Virus record (IMG/VR): IMGVR_UViG_3300032216_001508
Location: 1 to 42,327 of that record
DNA length: 42,327 nucleotides
Source of the DNA: a virus
Lineage: Duplodnaviria; Caudoviricetes
Direction: 5' to 3' (one strand)
Shown: positions 1 through 42,327 of the stretch, one piece after another
How positions within the stretch are numbered: the stretch's first letter is position 1
Layout: every line of letters starts with the position of its first letter
The notes under the pieces: generated by a model
Told to the model about the DNA's origin: nothing
Databases searched by the model: none
Seen by the model: only the letters and a program-made list of their open reading frames with translations
Translations under genes and position numbers: made by a program

Positions 1-33
<33 letters not shown>

Positions 34-38
34 CCTTC

Positions 39-265
39 CTATCGCGCGCAGTGGGCGTCGGCCATGCAGGTTTCAAAGTTTTTTCTGTGGACGCTTTTTA
101 TTTATGAGAATCTTCGCGCAGTTTCGGCGGATTGAGTTTCTATCGCGCGTTGTGGGCCTCGCGCTTGCAGGTTTCAAAGTTTTTTGCGTGAGTGCTTTTT
201 ATCTATCGCGCATTACACCCCTCGCCCTTGCAGGTTTCAAAGTTTTTTGCGTGAGTGCTTTTTAT
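39..265. repeat. Three degenerate copies of the cassette-boundary element with no gene between them
   Basis: TTGCAGGTTTCAAAGTTTTTTGCGTGAGTGCTTTTTAT is identical at 165-202 and 228-265 (63-bp period), with a degenerate copy at ~65-102. Each is preceded by a CTATCGCGC half-site. Confidence 0.9.
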
Positions 266-332
266 TTCTCGCGCGGGCCCGGGGAGAGCCGGGACTGGGG
301 CAGGTAAGGCCACCCCAGCCCCAGGCGATTAC

Positions 333-587
333 TTAGCCCTCAATGGGGGCTAGAAGGTCTTGTATGCCCTTGCGTACGTATGTCATCTGCCTAGAGGTAG
401 TCTGGCTGTACTTGTTCTCATTTATCCAGTATGCCCCGGCGTTGATGTCAATTTCAGCCATTTTAGTCCAGTACGAGTAAATCTCATAACGCCCCGCAAC
501 AATTTCGCCCCTGAGGTTAGACCCCTGAAACTCTTTTAGTGTTGCTATGTATTCTGCGCATTTGTTGTTTGCAATTCGCTTAGCCAT
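333..587 (-). CDS. Small phage early protein (KYSxTTS motif), 84 aa
   Basis: ORF with AGGAGAG RBS and its own cassette promoter. Confidence 0.8.
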   Translation of the reverse strand: MAKRIANNKCAEYIATLKEFQGSNLRGEIVAGRYEIYSYWTKMAEIDINAGAYWINENKYSQTTSRQMTYVRKGIQDLLAPIEG

Positions 588-677
588 TTTGAAACTCTCC
601 TAAATCTTGGTAGCAGGCGTTTCCCACTAACAACAGATTACCACAGTGCCTATCGCGCGTGCGCGATTAGGGGGGTT

Positions 678-792
678 TAAGGATTTCAGGGTTTTGACGC
701 TTACAACCGCCTGCCCTGAAATCCACCCGGGGTTATCCTGACCCCACCAGCAATACGGTTTGCCCTACTTACTTCGGTCTGCCGTATCTATA
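678..792 (-). ncRNA. Putative small structured RNA expressed from a cassette promoter
   Basis: Full promoter (812-827 plus TACACT), no RBS or ORF; stems at 753-758/782-787 and 681-691/714-724. Confidence 0.45.
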
Positions 793-876
793 ACCAGTGT
801 ACCATAGTCCCTATCGCGCGCGCGATAATGACCCGCTCGCAGTTTTCAGGTTTTTCTGCGAGGGGCATTTTTATAC

Positions 877-1029
877 CTATGCCCTTTCCACCACGAATAC
901 ATCAGAGCCGTTTCCTGCTTCTCGCCAGTCCATCATCTTGTAGATGAACTTGATGCCCTGCTTAGTGTTTGCTGAATCTACTTCCCACTGGAACTTTTCC
1001 CCAGTCCTTGTATTCCGTAACTGCCACAT
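877..1029 (-). CDS. Hypothetical micro-protein, 50 aa (MWQLRNTRTGEKF...), not in ORF track
   Basis: Manual translation; AGGAGAG RBS; fills its cassette. Confidence 0.8.
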   Translation of the reverse strand: MWQLRNTRTGEKFQWEVDSANTKQGIKFIYKMMDWREAGNGSDVFVVERA

Positions 1030-1181
1030 AATGCTCTCCTGTCTTTGGGGCTTTTCCCCGACATAAAAAGATTACCACGCTGCCTATCGCGCGCGCGATA
1101 ATTGACTGCCGCGAGGTTTCAAATAATCGCGCGTGTAACCTCAATAATCCGAGGTTTCAATGTTTTTTGCGAGGGAGGTTT

Positions 1182-1394
1182 TTATACCTCGGCTACCTCG
1201 AACTGTGCAACCTTCTGAGCCTGAACCTTCTTGGATAGTTCACTGTAACTCTTAGCCAGTCGGTCTTGTGAGTCAATGCCTTCCTTTAGGTACTCAATGG
1301 CAAACACTACTCCCCTTGATGAAAGTGCTGTGCTAATCATTCTGGCTTCATCTCGTGAAACCTGAATAGTTACTAGGTCTAATTCCTTTTGCAT
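1182..1394 (-). CDS. Hypothetical protein, 70 aa (MQKELDL...)
   Basis: AGGAGAG RBS before ATG 1394; cassette promoter. Confidence 0.8.
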   Translation of the reverse strand: MQKELDLVTIQVSRDEARMISTALSSRGVVFAIEYLKEGIDSQDRLAKSYSELSKKVQAQKVAQFEVAEV

Positions 1395-1555
1395 ACTGCT
1401 CTCCTGTTCTTGTGGGGCTTTTCCCACTACCAATACGATACCACATCTCGTATCGCGCGTGCGCGATAACCAGAGGCGGCGGATTTCAAATTATCGCGCA
1501 CATAACCCAGAAACTCCTGGGTTTTTAATGTTTTTTCTGTGAGGACTAACTATCT

Positions 1556-1684
1556 CTAGTGTCCTACGTAGTTCCTCATCTGCTCGGCGTAGTCTTTCCA
1601 GCCAAGTGCCTGTGCTTCACACTCTGCACACTGTCCTTCGTCATGGGTGTTGCCATTGAAACAGAATACGACTTCTTCTTCCAT
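1556..1684 (-). CDS. Hypothetical acidic micro-protein, 42 aa (MEEEVVFCFNG...; CxxC)
   Basis: Manual translation; AGGAGAG RBS. Confidence 0.75.
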   Translation of the reverse strand: MEEEVVFCFNGNTHDEGQCAECEAQALGWKDYAEQMRNYVGH

Positions 1685-1834
1685 ACTGCTCTCCTTAGTC
1701 TTGGTGTCTTAGTCCGGGGGTTTCCCCCCGAACTAAAACTTGTTTCACTTCAGGGTTTCTCTCCCTCTTGTGTAATACCAGTGTATCACTTGGTGTATCG
1801 CGCGCGCGATGATAACCCCTTTCGGGGATTTCAA

Positions 1835-1981
1835 TTATTGTGCCAATAGAACTTTCTCATACAGTTGGTCAAGCACTGCTCTTTGCGTTGGTGTCATCTC
1901 TGTCAGTCCACCAATGTAGTTGCTTCTTATGCTGTCCATGTAATCAAACAGTGCCTTCTGTGCTCTTTCGAGTTCAGTCAT
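1835..1981 (-). CDS. Hypothetical helical micro-protein, 48 aa (MTELERAQK...)
   Basis: Manual translation; AGGAG RBS; overlaps the end of the upstream gene. Confidence 0.7.
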   Translation of the reverse strand: MTELERAQKALFDYMDSIRSNYIGGLTEMTPTQRAVLDQLYEKVLLAQ

Positions 1982-2114
1982 CACTTTCTCCTACCCATGA
2001 CTCAAGCCATACAATGAGTTCGCCTATGCGCTTCTTGGCTTCCTCTGGCTTGCTTGTGTCTATCTGTGCTAGGTATTCTCTAGCCTTAGTGACTACGTTG
2101 GTCAGTTCTTCCAT
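1974..2114 (-). CDS. Hypothetical micro-protein, 46 aa (MEELTNVV...)
   Basis: Manual translation; TAATG stop/start coupling. Confidence 0.7.
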   Translation of the reverse strand: MEELTNVVTKAREYLAQIDTSKPEEAKKRIGELIVWLESWVGESDD

Positions 2115-2314
2115 TACCTTGCCTTCCAAGTCAAGATACCATGCTTAGCCGTCTGCATAGCGTGTTGTGCTACTTGCATAGCGTGGTCGCAGGCTTGTAC
2201 TCCGTACTGCTTCACACACTCTTTTCCCCCGACCGCAAAATTGTGAACCGCCTGTGCGTAGGTCAAACTGCATGAGTAGTAGAGGTGTGCGTGGTGACAG
2301 ATGTGGTCTCTCAT
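2114..2314 (-). CDS. Hypothetical His/Cys-rich protein, 66 aa
   Basis: ORF; TAATG coupling at both ends. Confidence 0.7.
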   Translation of the reverse strand: MRDHICHHAHLYYSCSLTYAQAVHNFAVGGKECVKQYGVQACDHAMQVAQHAMQTAKHGILTWKAR

Positions 2315-2535
2315 TACTTACGACCTCGCATTACAATCGTGTAGCCCAAGTTGATACCAGCCAAGAAACCGATAACACTAGGGATAATGCTTTCGACCCA
2401 TTGACGGACAACCGAGATGTCATTGAATGGGATAAGGCTCTGTGTCCAAAAGAATACAATCATTCCGCTTAGAACTCCCAGTGTCCAAACAAAATAGCGT
2501 TCGGCTGGTGTTCCCTTGTTGCTTCGTCTGCTCAT
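2314..2535 (-). CDS. Small membrane protein (two hydrophobic segments), 73 aa
   Basis: ORF, RBS, hydrophobic stretches. Confidence 0.75.
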   Translation of the reverse strand: MSRRSNKGTPAERYFVWTLGVLSGMIVFFWTQSLIPFNDISVVRQWVESIIPSVIGFLAGINLGYTIVMRGRK

Positions 2536-2797
2536 ACTGCTCTCCTTACTAAGTGGCTTGTTCCACTACTTCAAGTGTACACGACGCCTATCGCGCATGC
2601 GCGATGTATGTCAATCCTAGATTTCAAAATATCGCGCGTAATACCCCGTCACCCCCAGGGTTTGATTTTTTTTGTGTGGGGGCTTTTTATCTTTGATGAG
2701 AGCCACCTACGATTCGATTCTCGCCACTCAAATAAGAAAGTAATACCCTGGTATCCCCCCAAACCCGCAATACGCATCGCGCGGGGGGAGAGCGGGA

Positions 2798-2819
2798 GTC
2801 GGTGGGTAAGGCCACCGAC
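2798..2819 (-). terminator. GC-rich hairpin downstream of the DUF3846 gene
   Basis: GTCGGTGG-gtaagg-CCACCGAC; related hairpin at 295-318. Confidence 0.5.
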
Positions 2820-2835
2820 CCCCATGGGGTAAAAC

Positions 2836-3162
2836 TTATGCTGGCTGGTATTCGAGTAAGTACTTAACTTGCTCTTCAGATAGTCCGAGAGTGTTGCCCT
2901 CGTCATCTGTGCCACTGGTGAATACTGCGTTACCAACAATGATGTCAGTCTCGCCGTAAATGTCTTCCCATAGCCCTGTGGCTGTGGTGTTGAAAGGCAG
3001 GCTTTCCAACTTGCCTTCCTCGTTGCACCAGAGGTCTAGTTCTCCGAGTGGCACACACTGAACCCACCCTTCGACCGCTTCTTTGATTGTCTCGTAGCAG
3101 GTCTCGTTGGTGAACTCCACGACCTCTTTAAGGCCGTTTGTCTTGATGATGACCGCCTTCAT
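2836..3162 (-). CDS. DUF3846-like protein
   Basis: Pattern IKEAVEGWVQ...LWCNEEGKL..LP.N..AT...DIIVG. Confidence 0.8.
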   Translation of the reverse strand: MKAVIIKTNGLKEVVEFTNETCYETIKEAVEGWVQCVPLGELDLWCNEEGKLESLPFNTTATGLWEDIYGETDIIVGNAVFTSGTDDEGNTLGLSEEQVKYLLEYQPA

Positions 3163-3344
3163 TAGCGAACCACCGTAACTGTGTTTCCACGACGCTCAGG
3201 AACGTAGGTTGTCCAACGTAACTTGAGGTTGCTGGTGAGTAGTAGCAGGCGTGCTGTGCCAGTTGGGTTGACCTCAACTTTGATAATACGACCTGTAACT
3301 CCTGACTTCTGTGTTGTGTACTTCTGACCGACTTTGACTGTCAT
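3162..3344 (-). CDS. Small basic beta-rich protein, 60 aa (MTVKVGQKY...)
   Basis: AAAGGA RBS; cassette promoter. Confidence 0.75.
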   Translation of the reverse strand: MTVKVGQKYTTQKSGVTGRIIKVEVNPTGTARLLLLTSNLKLRWTTYVPERRGNTVTVVR

Positions 3345-3458
3345 GTCATTCCTTTCTCTCCGTACCGCTTGTCGGTACATAACCAGTGTATCATTGTGGC
3401 ATCGCGCGTGCGCGATATAACGGCAGCAGGATTTCTAAGAAACCCTGCCACCAGATTT

Positions 3459-3677
3459 TTACGCCTTGGCCAGTTGCTTTAACTTCTCGGCTCCGGTGAA
3501 GTACGCTTGGAGTGCTTCGTGAAGAAACATCTCCAACTGGTCACCGTCTCGGAAAAACATTGTAATTCCGTCTAGACGTAATACGACTGTGTCCTGCTTG
3601 TTGTCGTATAGAAAGTGAACTGCCTCAAACAACTTGTCGCCTTCTTTGACGTCTACATCAGTAGTAATTGTGGCCAC
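3459..3677 (-). CDS. Hypothetical protein, 72 aa
   Basis: ORF with AGGAGAG RBS, GTG start. Confidence 0.8.
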   Translation of the reverse strand: MATITTDVDVKEGDKLFEAVHFLYDNKQDTVVLRLDGITMFFRDGDQLEMFLHEALQAYFTGAEKLKQLAKA

Positions 3678-3839
3678 TGTGCTCTCCTCTGTTCTGTACT
3701 GCTTGGTGGCATTTCCACCTATAAATAATTTACCATAGTTGCTATCGCGCGCGCGATGTAATCGGCGGCCGGGGATTCTAAAAAACTATCGCGCGTGTAA
3801 CCCGTTGACTTCCGGGTTTTAATGTTTTGTCTGTGGCGA

Positions 3840-4721
3840 CTATTTATTTTCTTTGCCGAGAATGTAATCGCTGGCACTCTGCGCTCTGGCCACTGCCTTC
3901 ACCAACATCTTTGGTTCATTCTTGAGTGCCTTAAGCCAACTGGCAATGTAACTGGCCGAGTTGTCAATTGTGCTGGGGGCGATACCAGTCTCTGACGATA
4001 AGAACGCACTGGTGAACTCTGCGACTAATTCCTCTTCACTGTAGAGTTCACTGCCGAAGTAGTGGTTCTCAATTACGCCTTCACGATTGAGACGCTTCTC
4101 GTGTCCTGTGCTGTGACCCATCTCGTGGAATAGGGTTGCATAGAACGCTTCGTCACTAGTGAATGTCTCTGGCGTTGGAACCGTAATTCTGTCCTTGCTG
4201 GGTGAGTAGAACGCTCTATCTCCTGCATAGGTGATTGTGAGGTCTTGCTCTCGCTTGTAGTATCCGTCTACGACCTTCTGTGCCGATAGAATGACTTCTG
4301 CGTGTGCTCTGGCCTTAGGCTTCTCGTACGCTGGTGCTTCGGTTTCCCATTCGACCTGCTCTGCATTGAATACGGTGAAGTAGGTGACGATTACTGCCTT
4401 GCGTTCGACTTCTGTCTCTCCTTCGGTGACCTTGGTGTCAATGGACTTGTACAGAACTACTGGTGAACCCTTTTCGCCTTTGCGGACACTGCCACCCATG
4501 GCTTTGACCTGCTTGAACGTTCCCCACCATGGTGACTCGAACTCTTTGGCCATAGCGGTGAATGAGAGTAGCCAGTGATTAATCCCGGTGTATGGCTTCT
4601 TGGTACTGAGTGACCTTGGTACGTATCCGCTGGACACCCACTCTTTTCTCCAAGGTGCTGTGCCCTGTTCTAGTTGGTCAATGATTGTCTGTGCTACTAC
4701 TGCGTATGCATTGGTTGTCAT
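3840..4721 (-). CDS. ardC: ArdC-family antirestriction protein (ssDNA-binding domain plus zincin-like domain)
   Basis: PW..W...P.S..T.KPYTGIN, WGTFKQ...GG.VRKGEKG, HEMGH, YS.EELVAE motifs. Confidence 0.9.
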   Translation of the reverse strand: MTTNAYAVVAQTIIDQLEQGTAPWRKEWVSSGYVPRSLSTKKPYTGINHWLLSFTAMAKEFESPWWGTFKQVKAMGGSVRKGEKGSPVVLYKSIDTKVTEGETEVERKAVIVTYFTVFNAEQVEWETEAPAYEKPKARAHAEVILSAQKVVDGYYKREQDLTITYAGDRAFYSPSKDRITVPTPETFTSDEAFYATLFHEMGHSTGHEKRLNREGVIENHYFGSELYSEEELVAEFTSAFLSSETGIAPSTIDNSASYIASWLKALKNEPKMLVKAVARAQSASDYILGKENK

Positions 4722-4825
4722 GTGCTCTCCTTCGGCTTGTCCGATACCATCAGTATAGCAGGGCTGCCTATCGCGCGCGCGATGTATGCGCAGCAGAGGG
4801 TTTTAATTTTTCTGCTGGGCGTGGA

Positions 4826-5227
4826 TTACCACCAACTGTCGTAATAGATTTCCATGTCTTGGGCAATAGCCTTCATAGCCTTGTCTATGAACTCCAGTGT
4901 TTCGGTGTCGTGGTCAGGGTCGCTTGTTCCAAAGAAGAAACCAACGGTCTGTGGAAGTCTGTTGTTCATCACTGCCTGCTTCAAGTCTTTGAGGTCTTGA
5001 AAGGTTAGACGTACTGGCGAGCAGTTAAATGTTCCTTCCCCGCCCTTTTTTTCGTACAGTGCTTCCATGTATCCCTGAAGGTTGGCATGCTTACGCCATT
5101 GAGCAAGCATAAACATACTTTGCTTATGTTCATCTTGATTAATTTTCTCAGAGTCATTCCAGTAGATGTAGAGGTCTGTGTTCTGTGGGTGAGGCATTAC
5201 TGCGTATGCGTATTGGTCGAGACCCAT
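4826..5227 (-). CDS. Phage hypothetical protein (MGLDQYA...WRKH..L.G.M...YYDSWW)
   Basis: ORF, RBS; pattern recalled from other phage proteins, function unknown. Confidence 0.8.
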   Translation of the reverse strand: MGLDQYAYAVMPHPQNTDLYIYWNDSEKINQDEHKQSMFMLAQWRKHANLQGYMEALYEKKGGEGTFNCSPVRLTFQDLKDLKQAVMNNRLPQTVGFFFGTSDPDHDTETLEFIDKAMKAIAQDMEIYYDSWW

Positions 5228-5389
5228 GTTTTCTCCTTGTTGCTGTGGCTTGTTCCACTACAAACACTTTACCACGCCGCCTATCGCGCGTGCGCGATGT
5301 TGCGGCCCAGAAGAATTAAAAAAGTTATCGCGCATGGCAGCCGCATCAGCCGCAGTTTTCATAGTTTTCTGCGTGAGGGCTTTTTATCT

Positions 5390-5923
5390 TTACAAGTGAG
5401 TGAAGTAACCAGTGAGGTCTGCTTCGATGACGGTCTGCTCGTTAGCCAGTTGTATGTCATCTTCCAGCAGTCGTGTTGTATCAACCACGTACTCATTTTC
5501 GTTTCGGCGGTCAAACTTACCCAGTACCAAGATACTTGGGATAGTTATCTCATAGACGTTGCTAGGCCACATGGTCTTGAACCGACCAGCGAACCACTTG
5601 GCTTTGCTGTAACTGCTAGTCCAAGACATACCTTCTTTGTGGTCATCAGCACAACCACGATAGAGAGTAATGAACTCTGACAGTGTGTCGTAACTAATCA
5701 ACTCACCCTCGTCACCAAGAATGAACTGGCAGTCCGTTGCCTTGTCAAAGAGTATCTGCCATACCTCGTTGTCGGCTTGGAACGCAGGCCATTCACACAT
5801 TGTCCAAGAGTCTGCTAAGCCTTTAGCAATCTCGGCTTGGTCTAATTGACCTATGTTATTTACAAGCACCCTAAGCATGTCATTACGACCTACCCTTGCA
5901 CTTACCTCTGCCCACGTAGCCAT
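5390..5923 (-). CDS. Putative R-S-E type ADP-ribosyltransferase-fold protein
   Basis: TLYRG, SWTSS and ENEYVV in canonical order. Confidence 0.5.
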   Translation of the reverse strand: MATWAEVSARVGRNDMLRVLVNNIGQLDQAEIAKGLADSWTMCEWPAFQADNEVWQILFDKATDCQFILGDEGELISYDTLSEFITLYRGCADDHKEGMSWTSSYSKAKWFAGRFKTMWPSNVYEITIPSILVLGKFDRRNENEYVVDTTRLLEDDIQLANEQTVIEADLTGYFTHL

Positions 5924-6102
5924 TAGAAGCCCGCCGATGTCATGGCTTGGATAAGTGTCTCGATGTCGTCATTCAACATCTCTGTCATTGTGTGACCTAT
6001 GCAGTTGTTACGGCGTTCAACAAGGTCATCTATGGCTTTCAAGAAGTCAGCCTTAGTCCACTTGCTTACATCTACCCACTCTTTAATAAATCCTGTACGC
6101 AT
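5923..6102 (-). CDS. Hypothetical protein, 59 aa (MRTGFIKE...)
   Basis: GGGAG RBS; coupled to the downstream gene. Confidence 0.75.
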   Translation of the reverse strand: MRTGFIKEWVDVSKWTKADFLKAIDDLVERRNNCIGHTMTEMLNDDIETLIQAMTSAGF

Positions 6103-6188
6103 GTTCTCCCCTTTTCGTTGTGGCTTATCCACTACCAATACATTACCACACTGCACATCGCGCGTGCGCGATACAACCCTTTCGGGTT

Positions 6189-6383
6189 TTAGTTAATTTT
6201 GTTATAGCAAAGATTACACTCAACAGTTTCTTCACCGCCACCGCCTAGCCATGAGCAAGCGATAGAGTTCATTACTTCTTTAGCCATTTTGCCAAAGTGT
6301 CTAATGAAACAAGTAGGGCAGTAAAGAATTGGTGTTCCGTGTGCTGCGGTTTCGTACACCGCAAATCCAGTTACCCTAGTCAT
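6189..6383 (-). CDS. Small putative Zn-binding protein (CPTC...CNLC), 64 aa
   Basis: ORF; two CxxC motifs. Confidence 0.7.
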   Translation of the reverse strand: MTRVTGFAVYETAAHGTPILYCPTCFIRHFGKMAKEVMNSIACSWLGGGGEETVECNLCYNKIN

Positions 6384-6516
6384 AATACCCAAACTCTTGA
6401 AACACTGCTGTACGAGCGTAGTCAAGTTGTCTGTTTAGTTCAGCAATCTCCTCATCAGTCAAGTTGTTGTCAGTGTCAAACCACTCAACTAATTTCTCTC
6501 TAGTTACTAACTCCAT
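6376..6516 (-). CDS. Acidic micro-protein, 46 aa (MELVTREKL...)
   Basis: Manual translation; TAATG coupling. Confidence 0.7.
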   Translation of the reverse strand: MELVTREKLVEWFDTDNNLTDEEIAELNRQLDYARTAVFQEFGYYD

Positions 6517-6842
6517 TAGAACTCACCTTCAATCTTCTCAAGTATCTCACTAAGGTCGGACTTCTTTGCCCGGCGTTCTAGTTCTGCCATCTGCTCCGGT
6601 GTCATGGCTTCTAACTTCTCCATGCCGTCTTGAACGACTTCTTGCAAGCCTTGTGAATACTCAAGGAACTTGCCAACTAGTTTTTTGTACTTCTCACTAA
6701 TGAATTGCAGTTCAAGGTCATTGACATCTTCTTGCCAAGACTCATAGACACTGCCAGCCATGTTCCAAACTGCACAGGCAACCATTTCCATTTCTTCTTG
6801 GTCGAAAGTTGGTCCTGCAACGAGTTCCGGTTCTTCTGCCAT
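6516..6842 (-). CDS. Highly acidic helical protein, 108 aa
   Basis: GGGAG RBS before MAEEPEL. Confidence 0.8.
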   Translation of the reverse strand: MAEEPELVAGPTFDQEEMEMVACAVWNMAGSVYESWQEDVNDLELQFISEKYKKLVGKFLEYSQGLQEVVQDGMEKLEAMTPEQMAELERRAKKSDLSEILEKIEGEF

Positions 6843-6980
6843 ACTGCTCCCTTTTACTTTTACTTCCACCGGCTTATCCGGCTACCACCAGTGTACCAAA
6901 TCGGCTATCGCGCACGCGCGCGATGGCGGGTTTGCGGTTTTTATAGTTTTTTGTGTGGCGACTTTTTATCTTTAATAGAC

Positions 6981-7023
6981 ACCACCGGTCAGCGTTCGGG
7001 GGGAATTGAACGCCGACCAGTGG
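6981..7023 (-). terminator. Long hairpin after the VWA gene
   Basis: ACCACcGGTCaGCGTTC...GAACGCcGACCaGTGGT. Confidence 0.5.
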
Positions 7024-7048
7024 TAGGCAAGGGGTTAGCCTTTACTGT

Positions 7049-8464
7049 CTAAACTCTTTCCAACTTTCCTTGCGTACCGCCTTGTGCCTTAGTCAGATAG
7101 ATACCTACGAACCCTCTGACCTTGCTCTTGCTCGCTCTCGGTGCTTTCAACATCTCCACCGCTTCGTCAGTGTCGGGGGTGACTAGAACCTTGTGCTTCT
7201 TAATCAACTTGGCACAGGCTTCTGCACCGGCTTCGTACACTTGGTCACCGCTACCAGTAACCATTCCGTCAGTGACCCAAATAACCGGCTCTGAACCTCT
7301 ACGCTTGCCAATAGCCCAGTCAAGTGCCGGGCCATCTACGCCGTTGCCATAGCCGTATGGAATACCATTAAGGCTACTAACACGCTTACCTCGGTCTGCA
7401 AGTATCCAAGCATTAGGGTGCTTTGACTTACTACGATTAGCCGAGTAGCCCATAATCAACGCACCGGGGGCAGTGTCTACCATTTTCTCTATCTGTTCGA
7501 TAGATAGACTCATAGAACCCGATAGGTCAAGCAACACAATACCGCCACTGTTGCGTGGCTTCTGACTAAAGATACGCTTTTCGGGGTCGGTCAGTAGTCG
7601 GCTAGGGTAGGCAATTCGCTTGCCGATAGGACTAGCCTTCTTACGTCTAGCCAAGTGACCCTTGACCTGCTTATCCAACTTAACCACGTTACTGATAATC
7701 AACTTTGCCCAAGCGTTGTTGCCGGTAGGCATGTCGATACCACTGTTATTGAAGTCGGGTGTACTACCACTGTTTTGCTTTAGGTAGCCACTGATAATTC
7801 CGGCTATGTTGCCGGTGTAACTAGAGAAACCGTATGGCAACTGTCCTACTGTGTTGCCATTGTCGTCTTGGATAGACTGCGCACTGGCGTATGCCAAGTT
7901 GTTTGCACTGTTGCTCCTAATGACCTTAGTGACTTCCTTCTCCATCTCACGTAGGTCAGTAGCCCATTCCTTATTGACACCACGAACGCCGGTAATGAAC
8001 TGACGGAACGCCTTAGTACCGATTAACGCTCCACCGCCTTTAATCATCATGTCATAGGCTTTCTCTGAACCTTCTTTTGCCAGTCGCTTGCCAGTCTCCT
8101 TCTCACTGCCGTCAAGCAGTAGGTCGGTGTTGTAGCCCAACTTCTTAGAGACTGCATTGACACGCACCTCTTCGGCACTCATAATCACGTCAGCGTCAAG
8201 CCCATTGTTTTCAGCCCATGCTTGAACTGCCACTGGGTCTATTGGACTAATCTTGGCGTGGATAAGTTCGTGAGTACGAACCGCTTGTGCCACGTCATCA
8301 TTTATCAGTGGAACTTGAATGTGCTTATCGGTGAAGTTAGTCCAAGCCTGACCTCGCTCCGTAAATCCTTCTGTGACTGTCCAGCGTTCGCTGTTACCGT
8401 CAGGTCGGCTACCTACGATAATTTCAGGATAGACGACTACTTCTGCCTTCTTAGCCTTAGCCAT
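7049..8464 (-). CDS. HExxH metallopeptidase-like plus VWA domain protein, 471 aa
   Basis: HELIH; DLSGSM MIDAS motif; VIWVTDG. Confidence 0.75.
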   Translation of the reverse strand: MAKAKKAEVVVYPEIIVGSRPDGNSERWTVTEGFTERGQAWTNFTDKHIQVPLINDDVAQAVRTHELIHAKISPIDPVAVQAWAENNGLDADVIMSAEEVRVNAVSKKLGYNTDLLLDGSEKETGKRLAKEGSEKAYDMMIKGGGALIGTKAFRQFITGVRGVNKEWATDLREMEKEVTKVIRSNSANNLAYASAQSIQDDNGNTVGQLPYGFSSYTGNIAGIISGYLKQNSGSTPDFNNSGIDMPTGNNAWAKLIISNVVKLDKQVKGHLARRKKASPIGKRIAYPSRLLTDPEKRIFSQKPRNSGGIVLLDLSGSMSLSIEQIEKMVDTAPGALIMGYSANRSKSKHPNAWILADRGKRVSSLNGIPYGYGNGVDGPALDWAIGKRRGSEPVIWVTDGMVTGSGDQVYEAGAEACAKLIKKHKVLVTPDTDEAVEMLKAPRASKSKVRGFVGIYLTKAQGGTQGKLERV

Positions 8465-8616
8465 TGTAAAACCCCTTTTACTATTGCAGTACGCTTGTCG
8501 TACTACTGAATAAATACTACCACAACGGGCTATCGCGCGCGCGATATGACCTTCCTTAAAAAATCTAAGGAAAGCATGGGGGCAGAGAATTAACCCTGCC
8601 CCCACTAGGGTAAAAC

Positions 8617-9372
8617 TTACAGTGAGAGTGATGACGGACTAGAGACTGAACCTAGTCGCCCAATTCTTACTGCTTCGATAATTGCTTCTGCTCGTACCTT
8701 GCCAAACGTCATCTCGGCAGAGCGTTCCTCTTGCATGCCGTTGGTAATCAACTGCTGAAACGCATAGAAGGCTCGCAGTGATACTCGGCGTTCCGGTTCG
8801 GCAGAGATAACTGCTGTTGCAACTGTACGTAGGTGTTCCGGCAACTTAGCCAACGCTTCGGGGTGCGGAGCGTTAATCTCAATAGCCACCGGGAAACGGT
8901 CACGAAGTGCAATAGGCAAGTCGTCAGGGTGTTCTATGTTGCTAGTAATCACCGCAGAGAAACCTGACTTAGGTGTAACTACTTCACCGGTGTCGGGGTT
9001 CTGCCAACTAGAACTGGCAACGCTGTCGAGGAAGTTAAGTAACTGTCCTTGAACGTCACCACTAGCCTTGTCACCTTCGTCTACTACCAAGCGACCACCT
9101 GCTCGCCAAGCCTGAACTGCTTTGCCTTCGGAGAATGTCCAGTTGTCGCCGTTAGGCTTCCACGTACCTTCTATGTCGGCAGAGGTCATGTCCTCGGTGC
9201 AAGTCAGACGGAATACACCGTTACCAACGTTACCGTAGGTCAGACCACCAAACGTCTTACCAGTTCCCGGCGCACCGTAAAGTACAACTCGGTCAATACC
9301 ACACTGCAATACGTCATGGAAGTCTTGCCAGCATTTAGCCATTGGCAATCCTGTGTTGTTAATGTAACTCAT
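8617..9372 (-). CDS. MoxR/CbbQ-like AAA+ ATPase
   Basis: GAPGTGKT Walker A, LVVDE Walker B, ALRDRF arginine finger, SLR sensor. Confidence 0.85.
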   Translation of the reverse strand: MSYINNTGLPMAKCWQDFHDVLQCGIDRVVLYGAPGTGKTFGGLTYGNVGNGVFRLTCTEDMTSADIEGTWKPNGDNWTFSEGKAVQAWRAGGRLVVDEGDKASGDVQGQLLNFLDSVASSSWQNPDTGEVVTPKSGFSAVITSNIEHPDDLPIALRDRFPVAIEINAPHPEALAKLPEHLRTVATAVISAEPERRVSLRAFYAFQQLITNGMQEERSAEMTFGKVRAEAIIEAVRIGRLGSVSSPSSLSL

Positions 9373-9542
9373 ACTTTTTACCCTTTCGTAAAAGTGTCAC
9401 TTCCGGCTTGTCCGGAGAGCAACGTAAAAACATTACCACAAATCCTATCGCGCGCGCGATTATAAAAACCTATAAATTAAAACAACCTATAGGTAAAGCC
9501 CTCGCAGTTTTCATAGTTTTTTGCGAGGAGTTTTTTTATTTA

Positions 9543-9791
9543 CTATCCCACGTAGCGGACATACAACTTAAATCCGCCACCCTTAGTGATGTATCGGCGT
9601 TCCCACTCTTCACCCTTAAATACCTTAGGGGCAACCTGTGGTTTGCCTTCGTTAATAATCAAAGCCCATTCGCCGGGCTTGGCCATAATTTCGTTGGCCA
9701 TGGCCTGCCACTTTGTTGCACCGTTATGTGGTGGTGCTTCCCATCTGATGCTTTGCATAACTATCCTTTCATAGTTGTTACTGTTATACAC
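9543..9791 (-). CDS. Hypothetical protein (PGEWA...LYVRY)
   Basis: ORF within a cassette; start uncertain. Confidence 0.7.
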   Translation of the reverse strand: MYNSNNYERIVMQSIRWEAPPHNGATKWQAMANEIMAKPGEWALIINEGKPQVAPKVFKGEEWERRYITKGGGFKLYVRYVG

Positions 9792-9808
9792 CTTAGCAGA
9801 ACTAACGA

Positions 9809-10090
9809 CTACTCGTCAATTCCATGAAACATGGTCTCTGCAGCCATTCTTAAAGTATTGCTGATGTTAGGACTCATAATCACTGTGCTCTCTTTAACTA
9901 CGTAAGAAACGCCACCAATGTTACTGCCTTCACCATTAATCTCAAAGACCCAAGACCATAGACTTTCACCCTTATCTAACTTGTTATTCAGTTCCTTTAA
10001 CTGAGACATAGGTAGCGTACTGGTATCAAACAGTACCATGTTATCTGCTTGTCCGAAGTTGCCTGCTTTATCTAAGTACACTAATGCCAT
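9809..10090 (-). CDS. Hypothetical protein, 93 aa (MALVYLDK...)
   Basis: AAGGA RBS; first gene after the rightmost cassette promoter. Confidence 0.7.
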   Translation of the reverse strand: MALVYLDKAGNFGQADNMVLFDTSTLPMSQLKELNNKLDKGESLWSWVFEINGEGSNIGGVSYVVKESTVIMSPNISNTLRMAAETMFHGIDE

Positions 10091-10497
10091 TGTTGTTGCT
10101 TCCTTTTCTATTGCTCCCAGAACTTGCTCCCAGAAGGCGTACCGAAATTGTATCATACCTGGTCATCGCGCCCGCGCGATTAGAGGAAATCAAAAACCCC
10201 TAAAAATCTCGCGCATTTTATTGACCACAAACCGTCCTGGTTTTCAATTAGTTTTGTGTGTGAGAATTTTATATTTGAATTTTCGCGCGGGTCATGCGCT
10301 TTTTAGTGCTAGAATAAACCTGCGATTGGTACAAATTCTGGCAGTTTTCATATAATTCTTTGTGGGATAATTATATTATTAATTGATTATGTACCGTTAG
10401 TGGTTTAAAGGGTACCCTATACGCGTGCGAAGGGACGTTTATTGGTGTGAAAGCATCATTTCTCTCTCAAAACCCTTTAATAATCGGTTTCTAATAC

Positions 10498-10638
10498 TTA
10501 GAACTCATCCTGTTTGTAGTCTTTAAGTGCACTAGTGAACTGTTTATACAAATAATTCATGTAATTAGCCAGTTCAGTCTTGTCCATCTTCTCTAAGTCC
10601 TCTTGATTAAGACCGTATCTGCGTGGTTCTTCTATCAT
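10498..10638 (-). CDS. Hypothetical micro-protein, 46 aa (MIEEPRRY...)
   Basis: Manual translation. Confidence 0.55.
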   Translation of the reverse strand: MIEEPRRYGLNQEDLEKMDKTELANYMNYLYKQFTSALKDYKQDEF

Positions 10639-10779
10639 AACTGACCACTTTCAATAATCGCTGCTAGGCAACAGATAAACACTATCAAAATAGCAACCTT
10701 CATAGGCCAGTAATCCCTGCTAACAATGCCAAAGTTATCGTTACTAGGCTTACTACTATTGCCCATACTATTTCTCGCA

Positions 10780-11013
10780 TTATTCCGCCTGTTCTTTCAA
10801 GAACTCATTAATCAACCGTACTACGTCATTAATGGCCCAGTTATACACTATCCCATTGTTAGTAGTACCACTTGGCCATGTTTGTCCATCTTCGAAGGGG
10901 AACCTTAGTTCTCTTACCTTAGTCTTTAATGTCTCTATCTTTGATAAAGGTATGAGTGTTCCGGGGTCTTCTGGATTCTTCCCCCCCGAAAAATTTTGGA
11001 CGGACTCTTCCAT
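10780..11013 (-). CDS. Hypothetical protein, 77 aa
   Basis: ORF, TAATG coupling. Confidence 0.7.
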   Translation of the reverse strand: MEESVQNFSGGKNPEDPGTLIPLSKIETLKTKVRELRFPFEDGQTWPSGTTNNGIVYNWAINDVVRLINEFLKEQAE

Positions 11014-11237
11014 TACTCTTCTGATTCAGCCTCTACGTCATCCCAGTTCTGGTCTTGCTCTGCGAACTGGCCGCCTAGGTCAGATAGTAGTTCAGACACG
11101 ATTGGGATATCGGCAATGTCGGCACCCTTTTCTACGGCATTTTCCATGCCCTCAAGGATTGCTGCAACCATTCCCATAACCATCATTGATTGGCCACGGG
11201 TGATTGTGTAGGTAAATTCGTCTAGTGGGTTTGACAT
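11013..11237 (-). CDS. Acidic hypothetical protein, 74 aa
   Basis: ORF, TAATG coupling. Confidence 0.7.
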   Translation of the reverse strand: MSNPLDEFTYTITRGQSMMVMGMVAAILEGMENAVEKGADIADIPIVSELLSDLGGQFAEQDQNWDDVEAESEE

Positions 11238-11416
11238 TAGTTTAGTCCTGTCTGTTGTCGGATTAATTCTTCTGATTTATTTAGTAATTCCATTGATTCT
11301 AGCAACCCCGGTTCCCCGTATTTAACGTAGGACTCATGGGTTAGGTACTGCGCAATACTGATAGCACCAAGAACGGCGTTTAATTCTTCTCCATTGAGTT
11401 CTAAACTATGGTTCAT
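11237..11416 (-). CDS. Hypothetical protein, 59 aa (MNHSLELNGEEL...)
   Basis: Manual translation; AGGGA RBS. Confidence 0.65.
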   Translation of the reverse strand: MNHSLELNGEELNAVLGAISIAQYLTHESYVKYGEPGLLESMELLNKSEELIRQQTGLN

Positions 11417-11624
11417 TACTTCCCTTTCTTACAAGTGCAATTTCCACCGCAAGGGCAGTCCTTTTTGGGGGCTGTGGACTTTTGGTAGATACCATCTTTA
11501 ACGCCTTGACTAAACATGTGGATAAAGAAACCCACTGCCATGAAGAATAAAGCCGGTAATAGGAATACTAATAAAACGTGCATTTTCTGCTCTTTTCTGG
11601 GGTTCTTTTCCCCCCGCCAAAAAA

Positions 11625-11653
11625 TAGTACACCCTACATCTGGGGGCTGTCAA
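11625..11653 (-). promoter_or_regulatory. Canonical sigma70-type promoter
   Basis: TTGACA-N17-TACTAT on the minus strand. Confidence 0.65.
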
Positions 11654-11736
11654 GTACCTCATGCTGTTTGCAAAAAGGCGAGTACCATGTGCTTTGGAGG
11701 TAAAAAAGTAAAACCCTTTAATATTAGGCTTTTCAA

Positions 11737-11782
11737 AGTACCCAAAAGTACCTTTTGGAGTACCTTTTGGGGGGTACTTTTG
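11737..11782. repeat. Clustered AGTACC direct and inverted repeats
   Basis: AGTACCTTTTGG x2 (11747-11770); CAAAAGTACC/GGTACTTTTG inverted pair. Confidence 0.6.
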
Positions 11783-11783
11783 A

Positions 11784-11939
11784 CTACTGATTCTTAGAGA
11801 TAATCTCTAGTGCGTCAGCAATGCCCTGAGCATAGCCATTGTCATAGGGGTTATTTCCATTATGAGCCAATGACTTGTTCAAGGCTTCTGACAACCTTGA
11901 AAGCACTGATTGCTTTGCTGTATCTATTTTCTTTCCCAT
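11784..11939 (-). CDS. Hypothetical protein, 51 aa (MGKKIDTAK...)
   Basis: Manual translation; AGGAG RBS. Confidence 0.55.
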   Translation of the reverse strand: MGKKIDTAKQSVLSRLSEALNKSLAHNGNNPYDNGYAQGIADALEIISKNQ

Positions 11940-12517
11940 TTTACTATCTCCTTTATTGGTGTTATTTTTAATGCTGGTACTGCGACCCTGTTTATATCGT
12001 TGTTATATGGTTTTCCATTAACCCATAAATTTTTTGCATATCCCCCACCTAAAATTCTAACGGTAGTTTGCTCTTTGAGATTGTTGTTTGAACAATAGTT
12101 GCATACACAACCATATTTTATGGCCAATTTGCTTTCAACCCATAAAACCAACCGATTTAATTCAACGTCTTTACGGTCAACTGGCATAGAAAAACTGCTT
12201 CTTCGCCATTTGATTTCTAGTTCCGTTGACAACCATAATCCATCTGGCAAGCCGCTATATTTGCCATGGTCTGCCATATCCCAGACGCCAGCGTAACAAT
12301 AAGCGCCCAATATCTTGCAAGCACCTATTTCTGCTGCCGCCGCATGAACATTTGCTAAAACGTTGTCTGACATAAGGTTTTCTGCTTTGTAAGATACCCT
12401 GTCTTGCTTTGTAAGGTTTTGATTGTTTCTGCCCACCCCAATTTGATATGCGTTGTCATCCTCCCATGGCAGGAGTGTCGTAAATAGCGCATTTTCCTGG
12501 AGTTGGTGAACATCCAT
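11924..12517 (-). CDS. Hypothetical protein, possible PD-(D/E)xK nuclease fold
   Basis: AAAE...PDG...EIK arrangement. Confidence 0.45.
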   Translation of the reverse strand: MDVHQLQENALFTTLLPWEDDNAYQIGVGRNNQNLTKQDRVSYKAENLMSDNVLANVHAAAAEIGACKILGAYCYAGVWDMADHGKYSGLPDGLWLSTELEIKWRRSSFSMPVDRKDVELNRLVLWVESKLAIKYGCVCNYCSNNNLKEQTTVRILGGGYAKNLWVNGKPYNNDINRVAVPALKITPIKEIVKWERK

Positions 12518-12577
12518 TTGTACATGGTATCAGACTTTTTGTGGTAATGTTTAATTACACCTGAAAGAGGAAAAATA

Positions 12578-12916
12578 ATGATACTTGTCGACAAAATGTT
12601 GGCCGAAATGACTGATATTGAGCGCGAGTTTCTTGTACCGTCTAATTACGAACCTTTGCGTGGTTATTTCTTTGAAATGGGGTCTGTAGCGCGAAACGGT
12701 AATTGGATGGGATATGTTGTTTTGCCCGATGACACAGAAGTTAGAGTTGTTTGCTTTGAAGACACCGGCAAAATGAGATATGACAAGGAAGAGTCGTATT
12801 ACAAACTAGTCGAGGACGCTAATCAGGCTTTTCCAATGGATAGTTGCGCCATAGATACTATGACCGCATTGCTTATGTTGGTAGATTCAAACGATTGGGA
12901 CGATTGGGAGGATTAA
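12578..12916 (+). CDS. Acidic hypothetical protein
   Basis: ORF with GAGGA RBS. Confidence 0.7.
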   Translation: MILVDKMLAEMTDIEREFLVPSNYEPLRGYFFEMGSVARNGNWMGYVVLPDDTEVRVVCFEDTGKMRYDKEESYYKLVEDANQAFPMDSCAIDTMTALLMLVDSNDWDDWED

Positions 12917-13405
12917 GTGAACTATTTTTACGAACCACAAAAGTACACAATTGCTCTTTATGAGAAACGTGGAAGGTCTTACCGAGAAGTAGGTATTTTC
13001 TTTGAAAGTGAAGTTACGCCCGAAGAAGCCTTTGATTTGTTCCGCGAAATGTCCAATGCTATCCCTACATGGCAAGCCGTCGAGCATGCTTTGGAAGTAA
13101 AAGATACGGAAAATGTGATTCCAGAGTACGAAGTGCGTCTAATTGACCAACGACGAGTTTTGGCTACCGTTCTTTGGGACGAAAAAACCATGACAGAGAT
13201 TCTTGAAAATACATCTGCCAAAACCTTGCATAAAATGACTATAGAAGTAGAACTATTTGAAGACGAGCAAGAAGAAGACCCTTACGAATGGGACTGGAAC
13301 GAATTGATAATTACAGAAAGAATTAACGTAGTTGAGATTAATCCCCCATTGTCTGCTATGGTTAAGGAAGATATCTCAGAAGGGGAGAAGAATGAAGGAA
13401 TTTAA
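12917..13405 (+). CDS. Acidic hypothetical protein
   Basis: ORF, GGAGG RBS, GTG start. Confidence 0.7.
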   Translation: MNYFYEPQKYTIALYEKRGRSYREVGIFFESEVTPEEAFDLFREMSNAIPTWQAVEHALEVKDTENVIPEYEVRLIDQRRVLATVLWDEKTMTEILENTSAKTLHKMTIEVELFEDEQEEDPYEWDWNELIITERINVVEINPPLSAMVKEDISEGEKNEGI

Positions 13406-13529
13406 GTGTCCAAGTTGCAAGGCAACCGTTAGGGCAATAGCAACCGAAGTTACCCATCGTTGCCCGTCAAACAAAAACCAAACTACAAGATTTTTGTTGC
13501 AAGAAACCTTGACTAAAGACAAAAATTAG
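13392..13529 (+). CDS. Small Zn-ribbon-like protein (CPSC...HRC), 45 aa
   Basis: GGAG RBS. Confidence 0.55.
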   Translation: MKEFKCPSCKATVRAIATEVTHRCPSNKNQTTRFLLQETLTKDKN

Positions 13530-13537
13530 CCTACAAT
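13509..13537 (+). promoter_or_regulatory. sigma70-type promoter of the putative ncRNA
   Basis: TTGACT-N17-TACAAT. Confidence 0.7.
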
Positions 13538-13543
13538 AAACAA

Positions 13544-13730
13544 TTGTCTAGCCGTGACTTACGCGCACACTCTTAAGTGCACGGTTTTTCAAGTTAAAGG
13601 GTCCTTCTAACCCATTCCCTTTAACAAGACAAGTCCGGTAGTGGTGGCACCTTCGAGGAACGAATATAGCCACTGCTACCGGATTACCTCTTAGAAAGCA
13701 GAATAGGGGCCGGTTTCCCGGCCCCTATCT
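13544..13730 (+). ncRNA. Putative structured ncRNA, ~185 nt
   Basis: Own promoter, several nested helices, no convincing ORF, terminal hairpin. Confidence 0.6.
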
Positions 13731-13732
13731 TT
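13703..13732. terminator. Intrinsic terminator, probably bidirectional
   Basis: ATAGGGGCCGG-tttc-CCGGCCCCTAT between convergent units. Confidence 0.8.
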
Positions 13733-13751
13733 GCGTCTAATCACTTATGGT

Positions 13752-14447
13752 TTAATCTAGGTTAATAATACCTGAAGCCCACGATGGCTCAATTGCTGGA
13801 CCCATCTCTTGCATTTTTGCAGAAAAAAGATTTCTAGCAATTTCAATTTGTGCTTCAGACAACCTAAGGTCTTGGCTCAAAATAATTGCCATGAAAGCAG
13901 TTCCAACAAGTTGTGCTTGGTGTTCTTCCAATTCAATTACTCGTTTACGCAAGTCGTACTTCATCATAAATTCAAGTGAGCCTTGATATCTATCCCAGGC
14001 TCTTTCGATTATTTCGATTAATGCACGAACATGCTCAACGCCAGCCTTATCGGTTACTTCAAGTATTCCGTTAAGTTCACTAAGTTTGTCTTCAAGAATT
14101 AAAGACCATGCTTTCATTTTTCCAGCAAGTTGAAATGCCTCTACTTCGGGTGGACCTAATGGTTCTGGTTCTCCAAGACGTTCAGCCAATGTAGCAAGTT
14201 CTTTTTTCATTTGAACTTGTACAGCGCTTTTAACGTGATTTATTGAAGTGCCAAAATGCCATTTACATCTTCCTTCACCAAAATGTTCCGTTCCCATTCC
14301 TGCGGTTTTGACACAATAACGTTCAAAACCTAGTTCTTTTAACTCTTTGTTTCTGAGTTTTGCCCCGCACTTGCCCTCAAGGGGCTTGGCACTACCCGGA
14401 ATTTTATCATCGGGATAATGTTGCTCCCATAGTTCTTCATTTGTCAT
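13752..14447 (-). CDS. HGGxSTG-like Zn-binding domain protein, possible terminase small subunit
   Basis: CGAK...C...AG.GT.H.G.GRCKWHFG followed by a helical C-terminal region. Confidence 0.5.
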   Translation of the reverse strand: MTNEELWEQHYPDDKIPGSAKPLEGKCGAKLRNKELKELGFERYCVKTAGMGTEHFGEGRCKWHFGTSINHVKSAVQVQMKKELATLAERLGEPEPLGPPEVEAFQLAGKMKAWSLILEDKLSELNGILEVTDKAGVEHVRALIEIIERAWDRYQGSLEFMMKYDLRKRVIELEEHQAQLVGTAFMAIILSQDLRLSEAQIEIARNLFSAKMQEMGPAIEPSWASGIINLD

Positions 14448-14551
14448 CTTCGCCTCCTTCTTTCCATAAAGACGATGTATCAACAACTATTGTTCCCCAG
14501 TTAATTGCTACATAGGGCAACGTATTTACAGTGGTGTGAAAACTAAGTGTT

Positions 14552-14761
14552 CTAGACATTTAATTCACCATCAAACCACCAAGACGGTAATTCCCACTCC
14601 GATGGAGTTCCTAACCTCACCATATGAGCACAAGGGTCTTGACCCTCTTCCCATGCTTGTTCCTCGGTCTCGTGCATAGGCATGCCATCATGCGTATTGC
14701 AAAACTGTTCCGTGCAGAAACCGTTTTCAATGCCATGCTTTAGCCATTCTTCGAAGTTCAT
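14552..14761 (-). CDS. Phage hypothetical protein (C..HDG.P...DPC.H)
   Basis: ORF. Confidence 0.7.
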   Translation of the reverse strand: MNFEEWLKHGIENGFCTEQFCNTHDGMPMHETEEQAWEEGQDPCAHMVRLGTPSEWELPSWWFDGELNV

Positions 14762-14778
14762 CTCTTACCTTTGATTAT

Positions 14779-15261
14779 TTACCAGCCACCACCACAACCG
14801 AATTGGTTAGGTACGTGTTCTGGAATGCCTGCTGCTGCTTGTATTTTTCTTGCGATAAAAACTTGTTGTTCAGGACTTGCAGCGTACAACGGCCCAAACA
14901 ACTTTAATCCACCATAGTGTACCCAGTTGGTTTCTAATATTCCTAAACCACCTGAATAAATAGGACCCCTAGAATGCCACTTGCCACCAGTTTCACACTG
15001 TGCAACTTTTTGCCACTTATCCATAATGTCTGGAGAGACAAGTGGTGGTGGCACCATTGTTGGCAACGTTGTTGGCGCATCAATGTGCGTCAACGAAGGC
15101 GGTGCAACTGGTGGTGTTAGTAACGACGCAGGGTTCCAGGATGCCCCCATGTCTGTAGTTGTAGTTGTGGTTTGTGGTGCGTCTGCCGCGCTAGGCGTAG
15201 GCAATGTCGCACCTAGACCAAAACTACTAATGGACAAAAGAGCAATTGATAGATATTTCAT
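14779..15261 (-). CDS. Secreted Rpf-like lytic transglycosylase
   Basis: Signal peptide, P/T-rich linker, W..VAQCETGGKW...YSGGLG...W..YGG...ASPEQQ..IA. Confidence 0.8.
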   Translation of the reverse strand: MKYLSIALLSISSFGLGATLPTPSAADAPQTTTTTTDMGASWNPASLLTPPVAPPSLTHIDAPTTLPTMVPPPLVSPDIMDKWQKVAQCETGGKWHSRGPIYSGGLGILETNWVHYGGLKLFGPLYAASPEQQVFIARKIQAAAGIPEHVPNQFGCGGGW

Positions 15262-15271
15262 CTATTCCCTT

Positions 15272-15766
15272 CTACTTCGACCCACAGTGAAGATTTTTCA
15301 CTGGGCCAACGACGCTGGGGGAGTATTTAATTGCTACTTCCACAGCGTAGTTAAGTTCTTCTGGGCCTATTTCTTCGCAACCTTCAAGGTAGCCAAGTGA
15401 ATAGGGGGAACCTGAACCAATCGCCAGATACGGCGATTCCATTTCAATCATCGCAAAGTCACCTTGAATGATAACCAATGGACGACCGGGCCAAGCGCAA
15501 AGAATTTCCATATCCTTAATGGATTCATCTTCGCCCTTAACCTCTTTAAGCATAGAGACAATAGTCTCCGGGCTTACTTTTCTTGCCTTTAACTTCGACA
15601 AGAGATTTATAACGCGCCAAGAACCGGCTGCGCCAATGATTCCGTTACCCGCATGAATAATTGCTTTTGGTGTGCGGGCAGCAAGTACCATGTCGTCATC
15701 GCTCGATGCCGAGTCATAGTACATCCAACAATCTGTTTCGTTTGTGTAAGCAACAACAACTGTCAT
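15272..15766 (-). CDS. Ntn-hydrolase, HslV/proteasome-beta-like peptidase
   Basis: Thr at position 2, DS, downstream Lys, AIGSGS. Confidence 0.7.
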   Translation of the reverse strand: MTVVVAYTNETDCWMYYDSASSDDDMVLAARTPKAIIHAGNGIIGAAGSWRVINLLSKLKARKVSPETIVSMLKEVKGEDESIKDMEILCAWPGRPLVIIQGDFAMIEMESPYLAIGSGSPYSLGYLEGCEEIGPEELNYAVEVAIKYSPSVVGPVKNLHCGSK

Positions 15767-16989
15767 TACATTAAACCTTTATCCCATGAACCTTCAACAA
15801 GCCACGTATTGTCTCTAACAATCTTGTCTGGCCAGTTTACACCAGATAGACGGTCGCCACGATAACGCTTTACATGAAGGGCAGTTGGGTCTCTATTGTC
15901 TTTGTAAAGAGATATTCCAATTTCGGGCCACGCCATCCAGCGTTGCGAACCCATTGGTGATAAATCTCTTTTTTCTCCCGGCTTACCTTTTGCAGCGTGA
16001 TGCTCCATCATTAAGGCAAAACCGTACTTTGTTCTTAATTCATCAAGAACTGCCATCGCTTCATCAGCAGAGTCTTCATATGACTCACCACTAGTGCGAC
16101 GGTACATCTTATAAATCGGCCCAATACAAACAAGTTGTGGGCGATGAAAAGCAATTTCTCTGTGCAACTCTGCTTTGTCAGAAAGACTTCTAATTTCTAT
16201 TCCACCCGGCCTGCGAAAAAAACGAAGGCGCTCTGCGTCAAACGTTGGGTTATCAGAACCAACATCACGCGCTCTAAGCATGTTCATAAATGGAATTGAG
16301 GTTTGCGTAATCGCCTGCGTTGGGTTTTCAAGGTCAATAATCAACGCACGAATAGGTGGAATTTTTTGGTGACTAAACGGGTGATAACCCTGTGAAGCCG
16401 TTGTCGCAATAGTTCTAAGTAGTAACGACTTACCAGCACCTTCTTCAGCAACAACAATTGTTCTGTAGTCTTGGTGCATCATTCCTGGAATAACAACCGG
16501 AGCAATAGCCTCTGCCCTGTCAGCAAGTTCGTAGATGGTAAGAGACTCTGGCTCTGAAGCATGAATGTTACCAACACCAGAAACCAACTTTTCAATACGT
16601 GCTGCTTCTTCAAATGGATTCATTCCAGTTTGAATACTGGTAAGGCTATTACCAAGGTCAATCATCATCTTTCGAGCAACACTGTGCTTGTAAACAATGG
16701 AAGCGTAATTAGAAACATTATGCGCTGAAGGTGTGTTCATTGCTAAAGAAGTCAATTTTGCAACAAGGTCATTGTTGTTCAACTCAGAAGCAACCGTTAC
16801 TGGGTCAATTGGTATGCCAGACTTAAACAACCTTGCCATGACACCAAATACAGCACCGTGCATTGGACTATAAAAGTCCGAAGCCTGCACCATATCCGCG
16901 GCAACCATTACTGACTCTGCGTTTAAAAGCATCGAGCCAAGCAGAGATTCCTCTGCTATAAGGTCGTTTGGAATAAGCCTGTCACCCAT
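15766..16989 (-). CDS. Replicative helicase: DnaB N-terminal domain plus RepA/AAA_25-like ATPase
   Basis: P...AEESLLGSMLL...DFY..H...IDPVTV; AEEGAGKS Walker A; EHH motif. Confidence 0.8.
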   Translation of the reverse strand: MGDRLIPNDLIAEESLLGSMLLNAESVMVAADMVQASDFYSPMHGAVFGVMARLFKSGIPIDPVTVASELNNNDLVAKLTSLAMNTPSAHNVSNYASIVYKHSVARKMMIDLGNSLTSIQTGMNPFEEAARIEKLVSGVGNIHASEPESLTIYELADRAEAIAPVVIPGMMHQDYRTIVVAEEGAGKSLLLRTIATTASQGYHPFSHQKIPPIRALIIDLENPTQAITQTSIPFMNMLRARDVGSDNPTFDAERLRFFRRPGGIEIRSLSDKAELHREIAFHRPQLVCIGPIYKMYRRTSGESYEDSADEAMAVLDELRTKYGFALMMEHHAAKGKPGEKRDLSPMGSQRWMAWPEIGISLYKDNRDPTALHVKRYRGDRLSGVNWPDKIVRDNTWLVEGSWDKGLM

Positions 16990-16995
16990 TAGTTC

Positions 16996-17895
16996 CTATC
17001 CGTAAACACGTTTACCGCTTGCGGTATTTATTTTGTATACCCTACCATCAATGTCGACCAAACGACCTCTGTTATCCACTGGTCTTTCAAATCCGTTAAT
17101 AGCAGGATTGTTTTGGTGTTCAACGCCATCGTTGTCAAACCAAAAACCCATCTCGTCGTATTCTTTGTAAATCTGAGCCGCAATAAGTTCCTCTGTCAAA
17201 AGTTTATAAGCGCCTTGTGAACTTATAGGAAGAAACTCACGCCATCTCTCGCTAGGCCCAAAAAAAGTTTTGGCGTAAAGAGTAAACGTTTCGTCCTTAC
17301 CAACACGAGACTCAGAGTATTTCTTCGTTGCAAGTAACAAATCCTCTTTTAAAGCGCCTTTGTTTAGGCTTGCACAGTAGGCCTTGTATCCGCCTATCTT
17401 GTTGTCTCGACGTGGATAGATACGCCACACAACTTCAAAGTCCTCAGAATAGTCATTCTTCTTGTTAACTTTTTTCGAAGATATATCTTTCATTAATGTT
17501 CTTTCATTAATGTTCTTTAATGGCTCACCAGTGGTGGGTAGGGGGGTACTCACCGGTGGGTAGGGGGGTACCCAGTCTTGGGTAGGGGGGGTACCACTGG
17601 TGGTGAGGGGGTGTGGCCATAAATAATAAAAAGAACTGGCCTGAGAACCATCTTCACGGTGGCGGTCAACTGCTTTTACTGCACTAATGCTTTCTAATTC
17701 TGAAATGGCTCTAGTAATGCTATTGGGACTACAGTGAAGTCTATTGGCTAAGTGCTTTCGACTTGGCCAAGCGGCTTCGTTAGCGCCAACGTATCTGCTA
17801 AGAACTGCAAAAAGTCGAATAGCGCGTTCGCTAATCTCTGCGTCAAGTATCCATTCAGGAACAACTGCATATCGATAGCCAACAACATCTGTCAT
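16996..17895 (-). CDS. Replication initiator-like protein with N-terminal HTH
   Basis: AWPSRKHLA.RL.CS..SI.RAI.EL; F...W..YPRR..K..A C-terminal domain; upstream of the helicase. Confidence 0.75.
   Translation of the reverse strand: MTDVVGYRYAVVPEWILDAEISERAIRLFAVLSRYVGANEAAWPSRKHLANRLHCSPNSITRAISELESISAVKAVDRHREDGSQASSFYYLWPHPLTTSGTPPTQDWVPPYPPVSTPLPTTGEPLKNINERTLMKDISSKKVNKKNDYSEDFEVVWRIYPRRDNKIGGYKAYCASLNKGALKEDLLLATKKYSESRVGKDETFTLYAKTFFGPSERWREFLPISSQGAYKLLTEELIAAQIYKEYDEMGFWFDNDGVEHQNNPAINGFERPVDNRGRLVDIDGRVYKINTASGKRVYG
17487..17613. repeat. Putative replication origin within the initiator gene (G-rich iterons plus AT-rich repeat)
   Basis: TGGGTAGGGGGG(G)TAC x3 at 22-23 bp spacing; CTTTCATTAATGTT x2. 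Confidence 0.6.
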
Positions 17896-19958
17896 TGGCG
17901 ACCCTTATCCACTAGGTCCTTAATAAGCCCATCCATTACGCTTCCTCCTCCGTCTACATCAATACCGTCAGTCACGGCACTGATAACCCTCTTCTTACTC
18001 TGTAGTAAGTCGTAAATTGTCTCATCAATAGTGTTGGGGGCTAAAAGATACCACGCCGTAGCACCATGCATGTCATTTACACGACCGTAGCAACGGCTTG
18101 CACACTGTTCGTGTATAGCCGGAGTCCAACCAAGTTCACAAAATACTACATCACTAGCAGCAGTCAATGTCAAGCCTTCTGACGCTGCGGTCATATTAGC
18201 CACAAAAACACGACATTTTGGGTCATTTTGGAACTTATCGACTGCTTCTTGGCGGTCTTTTACAGATACACCACCACGAATTTTTACAGCAACGTCCTTA
18301 TAACGGTCATATAAATGCTCTACAAAATCAATATGTTCTGCAAAGACAATAACTTTTTCACCGTCACTTGACTCAAGAAAGTTGTCTATCCATTGAGTAG
18401 CAGTGTCATACTTAATCTTAGACACAACATCACGAAGCGCGGTGATTCTAACAAGGCTTTCGGAGCGCTCTAAACGTATTCTTTTTTGCCAGTAAGCATC
18501 GGTTCCGTCACTACCTTCTTCGTTGGCTAATTCTTCCGCTCTGCGGGCAAAATACTCAACAACGTCCGCCTCTACCTCTTTGTACCTTTTAACGCCCTCA
18601 GGGGCAATTGAGAGGTATTGTAGGGCATTGCGTAGTTCGGGCAGTTCGGTATAAACATCGGATTTAAGTCGGCGGACAAAACAAAGTTCCCGTAGGCGCT
18701 TATTTAGTTCCATAGTGTTCAGCGCCATGTTGCGCTTTGGTGCGTAGCGGTTCTTAAAACGCCAGGCCCCTCCGAATTTATCTAGATTTCCGACTGCCTC
18801 TAGTTGCGGGATAAGTTCATCTGGTCGGTTCGTAATCGGCGTTCCAGTTAGAAGCAGAACAAAGTCTTTAGGTCCAAGGGACTTAGCCAGTCTCATAACG
18901 GCTGCAGTTCTTTTTATAGACCAAGTTTCCTCGGGGGAAGAAAAAGTATTACCGCACGCAGCGCAGGAGCGTGCATTTGCACGCACACTGGTCTTACACT
19001 TTGCACAACGATGAGACTTCTTGCCATTTTTTATGGCGTGGGATTCATCTACAATTAAAGACTTAAAACTATGCTCAAATATATCATCTAAACGTTCATA
19101 GGAAATATCATAATTAACTACTATAACGTCAGTATCTTCTATGGTTTTGGACTTGGTTCCACTCAGGATTGATACCCTTAAATTTGGAAAAAATTTTTGA
19201 ACTTCCCTCTGCCAGTTCAGTTTAAGTGTATTGGGACACACAACGACTACTGGAAAAGCGTTCTCTAAAGCAACTGTGGCTATTGCTTGTGCAGTTTTAC
19301 CTAGGCCGGGTTGGTCACCGATGATTCCCTTGCGCACTTTTTGCATGTACGCTACGCCCGCCCTTTGATATGGCAGTAAAGGTATTGCAATGCCAGGTAT
19401 GTCTATTTCAGCGTCCTGCGCCTCGGAAGCATTTCGCATCTTCTCTGCGTCTTTTGATATCTTTCTTGCTTGCTTATCAAGTTCTGGAGATATAGATAGT
19501 TTGTATTGTACTGCAAACGCCAGTACTTCTACTACATTATCTATAGATGTTCTCCACAATTTAAGTGACCCGTCCCATTTTATGCTGGGAACAAACATAC
19601 GAATTGCTTCAATCATTTGTGGGTTGTATTCAAACCTTATAATGACCTCACCTATTTCTAGGTCAGCAATAACTTGATAGTCTTGCCCAATCTCAGAAAA
19701 TGATGATATCTCGTAATAGGTTTTGTAATGGGTCTCAAGTTCTGTAGGAAGTATGATGTTGTATCTGTCGGCAAGTGCTTTTACCATTGGAAGAGAAGAA
19801 AGCGGAAAAGAATTTGTCTTGGTCGAGTTGTTCCAGCGACGACCATCTATTTGACGGCAGTCTTCAACAAACCCATTGCTAAAGCGGCACACAATATGTA
19901 TTTCGCCTTTTTCAACGTACGCGTAGTTCTTTGCTACGAACGAGAAGTTTCGTTTCAT
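17892..19958 (-). CDS. SNF2-family helicase (SMARCAL1/HARP-like)
   Basis: DQPGLGKT, DESH, LTGTP, QCASRCYGR; two HARP-like N-terminal repeats. Confidence 0.9.
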   Translation of the reverse strand: MKRNFSFVAKNYAYVEKGEIHIVCRFSNGFVEDCRQIDGRRWNNSTKTNSFPLSSLPMVKALADRYNIILPTELETHYKTYYEISSFSEIGQDYQVIADLEIGEVIIRFEYNPQMIEAIRMFVPSIKWDGSLKLWRTSIDNVVEVLAFAVQYKLSISPELDKQARKISKDAEKMRNASEAQDAEIDIPGIAIPLLPYQRAGVAYMQKVRKGIIGDQPGLGKTAQAIATVALENAFPVVVVCPNTLKLNWQREVQKFFPNLRVSILSGTKSKTIEDTDVIVVNYDISYERLDDIFEHSFKSLIVDESHAIKNGKKSHRCAKCKTSVRANARSCAACGNTFSSPEETWSIKRTAAVMRLAKSLGPKDFVLLLTGTPITNRPDELIPQLEAVGNLDKFGGAWRFKNRYAPKRNMALNTMELNKRLRELCFVRRLKSDVYTELPELRNALQYLSIAPEGVKRYKEVEADVVEYFARRAEELANEEGSDGTDAYWQKRIRLERSESLVRITALRDVVSKIKYDTATQWIDNFLESSDGEKVIVFAEHIDFVEHLYDRYKDVAVKIRGGVSVKDRQEAVDKFQNDPKCRVFVANMTAASEGLTLTAASDVVFCELGWTPAIHEQCASRCYGRVNDMHGATAWYLLAPNTIDETIYDLLQSKKRVISAVTDGIDVDGGGSVMDGLIKDLVDKGRQ

Positions 19959-19964
19959 GGCGAC

Positions 19965-20025
19965 AGCCTAATGCATCGGTCAAGTCTTGTCAAGCGTTGA
20001 TTTGAACATTTGTTTATGCTACAGT
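19965..20025. promoter_or_regulatory. Divergent promoters for snf2 (-) and recA (+) with an SOS-box-like site
   Basis: Minus strand TTGACA-N17-TAGGCT; plus strand TTGATT-N17-TACAGT with TGAACATTTGTTTA in the spacer. Confidence 0.65.
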
Positions 20026-20050
20026 TCGTGTTATGTCCGTAGGAGGAAAA

Positions 20051-21079
20051 ATGGCAAAGAAGTCATCGTCCAGAAACTCACTTGATTCAATCATTGATGA
20101 GATTAATAAACAATTTGGCGTAGGTTCAATCATGCGCCTGAACGGGGATGATGTTGTTCCTGTTGAAGTAATACCAACTGGAATTCTTCCACTTGACATT
20201 GCCCTTGGTGTCGGTGGTTTGCCTAAGGGTCGCATTATTGAAATGTATGGACCGCCTTCAAGTGGTAAGTCAACATTGTCATTGCACTCAATTGCAGAAG
20301 CACAAGCACTTGGTCTTGTTTGCGCATACATTGATGTTGAACATGCATTTGACCCTGTGTATGCAACGGCAATTGGTGTTGATGTTGGCTCTTTAATTTT
20401 TACTCAACCAAACAATGCTGAGCAGGCTCTTGAAATGGCTATTCGTTTAGTTGGTAGTGGAGAAATATCAATTGTTGTTATTGACTCTGTTGCTGCTTTG
20501 GTTCCTCGCGCCGAACTTGAAGGCGAAATGGGTGATGCACACGTTGGCCTTCAGCCAAGAATTATGGGTCAAGCACTTCGAAAGATTATTGGTGCCGCGT
20601 CAAAGACGGACACCATTGTTATCTTTATCAACCAGTTGCGCGAGTCAATTGGAAAGATGTATGGGCCAAGTGAATACACACCTGGTGGAAAGTCACTTGG
20701 TTACGCCGCTTCTGTTCGACTAGACATTCGCCGTATTCAAACTATTAAAAAAGGAGAGGAAGCAACTGCTAACCGAACTCGTGTAAAAGTAGTTAAGAAC
20801 AAAGTTGCTGCACCGTTTAGGCAAGCAGAGTTTGATTTGGAATATGGTGTTGGTGTTCCAAAAGCAAACGCACTTCTGGACTGTGCAATTGACTTTGGCG
20901 TGCTTCGCCAATCAGGAGCATGGATTTATTATGAAGGCGAACAATTTGCCAACGGACGAAACAAAGCCAAGCAAAAAATTGAAGAGTCACCGGAACTCTA
21001 CAACCAAATTTACAAGCAAGTTATTTCAATGATTAATGATTTGCCAGAAGGAGATATCAATGTCGAAGACCAAGAATAA
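20051..21079 (+). CDS. recA: Recombinase A
   Basis: LDIALG.GGLP.GRI.E.YGP.SSGKST; IDSVAALVPRAE.EGEMGD..VGLQ.R; KNKVA.PF. Confidence 0.97.
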   Translation: MAKKSSSRNSLDSIIDEINKQFGVGSIMRLNGDDVVPVEVIPTGILPLDIALGVGGLPKGRIIEMYGPPSSGKSTLSLHSIAEAQALGLVCAYIDVEHAFDPVYATAIGVDVGSLIFTQPNNAEQALEMAIRLVGSGEISIVVIDSVAALVPRAELEGEMGDAHVGLQPRIMGQALRKIIGAASKTDTIVIFINQLRESIGKMYGPSEYTPGGKSLGYAASVRLDIRRIQTIKKGEEATANRTRVKVVKNKVAAPFRQAEFDLEYGVGVPKANALLDCAIDFGVLRQSGAWIYYEGEQFANGRNKAKQKIEESPELYNQIYKQVISMINDLPEGDINVEDQE

Positions 21080-21299
21080 CAACAACTTAAACAGAAAAAT
21101 TGTTAACGAAGAACTCGTTGTTAAGTCTGTAAGGCAGTGGTACAAAAAGAACACCTTTGGACCCAGTTACCGAGATTTGTCAAAATTAACTGAATTGTCA
21201 GTCGGAACGGTGTACAATATTTGTCACGACCTGAGAGAAGCGGGCGTGTTACAGTTCCAAGATAGTGTCGCAAGGACAATTAAATTAAAGAAAGAGTGA
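21060..21299 (+). CDS. LexA-like N-terminal winged-HTH protein, no peptidase domain
   Basis: GPSYRDL....LS..TV.....L...G.L......ARTI. Confidence 0.7.
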   Translation: MSKTKNNNNLNRKIVNEELVVKSVRQWYKKNTFGPSYRDLSKLTELSVGTVYNICHDLREAGVLQFQDSVARTIKLKKE

Positions 21300-22324
21300 G
21301 CATGAAAGACGTAAGGATAATTCCTGTCTGGGATAAGACGGAAGAAGAGTGGTTAGAAATTCGCAAAGGTGGTATCGGTGGTTCTGATGCCGGAACTATT
21401 TGCGGAGTTAACAAGTACAAGTCACCGTATGCGTTGTGGACAGAAAAAACAAAAATTGTTCCAACAACGTTTACCGGTAACGACGCAACTAAATGGGGTC
21501 ATCGTTTAGAACGTGTTGTTGCTGAAGCGTATGCAGAGGATTACAACAAGGCGGTAGTTGAATGGCCTGTAATTATTTGGTCAGAGCGACCTGGGCAAGA
21601 GTTTATGTTTGCCAACCTTGACTTTTTAATTGTTGACCCTAGTGATGAATTCCCCGCCGGTGAAGTTCAAACATGGCGTTTTGAATACGAACCACCAGGC
21701 ATACAAGGAATCCTTGAAGTAAAAACTGCTGGCATTGCCTCACCAGGTTCATTAGGTGCTTGGGCTAACAATGGTATTCCACAGAGTTACATGCTTCAGG
21801 GGTACCACTATGGAGTTGTTGCTGATATTAAAGACATAACTTTTGCAGCACTTGTTGGTGGTCAGGGACTTCAAGTTCGACACATGGAGTGGGACGAAAA
21901 AGTTGCGGAGAATTTAATCATTCTTGAAGAACGTTTTTGGGAACAAGTAACGCTTGAAGTTGCCCCCGAAACCGATGGTAGTGAAGCAACTGAATCTGCT
22001 CTTAGTGCAAGGTATCCTCGCCACGAAGAAGGCAAGGGTATTGAAGGTGGCGAAACACTTCAGCAACTTTGGAACGAATTTAGTGCCGCTAAAGAAGCCG
22101 CAGAAATTGCCGATACACAACGCAAATCACTTCGTGCCAAAATCCTTGAGATGATTGGCGATGCTGAATTTGCCACTGTAAATGGTACTGCTATTCTTTC
22201 TTACAAGGCTAGCAAGGGCGTTGAATCCCTAGATACTGACCGACTCAAGAAAGAAATGCCTGAAATATGGGAAGAATTTAAGAAAGTCCGCAATGGCTCA
22301 AGGGTTCTTCGAGGCATTAAATAA
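21296..22324 (+). CDS. YqaJ-like viral recombination exonuclease
   Basis: WL..RKGGIGGSDA...G.NKYKS..LW.EK; G..LE; ANLD; LEVKT. Confidence 0.9.
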   Translation: MSMKDVRIIPVWDKTEEEWLEIRKGGIGGSDAGTICGVNKYKSPYALWTEKTKIVPTTFTGNDATKWGHRLERVVAEAYAEDYNKAVVEWPVIIWSERPGQEFMFANLDFLIVDPSDEFPAGEVQTWRFEYEPPGIQGILEVKTAGIASPGSLGAWANNGIPQSYMLQGYHYGVVADIKDITFAALVGGQGLQVRHMEWDEKVAENLIILEERFWEQVTLEVAPETDGSEATESALSARYPRHEEGKGIEGGETLQQLWNEFSAAKEAAEIADTQRKSLRAKILEMIGDAEFATVNGTAILSYKASKGVESLDTDRLKKEMPEIWEEFKKVRNGSRVLRGIK

Positions 22325-22330
22325 TGGTGC

Positions 22331-22359
22331 TTGACACCCAAACCAATTACCTGTACAAT
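22331..22359 (+). promoter_or_regulatory. sigma70-type promoter
   Basis: TTGACA-N17-TACAAT. Confidence 0.75.
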
Positions 22360-22399
22360 AATTACACCAACGAATCAACCTTTAAGAAAGGAACCCAAA

Positions 22400-23068
22400 A
22401 TGAGTAAAAGCAGTGAGATAAATGAATTAGCAACAGCGCTCGCTAAGGCACAAGGAGAATTCTCTGCAGTGCCTAAAAGTTCTGTTAACCCGTTCTTCAA
22501 AAGCAAGTACGCACCACTACCAGAAGTAATGGCAGCAGCAGTACCAATTCTTTCTAAGAATGGTCTCTCTATTAGTCAATTTATTGGCGTAGATGTTGAT
22601 GGTCGTGACATTCTCACGACATACCTCATGCACACGTCAGGCCAATACATTTCTCAAGACATGCGTTTGCACCTTGGTAAAGATGACACTAGTCAGGCAT
22701 TAGGTTCAAGCGTGACATATGCTCGTCGTTACCAAATTCTAGCCGTTTGTGGCATGGTCCAAGATGAGGACGACGATGGTAATGCTTCTACGCAGTCTTC
22801 AATGCAATCTGCTCCAAAGGCAAAGCCAGCAGAACAAAGTCTTAGTGGTGCAATGACAAAGGCAGTGGGAAACACTACTGGTCTTGCAACGGAAAATATG
22901 ACCAAAATGATTTGGGCTATTTGCCACAAGAGTCTTAACTGGGATGACGGTCAAATGTTTGACGAAGTTGACAAAATTGTCGGTCACCGTGTTGAGAAGT
23001 TGACAGACCTTACATATGATGAGGCTCAGTCAGTAATTAAAAACCTGAAGTTACTTCAGGGGAACTAG
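22400..23068 (+). CDS. ERF-family ssDNA annealing protein
   Basis: NPFFKSKYA.L; GS.VTYARRY......G...DEDDDG. Confidence 0.9.
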   Translation: MSKSSEINELATALAKAQGEFSAVPKSSVNPFFKSKYAPLPEVMAAAVPILSKNGLSISQFIGVDVDGRDILTTYLMHTSGQYISQDMRLHLGKDDTSQALGSSVTYARRYQILAVCGMVQDEDDDGNASTQSSMQSAPKAKPAEQSLSGAMTKAVGNTTGLATENMTKMIWAICHKSLNWDDGQMFDEVDKIVGHRVEKLTDLTYDEAQSVIKNLKLLQGN

Positions 23069-23084
23069 AGAAAGGGATTCAATT

Positions 23085-23480
23085 ATGGATTCGACAATTA
23101 CCGTATCAGGCAATCTCACACGAGATGCAGAACTTAAGTTTACTGACAGTGGGCTTGCCCGAGTTAGGTTTGGACTTGCTTCAACACGTCGTGTAAAAGA
23201 AAAGGAAACAACTTCTTTTTATGATGTTGTAGCCTTTGGAAAAACGGCAGAAAACGTACACGCTTCATTGGTCAAGGGTAATGGTGTAATCGTTACTGGT
23301 CGACTTGAAGTTCGTAATTACGACAAGCAAGACGGAACCAAGGGAACGGCAGTTGAGGTTGTAGCAGACGAAGTAGGAGCACTTCTTCGATACGCTACGG
23401 TTTCTATTGCAAAGAACCCTAAGGCTACTGAACCTTCTACATTTTCTCGCCCTGCAGAAATGGAATACGAAGAGTTTTAA
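23085..23480 (+). CDS. ssb: Single-stranded DNA-binding protein
   Basis: GNLTRD.EL.FT.SG; KG..VIV.GRL; acidic tail. Confidence 0.92.
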   Translation: MDSTITVSGNLTRDAELKFTDSGLARVRFGLASTRRVKEKETTSFYDVVAFGKTAENVHASLVKGNGVIVTGRLEVRNYDKQDGTKGTAVEVVADEVGALLRYATVSIAKNPKATEPSTFSRPAEMEYEEF

Positions 23481-23860
23481 TGTCTGACGGAATCAATTAC
23501 TCGTTACCGCTTAGTTACCAAAACATAGAAGACGCGATGCGTCACGCTATTAAGCAAATGAATGAATTAACAAAAGATTTTGCGGTGACGGCGGACGAGT
23601 ATGGTTCCAAAGAAGCCACCTTTAAAGTTGCTTTTGCCAAAAGTCGGCTTATGGCAAGAGTTAGCAATGATTATGAAGGTAAAAAAATGACCGCCGATTT
23701 AGCGGAGGATATCGCAACGGTCGAAACCGAATCTGAACGAATGGCTATGGAAGCGTCAAAAGCAAAACACGATGCCGCTCGCCAAGCCCTTATGTCAGTT
23801 CGAAGTAGATTAGAAGCCCTTAGAAGCCTTATGGCTTCCTACCGAGATATAGGAGCATAG
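23480..23860 (+). CDS. Helical protein, possibly a UvsY-like recombination mediator
   Basis: Coiled-coil character and gene context only. Confidence 0.4.
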   Translation: MSDGINYSLPLSYQNIEDAMRHAIKQMNELTKDFAVTADEYGSKEATFKVAFAKSRLMARVSNDYEGKKMTADLAEDIATVETESERMAMEASKAKHDAARQALMSVRSRLEALRSLMASYRDIGA

Positions 23861-23862
23861 CA

Positions 23863-24018
23863 ATGTCTTACGATGCAGAAATGGCAGAATACGTTCTTGA
23901 ACTAGAGCGTAAGGTTGCAAAACAATCAGCACGTATTGAGCAACTTGAAGAACAGTTAAAGGTATCGCACCGTTTAATTGGTATTCTTGATACTCAGCAG
24001 CAACACGTTGATTTTTAG
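23863..24018 (+). CDS. Coiled-coil micro-protein, 51 aa
   Basis: Manual translation; AGGAG RBS. Confidence 0.6.
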   Translation: MSYDAEMAEYVLELERKVAKQSARIEQLEEQLKVSHRLIGILDTQQQHVDF

Positions 24019-24410
24019 TGGAGAGAAAAAAACCACTTAAAGCCAAAAAAGGTTTAGCAAAAAAAACAATACTACACGCGCGGAGTTCTTTAAAAAGCAA
24101 AAAGGGGCTAACAGCGAAATCAACGCTGAAGCCCCGCTCCAAAAAAATGCAGGAAACTTACAAAAAGCGTTCGGCTTTTGTAAAACAATTCCTTTCTATT
24201 TATCCACACTGTCAAGCAAGGTGGGATGAAAACTGCTACACTATCTCTGTTGACGTACACGAAATAATTCCTCGTGGCGTAGGCGGGAAAATAGTAGATG
24301 ATAATTGGGACAATTTTCTTGCCGTGTGTCGTTACTGTCACCGACAAATTACAGATAATCCATCTGAAGCACAAGAAAGAGGTCTCCGGAAGTGGTCCTG
24401 GGAAAAATAA
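24018..24410 (+). CDS. HNH endonuclease
   Basis: DVHEIIPRG.GG......N...VCR.CH. Confidence 0.8.
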   Translation: MERKKPLKAKKGLAKKTILHARSSLKSKKGLTAKSTLKPRSKKMQETYKKRSAFVKQFLSIYPHCQARWDENCYTISVDVHEIIPRGVGGKIVDDNWDNFLAVCRYCHRQITDNPSEAQERGLRKWSWEK

Positions 24411-24549
24411 ATCATTATGTTGAACTTACACCCAACACCACAGCGAATAAATATGAGGCCCGATGTAAATGCGGTTGGCAAGAAAACTCATTAGAAAGAC
24501 GTGATGCGCTAGCAAAATCTTATTTGCACATTGGCGAGGCTCTTGCCGA

Positions 24550-24894
24550 ATGATAAATGAACAAGAACAATTTCGCGCTATGGAATTTAGTTATAGCGAT
24601 TATGAAGCAGCAGAATTTGTAAATTTTTTTTGGTCTACAAAACCTAAGTTTTATGAAAACGCAAACTGTTCTAACTTAGGGTTTGATTACTTCTTCCCCA
24701 AAAAGGGCCAATCAAATTATGCAAAACGCGCAATTGAAATTTGTATGGGTTGCAGTGAACGTTTTATTTGTCTTAAATATGCAATGGAACAAAAACTTGA
24801 AGATGGCATATGGGGTGGAACAACCCCAATGCAACGTCAAAGGTTGTGGTCAGAAAACGTTACAGTGGAGGAAGCATGGAAAAATCTAGAATAA
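24550..24894 (+). CDS. whiB: WhiB-family transcription factor
   Basis: A.C......FFP......A..IC..C.....CL.YA......GIWGGT. Confidence 0.9.
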   Translation: MINEQEQFRAMEFSYSDYEAAEFVNFFWSTKPKFYENANCSNLGFDYFFPKKGQSNYAKRAIEICMGCSERFICLKYAMEQKLEDGIWGGTTPMQRQRLWSENVTVEEAWKNLE

Positions 24895-25155
24895 AGAAGT
24901 TTTTGTTGCTAGTGCTCTTTGTTTTCGTACTTCTTTAGCCCTTGTTTCATACTTTGCGTCGTAGCGACAAGTAAGATGAACATTGTCTAAATCTTTGTAT
25001 CTCTCATCAGTTGTTGACTGAGGACACAAATCACCGCACATAATGCAAGGAACCCAAGTAACGCCTTTGTAGTTACCTTTGTACGCCCGTTTCATTTTTT
25101 GAACAGTAGACGTGTTCATAGGTTCTTTGTTTCGTTTCATATCGGTATTTTTCAT
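24886..25155 (-). CDS. Small basic Zn-finger-like protein (CIMC...H..C)
   Basis: ORF coupled by TAATG to the upstream gene. Confidence 0.55.
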   Translation of the reverse strand: MKNTDMKRNKEPMNTSTVQKMKRAYKGNYKGVTWVPCIMCGDLCPQSTTDERYKDLDNVHLTCRYDAKYETRAKEVRKQRALATKTSLF

Positions 25156-26147
25156 TAGAGGATTTGTAGGTCGCTCCAACCAAAAAGACCGCAACCAGTG
25201 CCTACAAGCAAAGTAAGCATGCCTGGGGGGCAGTTGCTTCCTGTGGTGCTTGTAAACCATTTTGAGCCACCATCGGCAGCAGGGGACATAAACACTTGAC
25301 GACCCGTAGCACTTGAGGCTACAAAGTGGTGAAGGTGTCCGCAGAATAAAATATCAGCCTGTGCAATTGGTTGACGACCCATTGCTTGACCAAGCCACCA
25401 TGATTCAATCTTTCCAATAGAACCGTTAGTCTTTGTCCAATTCTTATTAGAACCGTGACGAAAACTGTGACCGTGGGCAAAACCACAAGTAACACCAGAG
25501 ATATCCAACGTCATTGTAAGGTCTTCAGCAATAGCACCAAGAGGAATCTCTACGTTGCCGTAACGTTCTTTATTGTGACTAATTATTTCTGCAACGCCAT
25601 CAAAAATAGCGAGGTCATCGTTATCGGTCCATGTTGTGTAAGCCTTGCCCATTGAGTTACGGTTCTCACCGTGGTTCCCTGGAACAGAACCAAGAACAAC
25701 GTTGTATCCTTCATCAACCATAAGGTCAACAAAACGCATAACAAGTCGTCGTGCCAAGCGCATTTGCTCTCGGCGGTCTAGGTCTGTATTAAAAGCCTGC
25801 ATGTCATAGTGACCTGAGCATTGCTCAATAAGGTCACCGAGTCCAACACCATATACGGTATTGATTTCACGTCCGGTTTTCTTGAGGTCTTTAAGACGCT
25901 CAACAAGTCGGTCTTGGAATGTAATGATGCGTTCTGCAATCATTGGGCTTCCGCCACCTTCGTTTTTACCTGCCTGCCAGTCACTTAGAAGTACAAGCAT
26001 TGAAGTGTTACCAGTTGGTTTTGTTTGCTTGCCAGGTTTTCTTTTGGCAACGCTCTTACAAAGTTCGGTAAGGTCTTCTGGTTCAACCACCTTTGGCTCA
26101 AGGCGGTAACGGTAAAATTCGCTAATATCTATTTTAGCCTTCGACAC
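25155..26147 (-). CDS. Calcineurin-like metallophosphoesterase or nuclease
   Basis: SDWQ, GDL, GNHGE, AHGH and GHLHH motifs. Confidence 0.85.
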   Translation of the reverse strand: MSKAKIDISEFYRYRLEPKVVEPEDLTELCKSVAKRKPGKQTKPTGNTSMLVLLSDWQAGKNEGGGSPMIAERIITFQDRLVERLKDLKKTGREINTVYGVGLGDLIEQCSGHYDMQAFNTDLDRREQMRLARRLVMRFVDLMVDEGYNVVLGSVPGNHGENRNSMGKAYTTWTDNDDLAIFDGVAEIISHNKERYGNVEIPLGAIAEDLTMTLDISGVTCGFAHGHSFRHGSNKNWTKTNGSIGKIESWWLGQAMGRQPIAQADILFCGHLHHFVASSATGRQVFMSPAADGGSKWFTSTTGSNCPPGMLTLLVGTGCGLFGWSDLQIL

Positions 26148-26162
26148 GGGGTTCCTCGTCCC

Positions 26163-26387
26163 TTATTTTTCGCAGCAGCAAGTGCCGCGTCGGTGTTCGC
26201 CAAGTGTTGTCCTTTTTACAGGAAAACCCCACTCTTCTAGAACTACCATGATTGTGGCCGTTTGTATTTCTTTGTTTGGCCTTGACAATGCGTAATTAAG
26301 TTTTTCCCATTGTTCTTTTGACAATGTGAGGGAACCAATAGAGCACTTTTTTGGTTTGTAAAATTCCGACAAATCTATTTTTGACAC
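26163..26387 (-). CDS. Small HTH/Zn-binding protein (HRRGTCCC)
   Basis: ORF, AGGAG RBS. Confidence 0.7.
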   Translation of the reverse strand: MSKIDLSEFYKPKKCSIGSLTLSKEQWEKLNYALSRPNKEIQTATIMVVLEEWGFPVKRTTLGEHRRGTCCCEK

Positions 26388-26420
26388 CGCTACACTCCTA
26401 GTTAATCCTCCGTTACAAAG

Positions 26421-26449
26421 ATGTTACACGAGTGTAGTTTAAATGTCAA
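26421..26449 (-). promoter_or_regulatory. sigma70-type promoter
   Basis: TTGACA-N17-TAACAT. Confidence 0.65.
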
Positions 26450-26457
26450 GCATTTAG

Positions 26458-26829
26458 TTAGCCCATCGGAAAGGTGGGGGCAAGAATTAGACATTCCCCC
26501 ATCGCCCGAACCTTTGTTTTGGTTTGGTCGTGATTAACGTCATCACTTGGCTCACCCATAAATGAGTAAACCCATACACCATCTTCGTATTGGCTGGTGT
26601 CAATGCTTGCTACGTAAAGGCCAAGACCAATGCGCTTAATAACGTCACTAGGGTCACCAACGCCAAAAGTATAAGTCCACACAAATTGGTCCTGACCATT
26701 GATTTGAAAGCCAAACCAAACCTTGTCGGGGTCAATAATAGTTACATTATCTTGGGCTGTAAAAGGCATAGAGGTAAAGAACTGAACAGTTGTTCCTTGA
26801 ACGTATGTATTTGCAATAAATGGTTTCAT
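26458..26829 (-). CDS. Beta-rich hypothetical protein, possibly virion-associated
   Basis: ORF; end of the fibre gene cluster. Confidence 0.6.
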   Translation of the reverse strand: MKPFIANTYVQGTTVQFFTSMPFTAQDNVTIIDPDKVWFGFQINGQDQFVWTYTFGVGDPSDVIKRIGLGLYVASIDTSQYEDGVWVYSFMGEPSDDVNHDQTKTKVRAMGECLILAPTFPMG

Positions 26830-26832
26830 AAT

Positions 26833-27018
26833 TTATACCTCTGGGTTAATGCCCAAGTAATTCAAAACGTCTTCCCAATTTCCTACATCCATAACTTTAA
26901 GTGTTGGACAAGTCGAATCCACCTCAACCGTTCCTGGCTGGGGTGTAAAGTAACGACTTCTAGGTCCAGAAAAAACTACTTCTTCACCATTGTTGGAGTA
27001 GGGGGAGAATGTTGCCAT
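26833..27018 (-). CDS. Hypothetical protein, 61 aa
   Basis: ORF in a tightly packed operon. Confidence 0.6.
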   Translation of the reverse strand: MATFSPYSNNGEEVVFSGPRSRYFTPQPGTVEVDSTCPTLKVMDVGNWEDVLNYLGINPEV

Positions 27019-27312
27019 TTATTGAACTGGGCTTTCTTTAATTTCAAAAGCGTGATTTTTAGCCAAAATCATTGCACTTTCAAGGTTTTCCGAAAAAGAA
27101 ATAACCTTTACATTTCCTGGATTGGTTCCATTAGAAATGATGTAAAGGTCGTAGTTGTGTAATTTTTCTACAAACATTTTTGTACCATTAGACACTTCTA
27201 TGTAACGCAAAGAACGTTGATATTTATTTGCGTCTTTGTCCTTTGGAATGGACATTAATTCCCATTCGCGCTTTGGTTGTACAGGTGTTTGATTCTTTTT
27301 TAGTTTAAACAT
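27019..27312 (-). CDS. Hypothetical protein, 97 aa (MFKLKKNQ...)
   Basis: GAGGA RBS. Confidence 0.6.
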   Translation of the reverse strand: MFKLKKNQTPVQPKREWELMSIPKDKDANKYQRSLRYIEVSNGTKMFVEKLHNYDLYIISNGTNPGNVKVISFSENLESAMILAKNHAFEIKESPVQ

Positions 27313-27323
27313 ATTGTCCTCAT

Positions 27324-28019
27324 CTATTTGTAAGATTTTTTTTGCCATTTTTTGCGGCGATACCAAGAACCTTGGTTGTAATCCTCTGTCCTAGTGCTTT
27401 CAACGCCAGCAATGTAAACGCCGTCTTTTTTCTTAGCAACCCAATCGGTTCTATTAAACGGAATAACTTGCATGAAAGGAGTGCCTTGAGGAATTAATCC
27501 TTCAAAACCTTTTTTAATATGAAATGGAAAGTTACCGCCGTGCATAACAAATGGTCCATCAACAATTCCTCCTGTTGTTACAAAAGGAAGGTCGGTGCGA
27601 TTAATTGGGTGAATGCAAATTAAACTGTATCCATCTGGCAACTCAACGGCAGTCTGTGTTACCCACAAAAAGTGTTTGTCATCGCAACCTGCGGGTGTTG
27701 GCATTTTCCCGGTTTGACCAGGCGGACGTTCATCAAGAACCGGTGTTTGTGAATTCCAACGACCAACTGGCCCATTGGGTGTTTGTTCTATGTAAACATC
27801 AATGGGGGTGAGCAACATATAACCAGTTGTCAAAGCATCAACAAAAGGAATACAGTGTTTAACGCTTTTGGTTTCAGGTCCATCAAGACCTGGAACAAGC
27901 CGTGGCATTTCTTTGTACCAGTCTGGAACAACTCGGTTTGCTGGTTTAAGTAAATTTTCAGGGAATCCAGTAGATGATTCAAAGTAAAGAGTTTGTGGTG
28001 GTTGACGTTTGTTAAACAT
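27324..28019 (-). CDS. Hypothetical protein with possible dUTPase-like beta fold (paralog A)
   Basis: P.WYK..P; SVKHCIPF.DALT.GY; HP.NR.DLPF; GTP..QVIPF. Confidence 0.75.
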   Translation of the reverse strand: MFNKRQPPQTLYFESSTGFPENLLKPANRVVPDWYKEMPRLVPGLDGPETKSVKHCIPFVDALTTGYMLLTPIDVYIEQTPNGPVGRWNSQTPVLDERPPGQTGKMPTPAGCDDKHFLWVTQTAVELPDGYSLICIHPINRTDLPFVTTGGIVDGPFVMHGGNFPFHIKKGFEGLIPQGTPFMQVIPFNRTDWVAKKKDGVYIAGVESTRTEDYNQGSWYRRKKWQKKSYK

Positions 28020-28717
28020 TATTTATACGTTTTCTTTTGCCACTTACGACGACGATACCAAGAACCCTGGGCATAGTCTTCGTTGGAAGTATTTTCAATA
28101 CCCTTTCCCCATGTTCCTTCAACGCGTTTTGATTTCCAGTCTTCACGTAAAAACGGTATTACCTGAATGATGGGGGTTCCTTTGGGAATGAGTCCTTCAA
28201 ATCCTTTTTTTACATAAAAAGGAACATTGCCTCCATGAACAACAAATTCACCATCAGCAACGCCAGAAAGAGTTATAAAAGGAAGGTCGAATCTATTTAA
28301 AGGGTGAGTATAAACTGCACTGTAACCTTCTGGTATTCTCACTGCTGCTTGTGTGGTCCAAACTAAATGTTCTTCGTCATAGCCTTCTGGCGCTGGCATT
28401 TTTCCCGTTGCCCCAGGTGGCCTGTTGTTAACAGGCATAGTATTGCCTGAGTATCGAGCAGAGGGACCATTAGAAGTTTGTTCAATGTAAACATCTTGAC
28501 CAAGGGCAATGTAATAACCAATAGTAAGAGCATCAAGAAATGGAATGCAGTGTTTAACCGATGGATTTTCACCCATCACCGTCATCACTTCTCTTGGTAT
28601 TTCTTTATACCATGCAGGAACCGCATTGAGCATTGGCTTAACGGTTTCTTTTGACGTTTCAGGCTGCTCTTCATATTCAAGCACCTTAACATCTTTGCTA
28701 AAGGGCTTTTTTAACAT
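28019..28717 (-). CDS. Hypothetical protein, paralog B of 27324-28019
   Basis: Shares the same motifs; start MLKKPF via TAATG. Confidence 0.75.
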   Translation of the reverse strand: MLKKPFSKDVKVLEYEEQPETSKETVKPMLNAVPAWYKEIPREVMTVMGENPSVKHCIPFLDALTIGYYIALGQDVYIEQTSNGPSARYSGNTMPVNNRPPGATGKMPAPEGYDEEHLVWTTQAAVRIPEGYSAVYTHPLNRFDLPFITLSGVADGEFVVHGGNVPFYVKKGFEGLIPKGTPIIQVIPFLREDWKSKRVEGTWGKGIENTSNEDYAQGSWYRRRKWQKKTYK

Positions 28718-29049
28718 TAAAGTTCTACGGGTGCAGCAGGTGCGGTTTGCCATTTGCCAATTGGGCAAAAAGCATTAGGAAGTTTTACTTTCTCAGTCAT
28801 AAAACAACCGCATTATTTACAGGTGTTTACAACTTTGCGAAGTTTAGGACATTCTTTGCAAATAGCAAAACGTTCTTCGGCAACACTTTCTGTTACTCGA
28901 CCAATGTTCTTGTTTAAAAGGTCCCATGGACGTGCTGGGCGTTGTTCGTCAGGCGTTGTTTCGATTAATTCGTTTACTGTTTCTGAAACAGCGTCAACTT
29001 GACCTGCTTTAAATTTTTCCCAAGGCGTTAATTTACGTTCCTCACTCAT
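28717..29049 (-). pseudogene. Cys-rich DUF6171-like protein interrupted by an in-frame TAA at 28813-28815
   Basis: R..ICKECP......CK*CGCFM..K......CPIGKW continues in frame through the stop. Confidence 0.7.
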
Positions 29050-29051
29050 TT

Positions 29052-29336
29052 TTATTCCTTTTCTAGTGGCGGAACAACTTCTTGACTTGAAGGTTGTGCA
29101 AGAATAGTTCCATCTTGTTGTACAAATTCACCGGTTTCGCTGTTGTAAAGCGTTTGACCAACAACAATTCCTTCAATACCAGTTGATTTAACAATAAGCG
29201 GTTTGCTTAAAAGAATTGCAGCAAGGCGGTCTTGACACCAAATTTGGTCTTGAACAACATCGTCAATTACAAAAGCAATTGCGTGCGGTGGCAAATCTGC
29301 TGGTGGGGTTGCTGGTCCCGTTGGTTGGTCTAACAT
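29052..29336 (-). CDS. Hypothetical protein (paralog of 29346-29594)
   Basis: A.VID..V.D.I...DR..A.L.S.P.IV. Confidence 0.75.
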   Translation of the reverse strand: MLDQPTGPATPPADLPPHAIAFVIDDVVQDQIWCQDRLAAILLSKPLIVKSTGIEGIVVGQTLYNSETGEFVQQDGTILAQPSSQEVVPPLEKE

Positions 29337-29345
29337 ATTTATCCT

Positions 29346-29594
29346 TTATTCTGGTGCAACAAACGTTGAACCGTCTGGGTTTGTAAAAGTTTTTGTGGCA
29401 GCATCGTATGTGCATTGTTCTGGAACAAGCGATGTTGCCTTTTGTGCATCTGAACCAAGGTTAACAATTGTTGGGTTGCTTGTCAATACGGCATGCATCC
29501 TGTCTGTTGTACCTATAACGTCCATAACCTTGCCATCAATGACAAGTGCAACAAATCCTGTTGCTTCTGTAGATGGTTGTGTCTGGTCTGACAT
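29346..29594 (-). CDS. Hypothetical protein
   Basis: AGGAG RBS; paralogous motif. Confidence 0.75.
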   Translation of the reverse strand: MSDQTQPSTEATGFVALVIDGKVMDVIGTTDRMHAVLTSNPTIVNLGSDAQKATSLVPEQCTYDAATKTFTNPDGSTFVAPE

Positions 29595-29603
29595 TTTATT
29601 CTC

Positions 29604-31079
29604 CTATTGTGCTGTAAATGGCCCTACTTGTGATGCTTGAGATGTTCCACCCGGCACCAAAATTATACCAACACCAGAGCCTTTAGTGCCAGTATTTGTT
29701 GAAGAAACCGTAGCATTTGACGTAGTTGCAGCGGTATCGCTATATCCAGTTGCGGTAACATTATTACCACTTGTAGTTACACTAACTGCATTTATACTAG
29801 GTGTATTACTATATGCAACAACCGCTGCGCTACTTGCAACCGTTGTAATAGTAGATGAAACGTTTTTAATAAGGTTTAAAACCCAATTCCATTGAGTACT
29901 ATAGTTTGGTGAAGTTGTACAGCAGGAATTTGAAGCGCAGTTGTTTGAACCCGTGCAACATGCGCTTGAGGCACAGTTGTTTGAACCCGTGCAACAGGCG
30001 TTGTACGCACCTGCGTAGTTTGACCCGGTGCAACAAGCGTTGTACGCACCTGCGTAATTAGCGCCTGTGCAACAAGCGTTGTATGTACAAGTGTTTGAAC
30101 CTGTGCAACAAGCGCTTGAGGCACAGTTGTTTGCTCCAGTGCAACAAGAGTTGTATGTTCCGGCATAGAATGTTGCACCACAAGTTGCGCTGTATGTGCA
30201 GTTTGAAGAACCCGTGCAACAACCGCTGTAAGTGCAAGTGTTTGTACCATAACAACAAGAACTGTAAGAACCTGCGTAGTTTGACCCGGTGCAGCATGTA
30301 CTGTAAGAACCACCGTATTTACCAGAAGCACCGCATTTTGATGAAGTAGTGCAGTTGTTAGATATACCACATTTTGTAGAAGCACCACAAGTATTTGCTC
30401 CTGTACAACAACCACTTGATACGCAGTTGTTTGAGCCCGTGCAACAAAGGTTTGGTGAACCACCAGAATAAGCGGCACCACAAGTAGCACTTGCAGAACA
30501 GTTATTTCCACCAGTACAGCAGGCGTTATAGGCGCAGTTGTTTGAACCTGTGCAACATGCGCTTGAGGCGCAATTGTTTGACGCTCCGCAAGTGCTACTT
30601 GATGCACAGTTGTTGGCAGCACCGCAAGTGGCACTAGGAGAACAACTGTTTGCGCCAGTACAACATGCGTTGTAGGAGCAATTATTTGCGCCTGTGCAGC
30701 ATGCGTTTGCGTTACATGAGTAACTAGAAATGTAAAGCGATGTAGAACCTGATGAAGCAGCAGCCCACCAGTCATTAGCCCCAGATTGCCAGAAAACAAT
30801 TCCACTTCCAGAAGGTGCTGATTGAACGGTTGCGGTTACGTTTTGATTGTATGGCGTTGTGGCAAATGGGTAACTTGAAGCAGCGGTTGCAGTAACGGCA
30901 ACTCCGCTGTTTGAGTACCACGTACCGTTTGTCTGTGTCCAGACGTTTCCTGTTGTGGCGTTACCCAAAGAACCAGATGTTGTACGCGCAAAAGTGTCTT
31001 TAATTTTAACACCGAAATTGCTTATAAAACCGTAGGCCTGATTAGAAAGGCCGCTAAATGTATCTCTTAATGGTGCCAT
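29604..31079 (-). CDS. Cys-rich 12/13-aa repeat protein with beta-rich flanks, probably virion surface
   Basis: ~22 repeats of the type xxxCCTGSNNCx. Confidence 0.8.
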   Translation of the reverse strand: MAPLRDTFSGLSNQAYGFISNFGVKIKDTFARTTSGSLGNATTGNVWTQTNGTWYSNSGVAVTATAASSYPFATTPYNQNVTATVQSAPSGSGIVFWQSGANDWWAAASSGSTSLYISSYSCNANACCTGANNCSYNACCTGANSCSPSATCGAANNCASSSTCGASNNCASSACCTGSNNCAYNACCTGGNNCSASATCGAAYSGGSPNLCCTGSNNCVSSGCCTGANTCGASTKCGISNNCTTSSKCGASGKYGGSYSTCCTGSNYAGSYSSCCYGTNTCTYSGCCTGSSNCTYSATCGATFYAGTYNSCCTGANNCASSACCTGSNTCTYNACCTGANYAGAYNACCTGSNYAGAYNACCTGSNNCASSACCTGSNNCASNSCCTTSPNYSTQWNWVLNLIKNVSSTITTVASSAAVVAYSNTPSINAVSVTTSGNNVTATGYSDTAATTSNATVSSTNTGTKGSGVGIILVPGGTSQASQVGPFTAQ

Positions 31080-31492
31080 TAGAGTTTCTCCATAACGTAT
31101 TGAACTTCTTCCTCCACTGTCAATCCGTTGACAATGTGAATTCCTTTAAAGCAAATTGGGTCTTGCCACAAAGCATTTGTATCTTTGTAACGACTTTCTT
31201 TTATTCTGTCTACCCAAACAAGAACATCTGGCTCCCCAAAAGCCAAACGAGTTTCAAAGGTGGGACAAACAAAATCAACTACAACATCAAAACCTTGATT
31301 AGAAATAATGCGAGCCATTTCTCCAAGACGACGTGCTTGTTCAATCCTGTCGTTCATTGAAAAACCAAGGTCAGAATTTATGGTTGCTCTTATTTCATCG
31401 GCGTTTAAATGAATAGCATTAATGCGTTTTTTAATGCCATCAGCAAGGACTGTTTTACCAGCGCCGGGAAGACCAATAATTTGAATAATCAT
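31079..31492 (-). CDS. Adenylyl-sulfate (APS) kinase-like protein
   Basis: GLPGAGKT; NAD.IR.....DLGFS..DR.....R. Confidence 0.8.
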   Translation of the reverse strand: MIIQIIGLPGAGKTVLADGIKKRINAIHLNADEIRATINSDLGFSMNDRIEQARRLGEMARIISNQGFDVVVDFVCPTFETRLAFGEPDVLVWVDRIKESRYKDTNALWQDPICFKGIHIVNGLTVEEEVQYVMEKL

Positions 31493-32157
31493 TCTCCACC
31501 GTTCCAAAAGAGTGATAAATCATTGTAAATTCTGCAATCAATATTATTAAGTTCTTGTAGTTCTTCTATTTCAAGACTGGTTAAATAATTGTAAAGTTCT
31601 AACGATATTGGATTTTCATTGCGCAATTCGTTAGAACCAGGAACAACGCTGTGCTGTGGCATTTCAAAATATTTATACATTTTGCTAACAATTTTGTTAA
31701 CATTTGAAGCAATCATTTGCGTGTCGCGAATAAAAAACTCAAACGACTTGATTCGTTCAATTGCCAAGTCTTCGTTTACGTTTTCGTTTTTAAAAAACTC
31801 GTAATCTGTTTCAAACATGTATTCATTTGAACCAGAGTAAAGAATGTTTTTTGTTTGATAGTTTTTTAAATAACTTTTATTTTTTTCAACCCATGAAAGA
31901 AAATCATTTGCTGTAAGTTTTTCTACAGGAATACGACCTATTTTTATCAAATAAGCATAATGACTTATTGTCCTTTTTACTGGTTCACGCCAAGAAGAAA
32001 TAACATATGAACTTGGTTTGACGGGCGTCCATCCATGGTGAGAAGTTTCTTCATATATTTTTACGTGTCCCCTAAGGGCGTTAACTATCTCTTCTCGAAC
32101 CCAATGTCCGCCAGTTTTAGCAATGTGCAGATGATAAATCTCGTCCTTTTTTACCAT
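31489..32157 (-). CDS. Sulfotransferase-family protein
   Basis: HLHIAKTGG (5'-PSB-like); REPVKRTISHY (3'-PB-like). Confidence 0.8.
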   Translation of the reverse strand: MVKKDEIYHLHIAKTGGHWVREEIVNALRGHVKIYEETSHHGWTPVKPSSYVISSWREPVKRTISHYAYLIKIGRIPVEKLTANDFLSWVEKNKSYLKNYQTKNILYSGSNEYMFETDYEFFKNENVNEDLAIERIKSFEFFIRDTQMIASNVNKIVSKMYKYFEMPQHSVVPGSNELRNENPISLELYNYLTSLEIEELQELNNIDCRIYNDLSLFWNGGE

Positions 32158-32165
32158 TGTTATTT

Positions 32166-34229
32166 TTAGAACTTGGCCAAACTTGCAAAGATTGTGTAGG
32201 TTGATGCTGCTGTTTTAATAATTGTAAACGAATAAATGTCCGGAACGCTAGCATTTCCAGCAGCGGGGGCAGAGCCACCCTGCCAGTACGTAGTTACACC
32301 AGTTGCGGTTCCATCAATTTGAACCGCCGTGCAATAGTAAGCAGTGGCGCCTTGGTTAACAATAACGGTAGCCGTAATGGATTGGTTTGTTGAAAGAAGC
32401 GTGTTAAGTGTTACACCTGAAGTTGAGGCAAAGTTAAACACAAAATTTGTTGTTTGTGCCGCGGCGGTGTTGTAGTACAAAGCACCGTTTGTGGTCAAGT
32501 AGAAGGTATTAGATGAACTAAGAGCAGAATTACTTACGGTTGCTGCTTCTACAGGTGCCGTTAGGACAACGTTTGTGGTGGCGGCTGAGTAACCTTGGTT
32601 TCCTTGGTTACCTTGGTATCCCTGGTTTCCTTGATTGCCTTGATATCCCTGTGGTCCTTGTGAACCAGTTGTTCCTTGTACGCCTTGGAAGCCTTGGTTT
32701 CCTTGAGGACCCTGGTTACCTTGCGTTCCTTGATTACCCTGTGAACCGGTAAGTCCTTGAACACCTTGAGCACCAGTAGACCCTTGAGAACCTGTTGAAC
32801 CTTGGTATCCTTGAGGGCCTTGAGAGCCAGTAGTACCTTGTGCTCCTGTGGTTCCTTGAGCACCTGTCGAGCCTTGCGAACCAGTAGCACCTTGGCTACC
32901 TGTTGCACCTTGGCTACCAGTTGCGCCTTGCGCACCTGTCGAACCTTGCGCTCCAGTGTTTCCTTGTGGACCCTGTGAGCCAGTTGAACCCTGATATCCT
33001 TGTGGACCTTGTGCACCATCAGCACCAACGTATCCTGCGGTTCCTTGGTAACCTTGTGAGCCTTGAGCACCTGTTGAGCCTTGCGCTCCGGTAGCACCTT
33101 GTGAGCCCGTTGCGCCCTGCGCTCCGGTGCTTCCCTGAGAACCTGTTTGACCTTGGTAACCTTGAGTTCCTTGTGCACCCGTAGAACCTTGAGCACCAGT
33201 AGCACCCTGACTTCCGGTTGCGCCTTGGTAACCTTGGTTTCCTTGCGCTCCAGTTACTCCCTGTGTTCCAGCAGAACCTTGAGCACCAGTTGAACCTTGA
33301 ACGCCTTGTGTTCCTTGCGTTCCTTGCGCTCCGACATTTCCTTGAAAACCTTGAGGCCCTTGCGAGCCGGTTGAACCTTGTGCTCCAGTATCTCCTTGCG
33401 GTCCAGCAATACCAACTGCACCGTCTAGGTTTACTTGCCAACTTGCAAAAGTTCCTGAACCTGTCTTGTTATCTTTAACAAAGACAAGTACGCCAGTTCC
33501 AGAATCGTAAGATATAACAGTTCCGTGTTGGTGATGAGTATCATCATATGCAACAATAATTGATTGAGCAGAAGAGTAAGAAAGATTAGTTCCAACCGTA
33601 ATTGTTTGACTACCACTTGTCCCTAATGTAAATGAAGTAGTAGAAGTTGTTTGGTACTTATCTCCATTAATGCCTTGGTATCCCTGGTCGCCTTGATAAC
33701 CCTGAGGCCCTTGATTTCCCTGATAACCTTGTGCTCCTGTAGTTCCTTGAGAACCATTTGCTCCTTGAGTACCAGTACTACCTTGGACACCTTGATATCC
33801 CTGGCTTCCTTGAAGTCCTTGATTGCCTTGTGTACCTTGTGAACCTGTAGAACCAGTTGAGCCTTGTGCTCCGGTTGCGCCTTGGTAACCCTGGTTACCC
33901 GTAGCACCTTGCGTTCCATTTGTTCCGGCGGAACCCTGAGAACCCTGAGAACCTGTGTCTCCTTGATACCCTTGATAACCACGAGCACCTTGAGCACCCG
34001 TAGAACCTTGCGAACCAGTGCTACCCTGTGCGCCTGTGTCTCCTTGAAATCCTTGCGAACCAGTAGAACCTTGATATCCCTGATATCCACGGTTACCTTG
34101 ATAACCTTGAGCACCAGTTGTGCCCTGCACGCCCTGTGTACCTTGGACGCCCTGAGTCCCTTGAGGTCCCTGGGCTCCAACAACTGCGGTTACCCATTCG
34201 GCACCGTTGTAGTACATAAGTTGTGTCAT
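32166..34229 (-). CDS. Collagen-like (G-X-Q/T) fibre protein
   Basis: Long G-X-Y runs; globular C-terminal domain. Confidence 0.85.
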
Positions 34230-34257
34230 TTTAAATCCTTAGATTGTTGAAAAGTTT

Positions 34258-35010
34258 TCAAGAATTAATAACCCAAGTTTTTGAGTCATAGTTTAAACGG
34301 TAAAAGGTGTCGGGAATAAACGAAGGCTTCCCAAAATCAGTAATTGGTGTTACGTCTGTATCAATCCAGGTTTCTGTGTTGTAGTTATAGCGAAGTGGCC
34401 CATTTGTTTTTGGATACTCAGGAGTTATTTTTGCAAAATTAGGCAAGTATTGAGATTCAGGAAGCAATATTTTTGCGGCTTCTATAATTTCATTAATGGT
34501 CATTCTGTTCCATTTAGTGTCAGGGTCTTTTGAACGATACGTTCTTTTTTCTAATGCCTCATTCATATATGGAGCAACTTGACCACTTGCATTTATGTGA
34601 TTATCAGCGCAATAAAAATTCATTTGTGCGCTTTGTTCGGTTTGCAAAAATGCAAGAATTGAACCTGAGCCTGGATATTTACTAGCCCATGCTTGGCTCC
34701 AATGAAAAGGTTCACCTATGTTAGTTACTTCATAATAAAAAAGAACTGAACAAAGTTCATCTGTAGCACTAAAAGACAACATTAATTTAGGATTTAAATA
34801 ATCGTTTTTTAATGATTCATTTAATCCGTACAAAGCAGTAAAGAAAAAAGGGGTTTTTGATTCATCTGCATTAATTTTTTGTTCGTTTAACAACGAAGTT
34901 TTATATAACTCTAAAGAATTGTTTGTTGGGTTTTGTATGTAAACCGCATATCCACCGGAAGCAATAAAATTGTCAATTTCAATAAAAGGTTTGTATGTTG
35001 CTTGAGTCAT
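34258..35010 (-). CDS. Hypothetical protein, 250 aa
   Basis: ORF in an AT-rich segment. Confidence 0.7.
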   Translation of the reverse strand: MTQATYKPFIEIDNFIASGGYAVYIQNPTNNSLELYKTSLLNEQKINADESKTPFFFTALYGLNESLKNDYLNPKLMLSFSATDELCSVLFYYEVTNIGEPFHWSQAWASKYPGSGSILAFLQTEQSAQMNFYCADNHINASGQVAPYMNEALEKRTYRSKDPDTKWNRMTINEIIEAAKILLPESQYLPNFAKITPEYPKTNGPLRYNYNTETWIDTDVTPITDFGKPSFIPDTFYRLNYDSKTWVINS

Positions 35011-35634
35011 TTAATTACCCTCTTTCCATGGATTATAGTAAACAACATTATTTTCAGAATCCCATTCTATACCTTTTTGAGGTAAAAAATTTTTAAATAT
35101 TATTGGTTCTGGTTCTGGTTCTGGTAAAACTGGGTCTGGAACAAGTGGGTTTAATTTAAACCAAGTTTGACTTTCTTCATCCCAAAGCCAACCAGTCGGT
35201 GCTGGAATTGGTACTGGAGGAATCCACGCGTTGTCAATTAAAATCCAAGAAGGATAAGGTTGAGGAAAAATTAACCAAGAAAGAGTTGATTCATCCCATA
35301 TGGAAGAAGTGTTAATTGGTTTTGGTATTGGCGCAACCCATGTGTGTGTTGTTTTGTCTAAAACCCAAGAAGCAAAAGGAGAGGGTGTATAAAAAGCATC
35401 GGCTTCGTAATCATAAAAAAAACCAATACCAGCATAATTGTACCTTAATGCTTCTTCTCCATCTGGCAAAAGAGTTTCAGGGTCAAAATGTACATTTCCT
35501 CTTGTGTTGTAAGAGGTTTGTATCCAATCACCTTCAGTATTTTTTTTTAATTCTTCTATAGTTGTTGTATCATTATTGTTAATTTTAATTACATTAACAA
35601 CTTTATTATCTATAACATGTGCGTAGTGTGCCAT
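35011..35634 (-). CDS. Trp/Pro-rich phage protein, possibly fibre-associated
   Basis: MAHYA..; WIQTSYN; RYNYAGIG..YD...DAF; W..P.P.P repeats. Confidence 0.75.
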   Translation of the reverse strand: MAHYAHVIDNKVVNVIKINNNDTTTIEELKKNTEGDWIQTSYNTRGNVHFDPETLLPDGEEALRYNYAGIGFFYDYEADAFYTPSPFASWVLDKTTHTWVAPIPKPINTSSIWDESTLSWLIFPQPYPSWILIDNAWIPPVPIPAPTGWLWDEESQTWFKLNPLVPDPVLPEPEPEPIIFKNFLPQKGIEWDSENNVVYYNPWKEGN

Positions 35635-35636
35635 AA

Positions 35637-37220
35637 TTAAACTGTCCAAGTATATGTGTCTGTAAATGACCATTGATAAAATTTACTATTTACATTACCA
35701 TTTACAGTAGTAAGATAATCATTATAATAAGAAGCATCAGTCGGTGGAAAACCATAAGTCCAATAAGTGTCATTATGCGCAGCAGCACCAGCGGTTGGTT
35801 GATTTATATATACCGAAGAAGAGGGTCCTGCTCTGTCTGGAATTAAAAGAACCATTTTTCCAGAGGCTCCACTACCGCAACCGTTGTAGCCGCCACCACC
35901 GCCAGAGCCAAAACCACTTCCATTATAGCCGGTAGTCCCACCACCTCCTAATCCACCTGACCTACTGGCGGTATTGTTTTGGTCCATAGAGTACCCAGCC
36001 CCGCCGCCACCACCATAAACATTAAGTCCATTAGAATCATAACCAAATAAAAGATAATTAACAAAACCGTCGCCACCTTTTCCTGGTAGATTTGAAGTAG
36101 ATGAATAAACAGAATTTTTGTCAAAACTATCGATTGTTGTACCGCTTGAGCCAGTGCCACCGTTGGTGGAAGAAACATTTCCATTGCTGTCTTGACCAAG
36201 TCCTGTGTGTTGCCAGCCACCACCACCACCACCGGCGTAACCATAGGTAGTTTGTCTACCAGAACCTCCTGGTGCCCCTTGTGTCGTAATGCTTCCATAA
36301 TAAGTGGATGTAGCGCTTCCACCTGAAACAACTGTGTTAGTGGTTCCAACAAATGAACCACCGCCGCCGCCAGAACCACCGTTATTACCAGGACCAAAAG
36401 CACCGCCCCCGCCCCCGCCCGCAGCGGTGTAATTAGTTACAGTAGCCTGGGCCGTGTTATCATAAATGTAAGTGTTTCCACCGTTAAAACCGTTATTACC
36501 GTTTACCCCCGGACGTCCAGGGCCACCTGCACCTATATAAACTGTGTAACTATGACCTTTTATAAGTCTTAAATAAAGCGTTGTTTGAACGTCAGTACTG
36601 GCAGCACCCATGTTATAACTTCCTACACCACCACCGGCACCGCCACCTCCAATTGAAGCACCACCGCCACCGCCAATTGCCGCCCATTCACAATAAAAAT
36701 ACGTTACGGCATTAAATTGTGCATAAAGAGTTATTGATGAACTTGGTGTATATGTAGCATTAGCATTTCCAATTTTGTTTCCGCCGGAAGCAGCGTCGTA
36801 CCAACCCAAAAATTCATAACCAGTTTGTTTATTGCCCGCAAGTTGTGCGGAAGGCAAAGTGGTGGTTGCACCCGTTGAAACGGTAACGGGGCTTGAGCCA
36901 CCAGTACCACCATTGTTATTGTAGGTAACCGTGTAGTTAGCAACAGCCCATTGTGCGTAAAGAGTTTTAGGTTGAAGAACTAGGTATGTAGCACCGGCAT
37001 CAGCAACTTTGTTACCGCCGGAAGCAGAATCGTACCAGCCTGAAAAGTTGTAGCCAGATTGAGTGGGCGTAGGCATTGTTGCAAACGTTCCAAATCTTTG
37101 TACTACAGAAGTGGCGCCACCAGAACCGCCTTGGTAATTAAGACTAATACCAAGAAAGGCAGTAACAAGTCCACCTAAGTGTCTAATAGAACCACCGCCG
37201 AAAGTACTGACGAACGGCAT
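35637..37220 (-). CDS. InlB B-repeat plus glycine-rich domain protein (putative adhesin or fibre)
   Basis: Two GY.F.GWYD.ASGG.K...TLYAQ(W/F) repeats; many GGGGG motifs. Confidence 0.75.
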   Translation of the reverse strand: MPFVSTFGGGSIRHLGGLVTAFLGISLNYQGGSGGATSVVQRFGTFATMPTPTQSGYNFSGWYDSASGGNKVADAGATYLVLQPKTLYAQWAVANYTVTYNNNGGTGGSSPVTVSTGATTTLPSAQLAGNKQTGYEFLGWYDAASGGNKIGNANATYTPSSSITLYAQFNAVTYFYCEWAAIGGGGGASIGGGGAGGGVGSYNMGAASTDVQTTLYLRLIKGHSYTVYIGAGGPGRPGVNGNNGFNGGNTYIYDNTAQATVTNYTAAGGGGGGAFGPGNNGGSGGGGGSFVGTTNTVVSGGSATSTYYGSITTQGAPGGSGRQTTYGYAGGGGGGWQHTGLGQDSNGNVSSTNGGTGSSGTTIDSFDKNSVYSSTSNLPGKGGDGFVNYLLFGYDSNGLNVYGGGGGAGYSMDQNNTASRSGGLGGGGTTGYNGSGFGSGGGGGYNGCGSGASGKMVLLIPDRAGPSSSVYINQPTAGAAAHNDTYWTYGFPPTDASYYNDYLTTVNGNVNSKFYQWSFTDTYTWTV

Positions 37221-37221
37221 G

Positions 37222-39546
37222 TTAGTACTTCGTCAATCCTGCAAGCAATGTCCAGGTGCTAGAACCCGTACAGATAACCGTAAAGGAGTAAACATCGTAT
37301 TCCGAAGCGTCGGCTGATGAAAATGCAGAACCACCTTGATATCGGGTGGTGATTCCATTATTAGTTGCCGCATGTACCGGAAGAGCGGTTGAAGAAGCAC
37401 CGGCTTGGTTTCCGTTAATTGAAATGTTAAGAGGCAAATAAGCAGATGCACCATTGTTAACCATCATGGCAAATGTCACTGATTGATTAGTAGTTGTTGG
37501 CGCATTCGTAATTGCAACGGTGTATGAAGAAAGTGGGTTTGCCGTGTAAATGTAAAAAGACGATACCGTTGCGTCTAGTGTCGCGGCAAGAGAAACGCCA
37601 AGAGCAGTGTTAGATGTACTTGTTTTTTCAAACGGTGCAGTAAACAGTACGTTTGTAGTAGCGGCTGAGTAACCTTGTGTTCCTTGGTTTCCCTGCGTAC
37701 CTTGATTTCCCTGCGTGCCTTGGTTTCCTTGGAATCCTTGATTGCCTTGAGTTCCTTGCGCACCGGTAGTCCCCTGGAATCCTTGCGCACCCTGGGCACC
37801 TGTAGAGCCTTGGGCGCCGGTAGTACCCTGAGCACCTGTTGAACCTTGTGCGCCGGTACTTCCTTGGAAACCCTGGTTTCCTTGCGCACCGGTAGAACCA
37901 GTTGCTCCCTGAGGACCTGTGCTTCCTTGGCTACCCTGATAACCCTGTGCGCCTGTAGAACCTTGCGTTCCTTGATTACCCGTAGAACCCGTTGTGCCTT
38001 GCGTTCCTTGGTTGCCCTGTGTTCCTTGTGAACCTTGTGCGCCTGTTGTTCCTTGAAGTCCCTGTGAACCCTGCACACCAACGGCTCCGTCAAGGTTGAT
38101 AGTCCAAGAGGTAAATGTTCCTGTTCCAACAACGTCGCCGGGTACAGAAGCAACAGTAAAGTTTAGAGAACCCGTAACAGAGTTGTATGTATTGACAGTA
38201 GCAACAACATAATGTGTACTGTCATTAGCGATAACAACGCTTTGTCCTGGTGTCCAAGACAGTCCGGTGCCAGTTGTAATTGATTGTGTTCCTACGGCTA
38301 ATGCGTAAGAAGAAGAACTTGTAGAAGCGTATTTGTCGCTTTGACCTTGATAACCCTGATAACCCTGTGCACCCTGTGCGCCAGTTGAACCCTGCGCTCC
38401 GGTGTTTCCTTGAGCACCAGTTGCACCCTGGGCACCTGTAGAGCCTTGTGAACCTTGTGAGCCCGTGTTTCCCTGTGCACCTTGTGCGCCTGTCGCACCT
38501 TGATTTCCTTGAGCACCGGTTGAACCCTGTGTACCTTGTGCACCAGTTGCACCTAAGTACCCCTGGTAACCACGGTCACCTTGCGTTCCTTGAGGACCGT
38601 TTGCACCCGTAAGGCCTTGATAGCCTTGTGGGCCCTGCGAGCCTTGAGCACCAGTTGAACCCTGAGACCCTGTAACACCTTGTGTTCCCTGAAATCCCTG
38701 ATTGCCTTGTGCCCCAACAGGTCCTTGTGTACCCGTAAGACCTTGATAACCAGTTGAGCCTTGATAACCTTGCGGTCCTTGTGAACCGGTAGCGCCTTGT
38801 GAGCCTGTTGCGCCTTGTGAACCAGTAGAGCCCTGTGCTCCAGTTGAACCCTGCGCACCTGTGGCGCCTTGTGTACCTTGGTATCCTTGAACACCTGTCG
38901 CACCGTCAAGGTTGATTGTCCAAGAAGAAAAACTTCCGCTACCAGCAACTTCGGTAACGTCTGCAACTAATGCACCTGTACTTGAATTGTACGAAGTAAC
39001 AATTGCGTGCATGTGGTTTGTTTCGCTATTAGCAATAACAATATTTTGTGAAGCGGAGTAAGCAAGACCAGTTGCGACAGTAAGGCTCTTTGTGGCAATA
39101 GACATTGTGAGACTAGTAGTGCTTGTTGTTAGGTACTTGTCTCCAGGATTTCCCTGAACACCTTGCGTACCTTGTGGGCCTTGTGTTCCGTTGCCTTGAG
39201 CACCGGTATTAAGCCAAAGAATAGATGTGTCTGATGGTGGAGTTGCGCCAGTAAATACGCCCTCAACACCTTGATACCCTTGGTATCCTTGAGAGCCCTG
39301 AGAACCGGTATTACCCTGTGTTCCCTGTGGTCCGGTCTGTCCTTGAGTTCCCTGGTACCCCTGAGAACCTGTTGAACCCTGAGTACCCTGATTTCCAGTT
39401 GTACCCTGAGCACCTGTTGAACCCTGTGCGCCTTGATTACCTTGATAACCTTGTGGTCCTTGTGAACCAGTGGTACCTTGAAAACCTTGCGCACCAACAA
39501 CAGCATCAACCCAAGCGGAGCCATTCCAGTATTTTAACTGTGCCAT
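37222..39546 (-). CDS. Collagen-like fibre protein
   Basis: G-X-Y runs with two interrupting globular domains. Confidence 0.85.
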
Positions 39547-39598
39547 AATTTACCTTAGTTGGTAGCGAAATCTTACATTAATCATACTGCAAACCTGC

Positions 39599-39630
39599 GT
39601 GCCGCGGGCCTATTTAAAGACCCGCGGCAC
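39599..39630. terminator. Intergenic GC-rich hairpin
   Basis: GTGCCGCGGG...CCCGCGGCAC. Confidence 0.5.
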
Positions 39631-39647
39631 ACTAAAAGGTTTAGTTG

Positions 39648-41513
39648 TTACAGAGTTGTTGGAGTCCAAACACCACTGGTGAAGACAAGAACTTGTCCTT
39701 CAGTAGGGGCGGTTGCACTAACTGGGTATCCCTGTAGTTCTGTTGCGTTTGGTGGAGATGCGGTTGCGGTCTCGTCAAGCCAAAGGATGTTAGTGTCCAT
39801 TGGTGGAACGCCGTCATTTGACTCGTAGATACCTGGGTCACCGATGTTACCCTGTGAACCTTGCGTTCCGTCGTTACCTTGTGAACCCTGGTAACCTTGG
39901 AATCCTTGGTCGCCCTGGTATCCTTGATTTCCTTGGTATCCTTGTGTTCCCTGGTCACCTTGGTATCCCTGTGTACCCTGAGCACCAACTGAAGTAAACT
40001 TGTACCAGTTAGCCGTGTCGGTTACTGGGTTGGTCATTGCTCCTGTGACGCCGTTGCTGTCGGTGATGTATGTTGAGCCATCTGAACCAGTTACAACATC
40101 GTATGTGTTGTATGTAGCAGATGAGGACCAGTTACCTTGGTAAATAAATCCTTGTCCTTGGTAACCTTGGTAACCCATGTCACCTTGGTAACCCTGAGGT
40201 CCTTGGTCGCCCTGGTATCCTTGGTTTCCTTGGTCTCCCTGATAACCCTGGAATCCTCGGTTACCTTGGAAGCCTTGGTCACCTTGTGGGCCTTGGAAAC
40301 CCTGAGGACCGTCAGCACCTTGGTAACCTTGGTTTCCTTGGTCACCTTGGTAGCCCTGTGGACCTTGGTCACCCTGGAAGCCTTGTGCTCCTGTGTCTCC
40401 TTGGAAACCTTGTGCTCCTTGGTCGCCTTGAGCGCCTTGGTAACCCTGTGTTCCTTGAGGACCTACGGCACCGTCTAGGTTGACTGTCCATGATGAGCCG
40501 GAAGGTGAACCAATAATGTCAAGAGCACTAGCAATGTTAAAGTCAAGTACACCTGTGCCAGCGTTGTAGCCAGTTACGGTTGCAATTGCGTAGTTTGAAC
40601 CATCGTTGGCAACAACAATTGTTTGTGGCGGTGAGTAAGCAAGGTCTAGTCCAACAGTAAGTTGATTTGCACCAGTTGCAAGAGTTGCTGTTGATGTGCT
40701 TGATGTGCGGTATGTGTCAGCGTGGCCTTGGTATCCTTGAGGACCTTGGTCTCCTTGGAATCCCTGATTACCCTGGTCACCCTGGAAACCTTGATTACCT
40801 TGTGAACCTGTTTCACCTTGGTATCCTTGGTATCCACGGTTACCCTGTGAGCCCTGAACGCCATCTTGTCCTTGTGAACCTTGGTATCCCTGGTATCCAC
40901 GGTCACCTTGTGTACCTTGGTCACCCTGGAATCCTTGAGGACCTTGGTCGCCTTGGTTTCCTTGTGTACCTTGGTCACCCTGGTTTCCCTGGTTACCCAT
41001 TTGTGCAATGAGTGTCCAGTCAGCAGTGTAAGTGTTTGGTTCTTCGGCTATGTTTGTGTTGATAGCAACGTATGAAGAACCTAGGTATGAAACAACGTCA
41101 TTAGCGTAGTAAGTTACGTTTACAAGCCATTGACCCTGTGGAGTGAATCCTAGACCTTGGTAACCTTGATTACCTTGTAGTCCTTGGTCTCCTTGAAAAC
41201 CTTGATTACCTTGGTCACCCTGGAAACCTTGTGGTCCCTGGTCACCTTGAAAACCCTGAGGTCCGTCATTTCCTTGGTTGCCCTGGTAACCCTGTGCTCC
41301 TGTTGAACCTTGGCTTCCCTGATTACCAGTGTCACCTTTTTGTCCTTGAGGTCCTTGGTAACCCTGATTACCTTGATTTCCTTGTGAACCCTGTGTACCA
41401 GTTTCACCTTGTGTTCCTTGATTACCTTGGGGACCTTGGTCACCCTGGAAACCCTGAGCACCGACTACTGCGGTAACCCAAGCGGACCCATTCCAATACT
41501 TTAATTGTGCCAT
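39648..41513 (-). CDS. Collagen-like fibre protein with small carbohydrate-binding-like inserts
   Basis: GDQ/GYQ/GFQ runs; two G.W.....Y...DVV....S.Y modules. Confidence 0.85.
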   Translation of the reverse strand: MAQLKYWNGSAWVTAVVGAQGFQGDQGPQGNQGTQGETGTQGSQGNQGNQGYQGPQGQKGDTGNQGSQGSTGAQGYQGNQGNDGPQGFQGDQGPQGFQGDQGNQGFQGDQGLQGNQGYQGLGFTPQGQWLVNVTYYANDVVSYLGSSYVAINTNIAEEPNTYTADWTLIAQMGNQGNQGDQGTQGNQGDQGPQGFQGDQGTQGDRGYQGYQGSQGQDGVQGSQGNRGYQGYQGETGSQGNQGFQGDQGNQGFQGDQGPQGYQGHADTYRTSSTSTATLATGANQLTVGLDLAYSPPQTIVVANDGSNYAIATVTGYNAGTGVLDFNIASALDIIGSPSGSSWTVNLDGAVGPQGTQGYQGAQGDQGAQGFQGDTGAQGFQGDQGPQGYQGDQGNQGYQGADGPQGFQGPQGDQGFQGNRGFQGYQGDQGNQGYQGDQGPQGYQGDMGYQGYQGQGFIYQGNWSSSATYNTYDVVTGSDGSTYITDSNGVTGAMTNPVTDTANWYKFTSVGAQGTQGYQGDQGTQGYQGNQGYQGDQGFQGYQGSQGNDGTQGSQGNIGDPGIYESNDGVPPMDTNILWLDETATASPPNATELQGYPVSATAPTEGQVLVFTSGVWTPTTL

Positions 41514-41656
41514 GTAAAATTCCTTTGAAAGAGAGATGAAACAAACATTTTTGGCTATATGTTTGTGTTTTACTACTTGGGTTACTGCTATGAGAACTGC
41601 CGTTATTTTATCACAGGTTCTCAAAATGTCCAGTATTTAACTGGTTTTTGCTGTTA

Positions 41657-42327
41657 TTACAGCAGTTTTTCTATAACGATTGTTCCGTTGCCGGGGGTAA
41701 CCGTTTGAAGATATGTAATTCGGTAAACGTGACTATTTGTATTGTCAATAATTGTTACGTCTACGGTGTCGCCACCAGAGCCAATGGCATTGGAATTTCC
41801 AATGTTTGTCCATGTTCCAGCAGAAAGACTTGCGCCGGTGTTAGTTCCATTTCCAAAATGGCCACTAACGTTTTGTACATAAGACCAAAATACGCTAACC
41901 GTACCTGAGTAAGCACTTACTTGAGGCATGCTTGTGCTTGCATTTATTTGCGCAGTAATTGCTTCGTATCGAACAAGAGTGCCTTTTACAACGTTAAATG
42001 CCGTAGCGTTAATTGCGTAACCAGAACCGTTGTTACCTTGTGAGCCTTGAGCACCTTGAGAGCCGTTTGTTCCAGATGCTCCCTGTGCTCCTTGTGTTCC
42101 CGCATTTCCTTGTGAACCCTGTGAGCCAGTTGAACCTTGAAGTCCTTGAAGCCCCTGAGAACCTTGTGAGCCATTCGTACCATTTGCTCCATTAGCACCT
42201 TGTGCACCAACAGAACCTTGGTAACCTCGCGCTCCTTGAACACCTTGTGCTCCTTGGTAACCTTGTGGACCAGCATAACCAGGAACAGTTTCATCAAGCC
42301 AAAGAATATCTTCGTTGACCGGTGGAA
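41657..42327 (-). CDS. Collagen-like fibre protein, 5' end outside the window
   Basis: Frame from 42325 (PPVNEDILWLDET...G-X-Q) is open and in frame with track ORF 41657-41929. Confidence 0.85.
   Translation of the reverse strand, partial: PPVNEDILWLDETVPGYAGPQGYQGAQGVQGARGYQGSVGAQGANGANGTNGSQGSQGLQGLQGSTGSQGSQGNAGTQGAQGASGTNGSQGAQGSQGNNGSGYAINATAFNVVKGTLVRYEAITAQINASTSMPQVSAYSGTVSVFWSYVQNVSGHFGNGTNTGASLSAGTWTNIGNSNAIGSGGDTVDVTIIDNTNSHVYRITYLQTVTPGNGTIVIEKLL

Follow-up and report, generated by a model that had tools for sequence, protein, structure and literature searches.

What do the CG-rich palindromes that precede the small genes at the left end of this phage DNA do, and what reads them? 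The question bears on early-gene shutoff and repeat duplication in phages with long terminal repeats, which to our knowledge are poorly understood. In the window (the whole stretch of 42,327 nucleotides analysed), a pattern search revealed 15 copies of ATCGCGC-N(0-4)-GCGCGAT at 652-10180 and none elsewhere, with 0.00 expected and a maximum of 0 in 100 shuffled windows. This confirms the 15-copy ATC(GC)nGAT array, restricted to the left 10 kb, reported in a preliminary description of this DNA. The palindromes are 14 bp (seven copies), 16 bp (seven) or 18 bp (one) long, and purine-pyrimidine alternation is intact in 14 of 15, the exception at 10165 being the one already pointed out. On the minus strand, a TAnnnT hexamer starts 10 bp (two cases), 11 bp (ten) or 12 bp (three) past the palindrome, the background probability of this being 0.034 per site; 14 of the 15 predicted -10 boxes bear a TG extension, as described before, and the one without it is at 2590 (Table 1).

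A consensus promoter scan found a -35/-10 pair at none of the 15 palindrome modules, and detected TTGAC promoters at 11653-11624 and 13509-13537, i.e., beyond the array, where such boxes had been noted earlier. The statement that no TTGACA-like hexamer is present thus holds for paired boxes but not for the letters themselves, as a TTGACA immediately upstream of the 2590 palindrome lies too far from the -10 box for pairing. Nor does every promoter of the array serve a cassette: the 813 promoter has no ORF of at least 40 aa ahead of the next module. The 15 extended -10 boxes are accompanied by predicted ribosome-binding sites, and a leader hairpin follows most of them. A T-rich box is situated about 29 bp off the left end of the palindrome; its distance from the left ATC is 28-30 bp for 14-, 16- and 18-bp palindromes alike (11/15 by pattern), indicating that the distance is set from the left half-site. 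Rfam and tRNA scans gave no matches, and a terminator scan gave four linker matches on the plus strand, with a region total of 15 vs. 14.2 expected.

Table 1. Coordinates of the palindrome modules and other features of the window
Feature	Position	Strand	Description
Block with all palindromes and half-sites	31..11481		Small early genes in what is likely a long direct terminal repeat
Promoter-less tandem units, left tip	41..300	+	ATCGCGC at 41, 142 and 205, then GGTTTCA and T-tracts
Module 1	635..667	-	TAATCT 635-640, 16-bp palindrome 652-667
Module 2	796..826	-	TACACT 796-801, 14-bp palindrome 813-826; no 40-aa ORF downstream
Module 3	1069..1099	-	TAATCT, 14-bp palindrome 1086-1099; lone half-site 1126
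Module 4	1435..1467	-	TATCGT, 16-bp palindrome 1452-1467; lone half-site 1493
Module 5	1780..1810	-	TACACT, 14-bp palindrome 1797-1810
Module 6	2574..2605	-	TACACT without TG extension, 16-bp palindrome 2590-2605; lone half-sites 2631, 2776
Module 7	3385..3416	-	TACACT, 16-bp palindrome 3401-3416
Module 8	3727..3757	-	TAAATT, 14-bp palindrome 3744-3757; lone half-site 3788
ArdC-type anti-restriction gene	3840..4721	-	Pfam PF08401 E 3e-32, PF18818 E 4e-37
Module 9	4752..4783	-	TATACT, 14-bp palindrome 4770-4783; ahead of ArdC gene
Module 10	5266..5298	-	TAAAGT, 16-bp palindrome 5283-5298; lone half-site 5327
Module 11	6140..6172	-	TAATGT, 16-bp palindrome 6157-6172
Module 12	6890..6924	-	TACACT, 18-bp palindrome 6907-6924
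471-aa ORF	7049-8464		Next after AAA_5 gene; no family match
Module 13	8514..8545	-	TAGTAT, 14-bp palindrome 8532-8545
AAA_5 ATPase gene	8617..9372	-	PF07728 E 8e-14
Module 14	9430..9460	-	TAATGT, 14-bp palindrome 9447-9460; ahead of AAA ATPase gene
Module 15	10147..10180	-	TACAAT, 16-bp palindrome 10165-10180, centre breaks alternation
LexA-like winged-helix protein gene	21057..21299	+	Stand-alone, behind recA; putative candidate binder

The repeat unit is the heptamer half-site ATCGCGC, two facing copies of which adjoin every promoter, with a gap of 0, 2 or 4 bp in the window and of 2 bp in most relatives. Further upstream of the promoters, the window bears nine lone ATCGCGC copies, all on the plus strand, which the preliminary description had missed along with the T-rich box and the leader hairpins. 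The promoter-less units are concentrated at the left edge of the block, and the relative L138 shows the same left-tip array. Along the genome, the lone half-sites are one-directional in all eight array-bearing phages (forward:reverse counts in the common genome orientation 14:0, 8:2, 28:8, 49:9, 12:3, 18:4, 5:3 and 35:4), while the genes point left in G000, G005 and G001 and right in G002, G003, G006, G007 and L056, having switched direction at least twice on the core-gene tree. Outside the block, ATCGCGC is absent both from the window (1.2 copies expected) and from G002 (7.5 expected), and nearly all sites within it are intergenic. Half-site spacings reveal no helical phasing (Rayleigh p 0.4-0.5, 71 distinct values). 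Should the polarity, which stays fixed in the genome despite the gene flips, be tied to DNA entry or packaging, it would represent a cis-signal of a new type.

Contig depth suggests that the block of about 11.4 kb, which holds small early genes, is likely a long terminal repeat. In run X1, the contig covering 236-11481 has a depth of 22.9 vs. 10.1 and 11.2 in the flanking contigs, with no letter differences, and in run X3 the block has a depth of 23-27 vs. 10-13. The ratio is about 2 in X1 and X3, 1.4-2 in X4, 1.2-1.9 in X6/X5 and about 1 in X2, all these values being indirect, as they come from assembled contigs. The X1 contig breaks at 11454-11481 and the record starts at the left array, though contigs cannot show physical ends. 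The poly-C run that makes up bases 1-30 is probably artefactual. A terminase site was considered and rejected: a repeat distinct from the palindrome, AAGTACC, lies at the right edge of the block, and the putative small terminase is just a weak lead. Most block ORFs match no family, ArdC being identified; the gene content includes WhiB, RecA, ERF and YqaJ, and complete relatives are 78-96 kb in size. The phage host is likely actinobacterial; the RecA comparison did not reach a host assignment, identity being 50-60% with Acidimicrobiia and 55% with two other bacteria. No close cultured relatives were found (terminase about 32-34%; AAA protein and linker DNA without a match).

Comparison with related phages, as had been proposed, showed that the array recurs, but also that the centres often break alternation and that the distance to the -10 box varies. 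Five relatives bear 7-30 palindromes each, almost all ATCGCGC-NN-GCGCGAT; 98 of 99 copies (G001, G002, G003, G005, L056) are 16 bp long, so the length variation is peculiar to the window phage. Across relatives, each of the two central positions can hold any of the four bases while the arms are invariant, and the centre breaks alternation in 20/30 copies of G002, 5/15 of G005, 4/7 of L056 and 5/5 of L156. The palindrome lies 11 bp from the -10 box in the window, 12 in G001, 14 in G005, 15-16 in G002 and 24-25 in G003, varying by no more than 1 bp inside each phage. In G003 and G006, the site stands upstream of near-consensus TTGAC-17-TAnnnT promoters; the idea of a dedicated class of predicted early promoters lacking a -35 box is supported, but the element does not replace -35 in every phage, as these two keep TTGAC downstream of it. 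The natural variants comprise a site over the -35 position, upstream of -35, changed to TCGCGT, or absent; G009, L361 and L362 possess this gene block but no array. Relatives also differ in gene order. The arms in G001 are the same as in the window, at just 47% identity of the core proteins. L069, identical to the first 14.9 kb of the window, was not counted; the tallies also exclude G004 and other G005 duplicates, as well as G008 (equal to G003 in aligned proteins). Of the metagenome loci, those with at least two palindromes were retained, 11 of at least 122.

At four orthologous sites, palindrome lengths in L138 equal those in the window, and hypervariable slippage was rejected on this ground. 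L138 lacks the 877-1029 cassette (module 3), the junction falling within the palindrome region, and an X3 contig jumps from 831 to 1138, skipping the same cassette; cassettes are lost by crossover at palindrome modules, as for T4 PeSLs. A methylation or restriction decoy, also suggested earlier, is unlikely: outside the block, the depletion of CGCG is only about one half, in contrast to GATC and AGCT, which are absent, and a search of three complete relatives gave no C5 methyltransferase in any of them. Among the 80 listed of 97 GTDB matches (7-13 bp spacing), only single matches and no host regulon appeared; of 151 Acidimicrobiia genomes, seven have 1-3 copies and none an array. The literature searched, judged from its listings, holds no description of this palindrome element.

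We favour, with about even confidence, the reading that the palindromes serve as operators for a single sequence-specific protein, probably a repressor made by the phage to close its early genes; a protein-binding site, an alternative in the preliminary description, fits better than Z-DNA. Upon entry of the repeat into the cell, host RNA polymerase would read the extended -10 boxes with no need for -35, so that ArdC and further small proteins would be made in an early burst. Later, a phage protein would coat the half-sites and block the polymerase, so that one repressor could shut all predicted early promoters of the likely 11.4-kb terminal repeat together. The modules also act as crossover points in cassette loss. 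The invariant arms with a free centre, the phage-specific but tight spacing, the near-consensus promoters of G003 and G006, the polar lone half-sites, the T-rich box placed relative to the left half-site, the absence of the heptamer outside the block, the lack of a host regulon in the genomes searched and the doubled depth support such operators. The site position shifts among relatives, which a repressor tolerates and an activator would not; bound proteins needing head-to-tail line-up would also account for the shared polarity. Reg576 heptamer operators occur at ardC promoters (PMC6294495), which offers an analogy. On the other hand, spacers of 0, 2 and 4 bp are not expected to suit a rigid dimer, the sites lie upstream of -10 in the usual position of an activator, half-site spacings lack helical phasing, and G009, L361 and L362 keep the gene block without the array. 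A plain operator also leaves unexplained the G006/G007 fillers, where alternation is kept at 55/60 changed positions vs. 64-77% transitions in the compared contigs.

A profile search found no HTH or RHH family among the scanned block proteins, though small proteins may escape profiles. A candidate for the palindrome binder is the putative LexA-like winged-helix protein, whose gene is present in all eight distinct phage records covering the locus; its model (pLDDT 89) has LexA DNA-binding domains as best folds (E 0.004-0.009, TM 0.67-0.72). Against this candidate, there is no site upstream of its own operon, it is also present in the array-free G009, and changes in its recognition helix do not track those of the motif. 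With a short invariant word, natural variants and a candidate protein, the family makes binding and promoter tests easy.

Several other explanations have to be weighed against the operator. An activator site resembling the T4 MotA box, where a host or virion-borne protein replaces the missing -35 contact, agrees with the lack of -35 where the site overlaps its position, with spacing within 1 bp inside each phage, and with arms that are the same in the window and G001 despite diverged core proteins. We regard it as unlikely: a MotA box sits about 12 bp from the -10 box, and the distance here, 10-12 bp in the window, ranges over 12-25 bp across relatives; spacing thus runs from 11 to 25 bp across phages, G003/G006 promoters have consensus -35 boxes and should need no activator, and the searched bacterial genomes bear no array. 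The half-sites could instead be a one-way DNA-handling signal of the terminal repeat (for entry, leading-end protection or packaging duplication) with promoter contact secondary. Polarity that tracks the genome map in 8/8 array phages through at least two gene-direction changes and the promoter-less units at the left edge speak for it; we nevertheless find it rather improbable, as the palindrome-to--10 distance is fixed per phage, almost all block sites are intergenic, array-free relatives exist, two direction changes are few, and a head-to-tail repressor also locks polarity. Least probable to us is a recombination repeat of the PeSL kind, propagated through cassette shuffling and gene conversion without a dedicated reader; the cassette missing in L138 and skipped in X3 and the shuffled gene order would suit it, but flanks diverge freely around 7-bp arms that are invariant even at 47% protein identity, 14-16 bp is short for homologous recombination, and the heptamer is missing outside the block in G002.

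In the Z-DNA or cruciform switch, negative supercoiling would convert the CG run and thereby control the promoter; modelled energies speak for it. In the Z-propensity prediction proposed earlier, no other sites of the window have energies as low as the 15 palindromes. Their Z-form becomes favourable at a sigma of about -0.045 in a simple model that treats each site singly, with dinucleotide energies taken from Table 1 of PMC3024258 and further terms for K and junction twist. Moreover, in the eight phages with arrays, the density of alternating runs of at least 10 is 3- to 12-fold higher within the block than elsewhere, with lengths of up to 24-26 nt in G002, G006 and L056, and CC or GA centres cost just about 1-3 kcal/mol in the model. 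Still, alternation-breaking centres dominate G002, L056 and L156 (intact in 10/30, 3/7 and 0/5), and transitions and 2-bp slippage preserve alternation by default. Incoming linear phage DNA is relaxed, which opposes such a flip, and in the model no site flips at sigma -0.03, becoming favourable at -0.05. Lone heptamers are shorter than the 8 bp taken as the minimum Z-run in PMC3024258 and polar, unlike what a symmetric structure predicts. The Z-alpha profile PF02295 matched in none of five records, its control being also silent. The Z-alpha signature is Asn/Tyr/Trp; the winged-helix candidate lacks it and its fold is nearer to LexA. We therefore consider the switch quite improbable, and the suggestion that structure is under selection keeps the Z-proneness of the 15 sites but is weakened by free centres, window-specific length variation and lone polar heptamers. 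A combined proposal, as unlikely as the activator, is that the CG blocks form a one-way track on the first-injected terminal repeat, read by a protein or by a torsion-driven Z-flip at entry or duplication and coupled to early promoters; it would explain a polarity that stays fixed while genes turn.

Among known systems, T4-type PeSLs, as far as the accounts at hand describe them (PMC2839356, PMC4122927), are alike in repeated intergenic promoter modules, AT-rich upstream regions, stem-loops, crossover points and orphan genes. Early promoters for the host housekeeping sigma are predicted here too (15 extended -10 boxes with ribosome-binding sites and hairpins), and cassettes are lost by crossover (the L138 junction, the X3 joint 831-1138). 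The window phage differs in lacking -35 and is not T4-like with hyperplastic regions, by gene content and the 78-96 kb size; its invariant palindrome and polar half-sites do not figure in those accounts of PeSLs. The SPO1-type terminal repeat module resembles the block in layout: a terminal block of about 11.5 kb, small genes, strong promoters, ribosome-binding sites and a myovirus, with the block twice per virion genome matched by the contig depth ratio of about 2 (X1, X3; about 1 in X2). The available SPO1-type description includes no operator array, and the host here is likely actinobacterial. Reg576 of plasmid p576 (PMC6294495, in the portion available) has heptamers, direct and inverted, around the -35 of several promoters including ardC, and transient expression after DNA entry, which we only propose here; heptamers likewise stand at the anti-restriction promoter of the window. 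It differs in being a plasmid system with another motif and a self-controlled repressor in the cluster; no DNA-binding family was found among the scanned block proteins. Closest in form are the sites of Cluster O mycobacteriophages (PMC4351075) and Microbacterium EG phages (PMC7302621, compared by description), which, in the sections available, have invariant short arms, a free 2-3 bp centre and 10-34 copies, with hosts lacking them; they are proposed dimer sites of open function, and EG copies stand upstream of genome-end genes. Their sequence is different, those sections describe no polar half-sites, and Cluster O sites lie mostly off promoters, one third of them in genes, whereas the palindromes studied here adjoin predicted early promoters.

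The palindrome array announced in the preliminary description is clearly borne out by the scan of the window, a virus record of 42,327 bases with a completeness of 48%. It holds 15 palindromes ATCGCGC-N(0-4)-GCGCGAT, with none in 100 shuffles, all confined to a left-hand block in which ArdC and an AAA ATPase are encoded alongside small orphan genes. As had also been proposed, each is followed on the minus strand, 10-12 bp away (typically 11), by a TAnnnT box, TG-extended in 14 of the 15 copies; beyond it there is mostly a ribosome-binding site and then a small ORF. Hairpins G[RNANG]C with varied stems reach 1.22 per kb in the block vs. 0.16 outside, and are found also in the related genomes G002, G005, G006 and G007. 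The majority lie 4-13 nt past the −10 box, and this clustering supports, at the sequence level, the reality of the predicted transcription start sites.

The array is real and conserved: scans of viral and metagenome contigs, a search already suggested earlier, recovered it in several related phages (G and L numbers). In G001, G002, G003, G005 and L056, 98 of 99 copies have the 16-bp form ATCGCGC-NN-GCGCGAT, one G001 copy being entered twice in this tally through the terminal overlap. Each phage has its own spacing between palindrome and −10 box, namely 12 bp in G001, 14 in G005, 15-16 in G002 and 24-25 in G003. Several palindromes of G003 are followed by TTGAC boxes, and the TTGACA-17-TAnnnT promoters of G006 are preceded by a shorter form, TCGCGTACGCGA. 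Hence to describe the palindrome as a mere replacement of the −35 region is too simple. The gene block is present in G009, L361 and L362 as well, but with other linker words and no TCGCG array; in L361 and G009 the linkers are made up instead of A-tracts and tandem AGCTCGC- and GATC-rich words. The tetramers GATC and AGCT are missing, or almost missing, from the window, G002, G003, G005-G008, L056 and L363, and normal in G001, G009, L361 and L362; G009 encodes a C5 methyltransferase. Two parS-type sites (37439 and 42709) lie in the G002 gene block, with none in the four other records tested.

With all records turned to the core-gene orientation of the window, the lone half-site ATCGCGC, a word likewise confined to the block, is polar (forward:reverse 9:0 in the window, 10:0 in G005, 21:4 in G002, 51:4 in G003, 4:1 in G001 and 38:5 in L056), as is the wider TCGCGY (14:0, 8:2, 28:8, 49:9, 12:3 and 35:4, respectively; 18:4 in G006 and 5:3 in G007). 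Yet the block genes are read leftward in the window, G001 and G005 but rightward in G002, G003, G006, G007 and L056, their left-to-right order being roughly alike; the core-gene tree requires at least two changes of direction. The window, G005 and G001 share a T-rich box 28-33 bp past ATC, which is blurrier in G003 and hardly seen in G002 and L056; in the window, its distance to the left end of the palindrome is constant whatever the palindrome length. No helical phasing of half-site spacings was found.

This genome-fixed polarity is a new point, and so is the doubled depth of the block. In sequencing run X1, a single contig without differing letters equals 236-11481 at a depth of 22.9, with neighbouring contigs at 10.1 and 11.2; in X3, long contigs show 23-27 over the block vs. 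10-13. The step is weaker in X4, X5 and X6 and absent in X2. We read the block as a probable long terminal repeat, and keep this as an inference because contig depth is an indirect measure and X1 is perhaps the source sample of the window.

Judging by the encoded WhiB, Rpf-type transglycosylase, RecA, SSB, ERF and YqaJ, the gene content points to an actinobacterial host. Complete relatives span 78-96 kb, G002 carries sheath and baseplate genes, and the relatives' blocks additionally bear ArdA-like or other anti-restriction genes. No close cultured phage was found in the comparisons.

Features of the window by position
Position	Strand	Feature	Further observations
652-10180	minus	Palindromes with −10 boxes	
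670-800	minus	About 130 non-coding, self-complementary bases	No gene; downstream of the 813 promoter
881-1049, 2836-3159		Cassettes with 92-94% protein identity to G005 vs. 40-76% for most block genes	This closeness suggests recent exchange
1086, 3744, 4770, 6157, 6907, 8532		Example modules with leader hairpin; A-rich five-base loop G[ANANG]C, stems vary freely	Possibly a 5′-end stabiliser or protein site
11652-11779		AAGTACC repeats just beyond the right block edge	Clustered too in G002, G006, G007, G009, L056; possible operator, origin or packaging repeats
13509-13730	plus	TTGACT-17-TACAAT promoter, then about 190 non-coding bases with a strong hairpin at the end	Rfam scan without match; possible small RNA
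13752-14447	minus	Protein with a Cys/His motif, strongly conserved (70-79% among close relatives)	Nearest named clusters: small terminase subunits (weak lead); large terminase gene distant in relatives
21057-21299		80-aa protein, conserved in the phage family	Predicted structure: LexA DNA-binding domains best match (E 0.004-0.009)
29604-31079	minus	491-aa protein, many cysteine-rich repeats	Encoded amid collagen-like tail-fibre genes; Pfam scan without match

We give about an even chance to the reading that palindromes and half-sites are operators for a phage repressor: the extended −10 boxes of the putative terminal repeat would drive early transcription, and a protein bound at the word would repress these predicted promoters. 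No bacterial array was found, the 80 listed of 97 GTDB matches being each single, and 7 of 151 Acidimicrobiia genomes carry 1-3 copies; the lack of a bacterial array favours a phage-encoded binder. The best, though tentative, candidate is the 80-aa LexA-like protein. It occurs also in the array-less G009, shows no covariation between helix and motif, and lacks a site upstream. That the same sites serve an activator seems rather improbable, and a DNA-handling signal slightly more so. Cassettes are lost at the word, as seen in L138 and at a contig joint in X3; that the word is a mere recombination repeat is the least probable reading.

Only a little ahead of the latter stands the supercoiling-dependent Z-DNA switch, formerly the main reading and now demoted. 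Incoming phage DNA is relaxed, the heptamer half-sites are polar, and the centres break alternation in relatives: it is kept in 25/26 copies in G001, 18/21 in G003, 10/15 in G005, 10/30 in G002, 3/7 in L056 and 0/5 in L156. For the switch speaks the propensity prediction proposed in the preliminary description, in which the 15 palindromes rank first to fifteenth in the window and would flip at sigma −0.05, not at −0.03, according to a single-site model with energies from Table 1 of PMC3024258 and two further constants. Long alternating tracts are also enriched in the relatives' block, and the fillers of G006 and G007, which are not mutually independent, depart from pure CG at 55 positions by a transition and at 5 by a transversion; among the differences seen in matching contigs, the share of transitions is 64-77%.

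Our literature search found no published account of this motif, and by its features the array falls outside the PeSLs, the Reg576 regulon and the MotA-type sites. It can be likened to the Reg576 regulon in its mode of working (PMC6294495), placed in the setting of an SPO1-like terminal module (PMC6873191, PMC3896407), and compared with PeSLs, with which it shares cassette shuffling (PMC2839356, PMC4122927). Cluster O and EG actinophages carry similar inverted repeats, themselves unexplained (PMC4351075, PMC7302621).

What the first reader, a model, noticed from the sequence alone, without database searches (positions are those of the whole stretch)
611..9416. Conserved 5' leader hairpin with covarying stem and ANAAG-type loop in most cassette transcripts
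Seen on the minus strand, between -10 and RBS: UAGUGGG-AAACG-CCUGCUA (611-629), GGGG-AAAAG-CCCC (1047-1059), GUGGG-AAAAGC-CCCAC (1412-1427), AGUGG-AACAAG-CCACU (2552-2567), GUACCG-ACAAG-CGGUAC (3362-3378), GGUGG-AAAUG-CCACC (3705-3719), UCGG-ACAAG-CCGA (4732-4744), GUGG-AACAAG-CCAC (5245-5258), GUGG-AUAAG-CCAC (6120-6132), CCGG-AUAAG-CCGG (6869-6881), AGUACG-ACAAG-CGUACU (8488-8504) and UCCGG-ACAAG-CCGGA (9402-9416). Stem sequences differ but pairing is kept, including G-U pairs, while the loop and G-C closing pair are conserved. Inference: a selected RNA element, such as a boxB-like protein-binding or antitermination site, or a 5' tag protecting phage mRNAs from host or phage-induced decay.
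Basis: partly seen in the sequence, partly recalled or inferred. Interest (0 to 1): 0.82.

Follow-up and report, generated by a model that had tools for sequence, protein, structure and literature searches.

The report
5'-end hairpins on phage early mRNAs
All 14 promoter-led gene units in the early region of this uncultured phage are predicted to start their mRNA with a small hairpin, which likely shields the message from the host's decay enzymes as known 5' stem-loops do, while the loop sequence shared by 12 of them is a lineage trait whose purpose is unproven.

Summary
All 12 hairpins are present as written. They belong to 15 promoter cassettes (palindrome, -10 box, leader) of a likely actinobacterial phage.

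In the 12 motif hairpins the stem starts at predicted +1 or +2, whatever its length, and all 14 gene-bearing cassettes fold a 5' hairpin. Stems covary (83% of cells paired against 56% shuffled), and G-U pairs outnumber A-C 13 to 2, so selection acts on the RNA. Two related phages carry the same G-ANANG-C loop.

Other relatives keep the 5' hairpin with other loops or have unstructured leaders. Across viral contigs, GNANA and GNRA loops occur in this position as often as ANANG. boxB and ANTAR features were tested and not met.

Best reading (0.55): a 5'-end shield against RppH and RNase J/E, like mycobacterial DrrS. The loop is conserved within the lineage, probably for structure. A protein-read tag is possible (0.2). 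Transcription starts and half-lives are untested, and no RNA data were available. The scan noted similar leader hairpins on other DNA (e1-4735360, e1-6427680). Verdict: new variant of a known kind.

The parts
611..628 (-). 5'-terminal hairpin, loop AAACG; predicted +1 = 628 (629 can add one pair); palindrome 652-667, -10 TAATCT 635-640
   Evidence: the variable loop position 4 (619) differs in three of four related strains
1041..1062 (-). 5'-terminal hairpin, core GGGG-AAAAG-CCCC 1047-1059, extended to predicted +1 (1062) across a bulge; palindrome 1086-1099
1412..1427 (-). hairpin GUGGG-AAAAG(C)-CCCAC, starts at +2 (predicted +1 = 1428); palindrome 1452-1467
1746..1772 (-).
   Evidence: -7.5 kcal/mol, z -2.5
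2552..2567 (-). hairpin AGUGG-AACAAG-CCACU, starts at predicted +1 (2567); palindrome 2590-2605
   Evidence: mis-parsed this -10
3362..3378 (-). hairpin GUACCG-ACAAG-CGGUAC, starts at predicted +1 (3378); palindrome 3401-3416
   Evidence: no difference listed in four related strains
3705..3719 (-). hairpin GGUGG-AAAUG-CCACC, starts at +2; palindrome 3744-3757
   Evidence: no difference listed in four related strains
4732..4744 (-). hairpin UCGG-ACAAG-CCGA, starts at +2; leader of the ArdC-like gene 3840-4721; palindrome 4770-4783
5245..5258 (-). hairpin GUGG-AACAAG-CCAC, starts at +2; palindrome 5283-5298
6120..6132 (-). hairpin GUGG-AUAAG-CCAC, starts at +2; palindrome 6157-6172
6868..6882 (-). 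hairpin GCCGG-AUAAG-CCGGU, starts at +2; palindrome 6907-6924
8486..8506 (-). 8-bp hairpin, loop ACAAG, starts at +2; leader of the 471-aa gene ending at 7049; palindrome 8532-8545
   Evidence: z -4.5
9396..9423 (-). 11-bp hairpin with one bulge, loop ACAAG, starts at predicted +1 (9423); leader of the AAA ATPase gene 8617-9372; palindrome 9447-9460
   Evidence: z -3.1
10113..10138 (-). weak 5' hairpin, loop GCAAG with A-U closing, starts at +3 (predicted +1 = 10140); palindrome 10165-10180
   Evidence: z -0.23, so doubtful
668..826 (-). 15th cassette: palindrome 813-826, -10 TACACT 796-801, predicted +1 = 789, no ORF; candidate small RNA of about 120 nt without the motif hairpin

Best explanation
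Each early gene unit of this phage carries a short GC-rich hairpin starting at the predicted first or second base of its mRNA, which likely hides the 5' end from the host's RNA pyrophosphohydrolase and from the 5'-end-dependent RNases J and E, so the messages would last longer. Shown: the hairpins, their covariation, the strand bias, and their fixed distance from the -10 box. Inferred: the start sites (7th base after the -10 hexamer), the actinobacterial host, and the stabilising effect (from DrrS and RppH work). The G-ANANG-C loop is held by selection within this lineage, most likely as a preferred loop fold in which loop positions 1 and 5 form a pair slot. It is not needed for the shield, because relatives use other loops. 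The A-rich linker after the hairpin leaves the ribosome-binding site open.
For: (1) Stem start tracks the -10 box, not the loop. In 38 motif hairpins the stem starts at +1 in 24, +2 in 9 and +3 in 5 (SD 0.72), while the loop start ranges +5 to +14 (SD 1.95). With arms swapped between cassettes, stems start by +2 in only 55% of window cases against 12 of 12 native (5 of 10000 permutations); G001 70% against 37% (61 of 10000); G002 88% against 60% (29 of 10000). (2) Without motif selection, a 5' hairpin forms in 14 of 14 window cassettes, 11 of 12 in G001, 17 of 19 in G002, 10 of 19 in G003 and 3 of 6 in G004, against 26% of shuffles. Folding energy is deepest in the window that starts at +1 in all five genomes. 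(3) Interior G-U 13 against A-C 2. (4) The predicted +1 is a purine in 14 of 14, 12 of 12 and 18 of 19 cassettes. (5) Leaders of the AAA orthologue at 55% identity or more keep a 5' hairpin with changed stems and loops wherever my script found an extended -10 (12 of 15 rows). (6) Precedent: the DrrS 5-bp stem starts at A1, one extra A has little effect, two or more destabilise, and the stem raises a reporter three-fold (PMC5360333). Mycobacterial RppH acts less on structured 5' ends (PMC12988327). (7) Five actinobacterial genomes picked from the RecA hit list all carry RNase J and RNase E/G family genes. (8) Loop as a pair slot: in G001, 4 of 10 copies put U or C at position 1, where it can pair with the last G; in G002, 3 of 16 put G there.
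Against: No start site or half-life was measured. The pairing boundary at +1 is gradual: with six upstream bases added, pairing probability is 0.81-0.94 at +2 to +5, 0.63 at +1, 0.56 at -1 and 0.35-0.38 at -2 to -4. Four window hairpins are weak (-4.0 to -5.2 kcal/mol). Many relatives do without: 3 hairpins in 43 leaders of L035/L113/L070/L122/L069, and most AAA leaders at or below about 52% identity are unstructured and A/C-rich. A plain shield does not explain the loop: unpaired A1 (28 of 32) and A3 (31 of 32) are fixed while the outer stem is randomised, and measured pentaloop data favour C-G closing by 1.0 kcal/mol, not the G-C seen here (PMC9074901). The host is only weakly placed (RecA hits 55-60%).
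Confidence: 0.55

Rival explanations
1. The hairpin is a tag: a phage or host protein reads G-ANANG-C and protects or promotes translation of tagged early mRNAs while untagged host mRNAs decay.
For: Without motif selection the loop motif is in 12 of 14, 6 of 11 and 15 of 17 hairpins of the window, G001 and G002, against 1.5% of shuffled hairpins. A1 and A3 carry 1.3 and 1.7 bits while neighbouring outer-stem columns carry about 0-0.3. The three phages are only 65-76% identical in the AAA protein. G-C closing has no thermodynamic bonus. A-first pentaloops also dominate in the AAA neighbours L013-15/L083-97 (20 of 25, C-G closed), which were chosen without regard to loops.
Against: G003 has 10 5' hairpins and none with the motif. 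G001 tolerates U/C at loop position 1 and other loop lengths. Across viral contigs the same stem after an extended -10, followed by SD and ORF, has ANANG in 8 of 66 hits outside the clade, GNANA in 9 of 58 and GNRA in 7 of 84 (Fisher p 0.6 and 0.6). No RNase, ANTAR or other RNA-binding Pfam family was found in 115 of 123 called ORFs of the complete G002, though most had no match at all. No excess in 151 Actinomycetota genomes.
Confidence: 0.2
2. The hairpin acts during transcription, for example by helping escape from strong promoters, setting a pause, or blocking backtracking of the young transcript.
For: Fixed register to the -10 box. Purine-leaning first 12 bases (0.67-0.74 in the three motif phages) and G on the 5' arm in 129 of 170 G-C pairs.
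Against: A 13-28 nt hairpin can only close after the polymerase has cleared the promoter (inference from established polymerase geometry, recalled). G003 and G004 have similar purine content (0.66, 0.62) without the motif.
Confidence: 0.1
3. The hairpin only insulates translation: it ties up the G-rich 5' end so the linker and ribosome-binding site stay single-stranded.
For: Mean predicted pairing of the SD is 0.20 with the hairpin intact; the linker is A-rich (115 of 265 bases).
Against: Removing the 5' arm raises SD pairing only to 0.25, and by more than 0.1 in 11 of 37. This job does not need the stem to begin at +1.
Confidence: 0.07
4. boxB-like antitermination site.
For: A phage hairpin with a purine-rich pentaloop near an early promoter; loop ACAAG resembles P22 GACAA by eye.
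Against: boxB loops are GNRA-like, G first and A last (PMC12550061); these are A first and G last. The units are short, each with its own promoter, and the scan listed no terminator between hairpin and start codon.
Confidence: 0.04
5. A DNA operator (GG-N5-CC half-sites) or a neutral relic of cassette copying, not a selected RNA fold.
For: Cassettes are clearly copied and shuffled: shared upstream modules and gene losses between cassettes in related strains. Copies in one genome are not independent.
Against: Native arms fold at -7.1 against -1.6 kcal/mol for swapped arms (0 of 10000). Stems contain bulges and strand-biased G-U pairs. Loop position relative to the promoter varies by 9 bases.
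Confidence: 0.04

Closest known systems
5'-terminal stem-loop stabilisers: M. tuberculosis DrrS/MTS1338 (PMC5360333; passages and section 12 read) and the E. coli case of Emory et al. 1992, seen only as cited there (ompA name recalled)
   Same: Short GC-rich stem starting at the first base, 0-1 unpaired 5' nucleotides, actinobacterial setting with RNase E and J.
   Different: Here it is repeated on 14 phage mRNAs with diverse stems and a shared pentaloop; start sites and effect are predicted, not measured.
PeSL cassettes of T4-like phages (PMC4122927, first third read; PMC2839356, search listing only)
   Same: Repeated promoter-plus-stem-loop units in a variable early region; genes are gained and lost between units.
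   Different: PeSL stem-loops are described as terminators in promoter-terminator composites. This hairpin lies in the transcript just after the -10 box and has no U tail.
Lambdoid boxB, P22 GACAA pentaloop (PMC12550061, passages)
   Same: Phage RNA hairpin with a purine-rich 5-nt loop near early promoters.
   Different: Loop order is reversed (A first, G last), no terminator listed in the leaders, and no N-like partner identified.
ANTAR target RNAs of actinobacteria (PMC8164766, passages)
   Same: Short stems, loop begins with A, same likely host phylum.
   Different: ANTAR targets are dual stems with hexaloops, A1 and G4; these are single, mostly 5-nt loops with A3/G5.

Membership tests
5'-terminal stem-loop stabiliser (DrrS type) | Stem with fewer than two unpaired bases at the transcript 5' end | tested here: met
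   33 of 38 motif stems start at predicted +1/+2; 12 of 12 in the window. Rests on predicted start sites.
5'-terminal stem-loop stabiliser (DrrS type) | Structure on the RNA strand kept by compensatory change | tested here: met
5'-terminal stem-loop stabiliser (DrrS type) | Start site mapped at the stem | not testable with these tools
   no RNA holder listed
5'-terminal stem-loop stabiliser (DrrS type) | Longer half-life lost on adding unpaired 5' bases | not testable with these tools
   needs a bench assay
5'-terminal stem-loop stabiliser (DrrS type) | Host has 5'-end-dependent decay enzymes | tested here: inconclusive
   RNase J and RNase E/G families in 5 of 5 actinobacterial genomes taken from the RecA hit list; true host unknown; RppH/MutT4 not searched
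boxB (lambda/P22) | GNRA-like loop, G first and A last | tested here: not met
   loops are A-first, G-last in 12 of 12 window motif copies; definition from PMC12550061
boxB (lambda/P22) | Downstream terminator to be read through | tested here: inconclusive
   none listed between hairpin and start codon; 11 sites against 10.2 in shuffles; Rho-dependent sites not testable; U-less 3' hairpins follow several genes
boxB (lambda/P22) | boxA and an N-like protein | not tested
   no dedicated search; Pfam scans showed no such family
ANTAR target RNA | Dual stem-loops with hexaloops, A1 and G4 | tested here: not met
   single hairpin; 10 of 12 loops are 5 nt; the two 6-nt loops have A at position 4
PeSL | Stem-loop is a terminator in a promoter-terminator composite | tested here: not met
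   hairpin lies 7-8 nt after the -10 box with a purine-rich tail
PeSL | Gene gain and loss at the cassettes | tested here: inconclusive
   strain contigs skip 1831-2119, 1833-2113 and 1831-2314; breakpoints not analysed
Any Rfam 15 family | Covariance-model match | tested here: not met
   0 matches at E up to 5 in 1-13000
Described structural pentaloop families (PMC9830547) | Sequence fits one of ten clusters | tested here: inconclusive
   none of the ten cluster names seen in the passages fits G-ANANG-C; the table was cut and the 62 unclustered sequences were not seen

The most novel reading that the evidence does not exclude
The G-ANANG-C hairpin is a sequence-read 'self' cap: a phage-made or co-opted host factor binds it at the 5' end of early mRNAs and spares them while host mRNAs are degraded. 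It would be a bacterial-virus counterpart of a cap-binding system, with lineage-specific loop codes (G-ANANG-C here, C-ANNNN-G in the neighbouring clade).
Probability: 0.13. Interest if true: 0.8.

Novelty: new variant of a known kind. Interest (0 to 1): 0.42.

Why it matters
If right, it shows phages building 5'-end protection into nearly every early mRNA. It gives a natural panel of about 40 stem variants for testing the 5'-end rules of actinobacterial RppH and RNase J/E, and compact promoter-leader parts for expression in actinobacteria. Sister lineages split between hairpin and unstructured leaders, which makes host decay machinery a testable driver of leader design. It becomes surprising only if the loop proves to be read by a protein.

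Tried and rejected
Rfam: no match.

Cultured relatives: none for the AAA protein. The helicase hits Arthrobacter phages at 27-32%. DNA searches with G007, G009 and G010 cassette regions gave nothing useful. In stretches of two cultured Arthrobacter phages, Laroye (35 of 60 kb) and Ottawa (33.5 of 63.5 kb), my scan found one candidate leader each, neither with the motif; this is inconclusive.

Expression data: no RNA holder listed. The runs laid were DNA contigs and cannot show starts.

A universal 'A-first pentaloop' rule: suggested by G007 (11 of 13 hairpins), G010 (8 of 15) and G009 (3 of 4) against about 6% in shuffles. Rejected as unproven. Those genomes were picked by one seed match, copies in a genome share descent, and the GNANA and GNRA control scans gave equal rates. 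The ANANG scan stopped at 120 of about 150 stretches.

Host chromosomes: the CCGG-stem pattern gave 139 matches in 151 Actinomycetota genomes against about 223 for the backwards control, with about 7 A-first pentaloops (hand counts). Two of these genomes, G101 and G107, are unpublished and add one match each, neither A-first. This tests one stem class only.

SD-sequestering switch: not supported.

AAA tree (42 of 79 rows, those at 50.5% identity or more): unresolved; the three motif phages are not shown to be one clade.

CsrA site: rejected from the recalled consensus (GGA inside the loop); here GG is in the stem.

Literature: searches listed no paper describing this element. The library lacks most subscription papers, and no supplements were read.


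Full report
Setting. The window is a linear virus record, 48% complete. It encodes WhiB, RecA, a helicase and collagen-repeat proteins. The 16 best RecA hits (55-60% identity) are all Actinomycetota, and the helicase is closest to Arthrobacter phages at 27-32%. An actinobacterial host is therefore likely but not shown. Bases 300-10200 hold small minus-strand genes. Among 22 ORFs scanned there, only DUF3846, an ArdC-like protein and an AAA ATPase have Pfam matches. Fifteen palindromes ATCGCGC(N0-4)GCGCGAT occur, all in this region. Each is followed after 10-12 nt by a TAnnnT hexamer with TG upstream. Fourteen lead to an SD and a start codon within 55 nt; the one with +1 at 789 does not.

Observation. 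All 12 hairpins are as described and far above chance: 14 motif hairpins on the minus strand of 1-10500 against a shuffled mean of 1.1. The loop consensus is ANANG, with two 6-nt AACAAG loops.

Position. I placed +1 at the 7th base after the hexamer. This base is A or G in 14 of 14 cassettes. On that basis five motif stems start at +1 and seven at +2, while the loop starts anywhere from +6 to +13. Long stems reach +1 through bulges and G-U pairs. The two gene-bearing cassettes without the motif also fold at the 5' end, one of them weakly. The folds were started at the predicted +1, so I controlled by swapping arms between cassettes: stems then start by +2 in 55% of cases (5 of 10000 permutations reach 12 of 12), and mean energy goes from -7.1 to -1.6 kcal/mol. 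With six upstream bases added, pairing falls gradually rather than sharply across +1.

Relatives. Searches with the AAA protein gave 74 viral and 80 metagenome loci. G001 (76% identity) and the complete G002 (65%) have the same palindrome cassettes. A G-N4-6G-C hairpin is present in 10 of 12 G001 and 16 of 20 G002 cassettes; one G002 row was then dropped as a false promoter. In 32 five-nt-loop copies, 83% of cells pair against 56% in shuffles, and 73 cells change on both sides against 29. Interior G-U pairs outnumber A-C oppositions 13 to 2, which points to the transcript strand. Four related strain assemblies at roughly 90% identity show no listed change in the hairpins at 3362 and 3705; three of them change loop position 4 at 619 (only 40 of about 1230 differences were shown).

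The loop. Without motif selection it appears in 12 of 14, 6 of 11 and 15 of 17 hairpins of the window, G001 and G002, against 1.5% of shuffled hairpins. Unpaired A1 (28 of 32) and A3 (31 of 32) stay fixed while the outer stem, which needs double changes, is randomised. I infer selection on the loop within this lineage, not just descent. Measured pentaloop energies give a bonus to C-G closing only and a penalty to an A-A first mismatch (PMC9074901, parts 1-2 of 5 read, tables not shown). That could favour G5 opposite A1 but does not explain G-C closing. In G001, position 1 is U or C in 4 of 10 copies, where it can pair with the last G, which suits a structural pair slot better than protein contact to A1.

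Limits of the loop. G003 has 10 5' hairpins in 19 cassettes and none with the motif. The neighbours L013-15/L083-97 use C-ANNNN-G (20 of 25), L023 and L032 use mixed loops, and another group has 3 hairpins in 43 leaders. The AAA tree does not resolve the three motif phages as a clade. A scan for the CCGG-stem version found it before SD and ORF in eight distinct hits outside the clade. Those checked are distant, sharing 0-8 weak tblastn hits with window or G002 proteins, and several carry many 5' hairpins with A-first loops. Control scans removed the apparent generality: ANANG 8 of 66, GNANA 9 of 58, GNRA 7 of 84, reverse-complement loop 2 of 59. So 5' leader hairpins with purine-rich loops are common in phages, and the loop code is lineage-level. 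Host chromosomes show no excess for this stem class (hand counts; includes unpublished G101 and G107 with one match each).

Mechanism. In mycobacteria a 5-bp GC-rich stem starting at the first base makes DrrS very stable. One added A has little effect, two or more destabilise, and the stem raises a reporter three-fold (PMC5360333, passages and section 12). [quoted passage not shown] The 0-1 unpaired bases seen here match that rule. Five actinobacterial genomes from the RecA hit list all carry RNase J and RNase E/G family genes. Several genes also end in strong U-less hairpins, so both ends may be guarded. I put the shield reading at 0.55, a protein-read tag at 0.2, a transcription role at 0.1, translation insulation at 0.07, boxB at 0.04 and DNA operator or relic at 0.04.

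Comparison with known systems. It works like a 5'-terminal stem-loop stabiliser. The structural features are met on predicted starts, and the functional ones are untested. It is not boxB (PMC12550061, passages), not an ANTAR target (PMC8164766, passages), not a PeSL terminator (PMC4122927, first third; PMC2839356, listing only) and not in Rfam. PMC12591593 held none of the boxB terms I searched. PMC9830547 (passages, table cut) names no fitting family. Six paper searches listed no description of this element; supplements were not read. Earlier notes of this scan describe similar leader hairpins in other genomes. I did not test them, and my reading was stated before I saw them.

Verdict. The feature is real and well supported as RNA structure. 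Its likeliest job is of a known kind, used here across a whole early region with an unexplained lineage-specific loop. New variant of a known kind; interest 0.42. The tag reading would deserve 0.8 if shown.

Noticed in passing
window 668-789 (-); L009 about 16800 (+): ORF-less cassette transcript of about 120 nt (-44.7 kcal/mol, z -1.9). Its long hairpin shares a 24-nt apical sequence with an element in G001 while the lower stems differ yet pair. The exact motif was found in 4 viral records, all of these two lineages. Candidate phage small RNA.
   Followed up: partly
window 652-10180, 15 sites; G001-G004: The palindrome ATCGCGC(N0-4)GCGCGAT sits where a -35 box would be. Its distance to the -10 hexamer is lineage-specific: 10-12 nt in the window, mostly 13-15 in G001, 14-16 in G002 and about 24-27 in many G003 cassettes. 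Likely a protein-binding site; these phages encode WhiB (three in G002). Absent from the L013-15 clade, which often has TTGAC-type -35 boxes.
   Followed up: partly
window 60-267, 833-876, 1144-1187, 2649-2692, 3806-3849, 5346-5389, 6928-6971, 9498-9541, 10231-10274: A 44-nt A-tract module repeated 11 times upstream of promoters, three in tandem at the contig end. At some copies a hairpin plus T-run on the plus strand reads as an antisense terminator.
   Followed up: no
window just after the stops at 333, 2836, 3459, 7049, 8617 (-): Strong GC-rich 3' hairpins without U tails (-29 to -36 kcal/mol per 70 nt), possibly terminators or barriers to 3' exonucleases.
   Followed up: partly
window 1831-2314, 2547-2588, 3492-3586: Related strains lack or replace small genes and leader segments here, consistent with cassette shuffling.
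   Followed up: no
L035, L070, L113, L122 and AAA leaders at or below about 52% identity: Sister lineages use G-poor, A/C-rich unstructured leaders behind the same type of promoter: an opposite design that may reflect different hosts.
   Followed up: partly
G010 (L460-L464), G007 (L457-L459), G009 (L470-L471): Distant 65-70% GC phages with 5-18 promoter-hairpin-SD leaders each; G010 repeats one stem-loop unit nearly unchanged. G007 also carries QueC, GTP cyclohydrolase I and radical SAM genes, suggesting deazaguanine DNA modification.
   Followed up: partly
window 7049-9372 (-): AAA ATPase followed by a 471-aa gene with no Pfam match; a similar-sized gene follows the ATPase in the closest relatives. 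The second gene looks vWA-like by eye (recalled motif, untested).
   Followed up: no
window 1-27: The record begins with a run of C, probably an assembly artefact, so further cassettes may be missing.
   Followed up: no
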